Assembly (NCBI GenBank): GCA_964512315.1
Contig: CAZEIK010000002.1
Location: 45,304 to 109,303 of the forward strand
Reading direction: 5' to 3'
Origin: an uncultured Candidatus Saccharibacteria bacterium
GTDB lineage: Bacteria; Patescibacteriota; Minisyncoccia; Phycocordibacterales; UBA5272
DNA: 64,000 nucleotides
Part shown: piece by piece, positions 1-64,000 of the stretch
How positions within the stretch are numbered: position 1 is the first letter of the stretch
Layout: the number at the start of each line of letters is the position of its first letter
Position numbers and translations under genes: made by a program
Notes under the pieces: model-generated
Database searches by the model: none
What the model saw: only the letters and a program-made list of their open reading frames with translations
Told to the model about the DNA's origin: nothing

Positions 1-189
1 TATGTTGCAAGATTTAGAGATATATCTCTCGCGCAGTTTAGAAGAATGTCAGATGAAGATATTAAAGGTGTGAAAGATGAAGTTAAAAAAATAGGGGAAA
101 TAGTCAGTCCTTTTATAAAAAATGGTGAGCGCGAAGCATCAAGCGTTGAAGAGCTCCTCAACTTAGCCTCACAAAATAAAATTAGTTAA
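1..189 (+). CDS. 3' end of an upstream gene (partial; C-terminal 62 codons ending ...LASQNKIS*)
   Basis: Open frame from position 1 to a TAA at 187-189. No recognisable motif. Confidence 0.3.
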   Translation, partial: YVARFRDISLAQFRRMSDEDIKGVKDEVKKIGEIVSPFIKNGEREASSVEELLNLASQNKIS

Positions 190-213
190 TATGTTAAACT
201 AGCATTCTAAAAG

Positions 214-2127
214 ATGCTAAACGATAAACAATTAGAAGCAAGTAAGACAATAACTGGACCGCTGTTAATCCTAGCAGGGGCGGGGGCGGGTAAGACAAAG
301 ACAATAACTGAAAGAGTGGTGGAAATAGTGCGAGCTGGCAATGCGGTGGAGAGAATATTATGTGTAACATTTACTAACAAGGCCGCAGCAGAGATGCGTG
401 AGCGTATATCAAAAAGATTAAAAGAGGAGGGCCTCCTGGATGAGTGGGGCGGGGCACCATTAATCAAGACATTTCACTCGCTCGGCCTGTGGCTGATGCG
501 TAGGGAGTCGGGATACCTAGGACTCAACAAAAACTTTACAATATTAGACAGCGATGATACGAGGGGTATAGTAAAAAGAATACTAGAAGACAGGGGGTTC
601 GACACTAAGATGTATGAGCCAGCTAAAATACGTAATGCTATATCCAGGGAGAAGGGGGACTTTGTGACGGTTAACGAGTATCGCTCTCGCGTATCGAGTT
701 ACACAATGGACGTGGTGGCTACTGTGTGGGGACTGTACGAAGAGGAGCTACGCAATCAGGGCGCTGTGGACTTTGACGACTTGATTGTTCGCTGTGTTGA
801 GATGTTAGAAAGCGATACATTTATAAGAGAAAAGTATCAGAATTATTTTACGCACATACACATTGATGAGTACCAAGACACCAACAACTCTCAATATAAA
901 TTCTCTAAACTCCTAGTTAATCCTAAGCAAAATAATATTTGTGTAGTGGGTGACACTGATCAGAATATATATAGCTGGCGCGGAGCGAACCTCAAAAACA
1001 TAATGAATTTTGAAAAGGACTTCCCTAATACAAAAGTCATATTATTAGAGGAAAATTATCGCTCAACAGGCAACATACTATCTCTTGCTAATAATGCAAT
1101 TAAGAAGAATACTGTTAGAAAAGAAAAGAATCTTTTTACTCGCTCAGGAGATGGGGAGAAGATTGAAATACTTCCAAGCTGGGACGAGGAGTCCGAAGCA
1201 GAGTGGGTAGCAAAAAAGTCAAAAGAACTAATCGCTTCTGGAGTTGACCCCAACAGCATCGCTGTATTATATAGAACCAACTTTCAATCCAGAATAATGG
1301 AGGAAATGATGCTTCGCAATGATGTACCTTATGCAGTACTCGGTACCAAGTTCTTCGAAAGAAAAGAGGTTAAGGATATATTGAGTTACTTAAAGGCAGC
1401 CCTTAATCCAAAAAGTCAGCCAGACCTAAAGCGTGTATTCGAAACACCCAAAAAAGGCGTTGGTAAGACGACCATAGCCAAGCTGTTTTCTAATGAGGAG
1501 TTACCAGCTGCTGCGAGGAAAAAGGTGGATGCTGTTTTTAACTTTTTAAAAGAAATCGCTGACATGCTACAGACTGAGCCTCTCTCACATGTTATGAATT
1601 ATATTCTGGTAGAGTCTGGTATAGAAAAAGAATTAAAAGATGAAGGTGAAGACGGGATGATAAGGCTCGCCAACATATCCGAGCTGATCACACTAGCTAG
1701 CAAATACGATGAGATGGCTTATGACGAAAACATTGAGAAATTCTTCGAGCTTGCCTCACTTTCTAGCGATCAAGATGATGACAAAAAAGAGGCTTCTGGT
1801 GTTAGGTTGATGACCATACACTCATCCAAAGGTCTTGAATTCGATTATGTTTTTATTGTAGGACTAGAAGAAGACCTTTTCCCGTCTAAAAACTTTTCTG
1901 GCAAACAAAAGTCAAAAGAGGAGTCTGAGGAGGAAAGGAGGCTGTTCTATGTGGCCGTGACAAGGGCGAGAAAGAAGCTTTATCTTACTTATGCAGAGAT
2001 GAGAACAATATTCGGCCAACGTAACATCGCTCCACCCAGCCAATTCCTCTCAGATGTTGATCCAAACGAGACCGAGTATCACGACGTGTATTACAAGGAA
2101 AATAATGGTAAAGTGTTCTATATATAA
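214..2127 (+). CDS. pcrA: ATP-dependent DNA helicase, UvrD/PcrA/Rep family
   Basis: N-terminal GPLLILAGAGAGKTKTI Walker A in the typical PcrA context (LNxxQxEA..GPLLIxAGAGSGKT). 637 aa, consistent with the family. Confidence 0.9.
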   Translation: MLNDKQLEASKTITGPLLILAGAGAGKTKTITERVVEIVRAGNAVERILCVTFTNKAAAEMRERISKRLKEEGLLDEWGGAPLIKTFHSLGLWLMRRESGYLGLNKNFTILDSDDTRGIVKRILEDRGFDTKMYEPAKIRNAISREKGDFVTVNEYRSRVSSYTMDVVATVWGLYEEELRNQGAVDFDDLIVRCVEMLESDTFIREKYQNYFTHIHIDEYQDTNNSQYKFSKLLVNPKQNNICVVGDTDQNIYSWRGANLKNIMNFEKDFPNTKVILLEENYRSTGNILSLANNAIKKNTVRKEKNLFTRSGDGEKIEILPSWDEESEAEWVAKKSKELIASGVDPNSIAVLYRTNFQSRIMEEMMLRNDVPYAVLGTKFFERKEVKDILSYLKAALNPKSQPDLKRVFETPKKGVGKTTIAKLFSNEELPAAARKKVDAVFNFLKEIADMLQTEPLSHVMNYILVESGIEKELKDEGEDGMIRLANISELITLASKYDEMAYDENIEKFFELASLSSDQDDDKKEASGVRLMTIHSSKGLEFDYVFIVGLEEDLFPSKNFSGKQKSKEESEEERRLFYVAVTRARKKLYLTYAEMRTIFGQRNIAPPSQFLSDVDPNETEYHDVYYKENNGKVFYI

Positions 2128-2915
2128 TGCTAGTCAAAGCAAAGAAGTCATTAGGGCAGAATTTTCTTAGGTCAAAGGCAGCACTTTTGGCTATTGTTGA
2201 GTGTTCAAATATCAGCACCAGCGACACTGTTATAGAAATAGGTCCTGGCGAAGGGGTGCTAACTGAAGAACTGCTAAAAACTGGAGCAAAAGTGGTTGCT
2301 ATAGAAAAAGATGACAGATTAATTGAAATTCTAAATCAAAAGTTTTTAGAATATACAAAACAAAGCAAATTCGAACTGTTACATGCTGATGTAACTGATT
2401 TTGACTTTGCTAAGTTAGACAAAAATTATAAAGTAATAGCCAATATACCTTACTACATAACAGGGTTAATAATGAGAAAGTTGATTGATGACGGTGGGGC
2501 ACAATCATTAACACTTCTGGTTCAGCGTGAAGTAGCCGAGAGGGGTTGCGCAAGAGATGGTAAGGGGTCGCTACTTTCTAATTCAATATTGTCATACGGC
2601 GTACCCAAATACGTTAAGACTGTGCCGCGTGGATCATTTGTACCGTCACCCAATGTAGACAGCGCTATTTTATATATTAAGCGCCACGACGCATCAGCCT
2701 TTAGAGACGCGCAGGAAAAAGAGTTATTCTTTGAATTAATACATGCAGGGTTCGCTCACAAACGCAAAACATTATTACACAATTTAAATATATACAATCA
2801 AGAAAAAGGATTGAGCGTAAAATGGGAACAAATAATAGACAGCAAGGTGCGAGCTGAGGATGTGCATTTTGAAGACTGGCTACGTATTGTGCGTGATACA
2901 ATTAAGTTGTGGTAG
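2127..2915 (+). CDS. rsmA: 16S rRNA (adenine1518/1519-N6)-dimethyltransferase
   Basis: SLGQNFL...IEIGPGEGVLTEEL SAM-binding motif typical of KsgA/RsmA. Start overlaps the pcrA stop (TAATG). Confidence 0.9.
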   Translation: MLVKAKKSLGQNFLRSKAALLAIVECSNISTSDTVIEIGPGEGVLTEELLKTGAKVVAIEKDDRLIEILNQKFLEYTKQSKFELLHADVTDFDFAKLDKNYKVIANIPYYITGLIMRKLIDDGGAQSLTLLVQREVAERGCARDGKGSLLSNSILSYGVPKYVKTVPRGSFVPSPNVDSAILYIKRHDASAFRDAQEKELFFELIHAGFAHKRKTLLHNLNIYNQEKGLSVKWEQIIDSKVRAEDVHFEDWLRIVRDTIKLW

Positions 2916-3781
2916 AGAAAACACCGAACAATGACTCTCTTTCTAGAGAAAAAGCTTTTTTGATTCTAGCTGGACTTTTGGCTGTGATTGCATTTCTGAT
3001 TTATGGGCTTTTCCCGGATCAAGCCAAAACACCCGAGATACCCTCTTCTAGTCTTAGCTCCAAAATACAAACATATGATCAGCTGATAAGCCTTGGCCAG
3101 GACTTGAGCGGTAATGGTCAACCAGCATGGAGGGAAATAGTCTTCGGCGACAAGACAAAAAGTGGTGACAACTCAACAACAAGCAACCTTACTACAATAC
3201 TAGCTCGTGACACTATGGCAATAGGAGTGCTATCTAACAAGAACACAGACGTAAATGCTGACTTATATATGTCGGCCCTGGTAGACAGCGCGTCTCAACA
3301 GATAACAGTAAAAGATGTTGGTCAGATCAACGTTTCTAATGACAATTCAAGAGCTGCGCTCAAGGAATACGGTAACAATGCAGCAGTTGTGTTCGGTATG
3401 TTTTTCGGTAATGAGCAAAAAGAGTTAAAAGATTTGCAGAACTATATAAATACCAATAATGCGTCTAACCTGAACAATATAAAATCTCTACAGAAGCAAA
3501 TACAATCTCTCTGTGCGTCATTTAAGACAGTCGCCGCACCTAAAAACATCGCAACTCTACACAGAACACTTCTAGAGCAATGCTTCTACTATAACGACAT
3601 ATTGACAGCCTTTACAAAAGTCGACTCCGACCCAAGCTCGTCTTTGGTTGCTGTGGGGCAGTATCAAGGCATGATAAACAATCAGACTGAACTACTTAGC
3701 AAGATGCGAGACTTTTTTGACTCTAACAATGTCGTGTTCGGCGTGTCTGATTACGGTAGGATTTTTAACAAAAATATATGA
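2909..3781 (+). CDS. membrane-anchored hypothetical protein, first gene of the T4SS-like cluster
   Basis: One N-terminal TM helix (FLILAGLLAVIAFLIYGLF) then a soluble domain. Translationally coupled to flanking genes. No recognisable motif. Confidence 0.45.
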   Translation: MVEKTPNNDSLSREKAFLILAGLLAVIAFLIYGLFPDQAKTPEIPSSSLSSKIQTYDQLISLGQDLSGNGQPAWREIVFGDKTKSGDNSTTSNLTTILARDTMAIGVLSNKNTDVNADLYMSALVDSASQQITVKDVGQINVSNDNSRAALKEYGNNAAVVFGMFFGNEQKELKDLQNYINTNNASNLNNIKSLQKQIQSLCASFKTVAAPKNIATLHRTLLEQCFYYNDILTAFTKVDSDPSSSLVAVGQYQGMINNQTELLSKMRDFFDSNNVVFGVSDYGRIFNKNI

Positions 3782-5433
3782 AAAAAATAATTGCTTCATT
3801 CTTAATAGCTTTTGGACTTTGGACAAACACTGCGTCAGCTTTTATAGTTTTTGACCCTACACAATTCAGTACACAAGTACTACAATATGGGCTAGAAATT
3901 GCTGGCAACATAACAGCTTACCAAAGCATGATAAAAGAGTACGCACTAGACCCGCTCGCTTATGCAATAGCGCAACGTGTTAAGAATCAAATTAAGCAAG
4001 AGATAGTTAAGTGGGCACAAGATGGTGGTAGTGGTAAGCCTCAGTTCCTCGAGAATCCAGAAAGATTCTTCACTAATCTAGCAACTCAGGAGCTAACACT
4101 AGTTAAGCGTGACCTGATGACTAATATTGTTGGTAATGACGCCGTGTTGAAGGCTTTGGTCTCAGGTAATGCCGAAGGGTATGTTAAAAAGTCTTTCCAA
4201 GAATTCATGGTACCAACAACCAACAAAGTGATACAAAATGACATCTGTTCTCCTGCGAAGCTGCAAAAGATGGCTTCGGAGAACGCTGCTGGTGCAGCAG
4301 AATTCGCAAGGCGCTATTGTGGAGCAACAACCAGCACCTCATCTCAGCAGCAGCAATACAAAGACCTTCAGAACTGCTTTGCCAAAGACTTCTCATGTGG
4401 TGGCTGGAACGCCTTTCTGTCTATTACCCAGGACCCTTATCGAAATACAGAGACCGGACGCCTGGCCGTTGCACAGTTACAACTTCAGCAAAATGTAAAT
4501 CAAAAAACAACCAACACCAATAATGAGCTTAATCGTGGAGGAGGATTCTTCAGTCAAAAAGTATGCAAGAAGGGCGCTTTGTTAGAAAAAGATGACCAGG
4601 GCGAGCCGCTACCCAAAGAAAGTCAACTCTGTACCGAGTACGAAACACTCACTCCTGGTGACCAGATAAGGAACCTAACTAATGAAGTATTAGGCGACCC
4701 TCTCAAGCAATTGCAACAGTCAGACGAGATTAGTGAGATTATTGTTAGCGCACTTATGGTGAAACTGCAATCCATAGGTCTACGTCATCTAAAAGATGGT
4801 TTTGATAATCTTATTAGAGGCGCAACCGATGGATCTGGTAGTCTGCGAGACAGCGTGACTGCAGCTGGCGCTCCGAAGGACCCAACAGTAGCCAGCAGCT
4901 CAGTAACACTAAGTAACGCCGACCATCGCAACTTAACAGCGAACATGCTTCAACTTATGAATAGTGTGCTCAAGGAACACTCAACCAACTTAACTGTTGT
5001 ACAAGAAGAATTAACCAAATATCAGAATCTTGCTGACAAAATAGTTCAGATTGAGACCTGTTATCAAGAGAAATCTTCTTGGCTTGCAATGCCGCCACTT
5101 GTAAAAACAACAGTAGACTCACAGAAGCAAATAATAGGCCAGAAAGTCTTGGCTCTTGCTGATGAGTTTTCTACATACAAGGAGAAAGCTGACGACCTTT
5201 CAGCAGCAATAGAGACAGTCACAAGGAGTCGTGACGCCGACGCTATAACCAATATATATAACGCCTTCAATGCGGAGCTTTCTGCTAATTCATATCTAAC
5301 TTCTGCTGTGGCAGACAAGAGAAGGGCGGACAATGAGGAGCTGTACAAACAACTAGACCAACTTTCTACAACTTTTGACTCAATGTTAACCGAGTGTCAA
5401 CAGGCTCAACCAAGTACAGCTGGAGGTAACTAA
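3778..5433 (+). CDS. secreted hypothetical protein (T4SS-associated)
   Basis: Signal peptide MKKIIASFLIAFGLWTNTASAF. 551 aa with a Gln-rich stretch and predicted coiled-coil C-terminal half. Start overlaps the previous stop. Confidence 0.5.
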   Translation: MKKIIASFLIAFGLWTNTASAFIVFDPTQFSTQVLQYGLEIAGNITAYQSMIKEYALDPLAYAIAQRVKNQIKQEIVKWAQDGGSGKPQFLENPERFFTNLATQELTLVKRDLMTNIVGNDAVLKALVSGNAEGYVKKSFQEFMVPTTNKVIQNDICSPAKLQKMASENAAGAAEFARRYCGATTSTSSQQQQYKDLQNCFAKDFSCGGWNAFLSITQDPYRNTETGRLAVAQLQLQQNVNQKTTNTNNELNRGGGFFSQKVCKKGALLEKDDQGEPLPKESQLCTEYETLTPGDQIRNLTNEVLGDPLKQLQQSDEISEIIVSALMVKLQSIGLRHLKDGFDNLIRGATDGSGSLRDSVTAAGAPKDPTVASSSVTLSNADHRNLTANMLQLMNSVLKEHSTNLTVVQEELTKYQNLADKIVQIETCYQEKSSWLAMPPLVKTTVDSQKQIIGQKVLALADEFSTYKEKADDLSAAIETVTRSRDADAITNIYNAFNAELSANSYLTSAVADKRRADNEELYKQLDQLSTTFDSMLTECQQAQPSTAGGN

Positions 5434-5471
5434 CAACCAAACATGCCTATTTTTATGATACACTTTGTATT

Positions 5472-7832
5472 GTGAAAATCTGGCGCGCAATATTAATCTT
5501 AACCTGTTTTTCTATACTTTTTTTCGCGCCACAGATCAGTTATGGCCAAGCTGTGCAACCTTGTGACACAGCCGAAACAATAGGTACTACATATCCATGC
5601 AGAGACAGCCAAGGCAGAAGTTGGGGTAGTTTTGCTGAAAGGCAAAACGCTATGAACGCTGCCGGGGCAGCGGAAATGGCTAAAAAAAATGAATCTAAGC
5701 CAACAGGTCGAGTTCAAGTTTGTCCAGCTGCTGCATATGAAAAGTTTTCTCTCGCAAACCTAGCCTCTGTTGGGATTTTGCCAGCTCTTTGTGGTATTGT
5801 AGATTTCACTCTTTCTGGAATAGGGTGGGCCTTGGCTGGTTTAATGTATCTTTGTGCAACACTTTTTGACTATTCTTTCGATAATTTTGTGTTACACATA
5901 GCAACAATGTTCCAGGATGAAGACGGAGTTAACAAGGCTTATATATATGGCGCTTGGACAGCTATACGAGATTTAGCCAACATTGCAGCATTCTTTGCTG
6001 CTGTGTACGCCGGATTCTTACGAATTATAGGACAAAATCAAGAAGACTTTCGTAAGGCTGTTGCCAAGCTTCTACTCTTCGCATTACTTACTAACTTTTC
6101 TTTTGCTTTGTCAAAGTTCGCAATAGATGTTTCTAATGTTATCTCGCTGCAAATATATGGCGCTGCTTCTGGTTATAAGTTTTCTGGGAACGTTAGCACT
6201 AGTTCACAAGGAATGCTTTCAAGCGACTACGGCATTAGTACTGCCTATATGAAGCAGATGGGAATATCTGCTTTTGTGCAGGACACGTCACAAGTAAATC
6301 CGAACTCTGCTTTTAAGAACCTAGACTCTCTGACTGTTGTTTTTGTTTCTTATATTTTCTTTATTTTTGCGGGTTGGCAATTTTTAAGTATGGCGATTTT
6401 TATTTTAACGAGAAGCTTTTTATTAATTGCTAGTGTTATTTTTTCTCCGCTGATGTTTATTGGAGGGCTTGTGCCAGCTTTAGACAAAGCTCATGACAAG
6501 TGGCGAGAGACATTTTTTGGTAATTTGGTTGTTGCTCCTATATTGGCCATATTTACTTGGTTAGGTCTTCAGATTTTAAAGGGTGCCAATGAGACAACTT
6601 TAGGAATTATTGGCGACGGCAGCATACAAGATATGTTAAAGCAGATTGCCATGCTTGCTCTTACAGGAATATCTTTATATGTCGGCAAAAAATTTGCTGA
6701 GCAAGCCTCGGGGGCGGTTGGGCAATTTGCAGTAAAGGTCTTAGGTGGAGCGGTGGGTGGGGCGGCGATGGCTGTTGGTACTGCGGGTACCGGATTCGTA
6801 GCTCGTGCCGGCATGGCTCGTGCGGCAGCGATGGCTGGTAATGTTGGCAAGAAGTGGGCAACACAAGAGGGCGCAGGTAGAGCCAAAAAATTCGCAGGAG
6901 GGCTACTTCTTAAGGGTGGGGAGAGGATGGAGAAGACTCAAATATTCGGCCGCTCTGCTTATGATGTTAGAAAAGGGATTGAGGATAAGGTCGCAGATAA
7001 GCGCAATACAGTATTGAGGGAGAATCGTATGGCAGCCAGGAACCTAGGGTGGACAGACAGGTTAGAGCAAGCCAAGAGCGCTGATGAGGTGGCATATATG
7101 GAGCAACAAATCAAACGTGGCACTACATATTCGAGGGATACACATGACGCAGAGATAGCAGCGCTCAAGAACAAGCCAATACAAAGAGCTTCTGCTTCTG
7201 AGCTGCGTGTACTAGATAAAGACTTAGACAAGGCCCGTGATTTAGATGAGAAGATAAAGATAAAAGATTCCACTGTTGCTACACAGATACAAAATGGTCA
7301 GAAAGCGTTAGATGACGAATATGGAGATATAATAAAAACAAGAACAGAATATCTTGAAAATCAAAAGCGTGGCAACGCAACAGCAGAAGAGAGAAAGAAA
7401 ACTGAAGACTATATAGCCACCACAAGAAAAACTTTAGCCGATAAGAAGGCTGAATTAGAAAAGCAATTAACGGAACAAAAGAACTCTGACACTTATTATC
7501 AAGACCTACAAAATCAACTAAAAGTTTTACAAGATGATTACTCTAAAACAACCACAGCCTATAAATTAGGCTCAGCTGTTGGTGTTATGAATGAGACGCA
7601 GAGGCAGGCTGGTGAGCAGGATTTGGCTGCAATTAAGGGAGCAATATCAACTTTGGGGAGCATAAAACCTTTCACTACCGAGTTCGACCAGCCCAATTTA
7701 GCCCCTGGTCAAGCTACAACTTTCCAAAATATACAAAAAAGCTCTGGCGGTGAACCATTTAACACGCTGACACCAAAACAAGCAGACTCTATTGCTTCAA
7801 AATTAAGAGGCTTTAAGAAAGCGAAACAATAA
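5472..7832 (+). CDS. VirB6/TrbL-like polytopic membrane protein with a long C-terminal coiled-coil extension
   Basis: GTG start. Signal-like N-terminus, then at least 6 hydrophobic helices and a Gly/Ala-rich segment, followed by a roughly 300-aa charged coiled-coil tail. Sits upstream of the VirB3/VirB4 homologues. Confidence 0.55.
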   Translation: MKIWRAILILTCFSILFFAPQISYGQAVQPCDTAETIGTTYPCRDSQGRSWGSFAERQNAMNAAGAAEMAKKNESKPTGRVQVCPAAAYEKFSLANLASVGILPALCGIVDFTLSGIGWALAGLMYLCATLFDYSFDNFVLHIATMFQDEDGVNKAYIYGAWTAIRDLANIAAFFAAVYAGFLRIIGQNQEDFRKAVAKLLLFALLTNFSFALSKFAIDVSNVISLQIYGAASGYKFSGNVSTSSQGMLSSDYGISTAYMKQMGISAFVQDTSQVNPNSAFKNLDSLTVVFVSYIFFIFAGWQFLSMAIFILTRSFLLIASVIFSPLMFIGGLVPALDKAHDKWRETFFGNLVVAPILAIFTWLGLQILKGANETTLGIIGDGSIQDMLKQIAMLALTGISLYVGKKFAEQASGAVGQFAVKVLGGAVGGAAMAVGTAGTGFVARAGMARAAAMAGNVGKKWATQEGAGRAKKFAGGLLLKGGERMEKTQIFGRSAYDVRKGIEDKVADKRNTVLRENRMAARNLGWTDRLEQAKSADEVAYMEQQIKRGTTYSRDTHDAEIAALKNKPIQRASASELRVLDKDLDKARDLDEKIKIKDSTVATQIQNGQKALDDEYGDIIKTRTEYLENQKRGNATAEERKKTEDYIATTRKTLADKKAELEKQLTEQKNSDTYYQDLQNQLKVLQDDYSKTTTAYKLGSAVGVMNETQRQAGEQDLAAIKGAISTLGSIKPFTTEFDQPNLAPGQATTFQNIQKSSGGEPFNTLTPKQADSIASKLRGFKKAKQ

Positions 7833-7833
7833 C

Positions 7834-8433
7834 ATGAATCCAGAACTTCGTAATGCAATTGATATAGAGATAAGAAAGTCTTCAAAAGAGATGCAGGACT
7901 TTTTATTCGGGGAATATTTCAAAGACACAGTGAAATTAATTGAAAGAGTTAATAAGTTTACAGAAGACCAAGCTGTATCATTAGAATTAGAGGTTACAAT
8001 GTGCCTACTCGGAATTAGTGATTATCCATCTCTAGAAGAGGCTTTTAAAGGTGAACTAGGGCAGGGTGGGCAAGTTGCAAATGAAGCGACTGTAAGGCAG
8101 GCTGTGAAGGATGTAGAAAATTATATTCTATCCAAGGCTCCAAAAGTTGCCCCAGCTACTCAGGTTGCCACTATAGAAGTTAAACCAGAAATAGAAAGTA
8201 GCACAACAAACACCGCTGAGCCTTCTTCTAAAAATCTGCACGAAATACTTTATTCTCAATTAGAGGTAAACAAGGCCTCAGAAATGGAAACAAATACAGT
8301 ACCTAACCCAGAAGCAAAACCAGAAACTTTTGAAGATATAAAAGATAAAGTCGAAGAAAAAGCCCTACAAAAACCACTAGATTTCTACAGAGAAAAGGTT
8401 GATGAAGAGGATAAGAAAATGAAGACTTTATAA
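7834..8433 (+). CDS. acidic hypothetical protein
   Basis: 199-aa ORF. Acidic, no TM segment. Tightly packed inside the T4SS cluster. Confidence 0.4.
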   Translation: MNPELRNAIDIEIRKSSKEMQDFLFGEYFKDTVKLIERVNKFTEDQAVSLELEVTMCLLGISDYPSLEEAFKGELGQGGQVANEATVRQAVKDVENYILSKAPKVAPATQVATIEVKPEIESSTTNTAEPSSKNLHEILYSQLEVNKASEMETNTVPNPEAKPETFEDIKDKVEEKALQKPLDFYREKVDEEDKKMKTL

Positions 8434-8452
8434 TTTTTGATATAATTAAGTC

Positions 8453-8827
8453 GTGCAATTCAGAGTACCACAATTCATAGATATAGAAGACAAGATAATT
8501 GGGCCATTAACCTGGAGGCAGTTTGCTTATTGCCTTGGTGCTGTTGGTGTTACTTATCTAGCTATGAGGTTTATCCCGAGCAACATAATAGCTCTTATTG
8601 TTATATCTCCTGTAGCTGGCTTATTCCTAGCTCTAGCTTTTGTAAAAATAAACAATCAACCCTTTGTTGAAGTTATGGAGCATGCAATTAACTACTTTTC
8701 TCGCAGCAATATATATACTTGGCAAAGAAGAAATAATAACATTCAGGTTATAACCCCAGATCCGAGCACTCTCAAACAAAAGTCTTTGAGCTTAGACACC
8801 AAAAACGTGGAAACATCTTCTGAATAA
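8453..8827 (+). CDS. PrgI/VirB3-like small membrane protein
   Basis: 124 aa with two adjacent TM helices (FAYCLGAVGVTYLAMRFIP / IIALIVISPVAGLFLALAFV). Lies two genes upstream of the VirB4-like ATPase, as in Gram-positive conjugation-type T4SS. Confidence 0.55.
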   Translation: MQFRVPQFIDIEDKIIGPLTWRQFAYCLGAVGVTYLAMRFIPSNIIALIVISPVAGLFLALAFVKINNQPFVEVMEHAINYFSRSNIYTWQRRNNNIQVITPDPSTLKQKSLSLDTKNVETSSE

Positions 8828-8855
8828 AATCACTTACTGATGATATACTGAATCC

Positions 8856-9476
8856 ATGCAGGGTAGTGCCTCACAAGGATTTGTGCCTATTAAAAACATA
8901 CGTGACGGACTCATCGAATTACAAAACGGTGAGTATAGAGCCGTACTTATGACCAACTCACTAAATCTTTCTCTTAAGGGTGAGGATGAGCAGACCGCGA
9001 TATTGACCCAATTCCAAAACTTTCTTAACTCTCTAGAGTTTTCTGTGCAGATCTTTGTGAAGTCTCGTCGTATGGATATAGAGCCATATATAAATCTTTT
9101 AGAAGAGAGATTGGCTGTTGCGGAGGGTGAGCTGATCAAGCTACAAATCACTGAATATATAAGCTATATCAAGACCTTTTCAGAAGAGACAAATATAATG
9201 TCTAAACAATTCTTCGTTGTTGTTCCGTACACGCCAGCAGTTATTAATCAAAGCTCTGTACCCAGCCTTCCTTTTGGTAACAATGATGCCCTTGCAGCAA
9301 AAGCTGATGCAGCTTTTCAAGAAGTGTACAGACAGATGGAGCAAAGAATACTTGTGGTCTCTAGTGGGCTCACAAGAACTGGATTACGTGTTGAGAGGTT
9401 GCAAAGTGATGAAGTTGTGAGTCTTTTCTACAGCCTTTTCAACCCAGGAGCAGAACATAAAGCTATAATTAATTAA
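8856..9476 (+). CDS. hypothetical protein, possibly a detached N-terminal module of VirB4
   Basis: 206-aa soluble ORF ending 4 nt before the VirB4-like gene. 206+602 aa approximates a full-length VirB4. This is inference only. Confidence 0.4.
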   Translation: MQGSASQGFVPIKNIRDGLIELQNGEYRAVLMTNSLNLSLKGEDEQTAILTQFQNFLNSLEFSVQIFVKSRRMDIEPYINLLEERLAVAEGELIKLQITEYISYIKTFSEETNIMSKQFFVVVPYTPAVINQSSVPSLPFGNNDALAAKADAAFQEVYRQMEQRILVVSSGLTRTGLRVERLQSDEVVSLFYSLFNPGAEHKAIIN

Positions 9477-9480
9477 AACT

Positions 9481-11289
9481 ATGGGAATACTTGATTTTAT
9501 TTTAGGCAAAGACACAACGGTAGCAAACACAGCAGCCACTACACCTTCTGCGGAACAAAATACCGGGCCGAGTCTGCAAGATATAGTGGCGCCATCTGCT
9601 CTTAAAATAGAGTCTAAGGATTTTATTCTTGGTGACGTTAAAGGTAGAACATATTTTGTAATGTCTTACCCTAGATATCTAACAGATAATTGGTTGTCGC
9701 CGTTAGTTAATCTAGACAAAGTGTTCGACGTTGGTATACATATATCACCAGTAGATACCGCTGAGGTGATGAAGAAGTTCCAACGTAAAGTGGCTGAGGT
9801 TCAAAGCCAGATAATGATAAGAGAGGAGAAGGGTATGGTTCGTGACCCAATGCTAGAGACTGCTTATGAGGACCTAGAAAGTCTGCGTGACGACCTAATG
9901 CAAGCACAAGAGAAAATGTTCGAGGTGGGGCTATATATAACAATATACGCAAGAGACGACAAAGATCTAGACCGTGTAGAAAAAGAAATAAAATCAATAC
10001 TAGAAAGTAAGTTAATAACCGTTCGTCCTGCATACTTCCAGCAAGGCGAGGGAATACTTACAACAATTCCATTAGGTAAAGATGATTTGAAACAGGTTAC
10101 CAAGCTTAATACTTCACCATTATCTTCTATATTTCCATTTGTTTCTTTTGATCTAACTAGCGATAGAGGTATATTGTACGGCATCAACAGACATAACGGC
10201 TCACTGTTACTGTTCGACAGATTCTCAATGGAGAACTACAACTCTATAATATTTGCCAAGTCTGGTGCCGGAAAGTCTTTTGCGACAAAGCTAGAAATAT
10301 TGCGCACATTAATGTTCGACACCCAGGTTATTATTATAGACCCTGAGCGTGAGTACGAGACATTGACTGATGCAGTTGGTGGCAGATACTTTAACATATC
10401 ACTAACCAGTGATAATCACATTAATCCTTTTGACCTGCCGATCCCAGCAGAAGATGAGAGTATGAGCGAGGTTCTGCGCAGCAACATTGTAACGCTGGTT
10501 GGGTTGTTCCGTGTTATGTTTGGAGGACTTACCCCCGAAGAAGACGCAATCATAGACCGCGCCATAACTGAGACGTACGCCCTCAAAGACATCACACCTG
10601 ATGCGGACTTCACCAAGCTAGACCCACCACTTCTTTCTGACTTTGAAATGGTTTTGGGCGGTCTCGATGGCAGTGAGTCGTTAATAGAAAGACTTCAAAA
10701 ATACACCAAAGGCTCTTGGGCTGGATTCCTTAATAACCCAACAAATGTAAATATAGACCAGAAATGTGTCTCTTTCTCGATACGCGACATGGAAGACGAA
10801 CTCAAGCCGGTGGCAATGTTTCTTGTTACTCATTACATTTGGAACTCTGTAAGAAAAGAGTTACGTAAGAGGCTTCTAGTTGTGGACGAGGCGTGGATAA
10901 TGATGAAGTCTGAAGATACAGCAAGCTTCTTGTATGGTCTTGCAAAGCGTGGTCGTAAATATTACTTGGGGTTAGCAACAATAACACAAGACGTGAACGA
11001 CTTCCTTAAGAGTGAGTATGGAGTGCCGATCATCACCAACTCATCTCTTCAGCTTCTTTTGAAGCAGTCTCCAACTTCTATAGATTTGATACAGAAGACT
11101 TTTAACCTTACAGACGAAGAGAAATTCTTACTCCTTGAGTCTAATGTGGGCGAGGGTATATTCTTTGCTGGACTCAAGCATGTGGCTGTAAAGATTATCG
11201 CCAGCCACACCGAAGAGCAAATAGTAACTAGTGACCCTTCTGAAATACTTCGTGTCAAGGAGTTAAAGCAAGGCTTAACCAACTTATAA
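9481..11289 (+). CDS. VirB4/TraE/PrgJ-like T4SS ATPase
   Basis: Walker A IIFAKSGAGKSFATK and Walker B LLVVDEAWIMM, with a following GLATITQD motif. 602 aa. Confidence 0.85.
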   Translation: MGILDFILGKDTTVANTAATTPSAEQNTGPSLQDIVAPSALKIESKDFILGDVKGRTYFVMSYPRYLTDNWLSPLVNLDKVFDVGIHISPVDTAEVMKKFQRKVAEVQSQIMIREEKGMVRDPMLETAYEDLESLRDDLMQAQEKMFEVGLYITIYARDDKDLDRVEKEIKSILESKLITVRPAYFQQGEGILTTIPLGKDDLKQVTKLNTSPLSSIFPFVSFDLTSDRGILYGINRHNGSLLLFDRFSMENYNSIIFAKSGAGKSFATKLEILRTLMFDTQVIIIDPEREYETLTDAVGGRYFNISLTSDNHINPFDLPIPAEDESMSEVLRSNIVTLVGLFRVMFGGLTPEEDAIIDRAITETYALKDITPDADFTKLDPPLLSDFEMVLGGLDGSESLIERLQKYTKGSWAGFLNNPTNVNIDQKCVSFSIRDMEDELKPVAMFLVTHYIWNSVRKELRKRLLVVDEAWIMMKSEDTASFLYGLAKRGRKYYLGLATITQDVNDFLKSEYGVPIITNSSLQLLLKQSPTSIDLIQKTFNLTDEEKFLLLESNVGEGIFFAGLKHVAVKIIASHTEEQIVTSDPSEILRVKELKQGLTNL

Positions 11290-11290
11290 A

Positions 11291-12262
11291 ATGAAACCTT
11301 TAATATTAATCTTTAGTTTAGTTCTTAGTCTGCAAGCAGTTATGGCCCAGAACCTTCTACCTGACCCTATTACCATAAGTACCAACCCAGAAGCGCCAGC
11401 ACCAGGGCAGAGTGTAACAGTCTCAGCACAAAGCCTAACAGCAGACCTGAACAAGTCCGACATATCATGGAGCGTGAATGGAAGATTTGCTTCTTCTGGT
11501 TTTGGTTTAAAAAGTTTAAATCTAAATCTGCCTTTCGGTAACCAGGCAATATTAATAGAGGTTACAGTCAAGTCGACAACAGGCGAAACATTTTACGCAA
11601 AGAAAACAATTAGCCCAAAGAGATTAATTTTAATTACAGAGGCGGTGGATAGTTATGTTCCCTATTGGTACGGAGGTAAGGCTGAAGTTGCAAATGCTGG
11701 TAGATTTAGAGTTTATGCTTATGCTGAGATATATTCAGGTAGCAAAAGACTTCAACCTTCTGAGCTGCTTTACAAATGGTCAGTAAGGGACGAGCCATTG
11801 GGTGACTCTTCTGGTGTGGGGCGTGACACATTAACTTACAAATTATTAGATGAGTACGGGGACGACGTGCCAGTCTCAGTAACAGTTTCTCCTGTTAGCA
11901 GTGATGAAGAGGTAACGGAAACAACCAACATAAAGCCTAAAAATCCTGAGCTTCTAGCTTACTTGGGGAATGAGTATGGTGATGTTTCAAATTTAAATAC
12001 AATTAAAAATAACCAGACTATTAAAAATAAAACATTTTCTGTTGTTTTGGAGCCTTTCTTTTTTTCAACAGACTCATATAAACAAAAAAACTTAGAATAC
12101 TCTTGGTATGTTAATAACAATCCAGACACCGGTAGCTCTAATTATGTAAAGCTCTTCCGCCTAGCAGAAAATGCTACTGGTACAGCAATAATTGATGTTT
12201 CAGTTAAGCATTTAACTAGACTATTCCAAGAAGCTAAAAATAGAATTAGTATAAATTTCTAA
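11291..12262 (+). CDS. secreted hypothetical protein (T4SS-associated)
   Basis: Signal peptide MKPLILIFSLVLSLQAVMAQ. 323 aa, beta-rich composition. Confidence 0.5.
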   Translation: MKPLILIFSLVLSLQAVMAQNLLPDPITISTNPEAPAPGQSVTVSAQSLTADLNKSDISWSVNGRFASSGFGLKSLNLNLPFGNQAILIEVTVKSTTGETFYAKKTISPKRLILITEAVDSYVPYWYGGKAEVANAGRFRVYAYAEIYSGSKRLQPSELLYKWSVRDEPLGDSSGVGRDTLTYKLLDEYGDDVPVSVTVSPVSSDEEVTETTNIKPKNPELLAYLGNEYGDVSNLNTIKNNQTIKNKTFSVVLEPFFFSTDSYKQKNLEYSWYVNNNPDTGSSNYVKLFRLAENATGTAIIDVSVKHLTRLFQEAKNRISINF

Positions 12263-12290
12263 AAAATATTTGTGTTAAACTTTACTTAAC

Positions 12291-13142
12291 ATGAATGGAC
12301 AGAATCCTGTTGAATACGATCTTCTTGAACCCCTAACCGGCCTTACTGATGAGGAGGGGTTAACTTCTGTGCCTGTTTCTCCAGAAGGGATATCTGACTA
12401 CTTTAATCAGACTTATAACTTTCTATTAATACTTATTGCTATTACGGCTGTTTTTTATCTTATATATGGCGGCATGGTATACCTAACAACCGACATAGCC
12501 AACAAACAAAAACAAGGTAAAGAGATAATCATTCGTGTCATAACTGGCTTAATTTTTGTTTTTACTGTGTGGATAATACTTAACTCTATTAACCCCGCGA
12601 TACTTAATAACAAGCTAACGTTTGCCATTCTTGATTCTACTACAAACAACCCTGGTCCAAGTAATCCTCCCAACAATCCACCTAACAACCCTCCACCCAA
12701 CACAACAGGTGAGCAGTGTACCACAATACCAGAGTCTGACTTAGTTGTTGTGCAACCTTCCAGAAAACTAAAAACTGCTGCTGCCGACAAGTTTAACCAA
12801 ATGTACATGGCGGCACAAAAAGATGGCATCAACCTTAAACTAACATCTGCATATAGAAGTCCTGCTGACCAGTTACGTATCTGGAACGAGAATGGTTGCA
12901 AACTAGTAAACAGTAAAGCTGTTTGTTTTGGTGGCAAAAGCGTTGCTGTTCCTTGTCAGCTTGGCGGTAACGGGTCTAACCACTCTACTGGTTATGCGGT
13001 GGATATTAATGTGGGTTGTATTAATGGTCAGTCTAACTGTAACACTAAGACCTATCAGTGGCTAAAGTCTAATGGTAGTAAGTATAATTTTAACAATAAC
13101 CTGCCTAGCGATCCTGTGCACTGGTCGCCTTCTGGAAGATAA
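12291..13142 (+). CDS. membrane-tethered peptidase M15 (VanY/LAS-type D-Ala-D-Ala carboxypeptidase-like) cell-wall hydrolase
   Basis: Two N-terminal hydrophobic helices, then a Pro/Asn linker (PSNPPNNPPNNPPPN). C-terminal domain carries SAYRSPADQ, HSTGYAVDI (HxxGxAxD) and a distal DPVHW histidine, which are the LAS/M15 zinc-peptidase signatures. Confidence 0.65.
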   Translation: MNGQNPVEYDLLEPLTGLTDEEGLTSVPVSPEGISDYFNQTYNFLLILIAITAVFYLIYGGMVYLTTDIANKQKQGKEIIIRVITGLIFVFTVWIILNSINPAILNNKLTFAILDSTTNNPGPSNPPNNPPNNPPPNTTGEQCTTIPESDLVVVQPSRKLKTAAADKFNQMYMAAQKDGINLKLTSAYRSPADQLRIWNENGCKLVNSKAVCFGGKSVAVPCQLGGNGSNHSTGYAVDINVGCINGQSNCNTKTYQWLKSNGSKYNFNNNLPSDPVHWSPSGR

Positions 13143-13143
13143 T

Positions 13144-14208
13144 ATGCAAAATGACAACTTAAAAAAGAAAATATTAATTAGTGGTGGAGTGTTTATTGTT
13201 TTTATAATAATTTTTTCTTTATATTTAATATTTAAGGGCGGTGATACCGTGCAAACAACACAAAATAATGACAATAAAATTAACTTCCCAAGCTTATCTT
13301 TTGGTAACAAATTATTGTTAGATAATTCTGATTCTGAGGAGTCAAACAACTTAGAGACCTCAAATGAACTTAAAGATATTTATCTGGTGTGGGCAGGGCA
13401 GACAATAGGAGCTGCGTCTCTTGATGATGGTTCTGTGGCTTTTGTAGACAAAGCTTCTGGTGAGTTAAGAAAGTCTTCTGGACCTAACTACGAAGACACA
13501 AGCTTAATAACAACATTAAGACCGAATTGTTTCTCAGCTAAAATTTCCAACCCAGGATCTGTGGCGCTAATCCTTTGTGAAGATGGACTATATCTTTGGT
13601 CTAACTCTAGATTAAGCATTCTTAATCAGAACGCCTTTGATTATGAATTTATTAAAGGGTCTAATGATTTTGTTTTCTTTGTGAGAAGCTCATATGGAAC
13701 AGAAATATATCTTTCTAAACAAAACAAAATAACTAAGCTTTACACTTTACCGCTATTCGAAATAACAACGTTGGGGGCAGATGTTGATTATATTTACATT
13801 TCTGAAAAGCCTGCAGCAAGTCAAAATCTATTTGTTTACTCTTTTAAGAATAAGGATTTATATTTCATTAGGGACCTAAATTCTCAAGGTTTTGGTTTGT
13901 ATCAGAAGGGTTACGTTAAGGAGAAGTGTGCCAACTTTAACGAAAGCAGTAATTTGTGTTTCTTTAACTCACCAGAAAGTTTTAACTCTACAGCTTGGAG
14001 AAAGGGGGTGTTCTCGTCTAAAGACTCTGTATATTTCTACTCACTTGTAGATCAGAAATATACACTTAACACCAACTTATCTAAAGTTATAGACGCTGTA
14101 TCTGTTAACTATAATTCTAATGGTGGAATTGTTGACGTGATAGATAAGAACACTTTAAATCTTTTTGTTATAAAATCTGACGAATTGTTACAGGAGCACG
14201 AGCAATAA
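13144..14208 (+). CDS. membrane-anchored hypothetical protein (last gene of the T4SS-like cluster)
   Basis: ORF track starts at 13072 and overlaps the previous gene. The internal ATG at 13144 directly follows the upstream stop and is followed by a TM helix (ILISGGVFIVFIIIFSLYLIF). 355 aa from that start. Confidence 0.45.
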   Translation: MQNDNLKKKILISGGVFIVFIIIFSLYLIFKGGDTVQTTQNNDNKINFPSLSFGNKLLLDNSDSEESNNLETSNELKDIYLVWAGQTIGAASLDDGSVAFVDKASGELRKSSGPNYEDTSLITTLRPNCFSAKISNPGSVALILCEDGLYLWSNSRLSILNQNAFDYEFIKGSNDFVFFVRSSYGTEIYLSKQNKITKLYTLPLFEITTLGADVDYIYISEKPAASQNLFVYSFKNKDLYFIRDLNSQGFGLYQKGYVKEKCANFNESSNLCFFNSPESFNSTAWRKGVFSSKDSVYFYSLVDQKYTLNTNLSKVIDAVSVNYNSNGGIVDVIDKNTLNLFVIKSDELLQEHEQ

Positions 14209-14213
14209 AAAAA

Positions 14214-14873
14214 CTAACTGCTGTGTACTAACTTTCGTATTATTAAGCTTTGGAATATTCCAAATATATTAGCGATTACGAAATATAAGGTCAGTCCTGC
14301 TGGCAGGAAAATACTGGATATTAATATAAGTAGGGGCATCATATATTTCATCTGTATAGACATCATTTTGGCGAACTCTTTCTGAAAGCCATCCTTCATC
14401 TCTTCTGTCTTCATGTCTTTGGTGCTAACCTGCATCAAAATAAACATAGAAACAAAAGCAAGCCCGGCCAGAATCAGGCTTCTGTGTGATATATCTATAT
14501 AAGAGAACATTAATTGGCTACCAGCCAAATGTATCTCATTTTTGATAATTATGTACAAACCAAAAACAATTGGTATCTGAATAAACAGATTCAAAATAGA
14601 AGAGAAAGGTTTGATTCCGTTTTCTTTATACAAATTAGAAAGTTCTCTTCCTAGGTCTTGTGGGCTGTTTTTATGTTTCTCTCTTAATTTTTCAACTTCC
14701 GACTGAACCAGCTTCATACCTTTTGTGGTTTTTGCTGCCGAAAGGTTGAGCGGGAAAAGTAAAATCTTAACAAAAACCGTAAACATTACTATAGCGAGTC
14801 CAACATCCCCAGAAATTGATAGGAAAAAGTGTAAGGCGCTTGATAGGGGGGTTATTACTAAACTGTTCCACAT
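14214..14873 (-). CDS. yidC: membrane protein insertase YidC (short Gram-positive/CPR form)
   Basis: 219 aa. Lies directly downstream of rnpA in the conserved rpmH-rnpA-yidC arrangement. Confidence 0.85.
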   Translation of the reverse strand: MWNSLVITPLSSALHFFLSISGDVGLAIVMFTVFVKILLFPLNLSAAKTTKGMKLVQSEVEKLREKHKNSPQDLGRELSNLYKENGIKPFSSILNLFIQIPIVFGLYIIIKNEIHLAGSQLMFSYIDISHRSLILAGLAFVSMFILMQVSTKDMKTEEMKDGFQKEFAKMMSIQMKYMMPLLILISSIFLPAGLTLYFVIANIFGIFQSLIIRKLVHSS

Positions 14874-15163
14874 ATATCTTTTTTAATTTCTTTGTATTTA
14901 GGTATTTTTGATAAAGCTTTTTTAGTGTAGATAAAGAATGTTTTGTTTTCTTTTTCTAGAAACTGCCTATAAGCATAACATAGTCTTCTTTTTAAAAGAT
15001 GTCTCTGATTTGCTTTTTTAATGTGTTTCTTGGATATTATTACAACCAAACCCTTTTTTTCTTTATTTTCTTTAATGTTAAAAAGATCAGAGTTTTTATC
15101 TGATCTTTTTAATTCAATACTGTCTATCTGTTTCTTTGTAAGGCGGTTTTGCCTGTTTAACAT
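14858..15163 (-). CDS. rnpA: ribonuclease P protein component
   Basis: 101-aa basic protein (NRLTKKQ...). Between rpmH and yidC in the conserved order. Confidence 0.75.
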   Translation of the reverse strand: MLNRQNRLTKKQIDSIELKRSDKNSDLFNIKENKEKKGLVVIISKKHIKKANQRHLLKRRLCYAYRQFLEKENKTFFIYTKKALSKIPKYKEIKKDICGTV

Positions 15164-15169
15164 ATATAA

Positions 15170-15307
15170 CTAATCTGCTGATAGTTTCTTGCGGCCCTTT
15201 TGTCTTCTAGCAGAAATAACCTTTTTTCCTGTAGCAGAGGCCATTCTAACCAGAAATCCGTGTGTTGTGTATCTCTTTTTGTTTTTTGGGTTATAAGTTA
15301 CTGACAT
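15170..15307 (-). CDS. rpmH: 50S ribosomal protein L34
   Basis: Not in the ORF track (under 60 aa). Minus-strand translation is [45 protein letters not shown], the L34 signature. Sits upstream of rnpA. Confidence 0.8.
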
Positions 15308-15386
15308 AGGGGGTATTCTATAACAATTAAAAGATTTTGACAAGGTACACTTTCTTCAAAATAAAGCGTATACTCTAACTCACGAT

Positions 15387-16724
15387 ATGGACTACGAACA
15401 GCTTTGGAATACGGTATTGTCTCAAATTGGTTTAGAAGTTTCTCGGGTTAACTTCAACACTTGGTTCAAAAATTCAAGAATGGTTGATTATAAAGACGGC
15501 GACGTAACAGTTGGTGTGCCCAATCAATTCATAAAAGACTGGTTGGAGCAAAAATACCATAAAGACATTTTAAGAATACTGCGATCTGTTCATGAGGGGG
15601 TTAGGTCTTTATCTTTTTCTGTTGTAAGATTTGACGTTCCTCCTAAAAAAACTCAAGTAATACAAACAAATAACGGCTCTTTACCTCTAGATAACCTTTA
15701 TATAAATAGAGAAGATGGGCTTAATCCTAAATACACGTTTGATAGTTATATTGTAGGGCCATTTAACGAAATAGCTTATGTTTCTGCGCAAGCAATAATA
15801 CAAAATCCAGGTCTTTCTTATAATCCTTTCTTTGTTTATGGTAATACAGGCCTAGGCAAAACACACCTTCTACAGGCTGTAGGTAATGCTGTTAAGAAAA
15901 AATACCCCGAAAAAAAGGTTTTTTATATCTCTTTGGAGCGTTTTTATATGGAGTATGTGAACGCCCTTAATCAAAGCCGTGTTCCAAATTTCAAAGAAAA
16001 ATATAGAAAATTTGATGTTTTTATAATGGACGACATACAATTCATAACAGGTAAAGAGAAAACTCAGGATGAATTGTTCCACCTATTCAATATAATGTAC
16101 GAAACCAATCGTCAGATCATCTTTTCTTCAGATGTTCACCCTAATTTTATTATTGGTTTGGAGGAGAGGCTGCGCTCTCGTTTTAATCAAGGTATGGTTG
16201 TTGATGTTGAAGCTCCAACATTTGAATCGCGTCTTGCTATCTTGCAAAAAAAGGCGAAAGATCATTCTGATAAACTATCTCCTGAGGTTTTGGAGTTTAT
16301 AGCTGAGAGCGTCCATGGAAACATTAGAGAGCTTGAAGGCATTCTAACCAATCTTATAACTCAATGTGAGATCAAAAAGACTGTTTTAACCCTTATTGAC
16401 GTTAAAAGTTATTTAAAAAATAACATAAAAGCTAAAAAATCTGTATCTATACCAGAAATAGTAAAGACTGTCGCTGATTATTATCATGTTAATGATTCGC
16501 TTATATATAACAAAACAAGAAGAAAAGATATTATCAAGCCTCGCCAAATAATAATGTATATATTAAGAGAGGAGTATGATATATCTTATCCGGTGATTGG
16601 GGATAAGTTGGGTGGAAGGGATCATACCACTGTTATTCACTCTTATGAAAAAATAAAAAGAGAGCTTGAAAAAGACCCTCATTTAGCAAAAGAGATTGAC
16701 GACATACGCTCTATTATTGTTTAG
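15387..16724 (+). CDS. dnaA: chromosomal replication initiator DnaA
   Basis: AAA+ Walker A GNTGLGKTHLLQAVGN. Box VII/VIII and C-terminal helix-turn-helix (IIMYILREE...IGDKLGGRDHTTVIH). Confidence 0.95.
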   Translation: MDYEQLWNTVLSQIGLEVSRVNFNTWFKNSRMVDYKDGDVTVGVPNQFIKDWLEQKYHKDILRILRSVHEGVRSLSFSVVRFDVPPKKTQVIQTNNGSLPLDNLYINREDGLNPKYTFDSYIVGPFNEIAYVSAQAIIQNPGLSYNPFFVYGNTGLGKTHLLQAVGNAVKKKYPEKKVFYISLERFYMEYVNALNQSRVPNFKEKYRKFDVFIMDDIQFITGKEKTQDELFHLFNIMYETNRQIIFSSDVHPNFIIGLEERLRSRFNQGMVVDVEAPTFESRLAILQKKAKDHSDKLSPEVLEFIAESVHGNIRELEGILTNLITQCEIKKTVLTLIDVKSYLKNNIKAKKSVSIPEIVKTVADYYHVNDSLIYNKTRRKDIIKPRQIIMYILREEYDISYPVIGDKLGGRDHTTVIHSYEKIKRELEKDPHLAKEIDDIRSIIV

Positions 16725-16946
16725 TATTTTTTGTGTGTAAGTTGTGTATAACTTATCAAAGTTTTACAGAATTTAATTTGTATTGTTTTATTGATGTTAT
16801 TTATTTATATCTTTTCTTTATGTTTTTTGTTTTAAAAACCAAGATAAGTATTGATTTATAAGGTTTTAAAAGTTTTAAACCTAATCAACATATATATCTT
16901 TAATGTGAATTTTGTTTTTACTTATTAAAAGATTATAATTAACTAC
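16725..16946. promoter_or_regulatory. candidate oriC/DNA-unwinding region in the dnaA-dnaN spacer
   Basis: 222-nt strongly AT-rich spacer. Degenerate DnaA boxes TGTGTGTAA (16733-16741), TGTGTATAA (16743-16751) and TTATCAAA (16753-16760) versus consensus TGTGGATAA/TTATCCACA, then AT tracts. Confidence 0.45.
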
Positions 16947-18050
16947 ATGAAGTTCACCTGCCAAGCAAAAGACTTAAAAGATAAAATACAAAACCTTGCC
17001 AGAATATCGCTTAAGACAGGGCTAGATCCTATATTTGAATGTATTTATTTAGAAAATGAAGATCATAACCTAACATTAAGATCGGCTAATACTGAGATAA
17101 TTGCTGAGCAGAATATGCCGGTTAAAGCTGAAATAAATGGGTTATGTCTTGTGAATGCAGCACTTTTATCAAAAGTTCTATCTAATATATCAAAAAGCTC
17201 AGACATAGTAACTTTTGAGAGGGTTGATAATGTTTTAGTTATACAAAACGAGAACAATAGAACAGAAATTGATCTCTACAACGAATCAATGTTCCCTAAA
17301 ATACAAAATGGCGGGGAGAAAATGTTCTCAATAAACAGGGTTAAGTTTTTAGATTTGATAAAAAGTGTAGCTTTTTGTGCCGCTACAACAGAAATAAAAC
17401 CAGAAATAGCTAGTATTTATTTATATAATAAAGATAACAACCTATACGCCGTAGCAACAGACTCATATAGACTATCTGAGAATTGTATACCTTTTGAAGA
17501 AGAGTCTCAGATAAGCTTATTAATACCTCAGAAAAATATTAATCAAATCTTAGCGATATTAGGAGATGAAGAGAGTGAAACAATAGACGTTATAAAACAT
17601 AATGAGCTTATATTATTTGAAACAAAAACAAGTTTTGTGTCAACAAGATTAACTAACGGATCTTTTCCAGACTATAAACAACTTTTCCCTAAAGAATTCT
17701 TATTTAATTTCTCCGTCAGAAAAGAAGTTCTACAAAATGCTTTAGAATTATCTTCGATTATTACAAATCAAACCCCTATTTGTTCTTTTGAGTATAATAA
17801 AGACAAACAGACTATTAAAATATCCTCAGAGGAAAAAGGTGTTGGTCAAATGAGCAAAGAGATAACAGTAAAGTCAGAAAATCTTGAAGATATAAAGGTT
17901 TTTTATAACAGCAACTACTTCCTAGAGGGGCTATCTAAATTAAATGGTGATAATGTAACCCTGTCGTACACCACAACAAACAGGCCTGTATTTATCAAAT
18001 CAGAACAAAATACTAATTTTACGTATCTTTTAATGCCCATAAATAGATAA
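16947..18050 (+). CDS. dnaN: DNA polymerase III beta sliding clamp
   Basis: 367 aa immediately after dnaA. Confidence 0.85.
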   Translation: MKFTCQAKDLKDKIQNLARISLKTGLDPIFECIYLENEDHNLTLRSANTEIIAEQNMPVKAEINGLCLVNAALLSKVLSNISKSSDIVTFERVDNVLVIQNENNRTEIDLYNESMFPKIQNGGEKMFSINRVKFLDLIKSVAFCAATTEIKPEIASIYLYNKDNNLYAVATDSYRLSENCIPFEEESQISLLIPQKNINQILAILGDEESETIDVIKHNELILFETKTSFVSTRLTNGSFPDYKQLFPKEFLFNFSVRKEVLQNALELSSIITNQTPICSFEYNKDKQTIKISSEEKGVGQMSKEITVKSENLEDIKVFYNSNYFLEGLSKLNGDNVTLSYTTTNRPVFIKSEQNTNFTYLLMPINR

Positions 18051-18271
18051 TGTTTGAAAAATATCTTAATCTAATAAAATCTCACACAGACAATAAGAAT
18101 AAAATAAAACTCTTTCTAGATGAAAAAGGGTTAAGTAAAATTGATTTTAATATAGATGGAAATGAGGTGTTTTTTAATATACCATCAGCTTTTAAGTTAA
18201 GAATACATCAAAAAAGGTTAGAAATTATCAACTTTTTAAAAACGCTTAATCTAAAATCTAAAAACCTATAG
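18050..18271 (+). CDS. small hypothetical protein (resembles DUF721-type proteins often found next to dnaN)
   Basis: 73-aa ORF overlapping the dnaN stop. Basic C-terminus. Tentative resemblance only. Confidence 0.3.
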   Translation: MFEKYLNLIKSHTDNKNKIKLFLDEKGLSKIDFNIDGNEVFFNIPSAFKLRIHQKRLEIINFLKTLNLKSKNL

Positions 18272-20414
18272 TAGTGGTTGCCTCTGTTGATGTGCTAAAG
18301 CCACCAGAATAGAAAGGGCAAGAGTTATTTTGCGCCCAAGCCTGAATTGGTGTATTCCATAAGTTATACTGAGGGTCGTTATAATTAGGAGATCCACCAC
18401 CAACACCAATATCTCCTAATATTGTATGAGCTGGGTTACCTTCCCCACACCAAATACCGCGTAATATAGGTAAAGTGTTTTCATTTGTAGGAGTTGGTGC
18501 GTCAAAATACGAAATAGGGGTGTTGTTTAAAGCAACACTCATAAACTTTTTCCAAATAGGAGCAACAACCATACCAGCAACCTTTTTATCTATTGGAGTA
18601 TTATCGTTATTTCCAGCCCACATTCCAACAGCAATATCTGGAGTGTAACCAATAACCCAAACATCCTTATAGTCGTTAGTTGTACCAGTTTTGGCAGCAA
18701 CAGGCCTGTCGGGGAAATAAAGCGCGCTGTTAGCCCCAAAAGCCGGTATTCTGGCGTTGTTATCAGTTAAAACATTACTTAGTGTGTCTGTGTATTCTTT
18801 TGGCACGACATCGATAGAATTCTGTGTGTATTTCTCCAAAACATTACCATTTAAATCTTTTACCTCTAGAACAAGAGCTGGTTGGTTGTACACGCCACTG
18901 TTAGCAAAAGTCGCATAAACATTAGTTAGTTCTAAAAGAGACACCTCTCCACCACCCAACACAAGAGATAAACCAAACCTAGAACTGTCAGTAAGGCTTG
19001 TAATTCCTAAGGTTTTTGCGAAGTTTAGAGCGTTTTGAACCCCGACTAAGTATAAAGTTTTTACCGCGGGGACATTGAGTGATTGTTGCAACGCCGACCT
19101 TATTGATATTGGTCCACGATATTTACCATCATAATTCACCGGCATATAACACTGCCTTTTATCCCCACCGTTCAAAGGATTGCCGTACGCATCACAAAGG
19201 GTACTAAACTGTGTCGGTAGGTCGAATAGTGTGGTGTCAGGAGTTAACCCTTTCATAAACGCTAACAGGTACACAATAGGCTTGAATGCTGAACCTGGCT
19301 GACGTAAGGCAGTCGCTATATTAAATTGCCCATCTATTTCTTTATCAAAATAATCACGAGACCCAACAAGAGACAATACTTGCCCAGTTTTTGAGTCTAT
19401 TGCAACCAAGGCAGCATTTCGAGCTTTATATTTCTGCTCATTTTCTAAAGCACCCTCTTTTACTATTTGTTCAGCGTTCTTTTGAAGATTCCAATCTATT
19501 GTGGTAATTACTTTTAGCCCACCATTTTCAACTACCTCTTCACCATACTTACTCTCAAGATAGTCTTTGACCATAAAAACAAAATGCAAAGCCTTGGCGT
19601 TATTGGTTTCTTGGGGCAAGAAGGCGACATTCTCGTTTTTGGCTTCAGAGTATTGAGTGTCGTCTATCATTTTAAGCTCAAACATTCTAGAAAGCACAAG
19701 GTTTTTTCTCTCGTCTAGGGCGGATTTATTTTTACCGTAAGGAGAATAGAATGACGGCGCCTGTGGCATTGCAGCAAGATAGGCTGCCTCAGCAAGAGTG
19801 ACATCTTTGGCCGGCTTACCAAAATAAGACTGAGAGGCCTCTTCTACCCCATAAATAGACCCCCCATAAGGAGATTCGTTCAAATACATAGTCAAAATGG
19901 TATCTTTGTCCAGTTGTGCGTCCAACTTAACAGCCAATATCCACTCTTTTACTTTTCTTATAATTGTTTTTTGCCTATCCAACAAAGCGTTTTTTACAAC
20001 TTGTTGTGTTATTGTTGACCCACCCTGTGAGTATCCGCCTGATGCAAGGTTGGCAAGCACTGCTCTCATTATTGATTGAGGTCGTATCCCGTAATGCTCG
20101 TAAAAATGAGAATCCTCAATAGCAACAGCGGCATTTTTAATATTTAGACTTATTTGATCAGACGGAACAACGGTACGTTTGATATTCTCGTGTATATTGT
20201 AGAGCACAACTTTACCAGTTCTGTCATAAATCTTGGTAGAATTGGCTATTTTACGATTCTCAAAGTCACTAAAATCAGGAAGTTTTATTGTGGCTATCCA
20301 TACAACAAAAAGCGCAGAGGTTATAAGGGTCAACCCAACCAAGGCGTAAAAAGACTCTTTCATCATATGTGAGACAAAACGAGACCTGCGATGATTGTGT
20401 TTCGGATGGTTCAT
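18258..20414 (-). CDS. class A penicillin-binding protein (bifunctional glycosyltransferase/transpeptidase, PBP1A-like)
   Basis: N-terminal TM. GT51 motif AIEDSHFYEHYGIRP. Transpeptidase SxxK-type region (GSAFKP) and KTGT motif. Confidence 0.9.
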   Translation of the reverse strand: MNHPKHNHRRSRFVSHMMKESFYALVGLTLITSALFVVWIATIKLPDFSDFENRKIANSTKIYDRTGKVVLYNIHENIKRTVVPSDQISLNIKNAAVAIEDSHFYEHYGIRPQSIMRAVLANLASGGYSQGGSTITQQVVKNALLDRQKTIIRKVKEWILAVKLDAQLDKDTILTMYLNESPYGGSIYGVEEASQSYFGKPAKDVTLAEAAYLAAMPQAPSFYSPYGKNKSALDERKNLVLSRMFELKMIDDTQYSEAKNENVAFLPQETNNAKALHFVFMVKDYLESKYGEEVVENGGLKVITTIDWNLQKNAEQIVKEGALENEQKYKARNAALVAIDSKTGQVLSLVGSRDYFDKEIDGQFNIATALRQPGSAFKPIVYLLAFMKGLTPDTTLFDLPTQFSTLCDAYGNPLNGGDKRQCYMPVNYDGKYRGPISIRSALQQSLNVPAVKTLYLVGVQNALNFAKTLGITSLTDSSRFGLSLVLGGGEVSLLELTNVYATFANSGVYNQPALVLEVKDLNGNVLEKYTQNSIDVVPKEYTDTLSNVLTDNNARIPAFGANSALYFPDRPVAAKTGTTNDYKDVWVIGYTPDIAVGMWAGNNDNTPIDKKVAGMVVAPIWKKFMSVALNNTPISYFDAPTPTNENTLPILRGIWCGEGNPAHTILGDIGVGGGSPNYNDPQYNLWNTPIQAWAQNNSCPFYSGGFSTSTEATTTIGF

Positions 20415-20434
20415 AGTTGTGATATAGTATTTAT

Positions 20435-21625
20435 ATGCCTAATACTAACACAGACGAAACCAAGATTAAACAGCTGTTGTCAAGAGCTGTGGAGGAGATT
20501 TTTGTAAAAGAAGAGATGGAAAAAGATCTCCTGTCTGGACGCGAGCTCAGAATAAAATTTGGAATAGACCCAACGGGCCCCAAAATACACCTAGGTCGCG
20601 CTATTCCAATAAGAAAGCTTCGCGAGTTTCAAAAACTAGGACACAAAATAGTTCTTATTATTGGTGACTTTACAGCACAGATAGGTGACGCTAGCGACAA
20701 GACAGAAAAGAGGCCAATGTTAACACGCGCCCAGATAGACGAGAATTTGAAAGACTATAAGAGTCAGATAGGTAAGATTTTGGATTTAGAGAAGGTTGAG
20801 TTTGTTTACAATAACGATTGGCTTTCAAAATTAACATTTCAAGATGTCACACAACTAGCGGAATGCTTCACTGTGCAGCAAATGTTAGCAAGGAGGAATT
20901 TTAAAGACAGATTCGATGCTGGTACAGAGATCTCTTTGCGTGAATTTTTATACCCACTAATGCAGGGATATGACAGCTATGCTGTGAAGTCAGATGTTGA
21001 GATTGGTGGCTACGATCAACTTTTTAACTTAAAAGCTGGTCGCGCTATACAAGAGTTCTTCGGCATGCCAAAGCAGCACATTATGAATCTCCAAATGCTA
21101 GAAGGAACAGACGGAAGAAAAATGTCTACTAGTTGGGGTAATGTTGTAACTGTAGTAGATGAGCCGAACGATATGTTTGGTAAGATTATGTCTTTGCGTG
21201 ATGAGCTTATAATTAAGTATTTCAATCTTTGTACTGACGCAGACGAGAACCAAATTAAAAAGTACGAAGAAGATTTAAAAAATGGAGTAAATCCTAGAGA
21301 TATAAAATTTATTTTAGCTGAGGAGATAGTTAAGATGTATCACAATGAGAAGGTGGCAGCCCAAGCCAAACAAAACTTTATTGAAGTATTCCAGAACAAG
21401 GGTCTGCCAGACGATATACCAGAAGTATATGCAGAAGAAAAAGAAATGTTTTCCGATGTTGCGTTAAGGTCTGGAACAGTGGAGAGTAAGAGTGAATGGA
21501 AGAGGCTTGTTGAAGAGGGTGCTGTTAGTTATGAGAGTGGCGAAGTGTTGTCTGATTACAAAGAGTTAGCCAAAAGCGCAACATTAAAAATAGGCAAAAA
21601 AAGATTTCTAAAAGTAAGAGCTTAA
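20435..21625 (+). CDS. tyrS: tyrosyl-tRNA synthetase (class I aaRS with C-terminal S4-like domain)
   Basis: HIGH-region variant GIDPTGPKIHLGRAI, KMSTS (KMSKS) motif and a C-terminal S4-like segment. TrpRS cannot be fully excluded. Confidence 0.7.
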   Translation: MPNTNTDETKIKQLLSRAVEEIFVKEEMEKDLLSGRELRIKFGIDPTGPKIHLGRAIPIRKLREFQKLGHKIVLIIGDFTAQIGDASDKTEKRPMLTRAQIDENLKDYKSQIGKILDLEKVEFVYNNDWLSKLTFQDVTQLAECFTVQQMLARRNFKDRFDAGTEISLREFLYPLMQGYDSYAVKSDVEIGGYDQLFNLKAGRAIQEFFGMPKQHIMNLQMLEGTDGRKMSTSWGNVVTVVDEPNDMFGKIMSLRDELIIKYFNLCTDADENQIKKYEEDLKNGVNPRDIKFILAEEIVKMYHNEKVAAQAKQNFIEVFQNKGLPDDIPEVYAEEKEMFSDVALRSGTVESKSEWKRLVEEGAVSYESGEVLSDYKELAKSATLKIGKKRFLKVRA

Positions 21626-21825
21626 TACCAATCTCTGGGGTCGTCGTGAGGGAATGCTATATCCAACTCGTCATCGTCATCACTTAATATAAAAACCTCC
21701 TCCTCTTCTAGCTCAACATATCCATCATCACCAAGAGCTGCATCTAAGGCATCCGGGTTAACTGAGTCTTCATTTACAGGTTTTTCCTCTTCTTCCATAT
21801 TTGTTTTTTGATTCTTGATAAGATA

Positions 21826-22317
21826 TCAAATTGTTTTTAAATATGCAAGGGCTGCTAGTCCTGACGCCACCGCATCGTATTCATCATCTAGCCCAGTCTT
21901 AGCAACATGCTTACTAATTAGCTTAACCATTTTAATAACCTGATCCTTTTTTGCATTACCAACACCAGTCACAGCTAGCTTTATTTTCTGTGGGGTCATC
22001 TCTACGATTTTTATTCCGCGCCTAACACAAATCAACTTAACAGCCCCTTTAATCTCAGCAACATTAATAACACTCTTTGCGTTGTCGTGCATAAACACAG
22101 ACTCGACACATAATATTTCTGGGTGATATTCATCTAGAACTTTTTCAAACTCACTTATAACTTGCATAAGACGCGCCTCAAAAGTTAAAGTTTTGGATGT
22201 CTGAAAGCAGTCAGAGAATAACACGGAGTCTTTATAATTCTCTCTAACAACAACTGCGACACCAAAACGATCGAACCCTGGATCAACAGCAACCACAACA
22301 GTTTTATTTTGCTGCAT
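21826..22317 (-). CDS. ruvC: Holliday junction resolvase RuvC
   Basis: N-terminal VVAVDPGFDRFGVAVV. 163 aa. Overlaps the ruvB stop. Confidence 0.85.
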   Translation of the reverse strand: MQQNKTVVVAVDPGFDRFGVAVVVRENYKDSVLFSDCFQTSKTLTFEARLMQVISEFEKVLDEYHPEILCVESVFMHDNAKSVINVAEIKGAVKLICVRRGIKIVEMTPQKIKLAVTGVGNAKKDQVIKMVKLISKHVAKTGLDDEYDAVASGLAALAYLKTI

Positions 22318-23287
22318 AGTCTTTACCTTTCTGTGTTAGTTGTCTTCCGCGTGTGGTTTTTTCTATTAGACCCATTTGTAAGAGATACGGCTCTAATACA
22401 TCTTCTAGCGTACTCTCTTCCTCTGAGAGTGCCGCCGCAAGAGTAGAGAGTCCAACCGGGCCGCCCGAGAATTTATCTAATATAGTTTTTAAATACTCTC
22501 TTTCGTTGTGACCCAAACCTTCCTCATCAATTTCTAAAAGGTCTAAAGATTTTTTTACTGTAAAAACATCAAGAGGCAACTCATGAACCTCAGCATAATC
22601 ACGAGCACGCTTGAGGTAGAAGTTGGCAATACGTGGGGTGAATCTCGAGCGCTTAGCTATTTCGAGGGCCGCCTCGTGAGATATTTTTGCTCCAAGCTTC
22701 TCTGAGCTCTTCTCCACAATTTGCGCCAACTCTTCTAAGGTGTAGAATTGTAAACGGTATACACCACCTGAGAATCTTGATCGCAGTGGTGACGAGAGTA
22801 GCGACACACGTGTTGTGGCACCAACAAGAGTAAATGGCGGTATGTCTAATTGTATACTTCTTGCGGCTGGACCTTTGCCGATAATAATATCAAGAACACC
22901 TGATTCCATTGCAGGATATAGCACCTCCTCAATCATTTTGTTAAGGCGGTGTATCTCGTCGATGAACAGAACATCATGCGGTTGCAAGTTGGTTAATATA
23001 GCAGCCAAGTCACCAACTTTTGTAAGAGTGGGTCCAGATGTTACTTTTATATTTGTATTAAGTGTTCTTGCTACTATGTGAGCGAGAGTTGTTTTACCTA
23101 GTCCTGGTGGACCATATAACAAAATATGCTCAGGGGGCGTTCCGCGTGAGAGGGCTGCGCGTAAGAGTACGTCTATATTTTTTTTAATCTGGGTCTGACC
23201 AATATAATGTTCAAAAGTTGTCGGGCGAAGGCTCGAATCTAGATGTCTACTCTCCTCATTTTTAACTTCTTCTTGACCACTTGACAT
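22304..23287 (-). CDS. ruvB: Holliday junction branch-migration ATPase RuvB
   Basis: LLYGPPGLGKTTLAHIVA Walker A, FIDEIHRL Walker B, arginine finger region. Confidence 0.95.
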   Translation of the reverse strand: MSSGQEEVKNEESRHLDSSLRPTTFEHYIGQTQIKKNIDVLLRAALSRGTPPEHILLYGPPGLGKTTLAHIVARTLNTNIKVTSGPTLTKVGDLAAILTNLQPHDVLFIDEIHRLNKMIEEVLYPAMESGVLDIIIGKGPAARSIQLDIPPFTLVGATTRVSLLSSPLRSRFSGGVYRLQFYTLEELAQIVEKSSEKLGAKISHEAALEIAKRSRFTPRIANFYLKRARDYAEVHELPLDVFTVKKSLDLLEIDEEGLGHNEREYLKTILDKFSGGPVGLSTLAAALSEEESTLEDVLEPYLLQMGLIEKTTRGRQLTQKGKDYAAK

Positions 23288-23478
23288 AGAATTTAATTAT
23301 GTTATAATTGTCCACAGTTCAATCTTTTAAAAAGCTCGTCAATCTTTAAGCAATCGGGTTCGCCCATACTTCTATTACGAAGGACGTTTTGGTTCTAAAG
23401 CATTTGCTTTACTACTGCGGCTATCCTTATGTAGGAAATATTCTTCACCAAGGGGTTGTTTAAAGATTAATGAGCTTT

Positions 23479-25173
23479 TTATTTTTCGTACAGATCAACA
23501 ACTGTTCCCAACTCCTCTAGCGAGGTGACCCCGTCTAGTACCTTCATTATACCATCTTCTCTCATTGAGGGTATCATTTGTTTTGCCGCTACAGCTTTTA
23601 TCTCTCTTTCACCAGCACCACCAACAGCAGCAGTCTCTATTTCTCCTGTCATTTGTATTGCTTCGTATATACCAGTTCTACCTTTGTAACCATTGTTGCA
23701 CTTATCACAACCCCCATCCTTGGCTACAAATATTTGATATATTTTTTGTGGTGGATGAGCTACGTCTTTACCTTCGGAGACCATGTTACCAATTACATCA
23801 GTTATTAATTTTGACTCTTCTGCTGTTGCGTCTCTTCTTTCTTTACAATTTACACACAACTTCCTACACAATCTTTGTGCCATTACAAGAGTAAGCGACG
23901 AGGCTAATGTCTTAGCATCAACCCCGAGGTCTATCATGCGAGGTATTGATCCTGCTGCCGAGTTGGTGTGTAGGGTAGAGAGTACTATGTGACCAGTTAG
24001 TGCCGCGCTCGCTGCTACCTTTGCTGTGTCTTCATCACGGATCTCACCCACCATAATTACATCTGGGTCTTGGCGTAATGCAGCACGCAGTCCGAGTAGA
24101 AAAGTGTAATCTTTTTTCTGGTCGACTTGTGTCTGGGTTATTCCGTCTAAGTGATACTCGATAGGGTCTTCGATAGTGATTATTTTTTTCTCAGATGTGT
24201 AGACTTTACGAAGACAGGCATACAAAGTTGTAGACTTACCTGATCCAGTTGGTCCAGTAGTTAAGACCATACCATAAGGCTTCTTTATTGCGCGGTCGAG
24301 TACACCTAACACCTTTTCATTCATACCTAACTGGTCAAATCCAACATTAGCAGCCTTAGGGTCCAAGATTCTCATTACATAATTTTCACCATAATTGCCA
24401 GGCACAACCGACACACGCACTTCTATTTTGTCTCCGCCCCAATCAATTTCAAATCTTCCATCTTGCGCAGACTTTTGTATAGAGAGCTTCATCCCGGCGA
24501 GCAGTTTAAGACGACTATTAAGTAAATTAAAAGTCTTTTCATCAGTGAAGAATATATCTTGTAGGGCGCCATCTATACGATATCTAACTTTCACAGTGCC
24601 ATCTTCTGGTTCTATATGTATATCGCTCGCGGTGAAGTGTATGGCACCAACTAGTGACATCTCAATTATTTTCGAAACTCTCTCTCTGTCACTATTCATA
24701 ATAACTTGTTCCAACTTATCCCTGAATGTCTGCAGGTTGCTAACATCCTCCAGCAACTCCCTTAAGTGAGACTCGCTTAGGTTGACCAACCCCCTTTCTA
24801 CAACCGTCCCAGCATCCAGGTCAGCGTAACGCGCCCACACTTTTTTAACTGACGTATCAGATGCAATATATATTATCGGTTTATCACCTTTGTTAGAAAG
24901 CTTCGCCAAGTACTCAACAACATCGTCACGAGTCGGGTCTGATATTGCTATGTGAAGCTGTCTACCAACCATTTTAAATGGAGCAAAGGAGTATTTTTGT
25001 GCATCTTCTAAGGGGAGTGCTGCTAGCGCATCCATTTCAGGAGACTTAATACGAAGGTCTATGTAAGGGAGACCTGTTTGGGCAGCCAGGAACTCCGCCT
25101 CTTTTTCTTCATCTTCCGCAGCCAATTTGTTCAGGCTTGTTTTGATTTTTAGCTCTGCAATATCATCGATCAT
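23479..25173 (-). CDS. pilB: type II secretion/type IV pilus assembly ATPase (GspE/PilB family)
   Basis: Walker A LTTGPTGSGKSTTLYACL, Asp/His boxes and a C-terminal tetracysteine (CxxC...CxxC). 564 aa. Confidence 0.85.
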   Translation of the reverse strand: MIDDIAELKIKTSLNKLAAEDEEKEAEFLAAQTGLPYIDLRIKSPEMDALAALPLEDAQKYSFAPFKMVGRQLHIAISDPTRDDVVEYLAKLSNKGDKPIIYIASDTSVKKVWARYADLDAGTVVERGLVNLSESHLRELLEDVSNLQTFRDKLEQVIMNSDRERVSKIIEMSLVGAIHFTASDIHIEPEDGTVKVRYRIDGALQDIFFTDEKTFNLLNSRLKLLAGMKLSIQKSAQDGRFEIDWGGDKIEVRVSVVPGNYGENYVMRILDPKAANVGFDQLGMNEKVLGVLDRAIKKPYGMVLTTGPTGSGKSTTLYACLRKVYTSEKKIITIEDPIEYHLDGITQTQVDQKKDYTFLLGLRAALRQDPDVIMVGEIRDEDTAKVAASAALTGHIVLSTLHTNSAAGSIPRMIDLGVDAKTLASSLTLVMAQRLCRKLCVNCKERRDATAEESKLITDVIGNMVSEGKDVAHPPQKIYQIFVAKDGGCDKCNNGYKGRTGIYEAIQMTGEIETAAVGGAGEREIKAVAAKQMIPSMREDGIMKVLDGVTSLEELGTVVDLYEK

Positions 25174-25221
25174 GCTTATATTATAACCAATAAAATCTAT
25201 ATAAATATAATCTTTTACACC

Positions 25222-25249
25222 TTGACAAAAGTATTATTTAGTGTATACT
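25222..25249 (+). promoter_or_regulatory. near-consensus sigma70-type promoter (TTGACA-N16-TATACT) upstream of the lipoprotein gene
   Basis: TTGACA at 25222-25227 and TATACT at 25244-25249 with a 16-nt spacer. RBS AGGAGA precedes the ATG at 25316. Confidence 0.4.
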
Positions 25250-25315
25250 AGTGTTAGTAATCTGATCATTCATTTTGCGGTGAGATAATATCAACAACCC
25301 GCCAAGGAGACGCGA

Positions 25316-25624
25316 ATGCGTTCAATTTTCATTATCGCAGGACTCGCTTCGCTCGCCTTATCAGGCTGTGTTACGATTGTTGCGCGAGAACAACCGGCGC
25401 AACAGGCGGTCTATTACCGCCAAGCGCCAGCACCTGTTGTAAATGGCCTTCCTCAAGGTTGTCAGCGCACCATTTACGGTACGCACTGCAATCAGGCGGA
25501 TGGTTACATCCTCCAGGCGCCGCAAGTGCCAGGCCGCACGGCTCAGCCGGGTGCCGGTCAGCCGACTTGCCCCTACGGTGGTACGCTACGCACAGTCAAC
25601 GGACAACTCTTGTGTGTCCGCTGA
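25316..25624 (+). CDS. small Cys-containing lipoprotein (high-GC island gene 1)
   Basis: Signal peptide with lipobox LALSGC, AGGAGA RBS, roughly 62% GC codon usage with strongly GC-biased third positions. Confidence 0.55.
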   Translation: MRSIFIIAGLASLALSGCVTIVAREQPAQQAVYYRQAPAPVVNGLPQGCQRTIYGTHCNQADGYILQAPQVPGRTAQPGAGQPTCPYGGTLRTVNGQLLCVR

Positions 25625-25706
25625 CACCAACTTTCACTTTTAGGGTACCGGGACTGTGATCACTCCCAAGCGCTCGCTTATCCTTCCCCGGACGAGCTGC
25701 TGATAT

Positions 25707-25741
25707 TCCCTGAACGGACCCCTGTGGTCCGTTTTTCTTTT
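25707..25741 (+). terminator. rho-independent terminator
   Basis: Stem ACGGACC-CCTGT-GGTCCGT followed by TTTTTCTTTTT. Confidence 0.5.
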
Positions 25742-25776
25742 TATATAAAGTAATAAAAAATATTAAATGTATAGTC

Positions 25777-25804
25777 TTGACAAAAGATTAAAAACATGTA
25801 TACT
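25777..25804 (+). promoter_or_regulatory. second copy of the near-consensus promoter (TTGACA-N16-TATACT)
   Basis: TTGACA at 25777-25782 and TATACT at 25799-25804. Shares CTTGACAAAAG.ATT...GTATACT with the promoter at 25222. Confidence 0.4.
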
Positions 25805-25905
25805 TATACACAGAGGTTTTGAGAAATTATCTTGAATAAATTAGGGTAATTTACAAAACTTTACTTTCACAACCAACGCGGCAGCCCGCCGCAAAAGGAA
25901 AATGT

Positions 25906-26862
25906 ATGGCAGCAGCTGCCCCCCGCCCCGTCGCCCCTCGAGTTCGTCCCGCTGCGCATCGCCGCAGTTGGACGAAGTGGCTCAAGTATGCAGGATACAC
26001 CATCTTCGCTCTGCTTGCAGCTGCCTTTTTACTCTGGCTCGCGGCATTGATGTTCTCACCGGTTATCAGCTGGTGGAACACGTCGTCGTTCAGCGCATGG
26101 TCTTCGGATCGTGCGTTGGCGTCAGCCCGCGACAACTTGAGTGCAAATCGCAAAGTCGCGAACAACAGCGGTCGCATCAAGGCGATCGACAGCAAAACCC
26201 CTGATCTCGTCGACTCCGCCAACACGGCAGGCGAGCGAGCTGAAGGAAAAACCTTAACTCGCCAGCTGGCGAGAGAGCGTGCCGCTACGGTTCGAGATCA
26301 GGCGGCAGAGATGAAAAACTCAGCCGCGGTATCTCGTGCCGATGCAGCCGAGATAGCCCTCTCTGCTTGTGACGACGGTGATGATGCTTGCATTGAGCGA
26401 GCCCTCAAGCTTCTGCGCCCACCGTTCATGGTGAAGCAGGAAATGGATGAGCTCGCGGCTGCGAAAAAAGCAGCCGAAGATGCGAAAGCTGCCCAAAAGG
26501 TGGCTGAGGATGCTCTTGCGAAAGAGAAAGCCAAGCCAGCAAAGGTGGTTCGTATTCCTGGTCCTACGGTGTACTTGCCGCAACCAGTGGCCACGCCACC
26601 CTCAGCAGCTCTGGCAATCGTCCCGTCTCGCCCAACTACTACACCAGCAGCACCGTCCAGCGGAGCTGTGCCCTGCACATTTAGCCGGCACGGTGTCGCG
26701 ATCGAGACGTTCACCGTCTCGTCTGGAGAGGAATGCAAGAGAGCGACGTTCGAAAAGAACGAAGCCTTCATCTTCCGTGAGTGCGTCCAAAAGTGGGGGC
26801 AAGACCACTGCATCAAGCAGCGAGATATTCGCAAGCAGGCGCAAGGGCAAAACTCTTGGTAG
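25906..26862 (+). CDS. Ala-rich single-pass membrane protein (high-GC island gene 2)
   Basis: 318 aa. TM helix YAGYTIFALLAAAFLLWLAALMF, then charged Ala-rich helical region, a Pro-rich segment (PQPVATPPSAALAIVPSRPTTTPAAPSS) and a Cys-containing C-terminal domain. GC-rich. Confidence 0.5.
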   Translation: MAAAAPRPVAPRVRPAAHRRSWTKWLKYAGYTIFALLAAAFLLWLAALMFSPVISWWNTSSFSAWSSDRALASARDNLSANRKVANNSGRIKAIDSKTPDLVDSANTAGERAEGKTLTRQLARERAATVRDQAAEMKNSAAVSRADAAEIALSACDDGDDACIERALKLLRPPFMVKQEMDELAAAKKAAEDAKAAQKVAEDALAKEKAKPAKVVRIPGPTVYLPQPVATPPSAALAIVPSRPTTTPAAPSSGAVPCTFSRHGVAIETFTVSSGEECKRATFEKNEAFIFRECVQKWGQDHCIKQRDIRKQAQGQNSW

Positions 26863-26879
26863 GAATTTCCCTACCGCAA

Positions 26880-26912
26880 AGGTCCGTCGTAACGACGGCC
26901 TTTTTTTATTTT
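26880..26912 (+). terminator. rho-independent terminator
   Basis: GGTCCGTCG-TAA-CGACGGCC hairpin followed by TTTTTTTATTTT. Confidence 0.5.
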
Positions 26913-26973
26913 GACAACAAAACTTTTTGTTGTTAGTGTTTAGTAGTCTTTAACTATACAAGGAGCAAGAGAC

Positions 26974-27444
26974 GTGACGTTCTTTAAAACAATTTTTATG
27001 TTGGCAAGCTTTCTGCTTGCCGGTGTGGCTGCCTCTCAGGTCTGTGAGTTGAGTAAGGGTTGCAATGACCCTAACAGCATCGGTGCCAGGGTTACCTTGC
27101 CCGGTGTTGGTGTTAAGGCGCCGCCACCAGCAAACACAGCTTCTGTCACGCAGAATATTGGTGTAGGTGTTGACGTCAAAATCATCCCCGAGATCACCTC
27201 CGTGACGGTGGACAGCTCTCGTTTGCGAGGTATCTGCATCTCGTGGGAAAATGGCGAGCCGTGTCCGGCAGCAAAGGCAATTGACTCACCGGTCAGGGAG
27301 GTAAAAGCTTCGGAACAAAAACCGAAACAACTCAAACCCTCAAAACAGGCAAGTCGTTCAAAAGTTGCAACGGTGACTATTCCGGCTTCCGAATATGAAA
27401 AACTCGTCAAGAGTTGCAGCAAACCAGCAGCACAAAAACCTTAA
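26974..27444 (+). CDS. secreted Cys-motif protein, paralogue A (high-GC island gene 3)
   Basis: GTG start 8 nt after AGGAG. Signal peptide FMLASFLLAGVAAS. Motifs C-x-L-S-K-G-C-N-D-P-N and ISWENGEPC are shared with the next gene. Confidence 0.5.
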   Translation: MTFFKTIFMLASFLLAGVAASQVCELSKGCNDPNSIGARVTLPGVGVKAPPPANTASVTQNIGVGVDVKIIPEITSVTVDSSRLRGICISWENGEPCPAAKAIDSPVREVKASEQKPKQLKPSKQASRSKVATVTIPASEYEKLVKSCSKPAAQKP

Positions 27445-27459
27445 TAGGAGAGAAGTGAG

Positions 27460-27879
27460 ATGAGAAAGCATTTGTTGTCGTTATGGCTCTTTCTTTCGGT
27501 GTTGGCAATGCCAATCTTTGCAGAAGAAAGGGAAGCGGGACTGTGTCAGGGTTGCAAAGACCCTAACGCAATCTCAACAACCATAAAACTGCCCACACCT
27601 AGTGTGCAGTCGCCACCACCAGTTACATTGCCGCCCGTGTATCAAGACGTGTATCAGCCGGTTGTGCAGCGTATACACCCTCAGATCGTTTCTGTGCAGG
27701 TGGCGGAGACGGTTGGTGTTGTGTGTGTTAATTGGCAGAACGTGCCTTGTTCTTGTGCTGTTGCTCCGGCACCAGACATGCGCAGGTGCGCCATCCATAA
27801 AGGGCGTCCAGATTTAGGGTTTTTCCCAGGTTTGTTTTCCCAAAATGGCTGCGAGGAAGAGCGGGCACGAAGAAAATGA
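27460..27879 (+). CDS. secreted Cys-motif protein, paralogue B (high-GC island gene 4)
   Basis: Signal peptide LLSLWLFLSVLAMPIFA. Shares C-QGC-KDPN-I...LP...V..PPP...I.SV.V...C..W.N.PC with the preceding gene. Confidence 0.5.
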   Translation: MRKHLLSLWLFLSVLAMPIFAEEREAGLCQGCKDPNAISTTIKLPTPSVQSPPPVTLPPVYQDVYQPVVQRIHPQIVSVQVAETVGVVCVNWQNVPCSCAVAPAPDMRRCAIHKGRPDLGFFPGLFSQNGCEEERARRK

Positions 27880-27905
27880 TGCTTGACCGGCGGTTTTCCG
27901 CCAAG

Positions 27906-27936
27906 ACCCAGACGCTGTTTGTCTGGGTTTTTTGTT
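27906..27936 (+). terminator. rho-independent terminator closing the GC-rich island
   Basis: CCCAGAC-GCTGTTT-GTCTGGG followed by TTTTTTGTTT. Confidence 0.5.
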
Positions 27937-27983
27937 TATAAAAAATATTTACATTACTTATATTTGTTATACTTCATACTGTA

Positions 27984-28661
27984 ATGCAAGAAATTCAACC
28001 CAAACAACCAACAACACCAGATCAAAACTTTAAAGAAAGTATATCTGGTATTTGGGACGATGGTTCAAGGGACGCAAGAGAAAGCTCTAAAACAAAAAGC
28101 TTCCTTGGCGCTGCGGCATTGGGTATTTTGGCTGCAATATCTCCAAACAAACAAGCTGATGCTCATAATTTAGATACACAGTCCCAGAACACAACAACTA
28201 TAAGGGAGGGGGTAAGTGAAATGGTTGACGGATATAAAATATTTAATAATCTGTCAGATGCAGAAACAAAATATAATAACGCAGAAAAGGATATAAGATT
28301 TGAAGGTAAAAAGGGGTTCGTTTTCTATACACCAGCTGTGACAGGTGAGAATAGTGTTTATTTTGTTAAAAAAAGTAAACAGCCAGGGGTTCGTTTTGAA
28401 ATAGGCAAGCATGGCAAGAGGGTTGCCCTCATGCCGGATGAAAAATTGATGGATTTGCCACAAGACACTATAGTTCAAGCTGATATTGTTGGTGGCGTTG
28501 GTATTGTAATACTAGAAAAAGGTGCAGAAATGGTTGTTAAGAAATTTATAAGAGATGGCAAAGAGGTTTGGGATGTGGAGGAGGTCGCGGCCTGTAACAA
28601 TAAGATATACAAAATAAAGAAAATGTGCCCACCTTGCCCAACAGGACAACAGTGTAACTAA
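27984..28661 (+). CDS. hypothetical protein (host-like AT-rich composition)
   Basis: 225 aa. Weak N-proximal hydrophobic segment. C-terminal KKMCPPCPTGQQCN. Confidence 0.45.
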   Translation: MQEIQPKQPTTPDQNFKESISGIWDDGSRDARESSKTKSFLGAAALGILAAISPNKQADAHNLDTQSQNTTTIREGVSEMVDGYKIFNNLSDAETKYNNAEKDIRFEGKKGFVFYTPAVTGENSVYFVKKSKQPGVRFEIGKHGKRVALMPDEKLMDLPQDTIVQADIVGGVGIVILEKGAEMVVKKFIRDGKEVWDVEEVAACNNKIYKIKKMCPPCPTGQQCN

Positions 28662-28670
28662 CTTGACATC

Positions 28671-31232
28671 TTGTCAAATATAGATTATAATATGAAAACC
28701 CTAAAAAGTGTAATAAATAAAGGAAATATGAAAAAAATATTATTTAGTTTAATTGGTTTCTCGATGCTTGTTTCTGGGTTTTCTTTTGTAGTGTTTGCCC
28801 AGGATTGTTCTGATTGTGGATATAACTACACCGACGAATATAATGGACCTGGTTATAATTACGGATACAACTATACCGACGAGTATCAAGGGCCAGGGTA
28901 TAATTATAATTTTAATAATTCGTGGGATACAAATACGCAAATAAATTGTACTTCTTGTGGTTTGAATTACAACTATACCGATGAATATCAAGGACCAGGT
29001 GGTTACGGATATAATTTTACAGACAGTTACCCTGCACCAACAACACCAACTAATACTGGGGGGATATATGTTGGTGACTGTAGTTATACTAACGATTGCT
29101 ACACACCACAGACTACAACATATGTACCGACATATACGAACACTACTACATATGTTCCTACTTATACCAATACATATGTTCCGGTATATACAAACGGTAG
29201 TACATATTATGGTACTTATTACACCCAACCTACTTACACCAATACTTATAATCCTGTATACACGACATGTCCTTCGAATGCTTACTGTCCACCAACAACA
29301 ACGCCAGCTCCTGTATACCGCGTTCCAACCAACTCATATCCACCTTCTACAGTAACAACACCTAGCAATAATTCTAGCTATTGGAATTATAACTACAACA
29401 GTACGACCAACACTAACACAACAACTAATACTAATAATAGTGTTACATACGGTCCAGCTTACACTTATACAAATAACACTTGCGCAGGAACAAATAACTG
29501 TAATACAACAGTTAACAACACAACTAACACAACAAATACAACAGGAAGCAATAATGTAAATTATTATTATGGTAACACCACAAACCCAACGCCTGTATGT
29601 ACCAATGGTGCGACCAATTATCCAGGATGTACAATATGTCCAACAGGTCTTGTTTACAGTAATGGTTATTGTATAACTAACATTACTACTAATAACTGTC
29701 CTACTAATTACTATTGGAATGGAACAAGTTGTGTACCACAAACTAGAACATGTCCGAATGGAACAGTGGTGAGTATATGGGATGTTTGTCCAAATCAAAC
29801 ACAAACATGTTGGAATGGAACAGTTATACCAGTATCGTCAGTATGTCCTTCTCAATACAAAACATGTCCAAACGGAACAGTGGTACTAATAAGCCAGCAA
29901 TGTTACAAGACATGTTCTAATGGAACAACGGTACCTGACACACAAGTGTGTTACAGAGTGTGTCCAAATGGGCAATCTATACCGGAGACACAATATTGTC
30001 CATCGTATAACAATTATCCAACAGTAGACATTAACGCTAACCCGAGCGTGATAAGCCGTGGAGGTAGCACAACATTAACTTGGACAAGTCAGAACGCTTC
30101 ATACTGTACTGCATCTAATGGCTGGTCAGGAAGTGTTAACCTGTCAGGATCAACACAGAGAGTGAATGTCTTAGATGCTACAACTTATTCTATTAGATGT
30201 TGTAACTCTCAGAATCAATGTGCAACAGACAGCACAACAGTGAATGTTACTCAGCCATTACCAACATCACATCGCGTGGTAACAACATCAGCAACAGGCA
30301 TAACAAATACTAGTGCTCGTTGTAATGGTGTTGGAATTATTTCAAACGGAGTTGTATCTAACGGATGGTTCGAGTACGGTGAGACCACATCGCTAGGCAA
30401 AGTAACTAACAGTGCCTCAATCGGCAATCAACCATCTTCACCTTTCTCTAACACTATTAATAACTTAAAACCAAATACTACATATTATTGTAGAGCGGTA
30501 ATGAGTAATGCTAATGGTACATATAGAGGTGAGATAGTCTCGTTCAAGACAACTGGTTCAGTTATTAACTATGTGCCAGTAACGCCAACAAAAACTCCAA
30601 ACAAAACAGTCGTTGTTTGTACTGACGAAACAGGAACAAAAGAGACTTTAAAAGAAGGAGAGAAGTTGATGACTATAACTTTAGACAAAAGATCAGGTAA
30701 CACAACACCGGGATCTACGGTTGATTATCGTGTGCATTATCTGAACACAAGTAAGATCAAGTTAAGTAATGCAACGGTCAAAGTTGTAATACCTAGCGAG
30801 ATGGAGTTCGTATCTAGTAATCGTGGTATGTATGATGCAGACACAAGAACTGTAACAGCAGACCTAGGCACTGTGGGTGCTGGATCCTCAGATGACTTGA
30901 TCGTCAGAGTAAAAGTTAAAGATAATGCCGAGACTAACAAGTCAGCAGTAATGAGTAGCTATATTTCATACGACGCATTAGACCAAAAAGGCCAAACAAT
31001 TCGTGATGAGAACACTTCTTATGTAATCAGCACAATAACCAAAGCTGAGCAGAATAATAATGTTTCAAATACAGACAATAATAATTCTGCACAAAAATCA
31101 ACACAAACAGATAGATCGTATTTGCCTAATACAGTTCTAGAGTGGCTAGCAATAATCGCATTAATATTCGTTCTGATTGTCTTAGGTAAGGCAATCTGGA
31201 CAGGATTAAAAGGCGAGGAGCACAGTCACTAG
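28671..31232 (+). CDS. large repetitive Cys/Asn/Thr/Tyr-rich cell-surface protein with FN3-like and DUF11-like domains and a C-terminal membrane anchor
   Basis: Signal or TM at the N-terminus. Tandem NYTDEYQGPG repeats, TYVPTYTNT repeats and at least 5 C-P-N-G-T-V-V...C repeats. WFEYGETTSLG...TTYYCRA (fibronectin-III-like) and DYRVHYLNTS...TVKVVIP (DUF11-like). C-terminal hydrophobic helix LAIIALIFVLIVLG. Confidence 0.7.
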   Translation: MSNIDYNMKTLKSVINKGNMKKILFSLIGFSMLVSGFSFVVFAQDCSDCGYNYTDEYNGPGYNYGYNYTDEYQGPGYNYNFNNSWDTNTQINCTSCGLNYNYTDEYQGPGGYGYNFTDSYPAPTTPTNTGGIYVGDCSYTNDCYTPQTTTYVPTYTNTTTYVPTYTNTYVPVYTNGSTYYGTYYTQPTYTNTYNPVYTTCPSNAYCPPTTTPAPVYRVPTNSYPPSTVTTPSNNSSYWNYNYNSTTNTNTTTNTNNSVTYGPAYTYTNNTCAGTNNCNTTVNNTTNTTNTTGSNNVNYYYGNTTNPTPVCTNGATNYPGCTICPTGLVYSNGYCITNITTNNCPTNYYWNGTSCVPQTRTCPNGTVVSIWDVCPNQTQTCWNGTVIPVSSVCPSQYKTCPNGTVVLISQQCYKTCSNGTTVPDTQVCYRVCPNGQSIPETQYCPSYNNYPTVDINANPSVISRGGSTTLTWTSQNASYCTASNGWSGSVNLSGSTQRVNVLDATTYSIRCCNSQNQCATDSTTVNVTQPLPTSHRVVTTSATGITNTSARCNGVGIISNGVVSNGWFEYGETTSLGKVTNSASIGNQPSSPFSNTINNLKPNTTYYCRAVMSNANGTYRGEIVSFKTTGSVINYVPVTPTKTPNKTVVVCTDETGTKETLKEGEKLMTITLDKRSGNTTPGSTVDYRVHYLNTSKIKLSNATVKVVIPSEMEFVSSNRGMYDADTRTVTADLGTVGAGSSDDLIVRVKVKDNAETNKSAVMSSYISYDALDQKGQTIRDENTSYVISTITKAEQNNNVSNTDNNNSAQKSTQTDRSYLPNTVLEWLAIIALIFVLIVLGKAIWTGLKGEEHSH

Positions 31233-31269
31233 ACTAAAAACTTCAACAACAAAGCCTTAGAATAGTAAC

Positions 31270-31302
31270 AAAAGGCGGCCCGCGAAGCGGGCCGCCTTTT
31301 GT
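31270..31302 (+). terminator. rho-independent terminator (hairpin GGCGGCCCGC-GAA-GCGGGCCGCC)
   Basis: Perfect 10-bp GC stem flanked by an A-run and a T-run. The same core hairpin recurs at 50542. Confidence 0.6.
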
Positions 31303-31316
31303 GTTAAAATACTAAT

Positions 31317-31757
31317 ATGAAATTAAAAGGTGTAAAACTAGAACACTTGGATCAGGTTGCAGCAGCGTTGATTGAGAGCTTGGGTGACAACAAGGATGGA
31401 TCGGTTGTATACCTTTCCGGTGACCTGGGTGCCGGCAAGACAACACTTGTGAAGTCTGTTGCTAAGCTACTAGGTGTTACTGACTCAGTTCAGAGTCCTA
31501 CTTTTGTTTTTATGCGTGAATACAAAACCAAAGATAAAAGTTTTAAAAATCTTTATCACGTGGACGCTTATAGATTTGAACAAAAAGAAGACGGTAGCAT
31601 ATTAAAATTGGACTCCTTAAAAAAGAAAGGTAACTTAGTTATTATTGAATGGCCAGAAAAGATGCACAGTCCAGAAGCTTCCATTGCTTTACATATTAAA
31701 CACAAGAATGAAAATGAGAGAGATATAGAAATAAAAGACAATGCTAAGAAAAAATAA
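31317..31757 (+). CDS. tsaE: tRNA threonylcarbamoyladenosine biosynthesis protein TsaE
   Basis: P-loop VYLSGDLGAGKTTLVK followed by SPTFVFMREY, the TsaE/YjeE signature. Confidence 0.85.
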   Translation: MKLKGVKLEHLDQVAAALIESLGDNKDGSVVYLSGDLGAGKTTLVKSVAKLLGVTDSVQSPTFVFMREYKTKDKSFKNLYHVDAYRFEQKEDGSILKLDSLKKKGNLVIIEWPEKMHSPEASIALHIKHKNENERDIEIKDNAKKK

Positions 31758-34086
31758 AAAAAGGGTAATATTGATAGACTCTCACGCGTTACTTCATCGT
31801 GCCTATCACGCGATGGCCGGCTTCTCAACTAGAGACGGCAGACCAACGGGGGCAATTTTTGGTTTCGTTAGGATGATATTTAATGGAGTCAAAGACATAG
31901 ATCCACAACACGTGATAGCTTGTTATGATTTGCCTAAGCCAACCTTTAGACATATTGCTTATGAGAATTATAAAGGCACAAGACAGAAGATTGATGACGA
32001 CTTAAAAGTTCAGATCAAAGAGAGTAAAAAGTTCTGCCAAGCCCTCGGTATACCAATAGTCGAATGTGAAGGGTTTGAAGCTGACGACCTGTTGGGTACA
32101 TTGTCTAGAAAGTTCGACCCAAAAGAATTCGATGTTGTTATTGTCTCTGGCGACATGGATGTTATGCAGTTGATAAACAAGAATGTTTTTGTGTATACAA
32201 TGAAAAAGGGTAACGAGACGGCCTTTTTTGATGAGGAGGCGGTAGTTGGTAAGTATGGGATTAAGCCAAGTCAAATACCTGACTACAAGGGGTTGGCTGG
32301 GGATGCAGGAGATAACATCGTGGGCGTGGACGGAATAGGTGATAAGACGGCGGTTAAGTTAATAAATACATTTGATAGTATTGAGAACCTTTACAAACAA
32401 ATAGAAAAAAATGAAGAGAAGGTCTTGGAAGTAATCAGTCCTAGAATATTAGAAAAGCTGAAAGCCGGCAAAGAGGAGGCGGAGTTCTCTAAGACATTAG
32501 CCACCATTAGAATTGATGCGCCGGTCGAAGAAGATGTTAAACATATTTGGCCGAATGGCGCAGACATTGTAACTTATCAAAAGCTTTGTGATGAGTATGA
32601 ATTAAGGAGTCTGCGTAATTATTTTGACTATTTAGATATGGAAAAGGAGGGCCAAATGCTTGACCAAAAGTTAGACAAGTCAGCAGTCTTAAATGAGTCG
32701 CAAATGAATGAGCTTTGGAGTATGGCGGCGCTACTTAACTCAGAACAATTAAAACCAACATTTGAAGAGATTAAGACAGCTTACTCTTTGGATGGTAACT
32801 TTGATATGGTTAAGATTGGTCTCTTGAGTAAAATAAAAGAAGAAGGTCTCCTGGATTACTATTCTCAAATAGAAAAACCAATACTAGAAATAGTCAAACA
32901 CATGAAGTCCTCGGGCATGCTGATTAATAGAAAGGCTTTGACTGACGCGTTAGAAACTTTTTCTAAAAAGATAAAAGAAAAAGAAAAGACTATACACTCG
33001 CTAGCCGGCAAAGAGTTCTTAATATCTAGTCCAAAGCAATTAGGTGAGGTGTTGTACGATGATCTGGGCTTAGGGCAAAAAATAAAGAAGACAGCAACTG
33101 GCAAGCGAAGCACAAATGTTGAGATGCTTAACACTCTCAAAGATGAACACCCGATAGTAAGTGAAATACTCGTCTGGAGAGAGCTGACCAAATTATATGG
33201 CACATATCTCGAGCCTCTTGCTGGGTTTATAGGAGAAGATGGCAGAATACATCCGCACTTTATACCAGCTGGTGCTGCTACTGGAAGATTTAGTTGTGAG
33301 AATCCGAACATGCAGAACCTGCCAATTAAGAGCGAATATTCTGAGTCAATACGTAATATATTTGTCTCAGAGTGGGGGTATAGGTTACTCTCCTTAGATT
33401 ATTCTCAGGTTGATTTGCGTAGTGCAGCGATACTTTCGGGAGATGAGCAGTTAATAGATATTTTTAAAAGAAATCAAGACATTCATCTTGGTGTTGCTGC
33501 GAGGACTTTACACAAAAGCGAAGAAGAGGTAACGAAAGAAGAAAGGCGCAAAGCTAAAGCTATTAACTTTGGGATACTTTACGGTATGGGGGTTAGTTCT
33601 CTCAAGGAGTCGATGGGTGTCGATAGGCTAGAGGCTCAGGAGTTCTATGATACATACAAGAGCACCTTTGTAACCTTGATGGAGTATTTGGAAAAGGTTA
33701 AGTCGGAAGCCACAAAGCTTGGCTACACCAAGACCCTTTTCGGTAGACCAAGGCATATACCATTATTGCGATCTAAGATGCCCTTTATGCGAGCTCAAGG
33801 GGAGCGCATAGCAATTAACGCTCCAATACAAGGCACGTCAGCGGACATCATAAAACTCGGCATGATAGATGTCTGGAATGAGTTATCTAAATATTTTGAA
33901 AATGGAACACTTAAAATGCAATTACAGATTCATGACGAGTTGGTGTTCGAGGTTAAGGACGAAGTGGCCGATGAGTTAGGTCTGAAAATCAAAAGCATTA
34001 TGGAAAATGTTTTAGAAAAAAGGGATATCAAAAATGTGCCGCTTGTTGTTAGCTTGGATGTTGGTGATACACTAGGACAGATATGA
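31741..34086 (+). CDS. polA: DNA polymerase I (5'-3' exonuclease plus polymerase domains; short form)
   Basis: N-terminal 5' nuclease (VILIDSHALLHRAYHA, GVDGIGDKTA). Polymerase motifs RRKAKAINFGILYG and QIHDELVFE. At 781 aa the 3'-5' exonuclease domain is probably reduced. Confidence 0.9.
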   Translation: MLRKNKKRVILIDSHALLHRAYHAMAGFSTRDGRPTGAIFGFVRMIFNGVKDIDPQHVIACYDLPKPTFRHIAYENYKGTRQKIDDDLKVQIKESKKFCQALGIPIVECEGFEADDLLGTLSRKFDPKEFDVVIVSGDMDVMQLINKNVFVYTMKKGNETAFFDEEAVVGKYGIKPSQIPDYKGLAGDAGDNIVGVDGIGDKTAVKLINTFDSIENLYKQIEKNEEKVLEVISPRILEKLKAGKEEAEFSKTLATIRIDAPVEEDVKHIWPNGADIVTYQKLCDEYELRSLRNYFDYLDMEKEGQMLDQKLDKSAVLNESQMNELWSMAALLNSEQLKPTFEEIKTAYSLDGNFDMVKIGLLSKIKEEGLLDYYSQIEKPILEIVKHMKSSGMLINRKALTDALETFSKKIKEKEKTIHSLAGKEFLISSPKQLGEVLYDDLGLGQKIKKTATGKRSTNVEMLNTLKDEHPIVSEILVWRELTKLYGTYLEPLAGFIGEDGRIHPHFIPAGAATGRFSCENPNMQNLPIKSEYSESIRNIFVSEWGYRLLSLDYSQVDLRSAAILSGDEQLIDIFKRNQDIHLGVAARTLHKSEEEVTKEERRKAKAINFGILYGMGVSSLKESMGVDRLEAQEFYDTYKSTFVTLMEYLEKVKSEATKLGYTKTLFGRPRHIPLLRSKMPFMRAQGERIAINAPIQGTSADIIKLGMIDVWNELSKYFENGTLKMQLQIHDELVFEVKDEVADELGLKIKSIMENVLEKRDIKNVPLVVSLDVGDTLGQI

Positions 34087-34649
34087 TTTATTTACGCGTA
34101 GGCACAGATGCTAACATTAGGAAAAGGGGTGACGAACTCTTTTCTCACACCACACGTGTTTTGCGTAAGGAAGAGATAGAGAGTCTTAGGCAATATCTCT
34201 CAGCTGACATGTTCGGCAACAAAGAGGTGATTAGAATAGAAGATTGGCAAGGAGAAAAAGAAAGAGAGTTTTTATACGAACATTTGGAAGATATAAAAAA
34301 GTCGGAGAATATATTTTTGATAGACGAGATGAGCATGTTGGCGCCAACTTTTAAAAAGCTTTCAGGATTTGCAGATAAGGTTTTTGATGCAAGAGAAGAA
34401 GAGAAAGACGGAGACCCCTTTAAGCTCGTTAACTATATAAATAAAAAAGATAAACGTAACGCCTGGATAGAGTTCACAAAAGTTAAGAATCAAATACCAG
34501 CCGAAGAGTTACAAGGGGCTTTGTTCTGGAAAATGAAAACAATTAGCGACAAGTCGGCGATGTTCGATCTTATAAAAGCTAGATATGAGACACATGAGGG
34601 TGTTGCGGATTTGTATGATGAAATAGAAAAACTTATACTAAGAATATGA
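34083..34649 (+). CDS. hypothetical protein
   Basis: 188-aa charged soluble ORF translationally coupled to polA. No P-loop, so it is not coaE. Confidence 0.4.
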   Translation: MIYLRVGTDANIRKRGDELFSHTTRVLRKEEIESLRQYLSADMFGNKEVIRIEDWQGEKEREFLYEHLEDIKKSENIFLIDEMSMLAPTFKKLSGFADKVFDAREEEKDGDPFKLVNYINKKDKRNAWIEFTKVKNQIPAEELQGALFWKMKTISDKSAMFDLIKARYETHEGVADLYDEIEKLILRI

Positions 34650-34843
34650 AATACCTCTTATACATTTTTGTTGGGTTCTGGGCTCTATGGATATTGTGGT
34701 ATCTAACTGGTGGGCCGTTGCGTGACGATAAGACTAAAATGTTCGTGACACCAACTGAGAACGGTGTTGAATACACTGGATCTGTAAAAGATTTGAATCA
34801 ACAGGGGTTAGACAGTATAAATAATTTTATAAACAAAAACTAA
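34646..34843 (+). CDS. small membrane protein (hypothetical)
   Basis: 65 aa with one TM helix (LLYIFVGFWALWILWYL). Confidence 0.3.
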   Translation: MKYLLYIFVGFWALWILWYLTGGPLRDDKTKMFVTPTENGVEYTGSVKDLNQQGLDSINNFINKN

Positions 34844-34880
34844 AAAGCGGTTTTGATTTTCTTAACGTTTTTGTATTTTT

Positions 34881-34950
34881 AGCAGGATTCGGTCACAAAA
34901 CATATTCCGCTGACACTACATTGTTTCGCGACCCCGTATTCGAATCCTGA
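34881..34950 (-). repeat. conserved tRNA-associated element, copy A (ends in a copy of the tRNA-Lys T-arm)
   Basis: Shares TCGAATACGGGGTCGCGAAA and ATATGTTTTGTGACCGAATCCT (tRNA sense) with the copies at 43448-43521 and 38537-38581. Terminal 11 nt are identical to tRNA-Lys 35008-35018. Confidence 0.6.
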
Positions 34951-35000
34951 CAAAAGACGCCCTGGCGTCTTTCTCTGTGTTCACAATTTTTACAAAATTG

Positions 35001-35073
35001 TGCCCCCAGCAGGATTCGAACCTGCGACCATCTGCTTAAAAGGCAGTTGCTCTACCGACTGAGCTATAGGGGC
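35001..35073 (-). tRNA. tRNA-Lys (anticodon UUU)
   Basis: Cloverleaf GCCCCTATAGCTCAGTCGGTAGAGCAACTGCCTTTTAAGCAGATGGTCGCAGGTTCGAATCCTGCTGGGGGCA. Anticodon loop CTTTTAA. Confidence 0.85.
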
Positions 35074-35357
35074 GATTGCGATATATTATCATGTTTTTCG
35101 GTATTTGTCATTTCTGATTTGACAAACACTTAATAAGGAGTAGAATTTTGTTAGGAGCTGCGGACGAGGAGGAGACCCCGCCACGTTTACGGCTTGTTAC
35201 TCGGCCTCAATTGCGACACTGTTGATTCAAAAAACCTCTCGCAGAGCAGACGCAGAGGAGTCAAAACTAACTATGGATTACGTTGAGCAACACTGCTGAG
35301 AACCCAGCCGACCCGAGAGTCGGCTGGCCACAACCCGGACCATCAGGCCCGGTGTTT

Positions 35358-36271
35358 TTATTTCTGGCAATTGGGGCAGAATACTGTAGTGCGGCCAGAT
35401 ATAATCATTTTTTCTAAAACACTTCTACATCTCACACATTTTTCTCCAGCTCGGCCGTACACTTTGTGTTCACGTGCAAAGTTACCACGACTGCCATCAG
35501 CTAGTAGATAGTCCGATATAGAAGATCCGCCTAGGTCTATTGCTCGCTGAAGTATTGAGATTATATTTTTATAAATAAGAGATATCTCTTGCTTACTCAA
35601 TGTCTTACAATTCCTATCGGGCCTAACCTTAGAAGCAAAACATACTTCATCTGCATATATATTGCCACACCCAACCACAACAGACTGCTCGAGTAGCACC
35701 GTCTTAATGGCTTTGTTTTTTTTAAAATATTTTCTTTAAAGTGGTCTAAAGTAAAGTTTGCGTCAAATGGTTCGAGGCCTATTTTATCGAAATGTTTTTG
35801 GCTTATTGCTTCTTGCTCACTTTTGTAATGCAAGACATAGCCGAATTGTCTGACGTCATTGTAGTATAAGTTGCCACGGTCTAACTCGAATATTATGTGA
35901 GTATGCTTGTGGGGCAGTGGCTGCCTGTACGACTCCTCTATCGGGTGGCCACCAGTCACTATGTCATTTTTGGTTTTGTTATTGGTTTCGTCTACGTAAA
36001 CAAGTTGCCCGGTCATTTTTAAATGAATTAGAACAACATCACCTTCTGTTGTTTTTATTATTAAGTTTTTGGCACGACGAGAAACAGAGTCTATGGTTTT
36101 ACCTTCTAAAAGTTCTTCAAAGTTTGTGGCTTTTATGTTGCTTGCCTTTCTGATTGTTCCAGATCCTGATACTATTTTTTTATTTTTTACAGTGACTTTT
36201 CTGATGATTCTCTTTTTAAGAACTTTGTCTAAACCTTTTCTTAGTGACTCTACTTCAGGTAGTTCCGGCAT
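35358..36271 (-). pseudogene. mutM: formamidopyrimidine-DNA glycosylase (mutM/fpg) interrupted by a frameshift
   Basis: ORF 35597-36271 gives the MPELPEVE... N-terminal half. ORF 35358-35699 in another frame gives the H2TH and zinc-finger half (GNIYADE...CxxC...CPNCQ). The frames switch near a T8/A8 homopolymer at about 35708-35720. Confidence 0.75.
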
Positions 36272-36273
36272 GT

Positions 36274-37506
36274 TTATGCTTGAGTAGACAGATACCTGTC
36301 TAACTCTTCTCTTGCTATACGCGCATCACTCCAAGGCTCCTTTTTGCCGTCAGCTCGCATAATGTATGGGTCGGTGCCTTTGCCTGTTATTAGAATTGTG
36401 TCGCCGGATTCAGCTTTTGATATAGCTAATCTTATAGCCAGCCTTCTATCTTGCTCAATTATTGGAGTATGAACAGTCACACCACTCGCAACATCGTTAA
36501 TAATCTCCATAACATCATCATCATAAGGATCTTCATCTGTTACTATTATTGTGTCGCAGTATTTATCCGCTAATTCACCAAGCTTAGGTCTTTTTGATTT
36601 ATCTCTACCACCACCACAAGACCCAAGTATAGCTATCTTTTTGCCAGGATAGGTCTTGTATAACTTCTCAAGGCTTTCAGGTGTATGAGCATAGTCAACA
36701 ACCACGCGGAAGCTTTGTCCGGCATTAACCTCTTCCACTCGCCCAGGGACCACAGTTAGATGCATTAGCGCTGAAGATATTTTATCTTCAGATATTCCTA
36801 GACTACGCGCAAATGTAGCCGCTGCCAAAGCGTTAACTTTGTTGAACTCCCCAGGCAGTGATATTTTTATGTCAGTAGCATCTTTTTCATAATAAGGTAT
36901 ATTGTGTTCTACGTTGTATATTAAAAAGTGAGGACCATTTTTGTCAGTGACATTTGCTATTATGCGGCGATTCTTTTTGCTTGACCTCGCAACAGATCTG
37001 GCTATGCGTAACTTGGCATCACGGTATTTCTCAAATGACCCATGCGACTCGATGTGCTCAGGTGTTAAGTTGGTGAATATTAGAGTGTTGAGTGAGGTAA
37101 AAGCGTGGCGCCAGAATTTTGACCCCTCGCTTGTAGTCTCTACTATTGCGAATTGGCACCCAGCATCAACGGCCTCGCGCAAGAACTTTTGTACGAAGAA
37201 TCTTCCTGGCATAGTCATCTTGTATAAGTTAGACTTGTTGTGGTCAGCTATTTTGAAACGTATTGTAGAGAGTATTGCAGTCTTGTATCCAGCTTCTTCT
37301 AATATTGCATTCACGAACTCTGTGGTTGTGGACTTGCCTTTGGTCCCAGTTATTGCAACTACATGTATTTTCCTAGCGGGGAAGCGATACATAACAGCTC
37401 CAACAAAAGACAACATAAGGTGATATGTCGGTTGGAAAAATTTATATACTTTTCTAGGTATCAACTTTTCTGTTCTGCGCAAAACTTTTTCTAATACTTT
37501 ATTCAT
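36274..37506 (-). CDS. Mur ligase family protein (MurE-like, short N-terminus)
   Basis: P-loop VVAITGTKGKSTTTEF, DYAHTPESLEKL and C-terminal LITGKGTDPY, which are Mur ligase central and C-terminal domain features. Assignment within the family is uncertain. Confidence 0.65.
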   Translation of the reverse strand: MNKVLEKVLRRTEKLIPRKVYKFFQPTYHLMLSFVGAVMYRFPARKIHVVAITGTKGKSTTTEFVNAILEEAGYKTAILSTIRFKIADHNKSNLYKMTMPGRFFVQKFLREAVDAGCQFAIVETTSEGSKFWRHAFTSLNTLIFTNLTPEHIESHGSFEKYRDAKLRIARSVARSSKKNRRIIANVTDKNGPHFLIYNVEHNIPYYEKDATDIKISLPGEFNKVNALAAATFARSLGISEDKISSALMHLTVVPGRVEEVNAGQSFRVVVDYAHTPESLEKLYKTYPGKKIAILGSCGGGRDKSKRPKLGELADKYCDTIIVTDEDPYDDDVMEIINDVASGVTVHTPIIEQDRRLAIRLAISKAESGDTILITGKGTDPYIMRADGKKEPWSDARIAREELDRYLSTQA

Positions 37507-37515
37507 CTCTCTATT

Positions 37516-38133
37516 CTACTTTGTCTTGGATAAAATTTGAAGAGCCTCTCTAATGATCTCATTCATTGCTCCAGACGGTGATATATTGGTTAATGCTGAG
37601 GTAATATCTTTTTGATTGTAACCCAAGGTCTCAAGGGCAAGTCTCGCGTCACGCATAGCGTCAGTCTCATCTTTTGCGGCTTGATCCAAGTTGAATGAAT
37701 TCTTTAGCTCCAGTATTAACTTTTCTACAGTTTTCCTTCCTACACCAGGAACCTTGGGGAATAGGTCCACATTTGCAGATGCGATGGCTCTTATGATTGT
37801 GCTCGGTGTTGCTACTGACAGTATTCCTAATGCTGATTTAGGTCCCACACCAGAAACACTTATTAATTTTCTAAATAGCTGCCTCTCATTATCGTCAAAG
37901 AATCCGAATAGTGATATCTGGTCTTCGCGTACATGTGTATGAACGTATAATTCAATACTTGCGCCTGGCTGCAGAGCAATTAGGCTCGCTAGTGGAAGGT
38001 TGACTTCGTATCCTATGCCGCCCTGTACTATTAATATCTTGCTTTCGTCTATCAGTTTTACATCGCCAGCGAGGTATCCTATCATCCTTTGATTATAACA
38101 CAAATCTGTGGTATCATTGTCCCCATATGGCAA
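37516..38133 (-). CDS. ruvA: Holliday junction DNA helicase RuvA
   Basis: MIGYLAGDV...IVQGGIGYEVNLP N-terminal OB domain, HhH region (GVGPKSALGILS). 205 aa. Confidence 0.85.
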   Translation of the reverse strand: MPYGDNDTTDLCYNQRMIGYLAGDVKLIDESKILIVQGGIGYEVNLPLASLIALQPGASIELYVHTHVREDQISLFGFFDDNERQLFRKLISVSGVGPKSALGILSVATPSTIIRAIASANVDLFPKVPGVGRKTVEKLILELKNSFNLDQAAKDETDAMRDARLALETLGYNQKDITSALTNISPSGAMNEIIREALQILSKTK

Positions 38134-38390
38134 TTACCAAATCAGCAAAAAAAGCTCTTCGTGTAAGCGATCGTAAGAAGGTTGTAAATGACCGTCTATC
38201 GAAAACTATGAAAGAGGCTGTAAAAACAGTTCGCGCTAAAGTTCAAAAGTCTGATGCTTCTGCAAAAGACAGTCTTTCAAAAGCCTTCAAAGCTCTAGAC
38301 AAAGCAGCAAAGAGGGGAACAATTAAACGCGGAACAGCAGACCGCAAGAAGTCACGTCTTGCTAAAGCTGTAGCTAAGGTTTCTAAGTAA
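38127..38390 (+). CDS. rpsT: 30S ribosomal protein S20
   Basis: MAITKSAKKALRVSDRKK... basic alpha-helical 87-aa protein. Confidence 0.85.
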   Translation: MAITKSAKKALRVSDRKKVVNDRLSKTMKEAVKTVRAKVQKSDASAKDSLSKAFKALDKAAKRGTIKRGTADRKKSRLAKAVAKVSK

Positions 38391-38429
38391 ATTTAAAAGA
38401 ACGTCGACCGACGGGTCGGTGTTCCATAC

Positions 38430-38501
38430 GCTCTCGTAGTTCAATGGATAGAATTCAGGTTTGCGGTACCTGCGATGTAGGTTCGATTCCTACCGAGAGC
38501 A
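38430..38501 (+). tRNA. tRNA-Arg (anticodon read as GCG)
   Basis: GCTCTCGTAGTTCAATGGATAGAATTCAGGTTTGCGGTACCTGCGATGTAGGTTCGATTCCTACCGAGAGCA. Acceptor, D, anticodon (CAGGT/ACCTG) and T stems all pair. Loop TTGCGGT. Confidence 0.7.
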
Positions 38502-38536
38502 CTAAAAATTAAAGAAAATCAAACATGGTTTTCAAT

Positions 38537-38581
38537 TGAGTGAAGTGACTATATTTTGTGACCGATTCCTACCGAGAGCAC
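38537..38581 (+). repeat. conserved tRNA-associated element, truncated copy C (ends in a copy of the tRNA-Arg 3' end)
   Basis: GAGTGAAGTGACTATATTTTGTGACCGATTCCTA is 36/37 identical to copy B. Terminal CGATTCCTACCGAGAGCAC duplicates tRNA 38483-38501. Confidence 0.6.
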
Positions 38582-38606
38582 GTTCTAGTGAGATATACTA
38601 AATATC

Positions 38607-39179
38607 ATGAAAACTTTCTTTATTATCCCAGGCTTTAAACAAAAAGTGAATGATAAAAGTTTTGTGTGGTTAAAAGATTTTCTTACTAAAAAAGGATTTC
38701 GGGTGGTTATGGTTCCTGTTAAATGGAATCGAACTACGTTAACAGATTGTGCAGTTTTATTTGAGGATTTTTTTGATGAGAATAGAGGCGCAGAAAATTA
38801 TGTACTTGGTTTTTCCTATGGTGCTATTATTGCACTCATGACTGCAGAGAAACTTCAACCGAAGAAGCTTTTTCTGTGTTCACTAAGTTCTGATTTTAAA
38901 GAAGACGTTCCCAGTATGAGCGATGCAATAAAAAGATATATCGGCAAAAGAAGGGTGGACGATTGTTTGACTAGAAGCGGTAAAGATATTGCTAAAAAAC
39001 TTTCTATTCCTACGGTTATTTTTTATGGTGATAAGGAAGGAATTGAATATCCTCAACTTAAAAAGAGGTGTGAAGAAACCGCTCGTTTATCAGCAAGGAC
39101 AAAGATTGTAATTGTAAAAAACTCACCACACGATATATCTTTTCCAAGTTATAAAAAGGCTATTTGCGATTATGTTTAG
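38607..39179 (+). CDS. alpha/beta-hydrolase fold protein
   Basis: Nucleophile-elbow-like GFSYGA. 190 aa. Confidence 0.5.
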   Translation: MKTFFIIPGFKQKVNDKSFVWLKDFLTKKGFRVVMVPVKWNRTTLTDCAVLFEDFFDENRGAENYVLGFSYGAIIALMTAEKLQPKKLFLCSLSSDFKEDVPSMSDAIKRYIGKRRVDDCLTRSGKDIAKKLSIPTVIFYGDKEGIEYPQLKKRCEETARLSARTKIVIVKNSPHDISFPSYKKAICDYV

Positions 39180-39208
39180 CGTTTATTATATTTATAAGTG
39201 ATATAAAT

Positions 39209-39961
39209 CTAAAACCACGGGAGCATGGCGTTAGTTTTGGATTTGTATTCTTGCCAGGCTTTGCGGACTTTCTCATCTGGATTTTTATCCCATCTTTTTT
39301 CTAACATCGGAACACCAGAGACAAAACGTAGTAGGTAAGTGATGAGAAGCGGTGAGACTATCATCCACCAGCGAGCAGGTTCGAGCGTTGCAATAAATAT
39401 TCCCCACCACATTGTAGCTTCACCAAAATAATTAGGGTGACGTGTGTATCTCCACAGTCCGCTAGTCATAATGCCACTAACACCACTTCGAATGAATTTA
39501 TCTAATTGATAATCACCCACAGCTTCGAAGATAAATCCAAATATCCAAATAACTAGACCCAAATAGAAGTATTTGGATGTGCCATCAAAAACAACAACAG
39601 GGGACACGATAATTGCTGCGATAGCGGCTTGGAGTATAAAAACTTGTAATAGGCTGCGTAAATAAAAATATAATTTGCCGCTCTTGCTCCAGAGTTCACG
39701 CCAAGCGGCGTATCTAAAGTCCTCAGGTTTGCCGGCATTTTTCTTATATATTCTATATGACAGTCTGATGCCCCAAGTCAAAACCAAGATTGTCACAATT
39801 ACTTTTTGTACAGAAGGGTTATCGTTTAAAAATAGGGAGGTTGTCGCAGCCACCATGAATCCATATGAATAACATATGTCAGCGATCGAGTTATCCTTTT
39901 TAAATATTGAAAAAATGAACACCACAATGGCAACTAAAAATATTAGTATAAATGGGGCCAT
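39209..39961 (-). CDS. DUF1295 / steroid-5-alpha-reductase / ICMT-like membrane methyltransferase-fold protein
   Basis: Polytopic. C-terminal RYTRHPNYFGEATMWWG motif characteristic of the family. Confidence 0.6.
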   Translation of the reverse strand: MAPFILIFLVAIVVFIFSIFKKDNSIADICYSYGFMVAATTSLFLNDNPSVQKVIVTILVLTWGIRLSYRIYKKNAGKPEDFRYAAWRELWSKSGKLYFYLRSLLQVFILQAAIAAIIVSPVVVFDGTSKYFYLGLVIWIFGFIFEAVGDYQLDKFIRSGVSGIMTSGLWRYTRHPNYFGEATMWWGIFIATLEPARWWMIVSPLLITYLLRFVSGVPMLEKRWDKNPDEKVRKAWQEYKSKTNAMLPWF

Positions 39962-39975
39962 GTGTGTAGTATACT

Positions 39976-40440
39976 ATGGAGTATATGGAAGCTTTTAAGA
40001 TTGGTGATGGGGGTGGTGATATGTGGAATAGAAAAAACCAGGGAAGTGACGTGGAAAGTATTGAGGCTTTTTTGAGGGATAGGAGCAAAGGTTCGCGTGA
40101 GGCAGTAATTAAGAATGAGGCGTATGCAGATGTACCAAAAGAGCTCATATCGAATCCAAATATTTCAGAGATTGGCTTGGTTTTCTATGACGAGAGCTCT
40201 ACTTTGAACGATGGCGCAGAGATGTTTAAAAGAAAGGTTAGATTAGAGGTAGGTTTTAAAAACACAGAAGGACATAGAACTTACACTTTTGTTTTGCCTG
40301 AAGATTTGATTAAAATCCCAATCCAAGCAATGACTGAAATTTCCGGAGAAGAAAACCCAGTATTAGGCTATCAAAAATTTTACCCGATTAAAGAGCTTAT
40401 TCTAGAATCAGACAAAAAGATTAACAAAAGTTTGGCCTAG
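39976..40440 (+). CDS. hypothetical protein
   Basis: 154-aa ORF with no recognised motif. Confidence 0.35.
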   Translation: MEYMEAFKIGDGGGDMWNRKNQGSDVESIEAFLRDRSKGSREAVIKNEAYADVPKELISNPNISEIGLVFYDESSTLNDGAEMFKRKVRLEVGFKNTEGHRTYTFVLPEDLIKIPIQAMTEISGEENPVLGYQKFYPIKELILESDKKINKSLA

Positions 40441-40478
40441 AAAAAAACTAATATACGTGCTAGAATACTGTCTTATAA

Positions 40479-40565
40479 GGAAGTGTGGCCGAGTGGTTTA
40501 AGGCACCTGTCTTGAAAACAGACGACCCCTTAAAGGTCCGTGAGTTCGAATCTCACCACTTCCGC
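40479..40565 (+). tRNA. tRNA-Ser (anticodon UGA)
   Basis: GGAAGTGTGGCCGAGTGGTTTAAGGCACCTGTCTTGAAAACAGACG... with a long variable arm and GAGTTCGAATCTC T-arm. Matches the canonical tRNA-Ser(UGA) architecture from memory. Confidence 0.85.
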
Positions 40566-40572
40566 TAAAATC

Positions 40573-41010
40573 ATGAAAATACATGAATTGGGTCATGTTG
40601 TGTTATATGTTTCTAATTTAGAAAAATCTGCGAATTTCTATCGAGATATTTTGGGTTTTAAAGAAATACATAGAGACTCGCACACTGCATTCTACTCAAC
40701 AGGTAGGACTCATCACGAGATGCTTCTGATTGAGGTTGGCGGACAGAAAGATGTAACCAATTATCCAAAGCCTGGACTCTATCATATTGGTTTTAAAATT
40801 GGTAATACCGATGACGAGCTGCGCGAAGCAAAAGATACTCTACTAAAAAATGGAATAGAAATAGTTGGCTCAGCCGATCATCATGTGACACATAGCTTGT
40901 ATATATTAGATCCAGATCAAAATGAGCTAGAGCTGTATATTGATGTAGATGACACCTGGAAGACGGACCATAGCAAAATACTAAATCCAACAAAAAGATT
41001 AGACCTCTAG
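40573..41010 (+). CDS. VOC (glyoxalase/bleomycin-resistance/dioxygenase) family protein
   Basis: MKIHELGHVVLYVSNLEKSANFYRDILGF... and the YHIGFKI second module. The ORF-track start at 40540 lies inside the tRNA-Ser, so the ATG at 40573 is preferred. Confidence 0.7.
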   Translation: MKIHELGHVVLYVSNLEKSANFYRDILGFKEIHRDSHTAFYSTGRTHHEMLLIEVGGQKDVTNYPKPGLYHIGFKIGNTDDELREAKDTLLKNGIEIVGSADHHVTHSLYILDPDQNELELYIDVDDTWKTDHSKILNPTKRLDL

Positions 41011-41044
41011 GACAGGCAAAATGTTCTGTGTTAAAATACTAAGA

Positions 41045-41473
41045 ATGAAATATCTTGGTATAGATTATGGTAGTAAAAAAGTAGGATTTGCAGAAAGTGA
41101 TGACGAAGGCGCGTTAGCATTCCCAATGATGATAGCCGCAAATGATAAGTCATTACTACGCGACACATTAGAAGTTATAAAGGCGTTACATATACACACT
41201 GTTGTAATAGGAGAAAGCTTGGATGGCAAAGGTAAGCCAAACCCAATAGCAAAAGAAGCAAGAGAGTTCGGGGTTAACTTGGAGAATTCTTGTGATGTTA
41301 GGGTTGTTTTTGAAAAAGAATGGTACAGTACAGCAGAAGCTAGAAAGCAGCCAGAAGCCGGAGACAATGTGGATGACGCAGCAGCAGCTATAATCTTGCA
41401 GAGATATTTGGATAAAATTAATCCTAAGAAATATGCAGACGAGGAGGTAGAAGAGGAAGATAATGAAGATTAA
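41045..41473 (+). CDS. ruvX: Holliday junction resolvase-like protein RuvX/YqgF (pre-16S rRNA nuclease)
   Basis: MKYLGIDYGSKKVGFAESD N-terminus. Acidic C-terminal tail. Confidence 0.8.
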   Translation: MKYLGIDYGSKKVGFAESDDEGALAFPMMIAANDKSLLRDTLEVIKALHIHTVVIGESLDGKGKPNPIAKEAREFGVNLENSCDVRVVFEKEWYSTAEARKQPEAGDNVDDAAAAIILQRYLDKINPKKYADEEVEEEDNED

Positions 41474-41478
41474 ATATT

Positions 41479-41832
41479 ATGGAAAACGAAATCAAAATAG
41501 AAAATAATCACATTACAATAGATGACTTTGCAAAAGTTGAGATAATGCTAGGCACTATTATAAGCGCAGAAGAGGTGGAGGGTAGTGATAAGTTATATAG
41601 ACTCAAGGTTAATTTTGGGGAAGAAAGGGTGAGAAACGTTTTCTCTGGTATTAAGAAGTATATTACCACAGAAGAGTTGGTTGGTAAGCAGTTCCCATTT
41701 GTTACCAATCTTGAGCCACGCAAAATGATGGGTGATTATAGTGAGGCCATGATACTAGCTGGAAGTGTTGGGGATGACTTGGCATTAATGTCTCCAACTA
41801 AACAATTACCTAACGGAACCAAATTAAGGTAG
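41479..41832 (+). CDS. tRNA-binding domain protein (CsaA/Trbp111-like)
   Basis: DFAKVEIMLGTIISAEEVEGSDKLYRLKVNFGEE...FPFVTNLEPRKMMGDYSEAMILA, an OB-fold tRNA-binding (Myf) domain. Confidence 0.75.
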   Translation: MENEIKIENNHITIDDFAKVEIMLGTIISAEEVEGSDKLYRLKVNFGEERVRNVFSGIKKYITTEELVGKQFPFVTNLEPRKMMGDYSEAMILAGSVGDDLALMSPTKQLPNGTKLR

Positions 41833-41841
41833 ACTAATAAA

Positions 41842-42432
41842 GTGAGACACTTTTTAGAAAAAATATTTTCCCGGGTGGAAAAATTTGCTAATACAAAATA
41901 TAAGCTGCATGCGTTATTTTGGGTTGCTTTTACTGAGTCGTCTTTTTTCATAGTTCCGCCTGATGTGTTGGTGGCACCGATTGCTTTGTATAAAAAATAC
42001 ACACCCAGATTCCTTGCTATTTTTACTGGTGTAGCCAGCTCGCTCGGAGGCATTTTTGGTTATGGTGTAGGGTACTTTTTCTTTCACACCATTGGAGTTA
42101 AAATAATTAATTTTTATAATGCTTGGGAGGTGTTCGATAAGGTTAAACATCTGTATGAGGGTAGTACGTTCTTTACAGTTCTGGTTGCTGCTTTTACCCC
42201 GATACCATATAAAGTCTTTACAATAGCTGGTGGTATGTTTGGGGTTAATATTATTACTTTTACATTAGCATCCCTCTTGGGTAGAGGCACAAGATTCTAC
42301 CTGGTGGCGAAGCTATCTGAAAAGTATGGCCAAGATGCCCTAGGATTGATTTTAAAAAGGTACGATAAGGTGTTATTAGTAATAGGCGTTATTCTTTTAG
42401 CTGGTTTATACTTCTTATTAAATGAAAATTAA
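41842..42432 (+). CDS. DedA/YqaA-family membrane protein
   Basis: FTESSFFIVPPDVLVAPIAL motif and 4-5 TM helices. Confidence 0.6.
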   Translation: MRHFLEKIFSRVEKFANTKYKLHALFWVAFTESSFFIVPPDVLVAPIALYKKYTPRFLAIFTGVASSLGGIFGYGVGYFFFHTIGVKIINFYNAWEVFDKVKHLYEGSTFFTVLVAAFTPIPYKVFTIAGGMFGVNIITFTLASLLGRGTRFYLVAKLSEKYGQDALGLILKRYDKVLLVIGVILLAGLYFLLNEN

Positions 42433-42679
42433 AATAGAAGATACACAAATAGAAGTTCTAGCAAGAGATGGTTACAAAAATACCTTCAATTATGGCTCAT
42501 TACATATAGATGAGGCAGGCTTCCAAGCGGTAGATAATATTGTAGAAGCCACATCTAAACACATAGCTAGCGATGAGGAAGTGTTTGTTGAGTCAGTTCA
42601 AAATAACGTAGCCGCTAAGATGATAGGCAGGAAAATAGAGGACAAAATAAAACGAGAAGTTAGTTTTATTTATATTTAG
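42422..42679 (+). CDS. hypothetical protein
   Basis: 85-aa ORF. Confidence 0.3.
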   Translation: MKIKIEDTQIEVLARDGYKNTFNYGSLHIDEAGFQAVDNIVEATSKHIASDEEVFVESVQNNVAAKMIGRKIEDKIKREVSFIYI

Positions 42680-43383
42680 TTATCAGATATTTTTCTGTAT
42701 ACAGCAACCGTTGCAAAGCAGAATACGCCAGCAAGTATTACTCCAGGAATGAAAAGCAGAGCAAAACCAATAGTCATGACAATTACAGATATTACATAAA
42801 ACGCTGCTAATTTGAATGCGTGAGGGTGGCATATTTTGTAGCTGTACTTAAGAGAGGCGATTACACCTTTTTGCCTGTCTATCATCGATAGAATTGAAAA
42901 TCCGAATAGGGTGTACACATACAATCCACCAATTATCGCAAAAGCTACCAGTAAGTATGATGTGAGGTCTGGTGCGTAGAAGTTGTCGCTATCAGCTAAA
43001 TGTATAGCAATAGGTAATACAAACACAAAAGACATTGCTCCGGTTATAAGTTGTATAAGTATATATCTCCAACAATCTCTTAATGTGTGTGAAGTTTTTT
43101 CAAAAAGATTTTTGATTGATACAGGGTGATTATCACTCGCGCGCAGTATGCCTTTTATCAAGTTATACCCTAAAAATACACCCACCAAGCTAAGCACAAA
43201 GTTAGCTAGGGCGTATATTGGACCTTGTTCTACTTGGAAGGACCAGTTTTTAATATACATATACATGTCTGCACCAGAAGTCACCAGTGAGATGATTAGC
43301 CCAGAAATTATTACGTATTTCCAGTTATTTTTGAATTTAGACCATCCGACCTTGTATGCATCTAGTATAGAAAATGTATTCAT
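42676..43383 (-). CDS. polytopic integral membrane protein (hypothetical)
   Basis: Six or more hydrophobic helices across 235 aa. Confidence 0.5.
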   Translation of the reverse strand: MNTFSILDAYKVGWSKFKNNWKYVIISGLIISLVTSGADMYMYIKNWSFQVEQGPIYALANFVLSLVGVFLGYNLIKGILRASDNHPVSIKNLFEKTSHTLRDCWRYILIQLITGAMSFVFVLPIAIHLADSDNFYAPDLTSYLLVAFAIIGGLYVYTLFGFSILSMIDRQKGVIASLKYSYKICHPHAFKLAAFYVISVIVMTIGFALLFIPGVILAGVFCFATVAVYRKISDN

Positions 43384-43447
43384 ACAAAAAGTATAGCAGA
43401 TTTTGATGTTTAGTTAGTATTTGTTGCCACAGATACTTTTTAAAATT

Positions 43448-43521
43448 GGTGTCCCTGCTAGGAATCGGTCACAAAATATAGTCGCTTCACTCCTTATTTC
43501 GCGACCCCGTATTCGACTCCT
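43448..43521 (-). repeat. conserved tRNA-associated element, copy B (ends in a copy of the tRNA-Arg(UCU) 3' end)
   Basis: Shares TCGAATACGGGGTCGCGAAA and GAGTGAAGCGACTATATTTTGTGACCGATTCCTA (tRNA sense) with copies A and C. Terminal GATTCCTAGCAGGGACACC matches tRNA 3' end GATTCCTAGCGGGGACA with one mismatch. Confidence 0.6.
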
Positions 43522-43563
43522 AAAAGCAAAACCTAAGTTTTGCTTTTGTGTACACTTTACAAG

Positions 43564-43635
43564 TGTCCCCGCTAGGAATCGAACCTAGATCTAGAGCTTA
43601 GAAGGCTCTCGTTCTATCCATTGAACTACGGGGAC
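43564..43635 (-). tRNA. tRNA-Arg (anticodon UCU)
   Basis: GTCCCCGTAGTTCAATGGATAGAACGAGAGCCTTCTAAGCTCTAGATCTAGGTTCGATTCCTAGCGGGGACA. Anticodon loop CTTCTAA. Confidence 0.8.
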
Positions 43636-43681
43636 AATGGAATAGCATATACTCTAGCATATTTTTGTTATACTTGGAATT

Positions 43682-44164
43682 ATGGAACACATAGATAAAG
43701 TAGACACTCTTTCTGCTGCAGATAAACACAACTCACCGCTTGAGGGGGATTACGGTTTCGATAAAAATAAGACAGCTACAAGTATGTTAATAGAAATGTT
43801 ACCAAAACCATTTGAGGAGATTCTGGAAATCTCTCGTTCGGACGAAAAAGTCTTCAAGGCTTTTAAGGAAATGGTTAAGCAGTCATTTAGATATATGTTA
43901 ACCATTCATGAATTGCAAGAAGAGATAAAAAATTCCCAAGTTGGTAGTGAGGAGTTTCAAAGAAAAGACGCCAGTAGAACCAGGACTCATAACTCAACAA
44001 TTGACTCAATAAATATATGGTCAAGGTCTTTAAGATATGCAGATATAGATAATGGTTTTTTACAAAACGTTGTTCAGAACAGAGTGTCGTACGGTAATTT
44101 TGCTATGGGTATCGCGGCAGCTGTTTACTTAGATAAAAAGCTTTTTAATGAGTTGACACAGTAG
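43682..44164 (+). CDS. hypothetical protein
   Basis: 160-aa ORF. Confidence 0.4.
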   Translation: MEHIDKVDTLSAADKHNSPLEGDYGFDKNKTATSMLIEMLPKPFEEILEISRSDEKVFKAFKEMVKQSFRYMLTIHELQEEIKNSQVGSEEFQRKDASRTRTHNSTIDSINIWSRSLRYADIDNGFLQNVVQNRVSYGNFAMGIAAAVYLDKKLFNELTQ

Positions 44165-44211
44165 TGATTATATTATACAATATATTTCTTACTTTTTCTT
44201 TGGGGTATAAA

Positions 44212-44388
44212 ATGGCCTGTAAAGGTCGAAACAAAGACCGCGCAACCCTAAAACAGTTGACGGCAAAAGAGATACGTTCCGCGTTGGTTTCTGGCGCAAA
44301 GACGGATGTAATTGAAAACGTTTCTGACCGCGACCGCCTGCAGGGCGTGGAGCAAATTTTGAAAGGATACATTAATGAGAAAAAGTAA
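44212..44388 (+). CDS. small basic hypothetical protein
   Basis: MACKGRNKDRATLKQLTAKE..., an internal ATG of ORF 44164-44388. Confidence 0.25.
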   Translation: MACKGRNKDRATLKQLTAKEIRSALVSGAKTDVIENVSDRDRLQGVEQILKGYINEKK

Positions 44389-44421
44389 AAGCCGCACAGT
44401 GTCACTGGCGACTTTTATAAT

Positions 44422-44497
44422 TGGTGGGGGATAAGGGATTTGAACCCCTGACCTTCGCAGTGTAAATGCGCTGCTCTACCAACTGAGCTAATCCCCC
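44422..44497 (-). tRNA. tRNA-Val (anticodon UAC), CCA encoded
   Basis: GGGGGATTAGCTCAGTTGGTAGAGCAGCGCATTTACACTGCGAAGGTCAGGGGTTCAAATCCCTTATCCCCCACCA. Loop TTTACAC. Confidence 0.85.
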
Positions 44498-44525
44498 GAA
44501 TATGTGCTAGTATAATACAGTATTT

Positions 44526-45278
44526 ATGAGTAATAATCAACTAGCTACAGATTTGTATAAAAAGAAAGCTTTTCCATTCGAAGTCCTATATGAAGACGAT
44601 AATATTTTTATTATGAATAAGCCAGCTGGGGTAATGGTTCATGCTGACGGGCGCAGCGACGAGGAGACGTTGGCAGACATTATAAGAAAAAGTATGCCGG
44701 AGTTGGTTGGTGTAGGCGAGGATGATAGGCCGGGTATAGTGCATCGCTTGGACAGGGACACGACAGGTGTGATGGTTATATGTAAGACACAGGAGGCTTT
44801 TAAGAAAATGAAGAATAAGTTTAAAGAGCATCATGTTAAAAAGGTCTATCGTGCAATTGTTGAAGGTAATATTAGAAATGAGACTGGGGTGATAGATACG
44901 CCAATTGCTCGTGCCAAGAGTGACTTTAGAAAAAAGAGCGTAGTGGACCCTTATTCGCAAGATTATAGAGGCGAAGAGAGGGAGGCTGTGACACGTTATA
45001 AAGTTATACAAAGAAGTGAAGATAAAAAGTTTACTTATATAGAAGTATACCCAGAGACGGGCCGCACCCATCAAATACGTGTACACATGCGCAGCATTAG
45101 GCATCCAATAATTGGAGATGATTTGTATGGCTCAAGGCTTGGTAAGGATGAAGCCACAAGGACGATGCTGCACGCAAGAAGTATAGAATTTACCTTGAGA
45201 AATAAAGATATTAAGGTAGAGTCACCTATACCTGCTGACATGGAGCAGTGTCTTGATAAGCTTTTTAAAATGTGTTAG
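44526..45278 (+). CDS. RluA-family pseudouridine synthase
   Basis: Catalytic HRLDRDTTGVMVICK. 250 aa without an S4 domain. Confidence 0.85.
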   Translation: MSNNQLATDLYKKKAFPFEVLYEDDNIFIMNKPAGVMVHADGRSDEETLADIIRKSMPELVGVGEDDRPGIVHRLDRDTTGVMVICKTQEAFKKMKNKFKEHHVKKVYRAIVEGNIRNETGVIDTPIARAKSDFRKKSVVDPYSQDYRGEEREAVTRYKVIQRSEDKKFTYIEVYPETGRTHQIRVHMRSIRHPIIGDDLYGSRLGKDEATRTMLHARSIEFTLRNKDIKVESPIPADMEQCLDKLFKMC

Positions 45279-45281
45279 GAT

Positions 45282-45707
45282 ATGCACACTATGAATACTA
45301 TTCCTGAAACTCTAAAGAGCCGCGCAGAACTTGAATTTGCGAGCGGTGACACAGTTCGTGTTTGGAGTAAACTAAAAGATAATGACGGCAAGATCCGTCT
45401 TCAAGCTTTTGAGGGCCTTGTTCTTGCTCGCAAGCATGGCACTGAAGCTGGAGCCACATTTACAATTCGTAAAGTTGCCTCAGGTGTTGGTGTTGAGCGT
45501 ATATTCCCACTTTACTCTCTTAATATAGACAAGATAGAAGTGGTACGTCATGCTAGAACAAGAAGATCTAAACTTTACTACGTTCGCGAGAAGGCAATCA
45601 AGGACGTTCGTCGCCGCATGAAAGTAGACACAAAAAGAGTAAGTAAGAATGGTGTGACTACAGCAGCCGACGTGGTGGAGGAGACAGCAGAAGCAGTAAC
45701 AGAATAG
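45282..45707 (+). CDS. rplS: 50S ribosomal protein L19
   Basis: RLQAFEGLVLARKHG...FTIRKVASGVGVERIFPLYSLNIDKIEVVRHARTRRSKLYYVRE, the L19 signature. Confidence 0.85.
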   Translation: MHTMNTIPETLKSRAELEFASGDTVRVWSKLKDNDGKIRLQAFEGLVLARKHGTEAGATFTIRKVASGVGVERIFPLYSLNIDKIEVVRHARTRRSKLYYVREKAIKDVRRRMKVDTKRVSKNGVTTAADVVEETAEAVTE

Positions 45708-45711
45708 TACA

Positions 45712-45745
45712 AATACAAAACTCGCCGAAAGGCGAGTTTTGTATT
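45712..45745 (+). terminator. rho-independent terminator after rplS
   Basis: AAAACTCGCC-GAAA-GGCGAGTTTT then TGTATTATAAT (a possible -10 for the downstream tRNA). Confidence 0.5.
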
Positions 45746-45759
45746 ATAATGCGCGACAT

Positions 45760-45841
45760 GCCCAGGTGGCGAAATTGGTAGACGCACTACCTTGAGGTGG
45801 TAGCGAGGCAACTCGTGCTGGTTCAAATCCAGTCTTGGGCA
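45760..45841 (+). tRNA. tRNA-Leu (anticodon GAG)
   Basis: GCCCAGGTGGCGAAATTGGTAGACGCACTACCTTGAGGTGGTAG... with a long variable arm and TTCAAATCC T-loop. Confidence 0.8.
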
Positions 45842-45851
45842 CCCAAAATAT

Positions 45852-46691
45852 TTACAACCCTCTGATTCTTTTTGAGAAGTCTGGGTCGTTCTGATATCTT
45901 TCGGCTAAGTCGTTAATCTTATAGGCTTCGCGTATTTTACCAATTGGTAACTTGGTATCGATGAGACCAAGCTTATAAGCATAATAGTCGGCATCAGCAG
46001 GGAATAGTATAGACCAGTCGAATGGCACTCGACGATAGTAGACTTTGTTAACATGTTCGACTATGTTGGTTGTGCAGCTGTTGGTTATGGTGTTGTAGAA
46101 CTCTGGTACAGCTTGCGTCTCTTGTGCGCGTATTAGCATATCTTCGAACAGCTCATTAGCACGCTCGCGAGTGGTTTTCATCGGATACAAGTATACACTG
46201 TCATGTCTATAATTAGTTCGCAGCTTAAGTAGGTCTTGTTCGTCACCTATTACATACATAAGTTCATATTGTCGCATAAGGCCTAGTATAGGGTTAAAGC
46301 TTTCACCTTTTTCTTTTCTTATTTCAACTGAGATGGGCAAGTATCTGCCATCGTCGAATTCAAAAGATAGGAATGTGTGTGCCGCTCCCAACCCTTTGAA
46401 TGGCTCCACTACGAACCAGACACGCTTAACGGATCCTCTTTCATATGACGCGCTGTAGTAGGCTGGTGTGTAACTTGTAGTTGAAGCATAAGTAAAGTTG
46501 CGTATGTCTTCAATTGTTACCGTTTTGGGTCCGATTTTTATTTTGGGTAGTACAGACTGGTCTGTAGACCAGTTCCTGTCATTGCTTGGCTGTATTAATA
46601 CAGCAGCGAGGACATAGGCAAAGATTAGGAACAATGCAGCAAATAGAACACTTTTTAGAAATATTTTAAAAACTTTTTTTAGTTTTTGCAT
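45852..46691 (-). CDS. membrane-anchored exported protein (DUF4105-like; tentative)
   Basis: The ORF-track start at 46850 overlaps tRNA-His, so the internal ATG at 46691 is preferred (MQKLKKVFKIFLKSVLFAALFLIF signal anchor). Confidence 0.45.
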   Translation of the reverse strand: MQKLKKVFKIFLKSVLFAALFLIFAYVLAAVLIQPSNDRNWSTDQSVLPKIKIGPKTVTIEDIRNFTYASTTSYTPAYYSASYERGSVKRVWFVVEPFKGLGAAHTFLSFEFDDGRYLPISVEIRKEKGESFNPILGLMRQYELMYVIGDEQDLLKLRTNYRHDSVYLYPMKTTRERANELFEDMLIRAQETQAVPEFYNTITNSCTTNIVEHVNKVYYRRVPFDWSILFPADADYYAYKLGLIDTKLPIGKIREAYKINDLAERYQNDPDFSKRIRGL

Positions 46692-46778
46692 TAGTAGAGA
46701 GTGTAACACACTCAACTTAACAATTAAGGGAAAATGTGTTAATATGTTGTTACTAAATTCTTCAAATTTAGAAAAGAT

Positions 46779-46854
46779 GGTGGCTATAGTGTAATGGTTA
46801 GCACGCGGGCTTGTGGAGCCCTCAGTTCGGGTTCGAATCCCGATAGCCACACCA
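46779..46854 (+). tRNA. tRNA-His (anticodon GUG) with extra 5' G(-1) and encoded CCA
   Basis: G-GTGGCTATAGTGTAATGGTTAGCACGCGGGCTTGTGGAGCCCTCAGTTCGGGTTCGAATCCCGATAGCCACACCA. Loop TTGTGGA. Confidence 0.8.
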
Positions 46855-46887
46855 AGATATCAAGAGGTTGGGTGTTATACTTTGTTA

Positions 46888-47328
46888 ATGAACGAAGATA
46901 AGATTTTATTCTACGAAAGTAAATATTACATGTTTTCTAATTTCTCTTCTTTTGCCGTAGAGTGGCGAGGGGTTGTGTGGATGACTTCTGAACACGCTTA
47001 TCAGGCTGCCAAGTTTGAAGATTCTGAGATAATAGAAAAAGTTAAACAAGCCAGGTCTGCATACGACGCTAAGACTATAGCCAGAAGTAACGACGACAAG
47101 AAAATTAAAAATTTTACAGAGATTAAAATTGGAATAATGGAAGATATACTTCGTGCTAAATTAGCGCAGCACAATTGTGTCAGAGATGCTCTAATTGAAA
47201 CAGGAAATAGAGAAATAGTTGAGAACTCACACAGGGATGCATTCTGGGGTCGTGGACCAGATTGGCAAGGCAGGAATGAGCTAGGTAAAGTTTGGATGAA
47301 ATTAAGATCAGAAATACAAAATGGTTAA
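46888..47328 (+). CDS. NADAR/YbiA-family (DUF1768) N-glycosidase-like protein
   Basis: FSNFSSFAVEWRGVVWMTSEHAYQAAKF ... HRDAFWGRG motifs. The start is moved to the ATG at 46888 to avoid tRNA-His. Confidence 0.7.
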   Translation: MNEDKILFYESKYYMFSNFSSFAVEWRGVVWMTSEHAYQAAKFEDSEIIEKVKQARSAYDAKTIARSNDDKKIKNFTEIKIGIMEDILRAKLAQHNCVRDALIETGNREIVENSHRDAFWGRGPDWQGRNELGKVWMKLRSEIQNG

Positions 47329-48559
47329 GATTGAAGACATAGTGGAACATTTGGATAATTGCATTTATCTAGACATTGAAACAACAGGACTGTCTAAATA
47401 TTATGACAAGGTCACAATGATTGGTTATGACAACGGTTATGAATTCAAATATGTAATTGAGCCGAGTGATGTGAAGTCATTACAGAGAGATCTTAATAAT
47501 TCAAAAGTATTAGTTACATTCAACGGAACATTGTTCGATAAGAAATTCCTGGAGCATCACTTTCCAGAATTAAAATTCCCAGAACATCATATTGATTTGC
47601 GCTATCTACTGCGTAGAGCAGGGCATACGGGAGGGCAGAAAAGTATAGAGGTGCAATTAGGACTTAAACGAGCTGACGAGTTAATTGGAGTAACAGGATA
47701 TGAAGCTGTTGTTTTGTATCATGAATATAGACGTGGCAATAGAGAGGCTCTTGAGAAATTAATTGCATATAATCATGCAGATGTGCAGGGTATGAAGCAT
47801 ATGCTTAGTTATGCGCTTAAGAAGCTGCACGATATAGAATTGAATCACAATAAAACCGATATAAGCGAGAGTGTAAAAACCAAAACTAAAAAGTATAATG
47901 GCCCACTTATTACGGCGGAGGAATTATGGTCATTAACTAAGAGCAAGAAACCAGTAGTTGGTATTGATATAACAGGCAGTGAAGAGAGGCCGAGTGGATT
48001 CGCTATAATTTATAAGGATGGAGAAGTTGTAACTAAGAGAATATTTACAGACAAGCAAATAATCGCTGAATGTGTTGCCTCGGGTGCAAAATTAATCTCA
48101 ATTGATTCACCGCTAGGCATACCAAAAGGTAGAACTAGAGTTACTGATGATGATCCGAAACGTTGGGAGATAGGTATTATGCGCTGGAGCGAGAGAGAGC
48201 TTAAGAGGCGTGGCGTGAATGTGTACCCATGCCTTATACCAAGTATGCAGAAGTTAACAGCAAGAGGAATTAGATTAGCTAAGAAGTTAAGAGCACTCGG
48301 ATTCACTGTGATTGAAAGTTATCCAGGAGCAGCCCAAGATATAATGCAAATACCTCGTAAGCATGCAGGACTGCCTTATCTAAAAGATGGGCTAAGAGAA
48401 TTTGGAATGAAAGAGGGTGATTGGTATAGAGAAAAAGTCTCACATGATGAATTAGATGCAATCACTTCGGCCATTGTTGGATTATTCTATTTAGCTAAGA
48501 AGTATGAGGGTCTGGGCAATGATGATGAAGAGTATTTAATAATCCCGAGAATTAATTAG
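47321..48559 (+). CDS. two-domain nuclease-fold protein: N-terminal DnaQ/DEDD-like exonuclease plus C-terminal RNase-H-fold (DUF429-like) domain
   Basis: Exo I-like YLDIETTGL near the N-terminus. C-terminal VGIDITGSEERPSGFAII...IDSPLG...DAITSAIVG. Confidence 0.5.
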   Translation: MVKIEDIVEHLDNCIYLDIETTGLSKYYDKVTMIGYDNGYEFKYVIEPSDVKSLQRDLNNSKVLVTFNGTLFDKKFLEHHFPELKFPEHHIDLRYLLRRAGHTGGQKSIEVQLGLKRADELIGVTGYEAVVLYHEYRRGNREALEKLIAYNHADVQGMKHMLSYALKKLHDIELNHNKTDISESVKTKTKKYNGPLITAEELWSLTKSKKPVVGIDITGSEERPSGFAIIYKDGEVVTKRIFTDKQIIAECVASGAKLISIDSPLGIPKGRTRVTDDDPKRWEIGIMRWSERELKRRGVNVYPCLIPSMQKLTARGIRLAKKLRALGFTVIESYPGAAQDIMQIPRKHAGLPYLKDGLREFGMKEGDWYREKVSHDELDAITSAIVGLFYLAKKYEGLGNDDEEYLIIPRIN

Positions 48560-48596
48560 ACAGAGCAAGTAAATTTGTTATAGACTTATTCTTAAC

Positions 48597-49973
48597 ATGG
48601 CAACAGAACAAAATGGTGCGGGGCTAGCGGAGAATAAGATAGGATTACTAGGCTCTACATTAATGGGAATAGCGGGAACGGCGCCTGCGTTTAGTATTGA
48701 GGTTACAACTTCAACAATATTGGCTGCGGTTGGAGTATTGGCGCCAGCCTCAATATTCTATTGCGGATTAATAATGCTTGGTATTGCTTTTGCATTTATT
48801 AATTTAAATAAAATGTATCCAAGTGCGGGGACATCTTATACATGGGTTAGTAAAATATTTGGCAAGACATTAGGATTCTTCGTGGGCTGGTCGCTCTTAG
48901 CTGCCGTGTCTATATTCATGGTTTCAGGAACGCTACCAATTGCGAACGCGACATTACTTCTGTTCGCACCAGAGTATGTTAACAATGTTAATTATGTAGA
49001 GTTACTGTCAGTGTTTTGGTTAACATTTGTAAGTGCAGTAGTGCTTAAAGGCATTAAGCTATCAAGTGTGGTCCAAACAACAATCACATTAGTTGAGATG
49101 GTAATACTTGCAGTACTTCTTATTGCTGGCTTCATAATGTTCGGCGATGCCCCAGTTAATCCAATTAGCATGGATTGGTTTTTACCAACTGGATTCACCA
49201 GTGCACTCTTTGTAACTGGAGCATTAACGGCTATGTTCTTCTATTGGGGTTGGGATGTAATACTTAATCTATCAGAAGAAACAAAAGAGAAAAATAAAAT
49301 ACCAGGTAAGGTGGTGTTTCTAACTATGATTGTTCTTATATCAATGTTTATTGGGTTCATGGTTCTGTCTCTGATGGGGTTAACCGCAGCTGATGTTGAA
49401 CATTACAATACCAATATTATATTTGCCTTAGCAGAGAAAGTGTTCGGCAGCACATATGGTTATATTGCTATTATTGTAGTTCTTCTTAGTACTCTTGGAA
49501 CAATTGAGACAGGTATGCTGCAATTCACCAGGACATTATTCGCTAAGAGTAGGGACGGAATATTACACGGCAGATATTCTTCTCTACACAAAGAGTGGCA
49601 AACTCCATGGGTAGCAACATTAGTTGTGTGGGGCATGGGAACAGCGCTTATATTTGCATCTTCATACTTACCTTCAGTTAATGAGATATTGTCTATGTCT
49701 ATTAGTGCTATAGGTATACAAATATGTTTCTATCTTGGTGTTACTGGTTTTGCTTGCGCATATTTCTATAGAGATTATGCAAAGAGAATTATAAGTAGAC
49801 AGTCTTGGCAATCTGTTACCCATTTTTATTATCCTCTTATTTCGGCAGCATTCTTGGCTTATATTGGTATTCTTAGTTTCTTTGATTTTGATATGTTCAC
49901 CAAAATTGTAGGTGTTGGGGCGGTAGCGCTCGGAGCTATACCACTTCTACTTAATAAATATAAACAGAATTAA
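48597..49973 (+). CDS. APC-superfamily amino-acid/polyamine permease
   Basis: About 12 TM helices across 458 aa. Confidence 0.7.
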   Translation: MATEQNGAGLAENKIGLLGSTLMGIAGTAPAFSIEVTTSTILAAVGVLAPASIFYCGLIMLGIAFAFINLNKMYPSAGTSYTWVSKIFGKTLGFFVGWSLLAAVSIFMVSGTLPIANATLLLFAPEYVNNVNYVELLSVFWLTFVSAVVLKGIKLSSVVQTTITLVEMVILAVLLIAGFIMFGDAPVNPISMDWFLPTGFTSALFVTGALTAMFFYWGWDVILNLSEETKEKNKIPGKVVFLTMIVLISMFIGFMVLSLMGLTAADVEHYNTNIIFALAEKVFGSTYGYIAIIVVLLSTLGTIETGMLQFTRTLFAKSRDGILHGRYSSLHKEWQTPWVATLVVWGMGTALIFASSYLPSVNEILSMSISAIGIQICFYLGVTGFACAYFYRDYAKRIISRQSWQSVTHFYYPLISAAFLAYIGILSFFDFDMFTKIVGVGAVALGAIPLLLNKYKQN

Positions 49974-50028
49974 GTTTTTCTTTAGTTTTCCCTTGATATA
50001 TAAATAATCTAAAGTTACACTTGTTGTT

Positions 50029-50532
50029 ATGACAACAGACACTATTAAGGATGTATTGAGCCGCATAGTCTCAATCAATAAAAATCTAACCGAAAGTTCC
50101 CTGCGTAACTTGCTAGTTGCTAGCGGTTGGGAGAATGCGGATATAGAGGAGGGGGTAAAGGTGTTCCATGATTATATGGGCAGTACGAACTTGCCTCCCA
50201 GTGAGCAACAAGTAAATGTCGCAGATCTTAAAATGCCTACGCCAGAGAGGACTCCTGCAGACGAGGCGAAAGTCTCCGATAGTGGTATTTCACTTGCAGC
50301 AGAAGAGAGGCCTATTACAGAAGTCGCTCAGCCCGCGCCAGTTGTAAAAGTTGTAGAGCAGGCACCATCCCCAGTAGCGGTTCCAGTTAGTATCCCAAGT
50401 GTCGCTGTACAAAGTGAGGCCCCTACTACAAGCGAGATGTCTTCTGTGTCTAGACCTTGGGCTTTGATAGTTATTGATTCTGTTCTATTTCTTGTTGCTT
50501 TAGGGTTACTTATTTATATTGTTACTAACTAA
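50029..50532 (+). CDS. hypothetical C-tail-anchored protein
   Basis: 167 aa, Pro/Ala/Val-rich middle, C-terminal TM (ALIVIDSVLFLVALGLLIYIV). Confidence 0.4.
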   Translation: MTTDTIKDVLSRIVSINKNLTESSLRNLLVASGWENADIEEGVKVFHDYMGSTNLPPSEQQVNVADLKMPTPERTPADEAKVSDSGISLAAEERPITEVAQPAPVVKVVEQAPSPVAVPVSIPSVAVQSEAPTTSEMSSVSRPWALIVIDSVLFLVALGLLIYIVTN

Positions 50533-50536
50533 ACAA

Positions 50537-50570
50537 AAAAACGGCCCGCGAAGCGGGCCGTTTTTTTGTT
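50537..50570. terminator. bidirectional rho-independent terminator (hairpin CGGCCCGC-GAA-GCGGGCCG)
   Basis: GC hairpin flanked by an A7 run and a T7 run, between convergent genes. Same core as the terminator at 31274-31296. Confidence 0.6.
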
Positions 50571-50573
50571 TAG

Positions 50574-51596
50574 TTACACACCGAGCGAGGTTAAGACCTT
50601 CTCATTGATTAAAATCTGCTCCGCGTACATGCGTACTGATTTTTCATCAGCGTCCTTGTGCGCAGTTAGGATTTTAATAGTCTCAGCTTCTATTTCTTCT
50701 TCTGTTGGTTTTAGATTCTCTTTGTTAGCGATCTCAAAAATAACAAGTTGAACCTTAGCTCTTTTTGTTGCTGGTTCTTGTAATTCGTTGCGTATCTCTT
50801 CTTCTGTCTTCTTAACATGAGTAAGATAGTCTGAGAATTTACCCCCGAATCTTTCTATGTCTTGCTTTGTCTGAGCCATTAATCTGTCTACCTCTCCTGC
50901 AACTAGCGACTCAGGCATATCAGCTTTTGTCTCAGATTGTAACTTCTCGAGTAACTCACTACGAAGTTTTTCTTTTTCAATTTGTTGCTTTTCAAGCAGG
51001 GAGTTCTCTTTGATTTTTTGTTTTAATATATCAACTGTTGCAAACTCTTCACCGAAAGACTTGGCGAATTCATCGTCTAGTGCTGGCAAGTCAGAATCTT
51101 TTATCTCTTCGTCTGCTGGCTTCTGTACGCGCATTTTGCGTAAGTCATACAGAACCTTTTCTACATCCTCATCAGTTACAACTGCTTCTTTTTTATCTTT
51201 TGTAATCTCAGCTGCTATCTTCTTATAATCAGGCAATGTAACTTCTGGCATAACGTCAACATGTGCGTGGTATACAAAGTCTTCACCACGAGCCAGCTTC
51301 ACAACGTGTATGTGTGGGTGAGAGATAATTTTGATTTTGTGTTCCATCACAATTGCTGGATATGTCTCGTTAATACACAGGTCGCTCATAGCCTCTAACA
51401 CAGTCATCTCGCCGTACTTAGATATAACCATTTCCTCGGGCGCCATACCTTTGCGGAATCCTGGTATCTCCACCATGTCTTGTATTTTCTTGAAACCTTT
51501 TTCCCAGTATTTGTGAAAGTCTGCCCAAGGTACTGTAACCTCTATCTCAACTTGAGATTTTTCTTCTTTATTTATTTTTACTTGCATATAATTCAA
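50574..51596 (-). CDS. tig: trigger factor (short form)
   Basis: N-terminal ribosome-binding signature IPGFRKGMAPEEMV. 340 aa. Confidence 0.8.
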   Translation of the reverse strand: MNYMQVKINKEEKSQVEIEVTVPWADFHKYWEKGFKKIQDMVEIPGFRKGMAPEEMVISKYGEMTVLEAMSDLCINETYPAIVMEHKIKIISHPHIHVVKLARGEDFVYHAHVDVMPEVTLPDYKKIAAEITKDKKEAVVTDEDVEKVLYDLRKMRVQKPADEEIKDSDLPALDDEFAKSFGEEFATVDILKQKIKENSLLEKQQIEKEKLRSELLEKLQSETKADMPESLVAGEVDRLMAQTKQDIERFGGKFSDYLTHVKKTEEEIRNELQEPATKRAKVQLVIFEIANKENLKPTEEEIEAETIKILTAHKDADEKSVRMYAEQILINEKVLTSLGV

Positions 51597-52092
51597 TCGA
51601 TTCTTTTATAACTGCTTCAGCGCTTGCTTTATCTCTAACACCGTCAATCGTAACAACTTTATTTTGTAACTTTTTGTAATGCTCATAGAAATGAGTAACT
51701 TCTTTTATAAAGTGCTCATTAACATCAGATAAATCTTTGATATTTTTAAACCTAGGATCAGAAGATGGCACTGCAATTATTTTTGCATCACTGTCACCGC
51801 TATCATTCATATCCATAACTGCAACAGGCCTAGCCTCAACCCACACACCAGGGAAAAGTGGTGCAGTCGTTAAAAGTACAACATCAAGAGGGTCTCCGTC
51901 ATGCCAGAGTGTATTAGGAACGAAACCATAATCAAAAGGAAATACTTGGGCTGTGTGAGACACTCTGTCTAATTTGATTAATCCAGTCTCTTTATCTAAT
52001 TCATACTTGTTCAGAGAGCCTTTTGGAATTTCTACTATAACGTTAAGGTGTCCGTCGTCGTTAAGTGGGGGGATTGAGTGTAATATATTCAT
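51568..52092 (-). CDS. ppa: inorganic pyrophosphatase (family I)
   Basis: VIVEIPKGSLNKYELDKETGLIKLDR...DGDPLDVVLL...AKIIAVP metal-binding signature. Confidence 0.9.
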   Translation of the reverse strand: MNILHSIPPLNDDGHLNVIVEIPKGSLNKYELDKETGLIKLDRVSHTAQVFPFDYGFVPNTLWHDGDPLDVVLLTTAPLFPGVWVEARPVAVMDMNDSGDSDAKIIAVPSSDPRFKNIKDLSDVNEHFIKEVTHFYEHYKKLQNKVVTIDGVRDKASAEAVIKESIELYASKNK

Positions 52093-52113
52093 GATTTTAT
52101 TTTTTCAATTTCT

Positions 52114-53280
52114 TTAATTGTTCTCCTCTTCGTTGTATTCGTCTTCGTATGACTCAGATGAATCAACTAGCTCGTCGTCGCTACCGTCTATATCTATCTT
52201 ATAGCCAGTAAGCTTGGCAGCAAGGCGTACATTTTGCCCACCTTTACCAATAGCCAGCGATTGCTCATCTCTGGTTACTATTACCTTAGCAGATTTATTT
52301 TCTTCATCTACTTCGATAGATATAGGCTTAGCAGGAGACAGGGCCTTTTTAATAAACTCCTTAGAGTCAGAGCTGTACTCGATGATGTCGATTTTCTCGC
52401 CGTGTAGTTCAGCGGTGATGGCATTAACACGTACACCGCGCTGGCCAACACATGCCCCGATAGGATCGATTTTCTCATCTGTTGTCCTGACGGCTATCTT
52501 AGAGCGACTTCCTGGCTCACGAGCAACTGAGACTATTTCTACTAACCCTTCGGCTATTTCACTTGACTCTGACTTGAAAAGTTCAGATAAGAATTTTGGA
52601 TGAGAGCGAGACATGCGTATGCTAAGCCCACGAGGTGTGTCCTCGATGCTGTATAAGTAACCACGAACTCTAGCTCCAGGTATTAGCCTCTCATTCTGTA
52701 GTTGCTCTTCTATAGGCATGATCGCAGTAGCTTTGCCTAGGTCTATAAAAGTTAGACCTCTGTCTACACGTTCAACAACACCGGAAACAATGGTACCTTC
52801 CTTTGCTCCGAATTCTGTTGCTGTTTGTTCACGCTCAGCTTCACGCAGTGATTGCATGATAACTTGCTTAGCTGTCTGAGCAGCAATACGCCCGAAATCA
52901 TCTTTTTGATCTAATGGGAATACTAGCTCCTCACCAACCTCAACATTTTTCTTTAACAACTTTGCGTCGTTAATCATTATGTGACGCTCCTCGTTGTAGC
53001 GAGGCAGTAGCGATCTTGGGTCGTCTTCAGGTAGGGGTTCAGCATTCTCATCTTCGAATCTAACAGAGTTCTCATCTATTACAATTTTGACCTGCTCGAA
53101 GCTCATCACATTCGCATCAAAGTCAATGTGACAACGAATTAGTTGACCTTTTTTACCGTACTCTTTTTGATAAGCGGCAGCCAAAGCTTTTTCAACAGCT
53201 TCTTGCACCTTCTCAATAGGGAGCTTTTTCTCGCCAGTTAACTCAGCGAGACCTTGTTTTAACATTTTTAAATCTATCAT
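52114..53280 (-). CDS. nusA: transcription termination/antitermination factor NusA
   Basis: S1 plus tandem KH region with IDPIGACVGQRGVRVNAITAELHGEKIDII. Confidence 0.85.
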   Translation of the reverse strand: MIDLKMLKQGLAELTGEKKLPIEKVQEAVEKALAAAYQKEYGKKGQLIRCHIDFDANVMSFEQVKIVIDENSVRFEDENAEPLPEDDPRSLLPRYNEERHIMINDAKLLKKNVEVGEELVFPLDQKDDFGRIAAQTAKQVIMQSLREAEREQTATEFGAKEGTIVSGVVERVDRGLTFIDLGKATAIMPIEEQLQNERLIPGARVRGYLYSIEDTPRGLSIRMSRSHPKFLSELFKSESSEIAEGLVEIVSVAREPGSRSKIAVRTTDEKIDPIGACVGQRGVRVNAITAELHGEKIDIIEYSSDSKEFIKKALSPAKPISIEVDEENKSAKVIVTRDEQSLAIGKGGQNVRLAAKLTGYKIDIDGSDDELVDSSESYEDEYNEEENN

Positions 53281-53384
53281 GAATATTTGTTTATTTTTTT
53301 AATAAAAACGGCCGACCGGGAGGTCAGCATTACACTTCTAGAACCTCTTAATAATATCACATTTTGTGTTAAAATGGAAGTCAT

Positions 53385-54629
53385 ATGAATTCTCTTAAAT
53401 TAGGAATGTTTCTGGCGGTAAAGACTGTAAGACATGCTAGTAAGTGGACTACTGCGCTCATTATCGCTGTGATGCTCATCACATTTCTTAACCTTGTGAT
53501 TGTATCTGGTATTTTAGTTGGTCTTATACAAGGCTCAGAAGTTGCTTTTCGTGAGAAATATCTAGGCGACGTAGTTGCTAGCCCGCTTGAGAAGAAAACT
53601 AAAGTAGAAAAAGCCGGAGAAATCGAGTACACGTTGGACGGTATGCCGGATGTTCTGGGTTACAGTGCTAGATATATATCTGGCGGTAGCATTGAGGCTA
53701 ATTATGCAACCAGAAAAAGTGATGACGTTGCTAATAAGAAAAGCGTATCTATAAGAGGGATTAACCCTGAAAAGGAAGAGGTCGTGACCAAGCTAAGTGA
53801 AAATGTAATAGAAGGTGAGTATCTGACAAGTGCTGATGCTGGTAAATACATATTGGTAGGCAAGGACGTGTTGGCGAAGTATTCTGTTGTGGCTGATGTG
53901 GACTCGAGCGCTTTGCGCGATGTTGAGCCTGGTACTAAAGTGCGCATTACAATAGGCACAACAACTCAGGAGTACAAAGTAAAAGGCATACTTAAGATCA
54001 AAGCTGGTGACCTCTCGTCAGGAATATTTATGGTTGATTCTGAGTTGCGCAAATTCGCTAACAAAAATATTAGCGATGTGGATGAAATAGCTATTAAGTT
54101 AAATAAGGGAGGCAATGCAGTCAAAGTAAGGGATACATTGCTTCAGAATGGGTTCGGTGAGTATGCAAAGATACAGACTTTTGAAGAGGGTACGCCTGCA
54201 TTCGTTATTAATATGAAGCAACTGTTCGGCGCCTTGGGTACATTGTTCGGCTCGGTAGGTGTTGTGGTTGCAGCTATTACGCTATTTATTGTTATATTTA
54301 TTAATGCACTCACCAAACGGAGACAGATTGGAATTCTAAAAGGAATAGGTATAACGAGCGGGACAATACTTTGGAGTTATGTGTTCCAGAGTATGTTCTA
54401 CGCATTCTGTGGGTCCATGTTAGGTCTTCTTGCTACATTTGGCTGGCTTAAGCCATTCTTTGATAAGAATCCAATAGACTTTCCATTCTCGGATGGTATA
54501 TTAGTGGCTGACTTATCTACAACAATGATACGCGTTGCGACGTTAATAATAGTTGCTATGCTGGCTGGATTTATACCGGCCTGGATGGTCGTAAGGCGTA
54601 ATACACTTAATGCAATTTTAGGAAGATAA
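53385..54629 (+). CDS. ABC transporter permease, FtsX/MacB/LolE-like
   Basis: N-terminal TM, large extracytoplasmic domain and a C-terminal 3-TM FtsX-like domain. Confidence 0.8.
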   Translation: MNSLKLGMFLAVKTVRHASKWTTALIIAVMLITFLNLVIVSGILVGLIQGSEVAFREKYLGDVVASPLEKKTKVEKAGEIEYTLDGMPDVLGYSARYISGGSIEANYATRKSDDVANKKSVSIRGINPEKEEVVTKLSENVIEGEYLTSADAGKYILVGKDVLAKYSVVADVDSSALRDVEPGTKVRITIGTTTQEYKVKGILKIKAGDLSSGIFMVDSELRKFANKNISDVDEIAIKLNKGGNAVKVRDTLLQNGFGEYAKIQTFEEGTPAFVINMKQLFGALGTLFGSVGVVVAAITLFIVIFINALTKRRQIGILKGIGITSGTILWSYVFQSMFYAFCGSMLGLLATFGWLKPFFDKNPIDFPFSDGILVADLSTTMIRVATLIIVAMLAGFIPAWMVVRRNTLNAILGR

Positions 54630-54633
54630 ATTT

Positions 54634-55302
54634 ATGACAGCAATTATTTCAGTAAAAAATTTAGAGAAGTCCTTCATGGACGGTAAGGAGATTACAAAAG
54701 TTCTAAAAGGTGTAGATCTTGAGGTAGAAAAAGGCGAATTCGTTGCTATTATGGGACGCTCTGGAGCCGGTAAGTCGACGTGTTTGTATCAGCTGTCACT
54801 ACTTGATCACCCAACTGGAGGGCAGATTATAATAGACGGGCGCAATACAGAGAAGATGGACAGTGACGACAGGACTAATTTTAGACTGTATGAGCTCGGA
54901 TATGTTTTCCAAGATTATTCACTGATACCGGAGTTGTCAGCAACTGAAAATGTTATGTTGCCACTCTTGATGCAAGGAGTTAAGAAGACTGACGCTATTG
55001 CTCGTGCGGAGGAGGCCTTACGAGCTGTAGACCTGGGACACAGGCTAGGCAACTTGCCTAGCGAGATGTCTGGTGGTGAGCAGCAACGTACAGCGGTTGC
55101 TCGTGCAATATGTCACAGGCCAAAAATACTTTTCGCGGACGAGCCGACAGCTAATCTTGACGTTGCTTCGAGTGAGAGAGTTATGGAAATTTTTAGAAAG
55201 CTTAACAAGGAAGGACTAACTATTGTTATGGTTACTCATGAGGAAGAATACGGAAAGCTTTGCGATCGCGTCATTCGCCTCTCAGACGGAATGGTGGTTT
55301 AG
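54634..55302 (+). CDS. ABC transporter ATP-binding protein (MacB/LolD-like)
   Basis: Walker A GRSGAGKST, signature LSGGEQQR, Walker B ILFADEPT. Confidence 0.9.
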   Translation: MTAIISVKNLEKSFMDGKEITKVLKGVDLEVEKGEFVAIMGRSGAGKSTCLYQLSLLDHPTGGQIIIDGRNTEKMDSDDRTNFRLYELGYVFQDYSLIPELSATENVMLPLLMQGVKKTDAIARAEEALRAVDLGHRLGNLPSEMSGGEQQRTAVARAICHRPKILFADEPTANLDVASSERVMEIFRKLNKEGLTIVMVTHEEEYGKLCDRVIRLSDGMVV

Positions 55303-55958
55303 ATCTGGACGTTTTTGAGCTCTACGCTAGCGTCGTTAAAGGCGACTATTTCCCAAGGGTTTTTGAAGAACTCAAGTGGATGATATTTGACTAACGTTAT
55401 ACCCGCATTATCTACTGGGTTGAACACTGCCAACTTAACATATTGCTCAACAGTTAAGTCTTTGCCGTATATTAATACACACAGCAACATTTTTAGAAAT
55501 ATTCCATGAGTAACACACAATGTGTTGTTTGAGGCATTCTTTTGCAGAAAGTCTTTGGCTTTGAGTGCTCTAGCTTTTAAGTCTTCAAAGTTCTCCTCAT
55601 CTTCATATCTATAGTCTGGCGCGTGGAAGCTTTTGTCCATGGCGTTTATAGCTTCTATTGCTTTGGGGTCATCGTACTTTTTGCCGACAATAGAAGAAGG
55701 GTTATGTCTCTCGGCGAGTAGGGGTGAGTATTCTATAGTTAATCCTAGCTTCTGGTTAATTATGTCGGCCGTTTCTATTGTTCTTTGGAACGGGCTACAG
55801 AATATTTTTTTTATATGGAACTTTTCTAACCTTTCTGCTAACTCTGTAGTTTGTTTCTTGCCAAGATCAGAAAGTCCTCCAGACTCAGCTTGTCTAATTT
55901 TCTCTTTGTTCAATATTGTCTCGCCGTGCCTTACAAAATAAATATTTTTATCAAGCAT
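55299..55958 (-). CDS. histidine phosphatase family protein (phosphoglycerate-mutase-like)
   Basis: IYFVRHGET catalytic RHG motif and a later C-terminal histidine. Confidence 0.8.
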   Translation of the reverse strand: MLDKNIYFVRHGETILNKEKIRQAESGGLSDLGKKQTTELAERLEKFHIKKIFCSPFQRTIETADIINQKLGLTIEYSPLLAERHNPSSIVGKKYDDPKAIEAINAMDKSFHAPDYRYEDEENFEDLKARALKAKDFLQKNASNNTLCVTHGIFLKMLLCVLIYGKDLTVEQYVKLAVFNPVDNAGITLVKYHPLEFFKNPWEIVAFNDASVELKNVQI

Positions 55959-56145
55959 TTTATATCTTTACATAGACATTCTTGCCGTGTATATAAAGTA
56001 GGAAAATCACAATCACAAGTAGCAGCATGCCAGCTATAATTAGCAGATTTTTCCAAGAGAGGTCGAATTGATTCATACAGTCAGTATATATTTTTTATGT
56101 GTATTACTTTCTGTTTTTTCCACATATTTATCGTATACTTTTTAT

Positions 56146-56970
56146 ATGGATTTCAAAAAGTATCGCTTGGCTACTTCTCTAGTATTACTTATGTCTTCAT
56201 TCGTTTTTGCTCAAGACGTAACATCTAGCCCAAGGATTCACATGAATATAATAGACAAGATGTCGCTTTCTGTTTATTGTGGACTATCTTATGTTTTTGA
56301 TAACTCTAACCGCTCTAAATGTTATGCGTCCAATCTTCCCGTTGCTATGCCAGCAGTAAGAGCTAATCAGAATCGCGACATGAATGTTCCGACAGGATTT
56401 ATTCCTTCTCAGCCGGCGGTCGCAATGCAAAGAGACGCATCAACTACAATAATAAATATCGCCTCACCTTCAGCTAGTGTACTTGTTCCAGCTAGTAGCA
56501 CCAATCAGGTGTTAGAAGAGATTAAGAAGAGATTGGATCAAAACTCTGCCGCAATAGAAGGGTTAGACAAGAGAACAACAAGTCTAGAGAATCGTGCCGT
56601 GGGGCAGACTATTGTTAAGTATGTAGCTGGCACTAGGGGTCCAAAGGGTGCAGACGGGGTTACTAGAGTAGTGTATGCGACACCTACACCAGAGGTATTC
56701 AACAGCTTATCGGGGTCTATATTAATAGGAGAGAACAATCAAAGCTTTGCCGACAACAATGTAACTATAGGTAAAGAGTTAGTTAATACTGTAGCGGGTA
56801 GCCTTCAAATAGGACCTAATGATGCCTCTAAGCTTACTATTGTTCCTGGTGCCACTTCTGGCGATATGTCTGTTAACATACAAGGCAGATTTGTTGCTGG
56901 CGCATTTTGTATCGACGACGTCTGTATAGACAAAAATATTTTGAAAAAGGTTGTAGACATGTTTAAATAG
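56146..56970 (+). CDS. secreted hypothetical protein
   Basis: Start is placed at the internal ATG (MDFKKYRLATSLVLLMSSFVFAQD signal peptide) rather than 56068. Confidence 0.4.
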   Translation: MDFKKYRLATSLVLLMSSFVFAQDVTSSPRIHMNIIDKMSLSVYCGLSYVFDNSNRSKCYASNLPVAMPAVRANQNRDMNVPTGFIPSQPAVAMQRDASTTIINIASPSASVLVPASSTNQVLEEIKKRLDQNSAAIEGLDKRTTSLENRAVGQTIVKYVAGTRGPKGADGVTRVVYATPTPEVFNSLSGSILIGENNQSFADNNVTIGKELVNTVAGSLQIGPNDASKLTIVPGATSGDMSVNIQGRFVAGAFCIDDVCIDKNILKKVVDMFK

Positions 56971-56975
56971 CCAAC

Positions 56976-57533
56976 ATGCAAAAGGTTGTATCTTTTCTAT
57001 CCAAAATACTATCGTGTTTATTTTTGCTGTCTACAGTAACAGCCTTTTTTTACCTTAAAACATCCTTTTATATCTTTATTACATTTTTTATAATTTCTTT
57101 ATTTTTATTTTTTAAAAATGGGAACAAGTTTAAATTATTCCTAGCAAATATACTCCTGTTAACCCTTATTCTGTCAGTCTTTTTCTCTAGCATTAGAAGT
57201 GAGGTTAATAATGAGACCCAAAGTTTTAAGCAAGACACTAGCGTTAGCGCTAATAGACTTATGCAAGAAAGGTTGGTGACATTGAGAGAAATGATACGCT
57301 CAGGAGTAGAAGAGGATAGTGTGTTGGTTTATATGTATGACACCATTGAGACAGGAGAGGGATTGCTTGCCACCAGCACACCACTGTCTTATCTTGATCT
57401 TGGTTTTACTTATGAGATAGCCGATTCGCTGGGAATACCTTACGCAAAAGAAAAGGCCATTGAGAACTTTTCTAAATATTGCAACCTGGCCCCAACAGAA
57501 AAGACTTGCCAATCCTTGCGAACTAAAAAATAA
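56976..57533 (+). CDS. hypothetical membrane protein
   Basis: Three N-terminal hydrophobic helices and a soluble C-terminal domain. Confidence 0.35.
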   Translation: MQKVVSFLSKILSCLFLLSTVTAFFYLKTSFYIFITFFIISLFLFFKNGNKFKLFLANILLLTLILSVFFSSIRSEVNNETQSFKQDTSVSANRLMQERLVTLREMIRSGVEEDSVLVYMYDTIETGEGLLATSTPLSYLDLGFTYEIADSLGIPYAKEKAIENFSKYCNLAPTEKTCQSLRTKK

Positions 57534-57551
57534 GTAATATACTGACTTTAT

Positions 57552-58310
57552 ATGTCAAAAGAATTATCAAATTTATACAAAATGGGTGGTTTGTTCTTAT
57601 TGGTGGCTACTATATTGTGTGCTGTTTATGCTTATTCAGAATTAAAAACAGTTAAGTATATCGGTCTTGCTCCGCAGAATACAATAGTTGTAAGTGGTGA
57701 GGGTAAGGTTACTGCTGTACCAGATATATCTCGTGTTACTTCTACAATACGTGAATCAGCAAAAACAACAAAAGAAGCAACCGAAAAAGCTTCACAAAAG
57801 TCAGCCGCACTTAAGAAGGCTTTGCTTGCTTTAAAGATAGACGAGAAAGATATTAAGACTGTTAACTACTACACTTCTCCAAAATATACATACACAAATA
57901 CAGGTAAGGCTATTTTAGATGGATATGAGACTGTTCAAACAGATGAGATTAAGGTTCGTGATACAGACCTGGTTGCAAAAGTTCTAACTGAGATAACTGG
58001 CGCTGGTATTAATGAAGTGTCTGGCCCTGAGTTTACAATTGACGACACTAACAAGTTAAAAGAAGAGGCTCGCGGTAAAGCTATCGCCGAAGCTAAACAA
58101 AAAGCCGAGAAGCTGGCTGATCAGCTTGGTGTTGATCTGGTTAGAATTGTATCTTTCTCTGAGGAGGGTAATTATGCTTATATGCCTTATGTAAGAGAGG
58201 CTGCCATGACTATGTCTCGCGATATGACCAAGGATGCTGTTGCTCCTAGCGTTAATGCCGGTGAGCAAGAAGTGAAGAGTAACGTCTCTATAACTTACGA
58301 AATCAAGTAA
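57552..58310 (+). CDS. SIMPL/DUF541-domain protein
   Basis: Signal anchor, then VSGEGKVTAVPD...GYETVQTDEIKVRD...VSGPEFTIDD two-lobed SIMPL pattern. Confidence 0.75.
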   Translation: MSKELSNLYKMGGLFLLVATILCAVYAYSELKTVKYIGLAPQNTIVVSGEGKVTAVPDISRVTSTIRESAKTTKEATEKASQKSAALKKALLALKIDEKDIKTVNYYTSPKYTYTNTGKAILDGYETVQTDEIKVRDTDLVAKVLTEITGAGINEVSGPEFTIDDTNKLKEEARGKAIAEAKQKAEKLADQLGVDLVRIVSFSEEGNYAYMPYVREAAMTMSRDMTKDAVAPSVNAGEQEVKSNVSITYEIK

Positions 58311-58375
58311 TTGACTTTTCGCAAGAAGAGTAATATTATTGTAATTAAGACGCCCGAAAGGGTGTTTTAATTTGA

Positions 58376-58465
58376 AAAATTATTAAAAACAAAAACAACT
58401 TTTATTTTCAAAATTTCTTTACCCTTCCTTTCAGGTGGGTCCTACGAAATTTCTCAAATTAAAAG
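58376..58465. promoter_or_regulatory. long imperfect inverted repeat upstream of secE-nusG
   Basis: Arm AAAACAACTTTTATTTTCAAAATTTC (58384-58409) against GAAATTTCTCAAATTAAAAGTTGTTTT (58447-58473) gives an interrupted stem of about 23 bp (bulges on both arms) and a 37-nt loop. The right arm ends 7 nt into secE, so the ATG lies inside the stem. Confidence 0.45.
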
Positions 58466-58663
58466 TTGTTTTCAAACAAAATTCATATGATGAAATTTAT
58501 AAATGAAGTTCGTGCTGAGATGGCTTTTGTAAAATGGCCAACAAGGAGAATGGTTATAGTTAGTGCGGTAGCAGTTGTTATAATTTCTGCTTTTCTTGCA
58601 GCTTTCTTAGGTGGTGTAGATTTTGGTTTACACAAGTTATTAGCTAAATTCTTTACAAAATAA
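58466..58663 (+). CDS. secE: preprotein translocase subunit SecE
   Basis: 65 aa. KWPTRR then a single TM helix. Confidence 0.8.
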   Translation: MFSNKIHMMKFINEVRAEMAFVKWPTRRMVIVSAVAVVIISAFLAAFLGGVDFGLHKLLAKFFTK

Positions 58664-58664
58664 T

Positions 58665-59210
58665 ATGGCTAAGCAAGAATTAGGAGGAGAGAGACATTGG
58701 TATGCAGTGCACACATACAGCGGTTACGAGAACGCCGTTGAGCGTAACTTGCGTCAACGTATTGATTCGTTAGATCTTAACGAGCGTATATTTAACGTCG
58801 TTGTCCCAACAGAAAAGAAAATAAAAGTAAAAGCTGGCAAGCGTGTTGAAGTGGAGGAGAAGGTGTACCCTGGATATGTACTAGTGGACATGATAGTGGA
58901 TGATGAGACATGGTATGCGATACGTAACACACCACGCGTAACTGGATTCGTAGGAGCTGGTAATACGCCAGTACCACTTACCCCTAAGGAGGTCGATTAC
59001 TTGTTAGGTAAGATGCAGAATGCAACACCAGTTCACGATGTTGAAATTGTAACTGGAGAGATGGTACATATTAGTGATGGTCCGTTTAAGGACTTTGAGG
59101 GTAAAGTAGACGAAGTAGACAGGGTTCGTGGCAAGTTGCGCGTACTTGTTAACATGTTCGGACGTGAGACCCCGGTGGAGCTAGACTTCTTGCAAGTTAG
59201 AAAAATCTAA
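58665..59210 (+). CDS. nusG: transcription termination/antitermination factor NusG
   Basis: HWYAVHTYSGYENAV NGN domain and C-terminal KOW (GEMVHISDGPFKDFEGKV). Confidence 0.9.
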   Translation: MAKQELGGERHWYAVHTYSGYENAVERNLRQRIDSLDLNERIFNVVVPTEKKIKVKAGKRVEVEEKVYPGYVLVDMIVDDETWYAIRNTPRVTGFVGAGNTPVPLTPKEVDYLLGKMQNATPVHDVEIVTGEMVHISDGPFKDFEGKVDEVDRVRGKLRVLVNMFGRETPVELDFLQVRKI

Positions 59211-59317
59211 TGTATTATATAGGGGCTTCTAGAGTTTGCTGCTCTTAAAAATTTCGCAAAAAGCAATATTACGTATATTTCTTATACACGAAAATTATTT
59301 CAAATTAAAACAAAAAC

Positions 59318-59743
59318 ATGGCAGATAAAAAAGTAACAAAGTACGTAAAAGTACAAATCATGGCTGGTAAGGCAATGCCTGCGCCACCACTTGGGCCCGC
59401 CCTAGGTCAAGCTGGGGTTAACATCGCAGACTTTACAAAGAAGTTCAACGATGCGACTAAGGAAATGTCAGGACTACTATCTTGTAAGATTTATGCTTAC
59501 GAGGACAGAACTTATGACTTCGTAGTTAAGAGTCCTACAGCAACAAGTTTGATCAAGGAGGCTGCTGGTATCAAATCAGGAAGCCAAAAACCAGGATCAT
59601 CTAAAGCTGGCAAGATATCGCGCGCTCAACTTGAGAAGATTGCCGAGATCAAGCTTAAAGACTTAACAGCTAACACTATTGACCAAGCTGTTAAAATCTT
59701 AGAAGGTTCAGCTCGCTCAATGGGTCTAGAGGTTACAAAGTAA
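59318..59743 (+). CDS. rplK: 50S ribosomal protein L11
   Basis: VQIMAGKAMPAPPLGPALGQAGVNIADFTKKFN. Confidence 0.9.
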   Translation: MADKKVTKYVKVQIMAGKAMPAPPLGPALGQAGVNIADFTKKFNDATKEMSGLLSCKIYAYEDRTYDFVVKSPTATSLIKEAAGIKSGSQKPGSSKAGKISRAQLEKIAEIKLKDLTANTIDQAVKILEGSARSMGLEVTK

Positions 59744-59771
59744 CACAAAATCAAAACAAAAAACTTCGCAT

Positions 59772-59800
59772 TCGCGAAGTTTTTTGTTTTGTGGTAGATT
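59772..59800 (+). terminator. rho-independent terminator after rplK
   Basis: AACTTCGC-ATTC-GCGAAGTT followed by TTTTTGTTTT. Confidence 0.55.
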
Positions 59801-59831
59801 TTTATTGGACTAACAACATGAGGGCAACCCC

Positions 59832-60410
59832 GTGATACTCAGCGCAAAAACTATAAAGTCTCTTTGTATAAGGCCAGCCGATGCTGGCAATAACTGGAAG
59901 CCGATGATCACCAATTTCGTGGATCGAGAGGTTCGAGAAGGTGGACTTCCTTCGTACGGACTAACTTCGGAAGGTTACGATGTTCGTGCCAGAAGAGAGG
60001 GCTGGATGATGTGCGACAAAAATCGTACAGCACCGCTTGACACCTGGAAGCCTGACGCATCAGCGTTTATCGAGTTCGACGTCAAGGGAGACATTGTCGA
60101 AATACCACCCCATAGCATGGTTATGGGCCGTACAGAAAACGGCTTTCATTTACCTTCGAATGTTTTGATGGGCGTTTACACGAAGTCCAGTTTCGCTCGT
60201 TGTGCCGTGTCGTTAAACACCACAAAAGCGGTTCCGACTTGGTCTGGAGAGTGGTTGGTGGTAGAAATCACAAACAATGCGCCGTTCCCGGTCCGTTTCA
60301 ACATTAGGGGCGGCATTGCCTCACTTGTCTTTTTTGGCCTTGATGGAGAAGGTCAGGAATATCGAGGTCTTTTTAGCGGCGGACAGGACTTTCTAAAGTC
60401 CGCCACATAA
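59832..60410 (+). CDS. dcd: dCTP deaminase-like protein (dUTPase superfamily)
   Basis: ILSAKTIKSL N-terminus, SYGLTSEGYDVRA (compare Dcd SYDLRLG), GRTENGFHLPSNV...EWLVVEITNNAPFPVRF...ASLVFFGL (compare GRSSLARLG...TLELSN...PV.L...I.QLVF). About 50% GC. Confidence 0.6.
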   Translation: MILSAKTIKSLCIRPADAGNNWKPMITNFVDREVREGGLPSYGLTSEGYDVRARREGWMMCDKNRTAPLDTWKPDASAFIEFDVKGDIVEIPPHSMVMGRTENGFHLPSNVLMGVYTKSSFARCAVSLNTTKAVPTWSGEWLVVEITNNAPFPVRFNIRGGIASLVFFGLDGEGQEYRGLFSGGQDFLKSAT

Positions 60411-60431
60411 GATTAAGATCGTTGTTCTTTT

Positions 60432-60465
60432 ACGGCACCTTGGTGCCGTTTTCTTTTTTGTAAAA
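60432..60465 (+). terminator. rho-independent terminator
   Basis: ACGGCA-CCTTGG-TGCCGT followed by TTTCTTTTTTG. Confidence 0.5.
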
Positions 60466-60492
60466 TCTATTGAAATAAAATATAATTTAAAT

Positions 60493-60912
60493 ATGAAAGT
60501 CCTAATAAAAAAATTGCGTGACGATGCTCGCATTCCAACTCGTGCCCATAATGATGATGCTGGTATAGACCTATACGCTTGTGGCCAGCATGTTATTGCT
60601 CCGGGGGAGACAGTGATGATACCGTTAGGCGTTGCGTTCGAGATACCACTCGGTTATGTCGGTTTAATTTGGGACAAGTCTAGCATAGGGTCAAAATCAG
60701 TTAAGAGTCTGTGTGGGGTTATAGATGCTGGCTATCGTGGTGAAGTAAAAGTGATGATGAATAATCTTGGCAAAGAGACTTACACATTTGAACACGGCCA
60801 CAAAGTCGCACAGATGTTGATCCAAACTGTTGAGTTGTGTGAAGTAGAAGAGGTGTCCGAGTTGTCGGATTCTGCCAGAGGACAAGGCGGCTTCGGCAGT
60901 ACAGGGAAGTAG
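60493..60912 (+). CDS. dut: dUTP diphosphatase
   Basis: dUTPase motifs AGIDLYA, GLIWDKSSIG, GVIDAGYRGEV and C-terminal RGQGGFGSTG. Confidence 0.85.
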   Translation: MKVLIKKLRDDARIPTRAHNDDAGIDLYACGQHVIAPGETVMIPLGVAFEIPLGYVGLIWDKSSIGSKSVKSLCGVIDAGYRGEVKVMMNNLGKETYTFEHGHKVAQMLIQTVELCEVEEVSELSDSARGQGGFGSTGK

Positions 60913-60982
60913 ATTTTAATATTTGCGAACATCTGCAGAAAAGAGTAGGATAAAATAAATTGTAGTTCTTTCGGAGGTTTTT

Positions 60983-61192
60983 ATGGAGGTGGATGCTAGT
61001 GCGCTCACATTTTTCAATCCTGGTGTTGCTGTTGATCGGTTTGTGGTTGTATACCAAGATCCGACGACGAAAGTAGACAGAGGTGAAGGAGAGTTCGCCA
61101 AAAGGGTTACTGACTTTCGGTTAACAATTGAGGTGGAGGGTAACGACCCTTGGCTTCGCCAAACCTGGGACAGGAAAGGAGGTTTGAAATGA
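60983..61192 (+). CDS. small hypothetical protein
   Basis: 69-aa ORF inside the nucleotide-metabolism island. Confidence 0.3.
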   Translation: MEVDASALTFFNPGVAVDRFVVVYQDPTTKVDRGEGEFAKRVTDFRLTIEVEGNDPWLRQTWDRKGGLK

Positions 61193-61512
61193 AAGTTTCT
61201 TATCTGTCGGTGCTTATCAGGGCACTTGAAATGCAGACAAGATTTGCAGACCCAGAAGTCGGGTTACATGTTTTCGCTAACAGCGCCTGGTCCGTGGTTT
61301 ATGGTTGTGGTGTTTCTCCTGTATACCACAAACCAGAAACAGAAAAAGAGGCTTGGTGTTACGACCTGCTTGGATTTGGTTCCGTTTTCTTGTTTGAGAG
61401 CAATCCAAATCAGCTAATGCTTCGTTTCGAATGCCCAAGTATTGACTCATGCACGCGCGGTTTAGGGCTTGATGCCGCCCAAAAATTGCTTGAGATCTTG
61501 AGCAAAGAATAA
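61189..61512 (+). CDS. hypothetical protein
   Basis: Start is placed at ATG 61189 after GGAGG. 107 aa. Followed by a GC-rich terminator at about 61515-61550. Confidence 0.35.
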   Translation: MKVSYLSVLIRALEMQTRFADPEVGLHVFANSAWSVVYGCGVSPVYHKPETEKEAWCYDLLGFGSVFLFESNPNQLMLRFECPSIDSCTRGLGLDAAQKLLEILSKE

Positions 61513-61605
61513 CCCCGCTCGCTTTACGGCTCGCGGGGTTTCGTTTTGCTTTTTGCTCGCAACTGATGTATTGTTTAAAAGGTTTTATTCTAGGAGAAAG
61601 ATCTG

Positions 61606-62210
61606 TGAGTAATGTAAAGCTCATTGTTGTAGACGGTATGGACGGAACTGGTAAGGGTACTGTCATTGAGGCTGTGCGGCAAAGATTCCCAGGGTTTGCT
61701 TTTGTGCGCGAACCAGGAGGAACCGAACTCGGAGAAAAGATAAGAGGCCTATTTCTGGGCCAGACAATGCAGCCGGCGACAGAAGTTTTTCTGCTTTTGG
61801 CGCAAAGGTCCGAGCTTAGGAGCGTTATCTCGGCGCTTTTAGGTCAGGGCAAGACCGTACTTTCTGATCGGTCTGACTCATCAACATTCGCTTATCAGGT
61901 GGTCGCTAGGGAGCAGCCGTTTCTTGAGGGTCTTTTCTGGGAAACAAGGAAGTACCTGGTACCAATCCCGGATGCTTACGTTTTTCTTGATACTGATCCA
62001 GTTATTGCAATTGAGCGTACTGGTCGCCGATCAAGTGACGACCGATTCGACTCCGCTGGGCTTGAGTTTTTCTCAAGGGTTCGAGATGGATTCCGAGTTT
62101 TTGCCAGCAAAGTAGATACTCCGTGCCATTTTGTGGACGCAACACCTAATGATCCGACTGTCGTCTCAAATTCTGTGATCGCCGTCATCGAGCAGTATCT
62201 TTCGACTTAA
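61606..62210 (+). CDS. tmk: thymidylate kinase
   Basis: P-loop VVDGMDGTGKGT and a Tmk-like DRSDSS/LID region. GTG start after AGGAGA is proposed; the ORF-track ATG is at 61566. Confidence 0.75.
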
Positions 62211-62233
62211 ATGCTGTTCGGTGGTCAAGTAAA

Positions 62234-62265
62234 ACAGTGCGCTTGCGCACTGTTTTTGTTATTTG
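62234..62265 (+). terminator. rho-independent terminator
   Basis: ACAGTGCGC-TTG-CGCACTGT followed by TTTTTGTTATTTG. Confidence 0.55.
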
Positions 62266-62289
62266 TTTTTATTTTGTTAGAATGGTCAC

Positions 62290-63963
62290 ATGTTAAAGCA
62301 AATCAGAAAAATTGTACAAGAGACTAGCGGAGCTGAGAATTTTTCTGTTGCATTTACTGAGCATGACGGGTTCGGGCATGTTACTACCAATGTTGCAATG
62401 GCAACAGCTAAGGATTTAAAAAGAAATCCAAAAGAGTTGGCAGATGAGATATGTAACAAGTTGGCAAGCTTCGACATATTCAAAAAAGTTGAAGTGGCAG
62501 GACCAGGGTTCATTAACTTTACATTAACAGATGAGTTTATCTTATCTAACGTAAAAGATGTTAAAAATGTAAAGTCAGAGTATGAGGGTAAGAAAGTGTT
62601 AGTCGAATACACAGACCCGAATCCATTTAAAGTTTTCCATATTGGCCACTTGATGACTAATATTATCGGTGAAGCCATAGCTAGATTGTACGAGGCGGGT
62701 GGTGCAGATGTAAAGCGTGTTAATTATCAAGGTGATGTTGGTAGGCATATTGCGATCAATATATGGGCGATACTTAATTCACTCGAGGAGTTCAAGGATT
62801 TGGGTGCGAGTGGCAAAACAATAAGAGAAAAAGTTGAGTGGCTGGGTCAGAAGTATGCAGAAGGGTATAAAGCATTTGAGGGGGATATTGATGGCGGAGA
62901 GGTAAAGCTTGCTGTTGCGGATATAAATAAAAAGATTTACGAGAAGTCTGACACTAGAATAAACGAAATATACGAAGCCGGTCGCAAATGGAGTCTGGAT
63001 TATTTTGAAGAGTTATATAAAATGCTTGGCACAAAATTCGATACATATATATTCGAAAGTGAAGTGGCGAGTAGGGGTACTGAGCTGGTAAAAGATAACA
63101 CGACTCCACAAGGTAAATGTGTATTTGAAGTTGGTGATGGTGGTGCTGTTATATATGACGGAGAGAATAAGGGGTTACACAAGAGAGTGTTTTTGAATCA
63201 AAATGGATTACCTACTTATGAGGCCAAAGACCTCGGTAACGTTGAGATGAAGATAGAGAGATTGGGCGAGTTTGATAAAAGTATAGTCATAACCGGTAAT
63301 GAGCAGTCTGACTATTTTAAAGTTTTATATTCGGCTATTAATGACCTCGGTCTAGCCGACCTAAATAAGATGGAGCATAAAGGTCACGGCATGATGAGAT
63401 TCGCTAACGGCAAGATGTCTAGTCGTAGTGGTAATGTGATTGCTGGTGAAGACCTTATTAATGATGTAAAAGATGTGCTTAAGGATAAATTCCTCTCGAG
63501 TCGCATAGACAATGAGTTAGAAAAAGAAAACGTGTTAACCTCCACTGCCATTGCTTCTATTAAGTATTCTATTTTAAAACAAGAGACAGGGCGTGACGTT
63601 GTCTTTGACTTTGATAAGGCTATTAGCGTAGAGGGGGACAGTGGTCCATATTTACAATATTCATATGCGAGACTATTTTCTGTCGGTCAAAATACTGGAG
63701 AGAATGTTACAGCCAATGAAGACAACAGGTCGCTACTGTTCACACTTTCCAAATTCGAAAGTGTATTGGAGGAGGCGGTGAGTCAGACAGCACCACAGAA
63801 GTTGTGTTCATACTTGATAGAGCTCGCTCGTGCAGCTAATAGTTGGTATGCCACAGAGAAAATATCTGGCAGTAAGAGCAATGAGCAGCTTGCCTATAAT
63901 GTTTGTTCTAATTTGGGACAAGGCTTAAAGATATTAGGTATTGTTGTGCCAGATAGAATGTAG
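62290..63963 (+). CDS. argS: arginyl-tRNA synthetase
   Basis: Class I HIGH (FHIGHLMTNIIGEAIARL), KMSSRSG (KMSKS-like) and a C-terminal DALR-type anticodon-binding region. 557 aa. Confidence 0.85.
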   Translation: MLKQIRKIVQETSGAENFSVAFTEHDGFGHVTTNVAMATAKDLKRNPKELADEICNKLASFDIFKKVEVAGPGFINFTLTDEFILSNVKDVKNVKSEYEGKKVLVEYTDPNPFKVFHIGHLMTNIIGEAIARLYEAGGADVKRVNYQGDVGRHIAINIWAILNSLEEFKDLGASGKTIREKVEWLGQKYAEGYKAFEGDIDGGEVKLAVADINKKIYEKSDTRINEIYEAGRKWSLDYFEELYKMLGTKFDTYIFESEVASRGTELVKDNTTPQGKCVFEVGDGGAVIYDGENKGLHKRVFLNQNGLPTYEAKDLGNVEMKIERLGEFDKSIVITGNEQSDYFKVLYSAINDLGLADLNKMEHKGHGMMRFANGKMSSRSGNVIAGEDLINDVKDVLKDKFLSSRIDNELEKENVLTSTAIASIKYSILKQETGRDVVFDFDKAISVEGDSGPYLQYSYARLFSVGQNTGENVTANEDNRSLLFTLSKFESVLEEAVSQTAPQKLCSYLIELARAANSWYATEKISGSKSNEQLAYNVCSNLGQGLKILGIVVPDRM

Positions 63964-64000
63964 AAGGTTAAGGTTTGATATATTAACCCCTTTGTTGTAT

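Follow-up and report, generated by a model that had tools for sequence, protein, structure and literature searches.

The window, by which we mean the whole stretch of 64,000 nt analysed, carries a tRNA-Arg gene with a GCG anticodon that is followed on the same strand by a short repeat-bearing region, here called copy C, and by a hydrolase-like gene. The features of this locus are:

38430-38502, + strand: tRNA-Arg(GCG), to which copy C is attached (ARAGORN; Rfam tRNA model, 64.9 bits)
38484-38502, + strand: X1, the tRNA's own segment from C56 to position 74 and source of the repeat (exact 19-mer, T-loop register)
38514-38533, + strand: H1-like hairpin of 8 bp, GAAAAUCA-AACA-UGGUUUUC (MFE and centroid fold, alignment to copies A and B)
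38538-38562, + strand: H2 remnant, consisting of loop and 3' strand, GAGTGAAGTGACTATATTTTGTGAC, with its 5' partner deleted (alignment to copies A and B)
38563-38581, + strand: X2, a 19/19 direct repeat of the tRNA 3' end from C56 to C74 (exact 19-mer, family register)
38607-39179, + strand: gene for a 190-aa alpha/beta-hydrolase-like protein, given for context and outside the element (weak Pfam matches)

Two intact copies of the same element lie elsewhere in the window:

34875-34984, - strand: copy A, behind tRNA-Lys(UUU) (35000-35073, - strand); covariance model 87.7 bits, fold z = -3.3
43451-43556, - strand: copy B, behind tRNA-Arg(UCU) (43563-43635, - strand); covariance model 74 bits, fold z = -4.9

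In the folds of copies A and B, hairpin H1 comes first, and after it a stem encloses a second, long hairpin, H2; copy B is the closest relative of copy C. A first-pass annotation had placed copy C on the opposite strand, which holds relative to A and B, but every copy follows the strand of its own tRNA: copy C begins directly past tRNA-Arg(GCG) and is read, like this gene, from the + strand.

The exact 19-nt duplicate of the tRNA-Arg 3' end reported for this site was recovered at 38563-38581. Its sequence, CGATTCCTACCGAGAGCAC, occurs exactly twice in the window (38484-38502 and 38563-38581), and none of 100 dinucleotide-preserving shuffles of the window reproduced this twofold match. The two repeats are spaced 79 nt from start to start, with 60 nt and no ORF between them. 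The repeated tRNA end is part of the element, as had been proposed, since X2 stands in the family register and starts at C56. Furthermore, the 34-mer GAGTGAAGTGACTATATTTTGTGACCGATTCCTA (38538-38571) matches copy B (43459-43492, - strand) at 33/34 positions with one mismatch, compared to a mean of 0.00 matches in 100 shuffled windows. The similarity to copy B described earlier is therefore real, but its coordinates and extent had been given as 38537-38570 and 36/37; extension of the match in either direction yields about 34/37 upon reading of both sequences. The tRNA-end copy does not follow this 34-mer, as was first thought. The two overlap, the final 9 nt of the 34-mer, CGATTCCTA, being common to both and already inside the 19-nt repeat.

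An alignment no better than random in AT-rich DNA had been considered beforehand as grounds for dismissing the match, and the mere likeness of two tRNA-Arg genes could be added as its source. The T-arm sequence CGATTCCTA, common to both tRNA-Arg genes, does account for 9 of the 34 matching positions. However, the other 25 positions, none of them part of a tRNA, agree at 24/25, neither the repeat nor the 34-mer match came up in any shuffle, and the motif TTTTGTGACC recurs in 83 independent loci, which leaves chance or tRNA likeness with a practically negligible probability.

In the alignment to copy B, a gap of ~34 nt in copy C marks the loss of X'b, the UCGAAUAC junction and the 5' strand of H2. 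The absence of the GGGGTCGCGAAA half had been noticed before; absent as well is the antisense arm to the T-loop and T-stem. Thus, the H2 5' strand GGGGUCGCGAAAC and the antisense arm X'b with UCGAAUA are both missing, while the H2 3' strand UUUUGUGACC is present at 38553-38562. Because X'b and the H2 5' strand are deleted, neither the closing helix nor the H2 helix can form. The spacer hairpin was formerly listed as missing too, but the 8-bp hairpin at 38514-38533 sits where A and B have H1 and is its putative, degenerate counterpart, with an atypical loop. Copy C has a fold no more stable than that of shuffled sequence (z = -0.6) and was left unscored by the family covariance model R1 with filters off and E values up to 10, at which only copies A and B scored. 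A search of JGI metagenomes with a 25-mer specific to copy C, aimed at closer relatives with an intact element, returned 0 matches. Altogether, the 19-nt repeat, the 33/34 match to copy B and the ~34-nt gap bear out the initial view of copy C as a truncated third copy, and we regard its membership in a tRNA-linked family of CPR genomes, described below, as highly probable.

Two further observations concern the tRNAs of the window. The usual anticodon of bacterial tRNA-Arg is ACG, and GCG would be consistent with CGN codons being read without A-to-I editing; tRNA-Arg with a GCG anticodon was found in the window (38430-38502) and in three other loci (L011, L022 and L033). Between the tRNA clusters, at 41479-41832, lies a gene for a 117-aa protein that consists of a tRNA_bind domain (PF01588, Trbp111/CsaA-like). 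This is a structure-specific tRNA-binding fold, and the protein is worth remembering as a candidate partner of the element.

A family of tRNA-linked elements in CPR genomes

The family was collected with the pattern GGGGTCGCGAAA-N(15-35)-TTTTGTGACCGA, which fixes 24 nt of H2, in one genome per prokaryotic species. This identified 50 genome loci, often several per genome, and the same pattern detected 33 further loci in JGI metagenomes and had 0 exact matches in IMG/VR viral contigs. All relatives are MAGs or metagenome contigs; those genome records that bear a lineage name are without exception CPR/Patescibacteria MAGs (Paceibacterota, Nomurabacteria, Saccharibacteria, Gracilibacteria), the others being named just 'bacterium'. 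The covariance model R1, built from 50 copies, finds ~70 full copies in 371 kb of genome loci.

In the genome loci and the window together, 48 of 82 tRNAs, representing 24 anticodons, have a same-strand element starting within 200 nt downstream, a fraction biased upward by the selection of loci that contain an element and restricted to tRNAs with enough flank. Inclusion of tRNA-Trp and tRNA-Asp, which carry the element in metagenome loci only, raises the total to at least 26 tRNA species. The element is positioned 45-100 nt behind the tRNA, and 0 family copies near a tRNA have the other orientation in 435 kb. Remnants that retain the 3' part only, most of them at the distal end of an array, number ~8, compared to 63 full copies; among the copies surveyed for remnants, none keeps the 5' strand of H2 without the 3' strand. 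Rfam 15, applied at permissive thresholds to the window and eight canonical loci, returned just tRNAs and chance hairpin matches, and literature searches of open-access text retrieved no description of a tRNA-linked element of this kind in CPR genomes.

The tRNA is followed by a palindromic hairpin with an A-tract and a T-tract that resembles a bidirectional terminator and in many copies reaches into the 3' strand of the tRNA acceptor; in L011 there is a perfect 30-bp inverted repeat that includes CGGGGGCACA. The element starts just beyond this hairpin and is composed, from 5' to 3', of:

X'a: antisense to the acceptor 3' strand; optional, intact in 21/49 copies
Linker: conserved A(G/C)AG between X'a and H1
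H1: stem of 6-9 bp, as a rule with a CUGC loop, followed by the dinucleotide CG
X'b: exact reverse complement of tRNA positions 54-65, followed by UA(C)
H2: near-invariant base GGGGUCGCGAAAC/GUUUUGUGACC with a fixed G.U pair; tip variable and covarying
X2: copy of the tRNA end, starting at C56 in 38/51 cases; full-length repeats end within ~1 nt of position 74

X'b tracks T-loop variants of the respective tRNAs, such as CGAGU, CGAUU and CAAAU, and closes H2 by pairing with X2. Only 6/49 copies have X'a and the acceptor part of X2 (X2a) intact together, and the core is therefore not a full acceptor/T-arm minihelix. The conserved core of the family is H1, the X'b:X2b pairing and both strands of H2. 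This lends no support to the first-pass annotation in its view of the 3' module of copy C, i.e. the H2 3' strand with the tRNA-end copy, as the conserved and possibly functional unit.

In an alignment of 69 sequences, standard pairs fill 95.9% of cells compared to 77.4% in shuffles, of which 0/500 reach the observed value, and fall to 38-48% after the partners have been displaced by 1-3 columns. Changes on both sides were observed for 20 of 28 pairs. The innermost H2 positions of this alignment are fixed by the search pattern; divergent copies found with the model covary at inner H2 as well (GCGGAAC/GUUCUGUG and GCGAGGUCU/AGACCUCGUG). Outside the fixed H2 base, 40 G.U pairs stand against 15 A.C pairs, and the G.U pair of the H2 base is retained in 67/69 copies. 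The G.U bias and the fixed G.U pair imply that it is the tRNA-sense strand that folds, be it as RNA or in the form of single-stranded DNA, which when folded would show the same covariation and a G.T bias; templated (quasi-palindrome) mutation can be another source of compensatory changes in palindromes. Copies within one genome are alike only in H2 and in the junction motifs.

Position 74 is C in all 112 tRNA genes examined across all loci. The full CCA is encoded in 27 of these 112, the remainder having mostly CAA, CAT, CTA or CAG. C is kept at position 74 in 31/33 X2 copies, and CCA follows X2 in 5/33 listed repeats.

Several loci harbour other element types of the same layout, i.e. antisense arm, structured insert and tRNA-end repeat, with different inserts (L028 3879-4051, L001 3268-3416, L041 3240-3400, and the tRNA-Cys flanks of L001 and L050). 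Examples of these inserts are GGGCCGCAGCG...ACTTGTAGCC and GGGGTCGGGAAAAC...GGTTGTGAC. In the L041 element the antisense arm complements the tRNA end perfectly over 22 contiguous nt, and H1 is absent. In L036 a second, tandem element (3829-3939) combines an X'b that fits CGAGUCCCG with an X2 equal to CGAAUCCCUAUCUCCCAGCA, sequences of different tRNAs, and is preceded by a stub resembling copy C, TTTGGTGACCGAGTCCCAC, fused to half an H1. This chimera is evidence of recombination among elements.

Retention over divergence and variation among strains

An element behind tRNA-Lys(CUU) is syntenic in L001 and L014, in which the adjacent protein is only 58% identical. An alignment of four genomes shows compensatory changes in the stems of the terminator and of H1 and no change in the H2 base or in the junction motifs. 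Moreover, H1 of copy B shows a compensatory change from C-G to T-A between near-identical strains of the window organism. Together with the divergence of copies within one genome outside H2 and the junctions, this is the signature of an old, constrained element rather than of a recent burst of a selfish repeat.

Strain contigs covering copy C were picked by their encoding an identical S20 protein. The truncated form is present in four further contigs (L051, L052, L053 and L055), of which L053 alone has a GTGACC-to-GTGCCC substitution in a motif that is otherwise invariant. Full elements were found at orthologous tRNA-Arg(GCG) genes of other MAGs, namely L022, whose tRNA is near-identical, and L033. 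An alternative allele is found in L056, L057 and L060, in which tRNA-Arg(GCG) is directly followed by a canonical terminator palindrome and then by a degenerate X'a and a hairpin resembling H1; in L057, whose contig extends far enough, the DUF1295 gene comes next, and H2, X2 and the hydrolase gene are absent. The alleles of this site (window 38503-39203) become homologous again close to the end of the DUF1295 gene, at ...TAAAACCACGGG. The copy C allele has no terminator-like hairpin after tRNA-Arg(GCG). The hydrolase gene is present only in strains with copy C; the Pfam matches of its product are weak, all below the curated cut-offs, and a look-up of the exact protein found no match.

At the site of copy B, the alternative allele (window 43384-43562 compared to L062, L063 and L065) has a perfect 20-bp terminator palindrome that includes the last 2 nt of the tRNA, and a gene for a 180-aa AhpC/peroxiredoxin protein in place of the element. 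The alleles at sites B and C are replacements that start exactly at the tRNA end and not precise insertions or excisions.

In L065, tRNA-Arg(UCU) has a part from the variable loop to the 3' end that derives from another tRNA, its acceptor stem is mismatched, and the neighbouring gene encodes a Calx-beta protein; this chimeric tRNA is either an island junction or an assembly chimera at low coverage. The flank of tRNA-Ser(UGA) is a third strain-variable tRNA 3' flank, with a gene of the glyoxalase family in the window (40479-41010) and a gene for a 464-aa SduA_C protein (Shedu-type defence) in L051 (5353-6264).

Comparison with RtT and other known systems

The closest counterpart in build is the rtT RNA of E. 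coli (RF00391), which is processed out of the tyrT transcript and whose role is little understood. The E. coli tyrV trailer (NC_000913.3 1286709-1287328) consists of 178-nt units, each ending with AATCCTTCCCCCACCACCA, i.e. nt 58-76 of tRNA-Tyr. Every unit contains an antisense decamer, GGGGAAGGAT (also given as GGGGAAGGAU), which pairs with the repeat in the MFE fold, and this antisense:repeat pairing constitutes the closing stem of a multi-hairpin structure. The 3' end of the annotated RttR RNA is the exact end of the repeated tRNA-Tyr sequence.

RtT and the CPR element are both located directly behind a tRNA gene on the same strand, and the unit of each ends with the last ~19 nt of the tRNA. 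In both, an internal antisense stretch pairs with the tRNA-end copy and thereby closes the structure, and tandem units are possible; of this architecture the repeat alone survives in copy C. They differ in the register of the repeat, which runs from C56 to position 74 and usually lacks CCA in the CPR element, whereas it extends from A58 to A76 with CCA in E. coli. Only the CPR element has a near-invariant H2 and an H1 that interrupts the antisense arm at the 65/66 junction. Furthermore, the CPR element is rewritten for at least 26 tRNAs and stands behind a terminator palindrome, whereas RtT belongs to one tRNA. RF00391 scored 133-138 bits on each E. coli unit, which served as positive control, and had no match at E<=10 in the 33-48 kb region of the window and none at E<=1 in eight CPR loci. 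We file the CPR family as RtT-like in build and outside RF00391, an analogy with no detectable homology that gives architecture, not mechanism. Literature searches of open-access text found no discussion of the antisense closing stem as a parallel between RtT and the CPR family.

Direct repeats at the att sites of tRNA genes share with the CPR family the repeat of the tRNA 3' end behind an intact tRNA, the possibility of serial repeats and the variable flank. Unlike att repeats, those of the CPR family are separated by only 79-170 nt, without an integrase, and enclose an interior that is conserved and covarying; no precise empty-site allele was found, and orthologous copies are kept over deep divergence. 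For copy C in particular, neither integrase nor cargo lies between the repeats, and the strains offer no precise empty site. An origin as phage or plasmid attP was rejected on the 0 matches of the exact pattern in IMG/VR.

In integron attC sites and the attP(+) of CTX phage, as apparently in the CPR family, structure is conserved more than sequence, and imperfect inverted repeats fold into a target-like duplex. Some CPR copies resemble these systems in having small single-gene cargo; their stems, in contrast, copy the end of a tRNA gene and not the core site of a recombinase.

In tRNA-like structures (viral TLS, the tmRNA domain, mascRNA) a parallel lies in those copies in which X'a:X2a stacked on X'b:X2b would mimic the top half of a tRNA in the sequence of the cognate tRNA itself. 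However, H2 replaces the T-loop, the pairing often passes the discriminator, and the Rfam models of tRNA, tmRNA and mascRNA had no match on the element in the window region and eight loci. A complete acceptor/T-arm minihelix mimic was rejected as a conserved feature because both acceptor arms are intact in only 6/49 copies. X2 as cDNA of a mature tRNA or as a CCA-bearing mimic was rejected too, CCA being found after 5/33 X2 copies compared to 27/112 tRNA genes. The idea of an H2 inserted in the T-loop of a tandem tRNA duplicate fails since the 5' arm does not copy the T-loop but has its reverse complement (AAUCGAA versus UUCGAUU); this 5' arm also covaries with N59. A group I intron was rejected as well: those described in Patescibacteria tRNAs interrupt the anticodon loop at 35/36, and the size of the element is too small for one. 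For hammerhead and other small self-cleaving ribozymes, no CUGAUGA core is present in the sequences and there are no Rfam matches.

Status of copy C and possible role of the family

The H2 of copy C is of the copy B type, its X2 is that of its own tRNA, and the junction between the two lies within CGAUUCCUA, which is common to both tRNA-Arg genes. This combination suggests that copy C may have arisen by gene conversion or recombination between the two tRNA-Arg loci. Copy C is a decayed, internally deleted and probably inactive element.

For the family as a whole we favour, with moderate confidence, a tRNA-trailer RNA that is made by read-through and trimmed at the repeated tRNA end, with H2 as a handle for a factor and copy C as an inactive form. 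The intact element would be transcribed together with its tRNA by read-through and would fold as RNA, and the tRNA 3'-end machinery would trim it at the repeated tRNA end. The product would be a small RNA with a tRNA-like 3' tail, as in E. coli RtT, and a conserved trans-acting factor may recognize it by the invariant base of H2. Copy C would be a non-functional relic, in which at most X2 might mark a processing point before the hydrolase mRNA. By analogy to the 3' end of E. coli RtT RNA at the end of the repeated tRNA, a processing site at ~38580/38581 is a reasonable idea. No promoter-like site was found on the + strand in 38323-38607, a range that includes the interval from the tRNA to the hydrolase start. 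As the copy C allele lacks both such a site and the terminator palindrome, the hydrolase may be expressed by read-through, its mRNA possibly extending from the rpsT/tRNA promoter.

Against a trailer RNA speak the location of the element past a bidirectional terminator that looks strong and its lack of a separate promoter, which together make its transcription dependent on read-through. Against a static RNA gene speak heterogeneous arrays (L041, L016), solo copies remote from tRNA genes (L010, L018) and cargo of 1-2 kb separating tRNA and element (L025, L031).

These latter observations are better accommodated if the elements are miniature tRNA-targeting insertion or recombination cassettes, whose structured part folds, in single-stranded DNA or in RNA, into a copy of the tRNA gene 3' end as an attC- or attP-like site. 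X1 and X2 would then be att or target duplications and copy C an attR-side scar. The precise register of the direct repeat, which starts at C56 in 38/51 cases and in full length ends within ~1 nt of position 74, speaks for such a process, as do tandem arrays (L041, L016) in which units of differing type all finish with the same tRNA repeat, near-identical and sharply bounded solo copies in one genome (L010/L036, L018/L025), single genes between tRNA and element (kinase-like in L025, GNAT/ASCH in L031), the element in L036 (3829-3939) with arms of different tRNAs, the hypervariability of tRNA 3' flanks between strains, and the occurrence of one H2 type in copies B and C, each with the X2 of its own tRNA. 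On the other hand, copies within a genome differ outside H2 and the junctions, which argues against a recent burst, orthologous copies are kept in synteny over deep divergence, and the alleles at sites B and C are replacements with no precise empty sites. Moreover, the exact pattern is absent from viral contigs (0 matches), and the antisense arms are specific to their tRNA, which simple target duplication leaves unexplained. No recombinase is linked to the elements, the serine recombinase of L046 belonging to a separate island with a tRNA end unlike the element's X2. We therefore hold cassettes of this kind to be possible but rather unlikely.

The L046 locus merits description in its own right: a gene for a 503-aa large serine recombinase (5561-7147; Resolvase, Recombinase and Zn_ribbon_recom domains) is convergent on tRNA-Ser(ACU) and overlaps its 3' end. 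A further 5.7 kb away is an R1-type element, the X2 of which fits the 3' end of another tRNA-Ser. The arrangement gives the impression of an island that has separated a tRNA from its former trailer element by insertion.

The idea that the 3' module itself, i.e. the H2 3' strand with the tRNA-end repeat, is functional as a processing site, a 5'-UTR element or a start point for the hydrolase mRNA draws on its position 25 nt before the hydrolase ATG, on its being identical in four further strain contigs, and on the joint absence of module and hydrolase gene from other strains. In addition, 3'-only remnants recur while the H2 5' strand is never kept alone, and E. coli RttR RNA ends where the repeated tRNA sequence does. 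However, the absence of a promoter-like site between 38323 and 38607 on the + strand, a fold no better than that of shuffled sequences, the substitution in the invariant GTGACC in L053, the position of other 3' remnants at far array ends without a consistent downstream gene, and the requirement of the family core for both strands of H2 make a function of the module very unlikely. Finally, it is conceivable, although we deem it unlikely, that the family is an undescribed CPR-wide class coupled to tRNAs, with arms rewritten per tRNA around an invariant hairpin, that does something new. One possibility would be a cis-encoded antisense or guide RNA acting on the 3' half of its own tRNA via a three-way exchange between tRNA end, antisense arm and repeat; another would be a folded docking site for the swapping of single-gene cassettes, such as the strain-variable hydrolase, at tRNA genes.

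As a relic, copy C itself is minor, but the family it revealed is abundant, strongly structured and retained over deep divergence; in the CPR loci sampled, which were chosen for containing an element, roughly every second tRNA gene has a copy. Repeated tRNA ends in these genomes are, as a warning, not automatically the boundaries of prophages or islands. The tRNA 3' flanks are flagged as main sites of strain-level change in gene content in these reduced genomes. With the read-through trailer RNA as the preferred reading, a larger, more diverse and independent family with RtT architecture would give comparative leverage on trailer function.

Follow-up and report, generated by a model that had tools for sequence, protein, structure and literature searches.

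The window, the whole 64-kb stretch of DNA analysed here, is chromosomal DNA of the Patescibacteria type and encodes DnaA, DnaN, YidC, PolA, RuvA/B/X, a Mur ligase, a penicillin-binding protein and PilB. On its minus strand we found a tRNA-Arg(UCU) gene whose 3' end reads ...GGGGAC-A73-C74, with no encoded CCA. Immediately downstream of this gene lies a non-coding element of about 114 nt (43449-43562), here called copy B, with a body of 95 nt. The initial annotation had described a 74-nt plus-strand string at this place, followed by a hairpin and then the tRNA. The string lies exactly at 43448-43521 and occurs once in the window, and the hairpin was confirmed at 43522-43547. In the order of transcription of the tRNA gene, the locus consists of the following parts, where R1 is a covariance model described below.

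43563-43635 (start 43563/43564), minus strand: tRNA-Arg(UCU) gene, called by ARAGORN and by the Rfam tRNA model (73.7 bits).
43563-43581, minus strand: S1, the proximal functional repeat, equal to tRNA nt 56-74 (CGAUUCCUAGCGGGGACAC).
43548-43562, minus strand: linker of 15 nt, UUGUAAAGUGUACAC, from comparison with full-length copies of other genomes.
43522-43547, minus strand: side hairpin, AAAAGCAAAAC-UUAG-GUUUUGCUUUU (loop CUAA or UUAG, depending on the strand), from the alignment to model R1.
43514-43522, minus strand: AS-T, UAGGAGUCG, antisense to tRNA nt 56-64.
43468-43513, minus strand: conserved core, with the AAUAC bulge, GGGGUCGCGAAA, an apical hairpin and UUUGUGAC.
43449-43467, minus strand: S2, the distal repeat CGAUUCCUAGCAGGGACAC, 18/19 identical to tRNA nt 56-74 (G67 to A).
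43426-43447, minus strand: relic of the 3' end of an older subtype-2 element (AAUUUUAAAAAGUAUCUGUGGC), then the flank AACAAAUAC, from alignment with loci L128 and L084.

The S1/S2 repeat spans C56 to the discriminator A73 plus C74. As previously noted from the sequence, the distal 19 nt differ from the 3' end of the tRNA, including the discriminator, by one mismatch. A local alignment bears out this duplication; of the two ranges that had been given for it, the first was off by 1 nt and the second by 4 nt. S1 and S2 are the sole sites within 3 mismatches in the 64 kb, with a chance expectation of 0.01. The core begins 54 nt past the tRNA gene on the same strand. AS-T (UAGGAGUCG) forms 8 Watson-Crick pairs and 1 G-U pair with CGAUUCCUA. 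The linker is a degenerate GUGU... remnant of the acceptor-3'-strand antisense segment of the family, GUGU alone being left of the expected GUGUCCCCGC. We also considered the side hairpin as a generic terminator and rejected this, since it corresponds by homology to a side hairpin that is conserved and covarying across the family, and it was not called in a simple terminator scan.

The distal 19 nt derive from a tRNA, as would be expected of a degraded tandem tRNA duplicate (pseudo-tRNA), and chance similarity might also be proposed. However, neither ARAGORN nor Rfam RF00005 calls a tRNA within 43449-43562, and the remainder of the element is a conserved non-tRNA scaffold present in more than 100 genomes. 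With the chance expectation of 0.01, the R1 match and a core scan of at least 115 loci, both described below, these two readings are refuted, and we give them almost no weight.

Membership of a tRNA-associated element, as the initial annotation had proposed, is borne out by the match to the family model and by two further copies in the window, called copies A and C.

34873-34984, minus strand: copy A, full length, behind tRNA-Lys(UUU) (35000-35073); matched by R1 with 72.8 bits, E = 9e-17.
34831-34872, minus strand: relic 5' module (AAAAACGUUAAGAAAAUCAAAACCGCUUUU...) of an older element, distal to copy A.
38514-38581, plus strand: copy C, behind tRNA-Arg(GCG) (38430-38502).

Each of the three copies terminates in the 3' end of its own tRNA. 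S2 of copy C (38563-38581) is 19/19 identical to its tRNA, and in S2 of copy A (34873-34891) the acceptor part has decayed and the T part alone still matches the tRNA. Copies A and B have an exact 20-mer in common, and a 34-nt stretch of copy B recurs in copy C with 97% identity. Copy C consists of a side-hairpin-like segment fused directly to the 3' half of the core; we rejected its description as a 5'-truncated copy, since the side hairpin is retained and the deletion is internal. No such repeat was found at the remaining four tRNAs of the window. One element family thus explains three intergenic features of the window together.

We scanned one genome per species with the pattern GGGGTCGCGAAA-N12-40-TTGTGACCGA and identified at least 115 loci. 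Among the matches listed, nearly all loci belong to Patescibacteria (Saccharibacteria, Paceibacterota, Nomurabacteria, Moraniibacteriota, Gracilibacteria and others), and those closest to the elements of the window are in metagenome-assembled Saccharibacteria genomes. The exceptions among these matches are a few Elusimicrobia, a 2.3-kb contig binned as Polaromonas, and an Omnitrophica match that is probably due to chance. A tRNA or tmRNA gene lies at most 300 nt upstream on the same strand in 76 of the 123 copies among the matches listed, usually at a distance of 90-120 nt, and more than 20 tRNA species are served among them. In most copies, the sequence directly after ...GUGAC is a repeat of that very tRNA, starting from C56. 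Among intact copies, roughly three in four have a repeat whose end coincides with that of the tRNA (+0 to +3 nt). Where the repeat is much longer, it is a tandem array; such arrays were found at L018, L027, L035, L036, L085, L089 and L095. Neither Rfam 15 nor the literature searched contains a description of such a family. Taken together, copy B is part of an extensive family of tRNA-3'-end elements recorded in neither.

Members of the family are about 100-170 nt long and fall into two subtypes. Subtype 1, which includes copies A and B, has ...UCGAAUAC ahead of GGGG, and subtype 2 has an additional hairpin (CGAAAG-RC-GGAG ... CGAG-YC). Several loci contain 2-5 copies in the R1 search, and these lie behind different tRNAs. 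Some genomes have one copy at each of several adjacent tRNAs, an arrangement that a host function could also explain. Decay, internal deletion or truncation has affected many copies, and several are reduced to the last ~10 nt of the core plus S2. The unit at L107 is complete, 1 kb long and bounded by perfect repeats, between which lies a 160-aa P-loop ORF. Where no tRNA is close by, the genes ahead of the copy are of defence type (NgoFVII, Z1, Mrr, a helicase-nuclease, HerA), the left ends of these copies being out of view.

In the better-preserved copies, the order in the tRNA sense is the tRNA, a long terminator-like palindrome, the acceptor-3'-strand antisense segment (including the discriminator and C74), AG, the side hairpin (loop CUGC or CCUGCG), CG, AS-T, the core and S2. 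AS-T in these copies is antisense to the T-stem 3' strand and half the T-loop. The core is an invariant hairpin (GGGGUCGCGAAA...UUGUGAC). Its helix, GUCGCGAAA/UUUGUGAC, contains two invariant G-U pairs that become C-A mismatches if the other strand is folded, with the reservation that the invariance of this helix is partly due to the collection of loci by the core pattern.

The structure is specific to one strand. Copy B in the tRNA sense folds with -27.5 kcal/mol (z = -4.3 versus shuffles), and copies A and B, with z values of -4.3 and -4.7, are both far beyond shuffled sequence. The opposite strand of copy B folds no better than shuffles (z = -0.75). This strand-specific fold suggests that a single-stranded form in the tRNA sense is the recognised species. 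Across 28 subtype-1 sequences, 94% of the cells of the proposed structure are paired. The covariation score of these sequences is 0.356, compared to 0.129 in shuffles (0/500 reach 0.356) and at most 0.08 with slid partners. In the side hairpin, all 8 pairs covary in the family (8/8).

The covariance model R1 was trained on 23 subtype-1 copies from other genomes, with the sequences of the window excluded. It matches copy B over model positions 1-105 of 105, side hairpin included, with 58.5 bits (E = 4e-13), and copy A over the full model length; copy C was not detected by R1. Among the loci listed, R1 found 131 matches in 100 loci, with 80-112 bits for well-preserved copies. Copy B scores below this range and has lost its acceptor-antisense segment, which identifies it as a decayed member.

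The antisense segments follow the tRNA next to which they lie. The acceptor-antisense segment matches at 8/10 positions or more in 28 of 78 copies, compared to 5.8 expected, and AS-T matches of at least 9/10 are about ten times commoner than with permuted tRNAs. Mismatches run in opposite directions in the two segments, with 15 G-U versus 6 A-C in AS-T and 2 G-U versus 16 A-C in the acceptor-antisense segment. Between copies at different tRNAs, the scaffold is 85-92% identical and the antisense segments differ. How these segments are reset to each new tRNA is a feature that an insertion view leaves unaccounted for.

Such features could also belong to an RNA that benefits the host, a view that we regard as doubtful but worth weighing. 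The element would then be a cis-acting or processed RNA, similar to RtT in E. coli and co-transcribed with the tRNA, whose antisense segments, by pairing with the 3' part of the tRNA, would steer termination, 3' processing, folding or turnover; a protein would bind the core, and S2 would offer an alternative partner for pairing. Strand-specific folding, the invariant G-U pairs and the covarying helices all suit this proposal, as do loci with a copy behind each of several tRNAs. The predicted co-transcript of the tRNA and copy B (-67.2 kcal/mol, z = -5.1) also agrees with it; here the T part of S1 is predicted to pair with AS-T, and the 5' acceptor strand of the tRNA with S2. Furthermore, annotations of E. 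coli genomes list RtT as a small RNA, and rtT RNA is stated to take part in the processing of the tyrT transcript (10.1101/2024.07.17.603846).

We compared AS-T with both repeats in the 32 copies whose S2 is degenerate (at most 13/19). AS-T matched the tRNA's own sequence at 8.75/10 positions on average, and 20 of the 32 copies reached at least 9. The match to S2 in the same 32 copies was 7.0/10, compared to 6.7 in the permuted control. AS-T therefore tracks S1 and not the degenerate S2, indicating that S2 is dispensable after the event and that the antisense segment stays matched to the functional tRNA. Complementarity to the functional tRNA is also what a host RNA would be expected to keep. 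Two readings fit this observation: S2 may be the original end, displaced by a body that brings the proximal repeat with it, or the match of AS-T may be upheld by selection or by palindrome correction. We also found small indels just past CGA in 8 of 54 alignable S2 copies, and their clustering disfavours a precise conservative recombinase.

The locus of copy B varies between strains. We compared contigs encoding an identical neighbouring 160-aa protein and found three alleles. In the first (L116, L119, L125), copy B is present. Compared to the window, its side hairpin has a compensatory base-pair change and an inverted loop, its AS-T differs, and its S2 has a different substitution. The second allele (L117, L118) has a terminator and an AhpC/redoxin gene, without the element. 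In the third (L120), the tRNA has a replaced (chimeric) 3' half and adjoins a Calx-beta gene. We searched for a clean pair of empty and filled sites by means of three flanking proteins and found none: one of the proteins is not on record, another has a single place, and the third led to replacement alleles only.

These alleles also bear on the age of copy B, for which the initial annotation had suggested a recent event or ongoing homogenisation with the tRNA. S2 reads GCAGGGACAC in the window and GCGGGGGCAC in L116, L119 and L125, and the tRNA reads GCGGGGACAC. Each of the two forms of S2 is thus one different substitution away from a perfect ancestor, which indicates drift. Across the family, S2 is often badly decayed with the tRNA intact. 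Ongoing homogenisation is contradicted by these observations. The event can be called recent only relatively: copy B postdates the remnant of a different element at this locus, yet at least three of the other sampled contigs carry copy B as well. Judged by its sequence, copy B is a decaying relic, and neither an active gene nor being homogenised.

The relative age follows from the layering at this locus. In a related species, whose neighbouring protein is 46% identical, an identical tRNA-Arg(UCU) is followed by only a decayed subtype-2 element without S2, and then by the flank AACAAAUAC. In the window, the last ~22 nt of that subtype-2 element (43426-43447) and the same flank come directly after S2 of copy B. 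Thus, copy B sits between the tRNA and the older element. The 26-nt 5' module ACGUUAAGAAAAYCAAAACCGCUUUU lies directly after tRNA-Arg(UCU) in the relative, and the same 26-nt module occurs in the window just distal to S2 of copy A, behind tRNA-Lys. With relics distal to copies A and B, both of these loci of the window have a younger subtype-1 copy in the proximal position and an older subtype-2 relic in the distal position.

A turnover of this kind argues against a host-beneficial RNA. The element is replaced or missing in close strains, different subtypes are layered at one tRNA, many copies are decayed, deleted internally or truncated, and at least one unit contains an ORF. Only about 12 of 129 tRNAs outside the ascertainment bear the core in the same loci, which is also not the distribution expected of a host function.

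No machinery was found beside the element. In 8-kb loci around more than 100 copies there is no linked integrase, transposase or reverse transcriptase. No protein family is present in more than 9 of the 115 listed loci, and recombinase families are not enriched; the ten locus families (Pfam) that are most widely shared are all housekeeping, such as FtsH, L19, ClpB, RluD, SmpB and RecG. A scan of about 30 ORFs of the window revealed housekeeping genes and no recombinase. None of 2.9 million viral contigs contains the core pattern, and the sequence of copy B has no match in phage or plasmid collections, and on these grounds a phage or plasmid origin was rejected.

Several other candidates were examined. 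Copy B has no Rfam match to self-cleaving ribozymes or to group I/II introns at E up to 5, and by eye its sequence does not fit the hammerhead, HDV-like, twister or hairpin ribozyme cores. The string GGAUUCGA..GCGAAAC resembles the 5' region of E. coli tmRNA, but the Patescibacteria tmRNAs in our loci do not have it; the relation was rejected, and the likeness arises because the segment is antisense to the T-arm. A TnpB omega-RNA with S2 as its guide was rejected since the intact upstream tRNA would be targeted by its own element. The element was also considered as the intron of a second tRNA, and splicing in silico yields just the upstream tRNA joined to S2.

The repeat from the T-loop to the end of the tRNA could point to a tyrosine-integrase island at the T-loop sublocation, of which the element would be the scar, S1 and S2 representing attL and attR and the body what remained after gene loss. 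Such a repeat is as for T-loop integrases; L120 is another integration at the same tRNA with a chimeric 3' half, and the copies without a tRNA are preceded by defence-type genes. However, no integrase lies near more than 100 copies, and the same architecture of ~100-170 nt recurs in 76 listed copies, unlike the remnants of random deletions. The distal junction is also without the T-stem 5' strand and the full T-loop, ...UUGUGAC abutting C56, and one core serves more than 20 tRNA species, with indels at the junction. We therefore consider an island scar unlikely.

Slightly less credible still is a SINE-like retroelement that inserts by target-primed reverse transcription. In this case, the element's RNA would base-pair through its tRNA-derived tail with a tRNA gene that has been nicked, with S1 and S2 as the resulting 19-bp target-site duplication. 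The structure on the RNA-sense strand next to the junction, the constant 3' ends (several copies being reduced to S2 and the final ~10 nt of the core), the junctional indels and the lack of a linked recombinase would be in line with this. Against it, no reverse transcriptase is found nearby, and a retro-mechanism is made less likely from the outset by a recent survey in which Patescibacteria were reported to have no group II introns (PMC13011429). The deletion in copy C is internal and not a 5' truncation, and the antisense match to the local tRNA is left unexplained. A retro-copy of CCA was also considered, since CCA follows S2 of copy B and the gene has no CCA. It was rejected, the C and AAUUUU coming from the relic of the older element; this CCA is fortuitous, and CA after S2 copies is about as frequent as CCA encoded by tRNA genes.

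Taken together, we favour, with a probability of roughly 0.55, the reading that copy B is a partly decayed and probably inactive member of a group of non-autonomous insertion elements that target the 3' ends of tRNA and tmRNA genes in Patescibacteria. Family membership, the association with tRNA genes, the repeat, the conserved structure, the layering and the occurrence of one module at different tRNAs are established by the sequences themselves. That a dedicated mechanism inserted these copies is an inference, and so is the assignment of one of the two repeats to the element. In the proposed mechanism, a tRNA-sense single strand (RNA or ssDNA) would be recognised by unlinked trans-acting machinery, and in this single-stranded form the antisense segments would pair with tRNA-derived sequence beside the invariant core. 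Insertion would leave the tRNA gene intact with the proximal S1 (nt 56-74). The body would be placed downstream, with the hairpin, the segments antisense to the acceptor and T-stem 3' strands, the side hairpin and the invariant core ...UUGUGAC. A second copy of nt 56-74, S2, would abut the core, and would afterwards be dispensable and decay.

The guide-like antisense design is the most interesting lead. As a tentative extension of the insertion reading, the family could be a programmable, guide-bearing mobile RNA or ssDNA without a protein gene of its own, in which a conserved scaffold with two short segments antisense to the 3' 19 nt of a tRNA would direct an unlinked enzyme, of the host or of the element, to the T-loop of that tRNA gene. 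Such an insertion system would be retargetable and guided by nucleic acid, with RtT as a distant fossil of the same principle. If insertion is the right explanation, the reduced genomes of Patescibacteria hold hundreds of tiny structured elements behind undamaged tRNA genes, with target-matched antisense segments and no linked enzyme. An insertion mechanism that is possibly guide-directed would then become testable, and a common cause of polymorphism in tRNA flanks could be marked by those who annotate candidate-phyla genomes.

We compared the family with known systems. The IS200/IS605-type ssDNA transposons, from which miniature derivatives also come, have a Y1 (HUH) transposase and subterminal hairpins, and insert 3' of a fixed short target without duplication. 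The hairpins at both ends and the fixed T55/C56 junction of the family would be compatible with elements of this type. R2 and SINE-type elements are site-specific retroelements. Like them, the family is inserted into a specific host RNA gene, is likely co-transcribed and has a structured 3' end by the junction; unlike them, it has no reverse transcriptase and no poly(A), its host is bacterial and the host gene is intact.

Integron attC sites, CTX-phi attP(+) and the REPIN/RAYT hairpin elements are recombination sites made of a folded single strand. By analogy, the family may be similar to these in being a small imperfect palindrome whose conserved features would lie in the single-stranded fold rather than in the duplex. 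The element's own recombinase gene is absent in both cases, and empty units, cargo-bearing units and arrays occur. In contrast, attC, dif and REP have no sequence relation to the family, in which the stem copies the target gene and varies from copy to copy.

A 2002 article by Williams in Nucleic Acids Research is said to give a direct repeat from the T-loop to the tRNA end as the signature of T-loop integrases. The islands of T-loop-class tyrosine integrases and the family have this direct repeat, an intact tRNA and accumulation at a tRNA hotspot in common. The family differs from them in having no integrase, a body of 100-170 nt and a single conserved core for many tRNAs, and its distal junction lacks an inverted core site.

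The closest likeness in layout is to the RtT repeats of E. coli (tyrT/tyrV; RF00391; rttR). As in the family, these closely follow a tRNA gene in the same orientation, each unit closes with the last 19 nt of its tRNA, and an upstream antisense segment (GGGGAAGGAU) pairs with the repeat, forming the closing stem of the Rfam structure. RtT arrays have a period of ~178 nt, and L036 is a ~178-nt array of a related element with a different core. The copy number of RtT varies, with 1-9 places per genome in 4726 of 5426 genomes, and raised 'mobilome' coverage is reported for the E. coli tyrT region (10.1101/2024.07.17.603846). RtT and the family have short strings in common (GAUGAGAAG; CGAGCG..GCGAG), and the function of both is unexplained. 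However, the core sequence of RtT is another one, and its repeat runs from A58 and takes in the CCA. The genes that RtT follows in the K-12 tyrT-tyrV locus examined are all for tRNA-Tyr, whereas the family follows more than 20 tRNA species. RF00391 (gathering threshold 45 bits) had no match in the window from 33000 to 48000 at E up to 5 and none in eight Patescibacteria loci at E up to 10, with 133-137 bits in the E. coli control; conversely, an HMM of 75 Patescibacteria elements found nothing in the E. coli locus. Since homology is undetectable in both directions, we file the family as RtT-like in layout and not as a member of RF00391. If the insertion reading is true, the 1978 puzzle of the E. 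coli tyrT/RtT repeats gains a comparative context with many independent copies.

We compared copy B, the element behind tRNA-Arg(UCU), with its counterpart at locus L116 in a closely related strain, and found about 8 differing positions within the element and nearly identical flanks. The changes include the side hairpin, which in the family lies between the acceptor-antisense and T-stem antisense segments. Between the window (43522-43547) and L116, its loop is turned into its own reverse complement, from UUAG to CUAA, and a single stem pair is altered on both sides, from C-G to U-A. The loop inversion together with the paired stem change fits template switching within the palindrome.

Three further strains carry other alleles of this locus:
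L120, 1480-1722: variant tRNA-Arg(UCU) locus
L117, 760-1600: AhpC/redoxin allele
L118, 2170-3005: AhpC/redoxin allele

The L120 allele looks like a separate integration with a crossover in the variable region. Its tRNA matches tRNA-Arg(UCU) exactly as far as the anticodon stem, beyond which the T-arm and the acceptor 3' strand differ; a single C-A mismatch separates this 3' strand from full pairing with its 5' partner. A Calx-beta gene lies downstream. For L117 and L118, a terminator and the AhpC/redoxin gene fill the interval from tRNA-Arg(UCU) to the gene for a 235-aa protein, and neither copy B nor the old relic (the 3' end of an older subtype-2 element) is present there. With both missing, the two strains have a replacement allele here and not an empty site.

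The hosts of the element include tmRNA genes as well as tRNA genes, and copies were also found in three genomes between topA and a relA/spoT-like gene:
L076, 6130-6760: element at a tmRNA gene
L077, 6120-6690: element at a tmRNA gene
L009, L052 and L084: elements at tmRNA genes
L049, 6300-6560: copy between topA and the relA/spoT-like gene
L067, minus strand, 6650-6900 in reversed coordinates: likewise
L095, minus strand, 6540-6990 in reversed coordinates: likewise

In L076 and L077 the tmRNA gene lies downstream of smpB and was not called by ARAGORN. No tRNA was called upstream of the three topA-side copies, which are flanked by a direct repeat of about 25 nt (..ACCCUCAUAAACUCGCGAAGUAA) that is not tRNA-like.

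Short relics were found distal to full copies at five loci:
L056, 2360-2400
L065, 6340-6420
L068, 3270-3320
L115, 4000-4050
L037

Only ...UGUGAC and a decayed tRNA 3' end are left in each, as would result from erosion of older units starting at their 5' side. Across the family, G to A is the main decay change in the acceptor-antisense segment, as it is in the acceptor part of the distal tRNA repeat (S2) of copy A, the element behind tRNA-Lys(UUU). There (window 34873-34881) the tRNA's UGGGGGCAC has become UAAAAAUAC, through a run of five G-to-A changes plus one C-to-U.

Over all loci, C74 and a following A, mostly as CAA, but no CCA, are encoded by roughly three quarters of the tRNA genes in these genomes. 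Full CCA is encoded in 10% of tRNA genes with the element, compared to 22% without it.

Elsewhere in the window, YidC, DnaA and DnaN (14214-18050) fall within the stretch of lowest GC content (0.30-0.34), where the chromosomal replication origin is probably located.

Unusual units occur at two loci:
L047, 540-790: 5' part of tRNA-Gln (about nt 1-55, to the T-stem) running straight into a degenerate element with a truncated S2
L036, 1190-1800: three units of about 178 nt with a different core (...GGGGUACUGAAACUGUAAGUU) downstream of a single tRNA-Ser

An intact tRNA-Gln lies 20 nt beyond the L047 fusion. In L036, the tRNA 3' end closes each of the three units, and they are followed by one unit with the core of the copy B family. 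The three different-core units show that related families with other cores exist.
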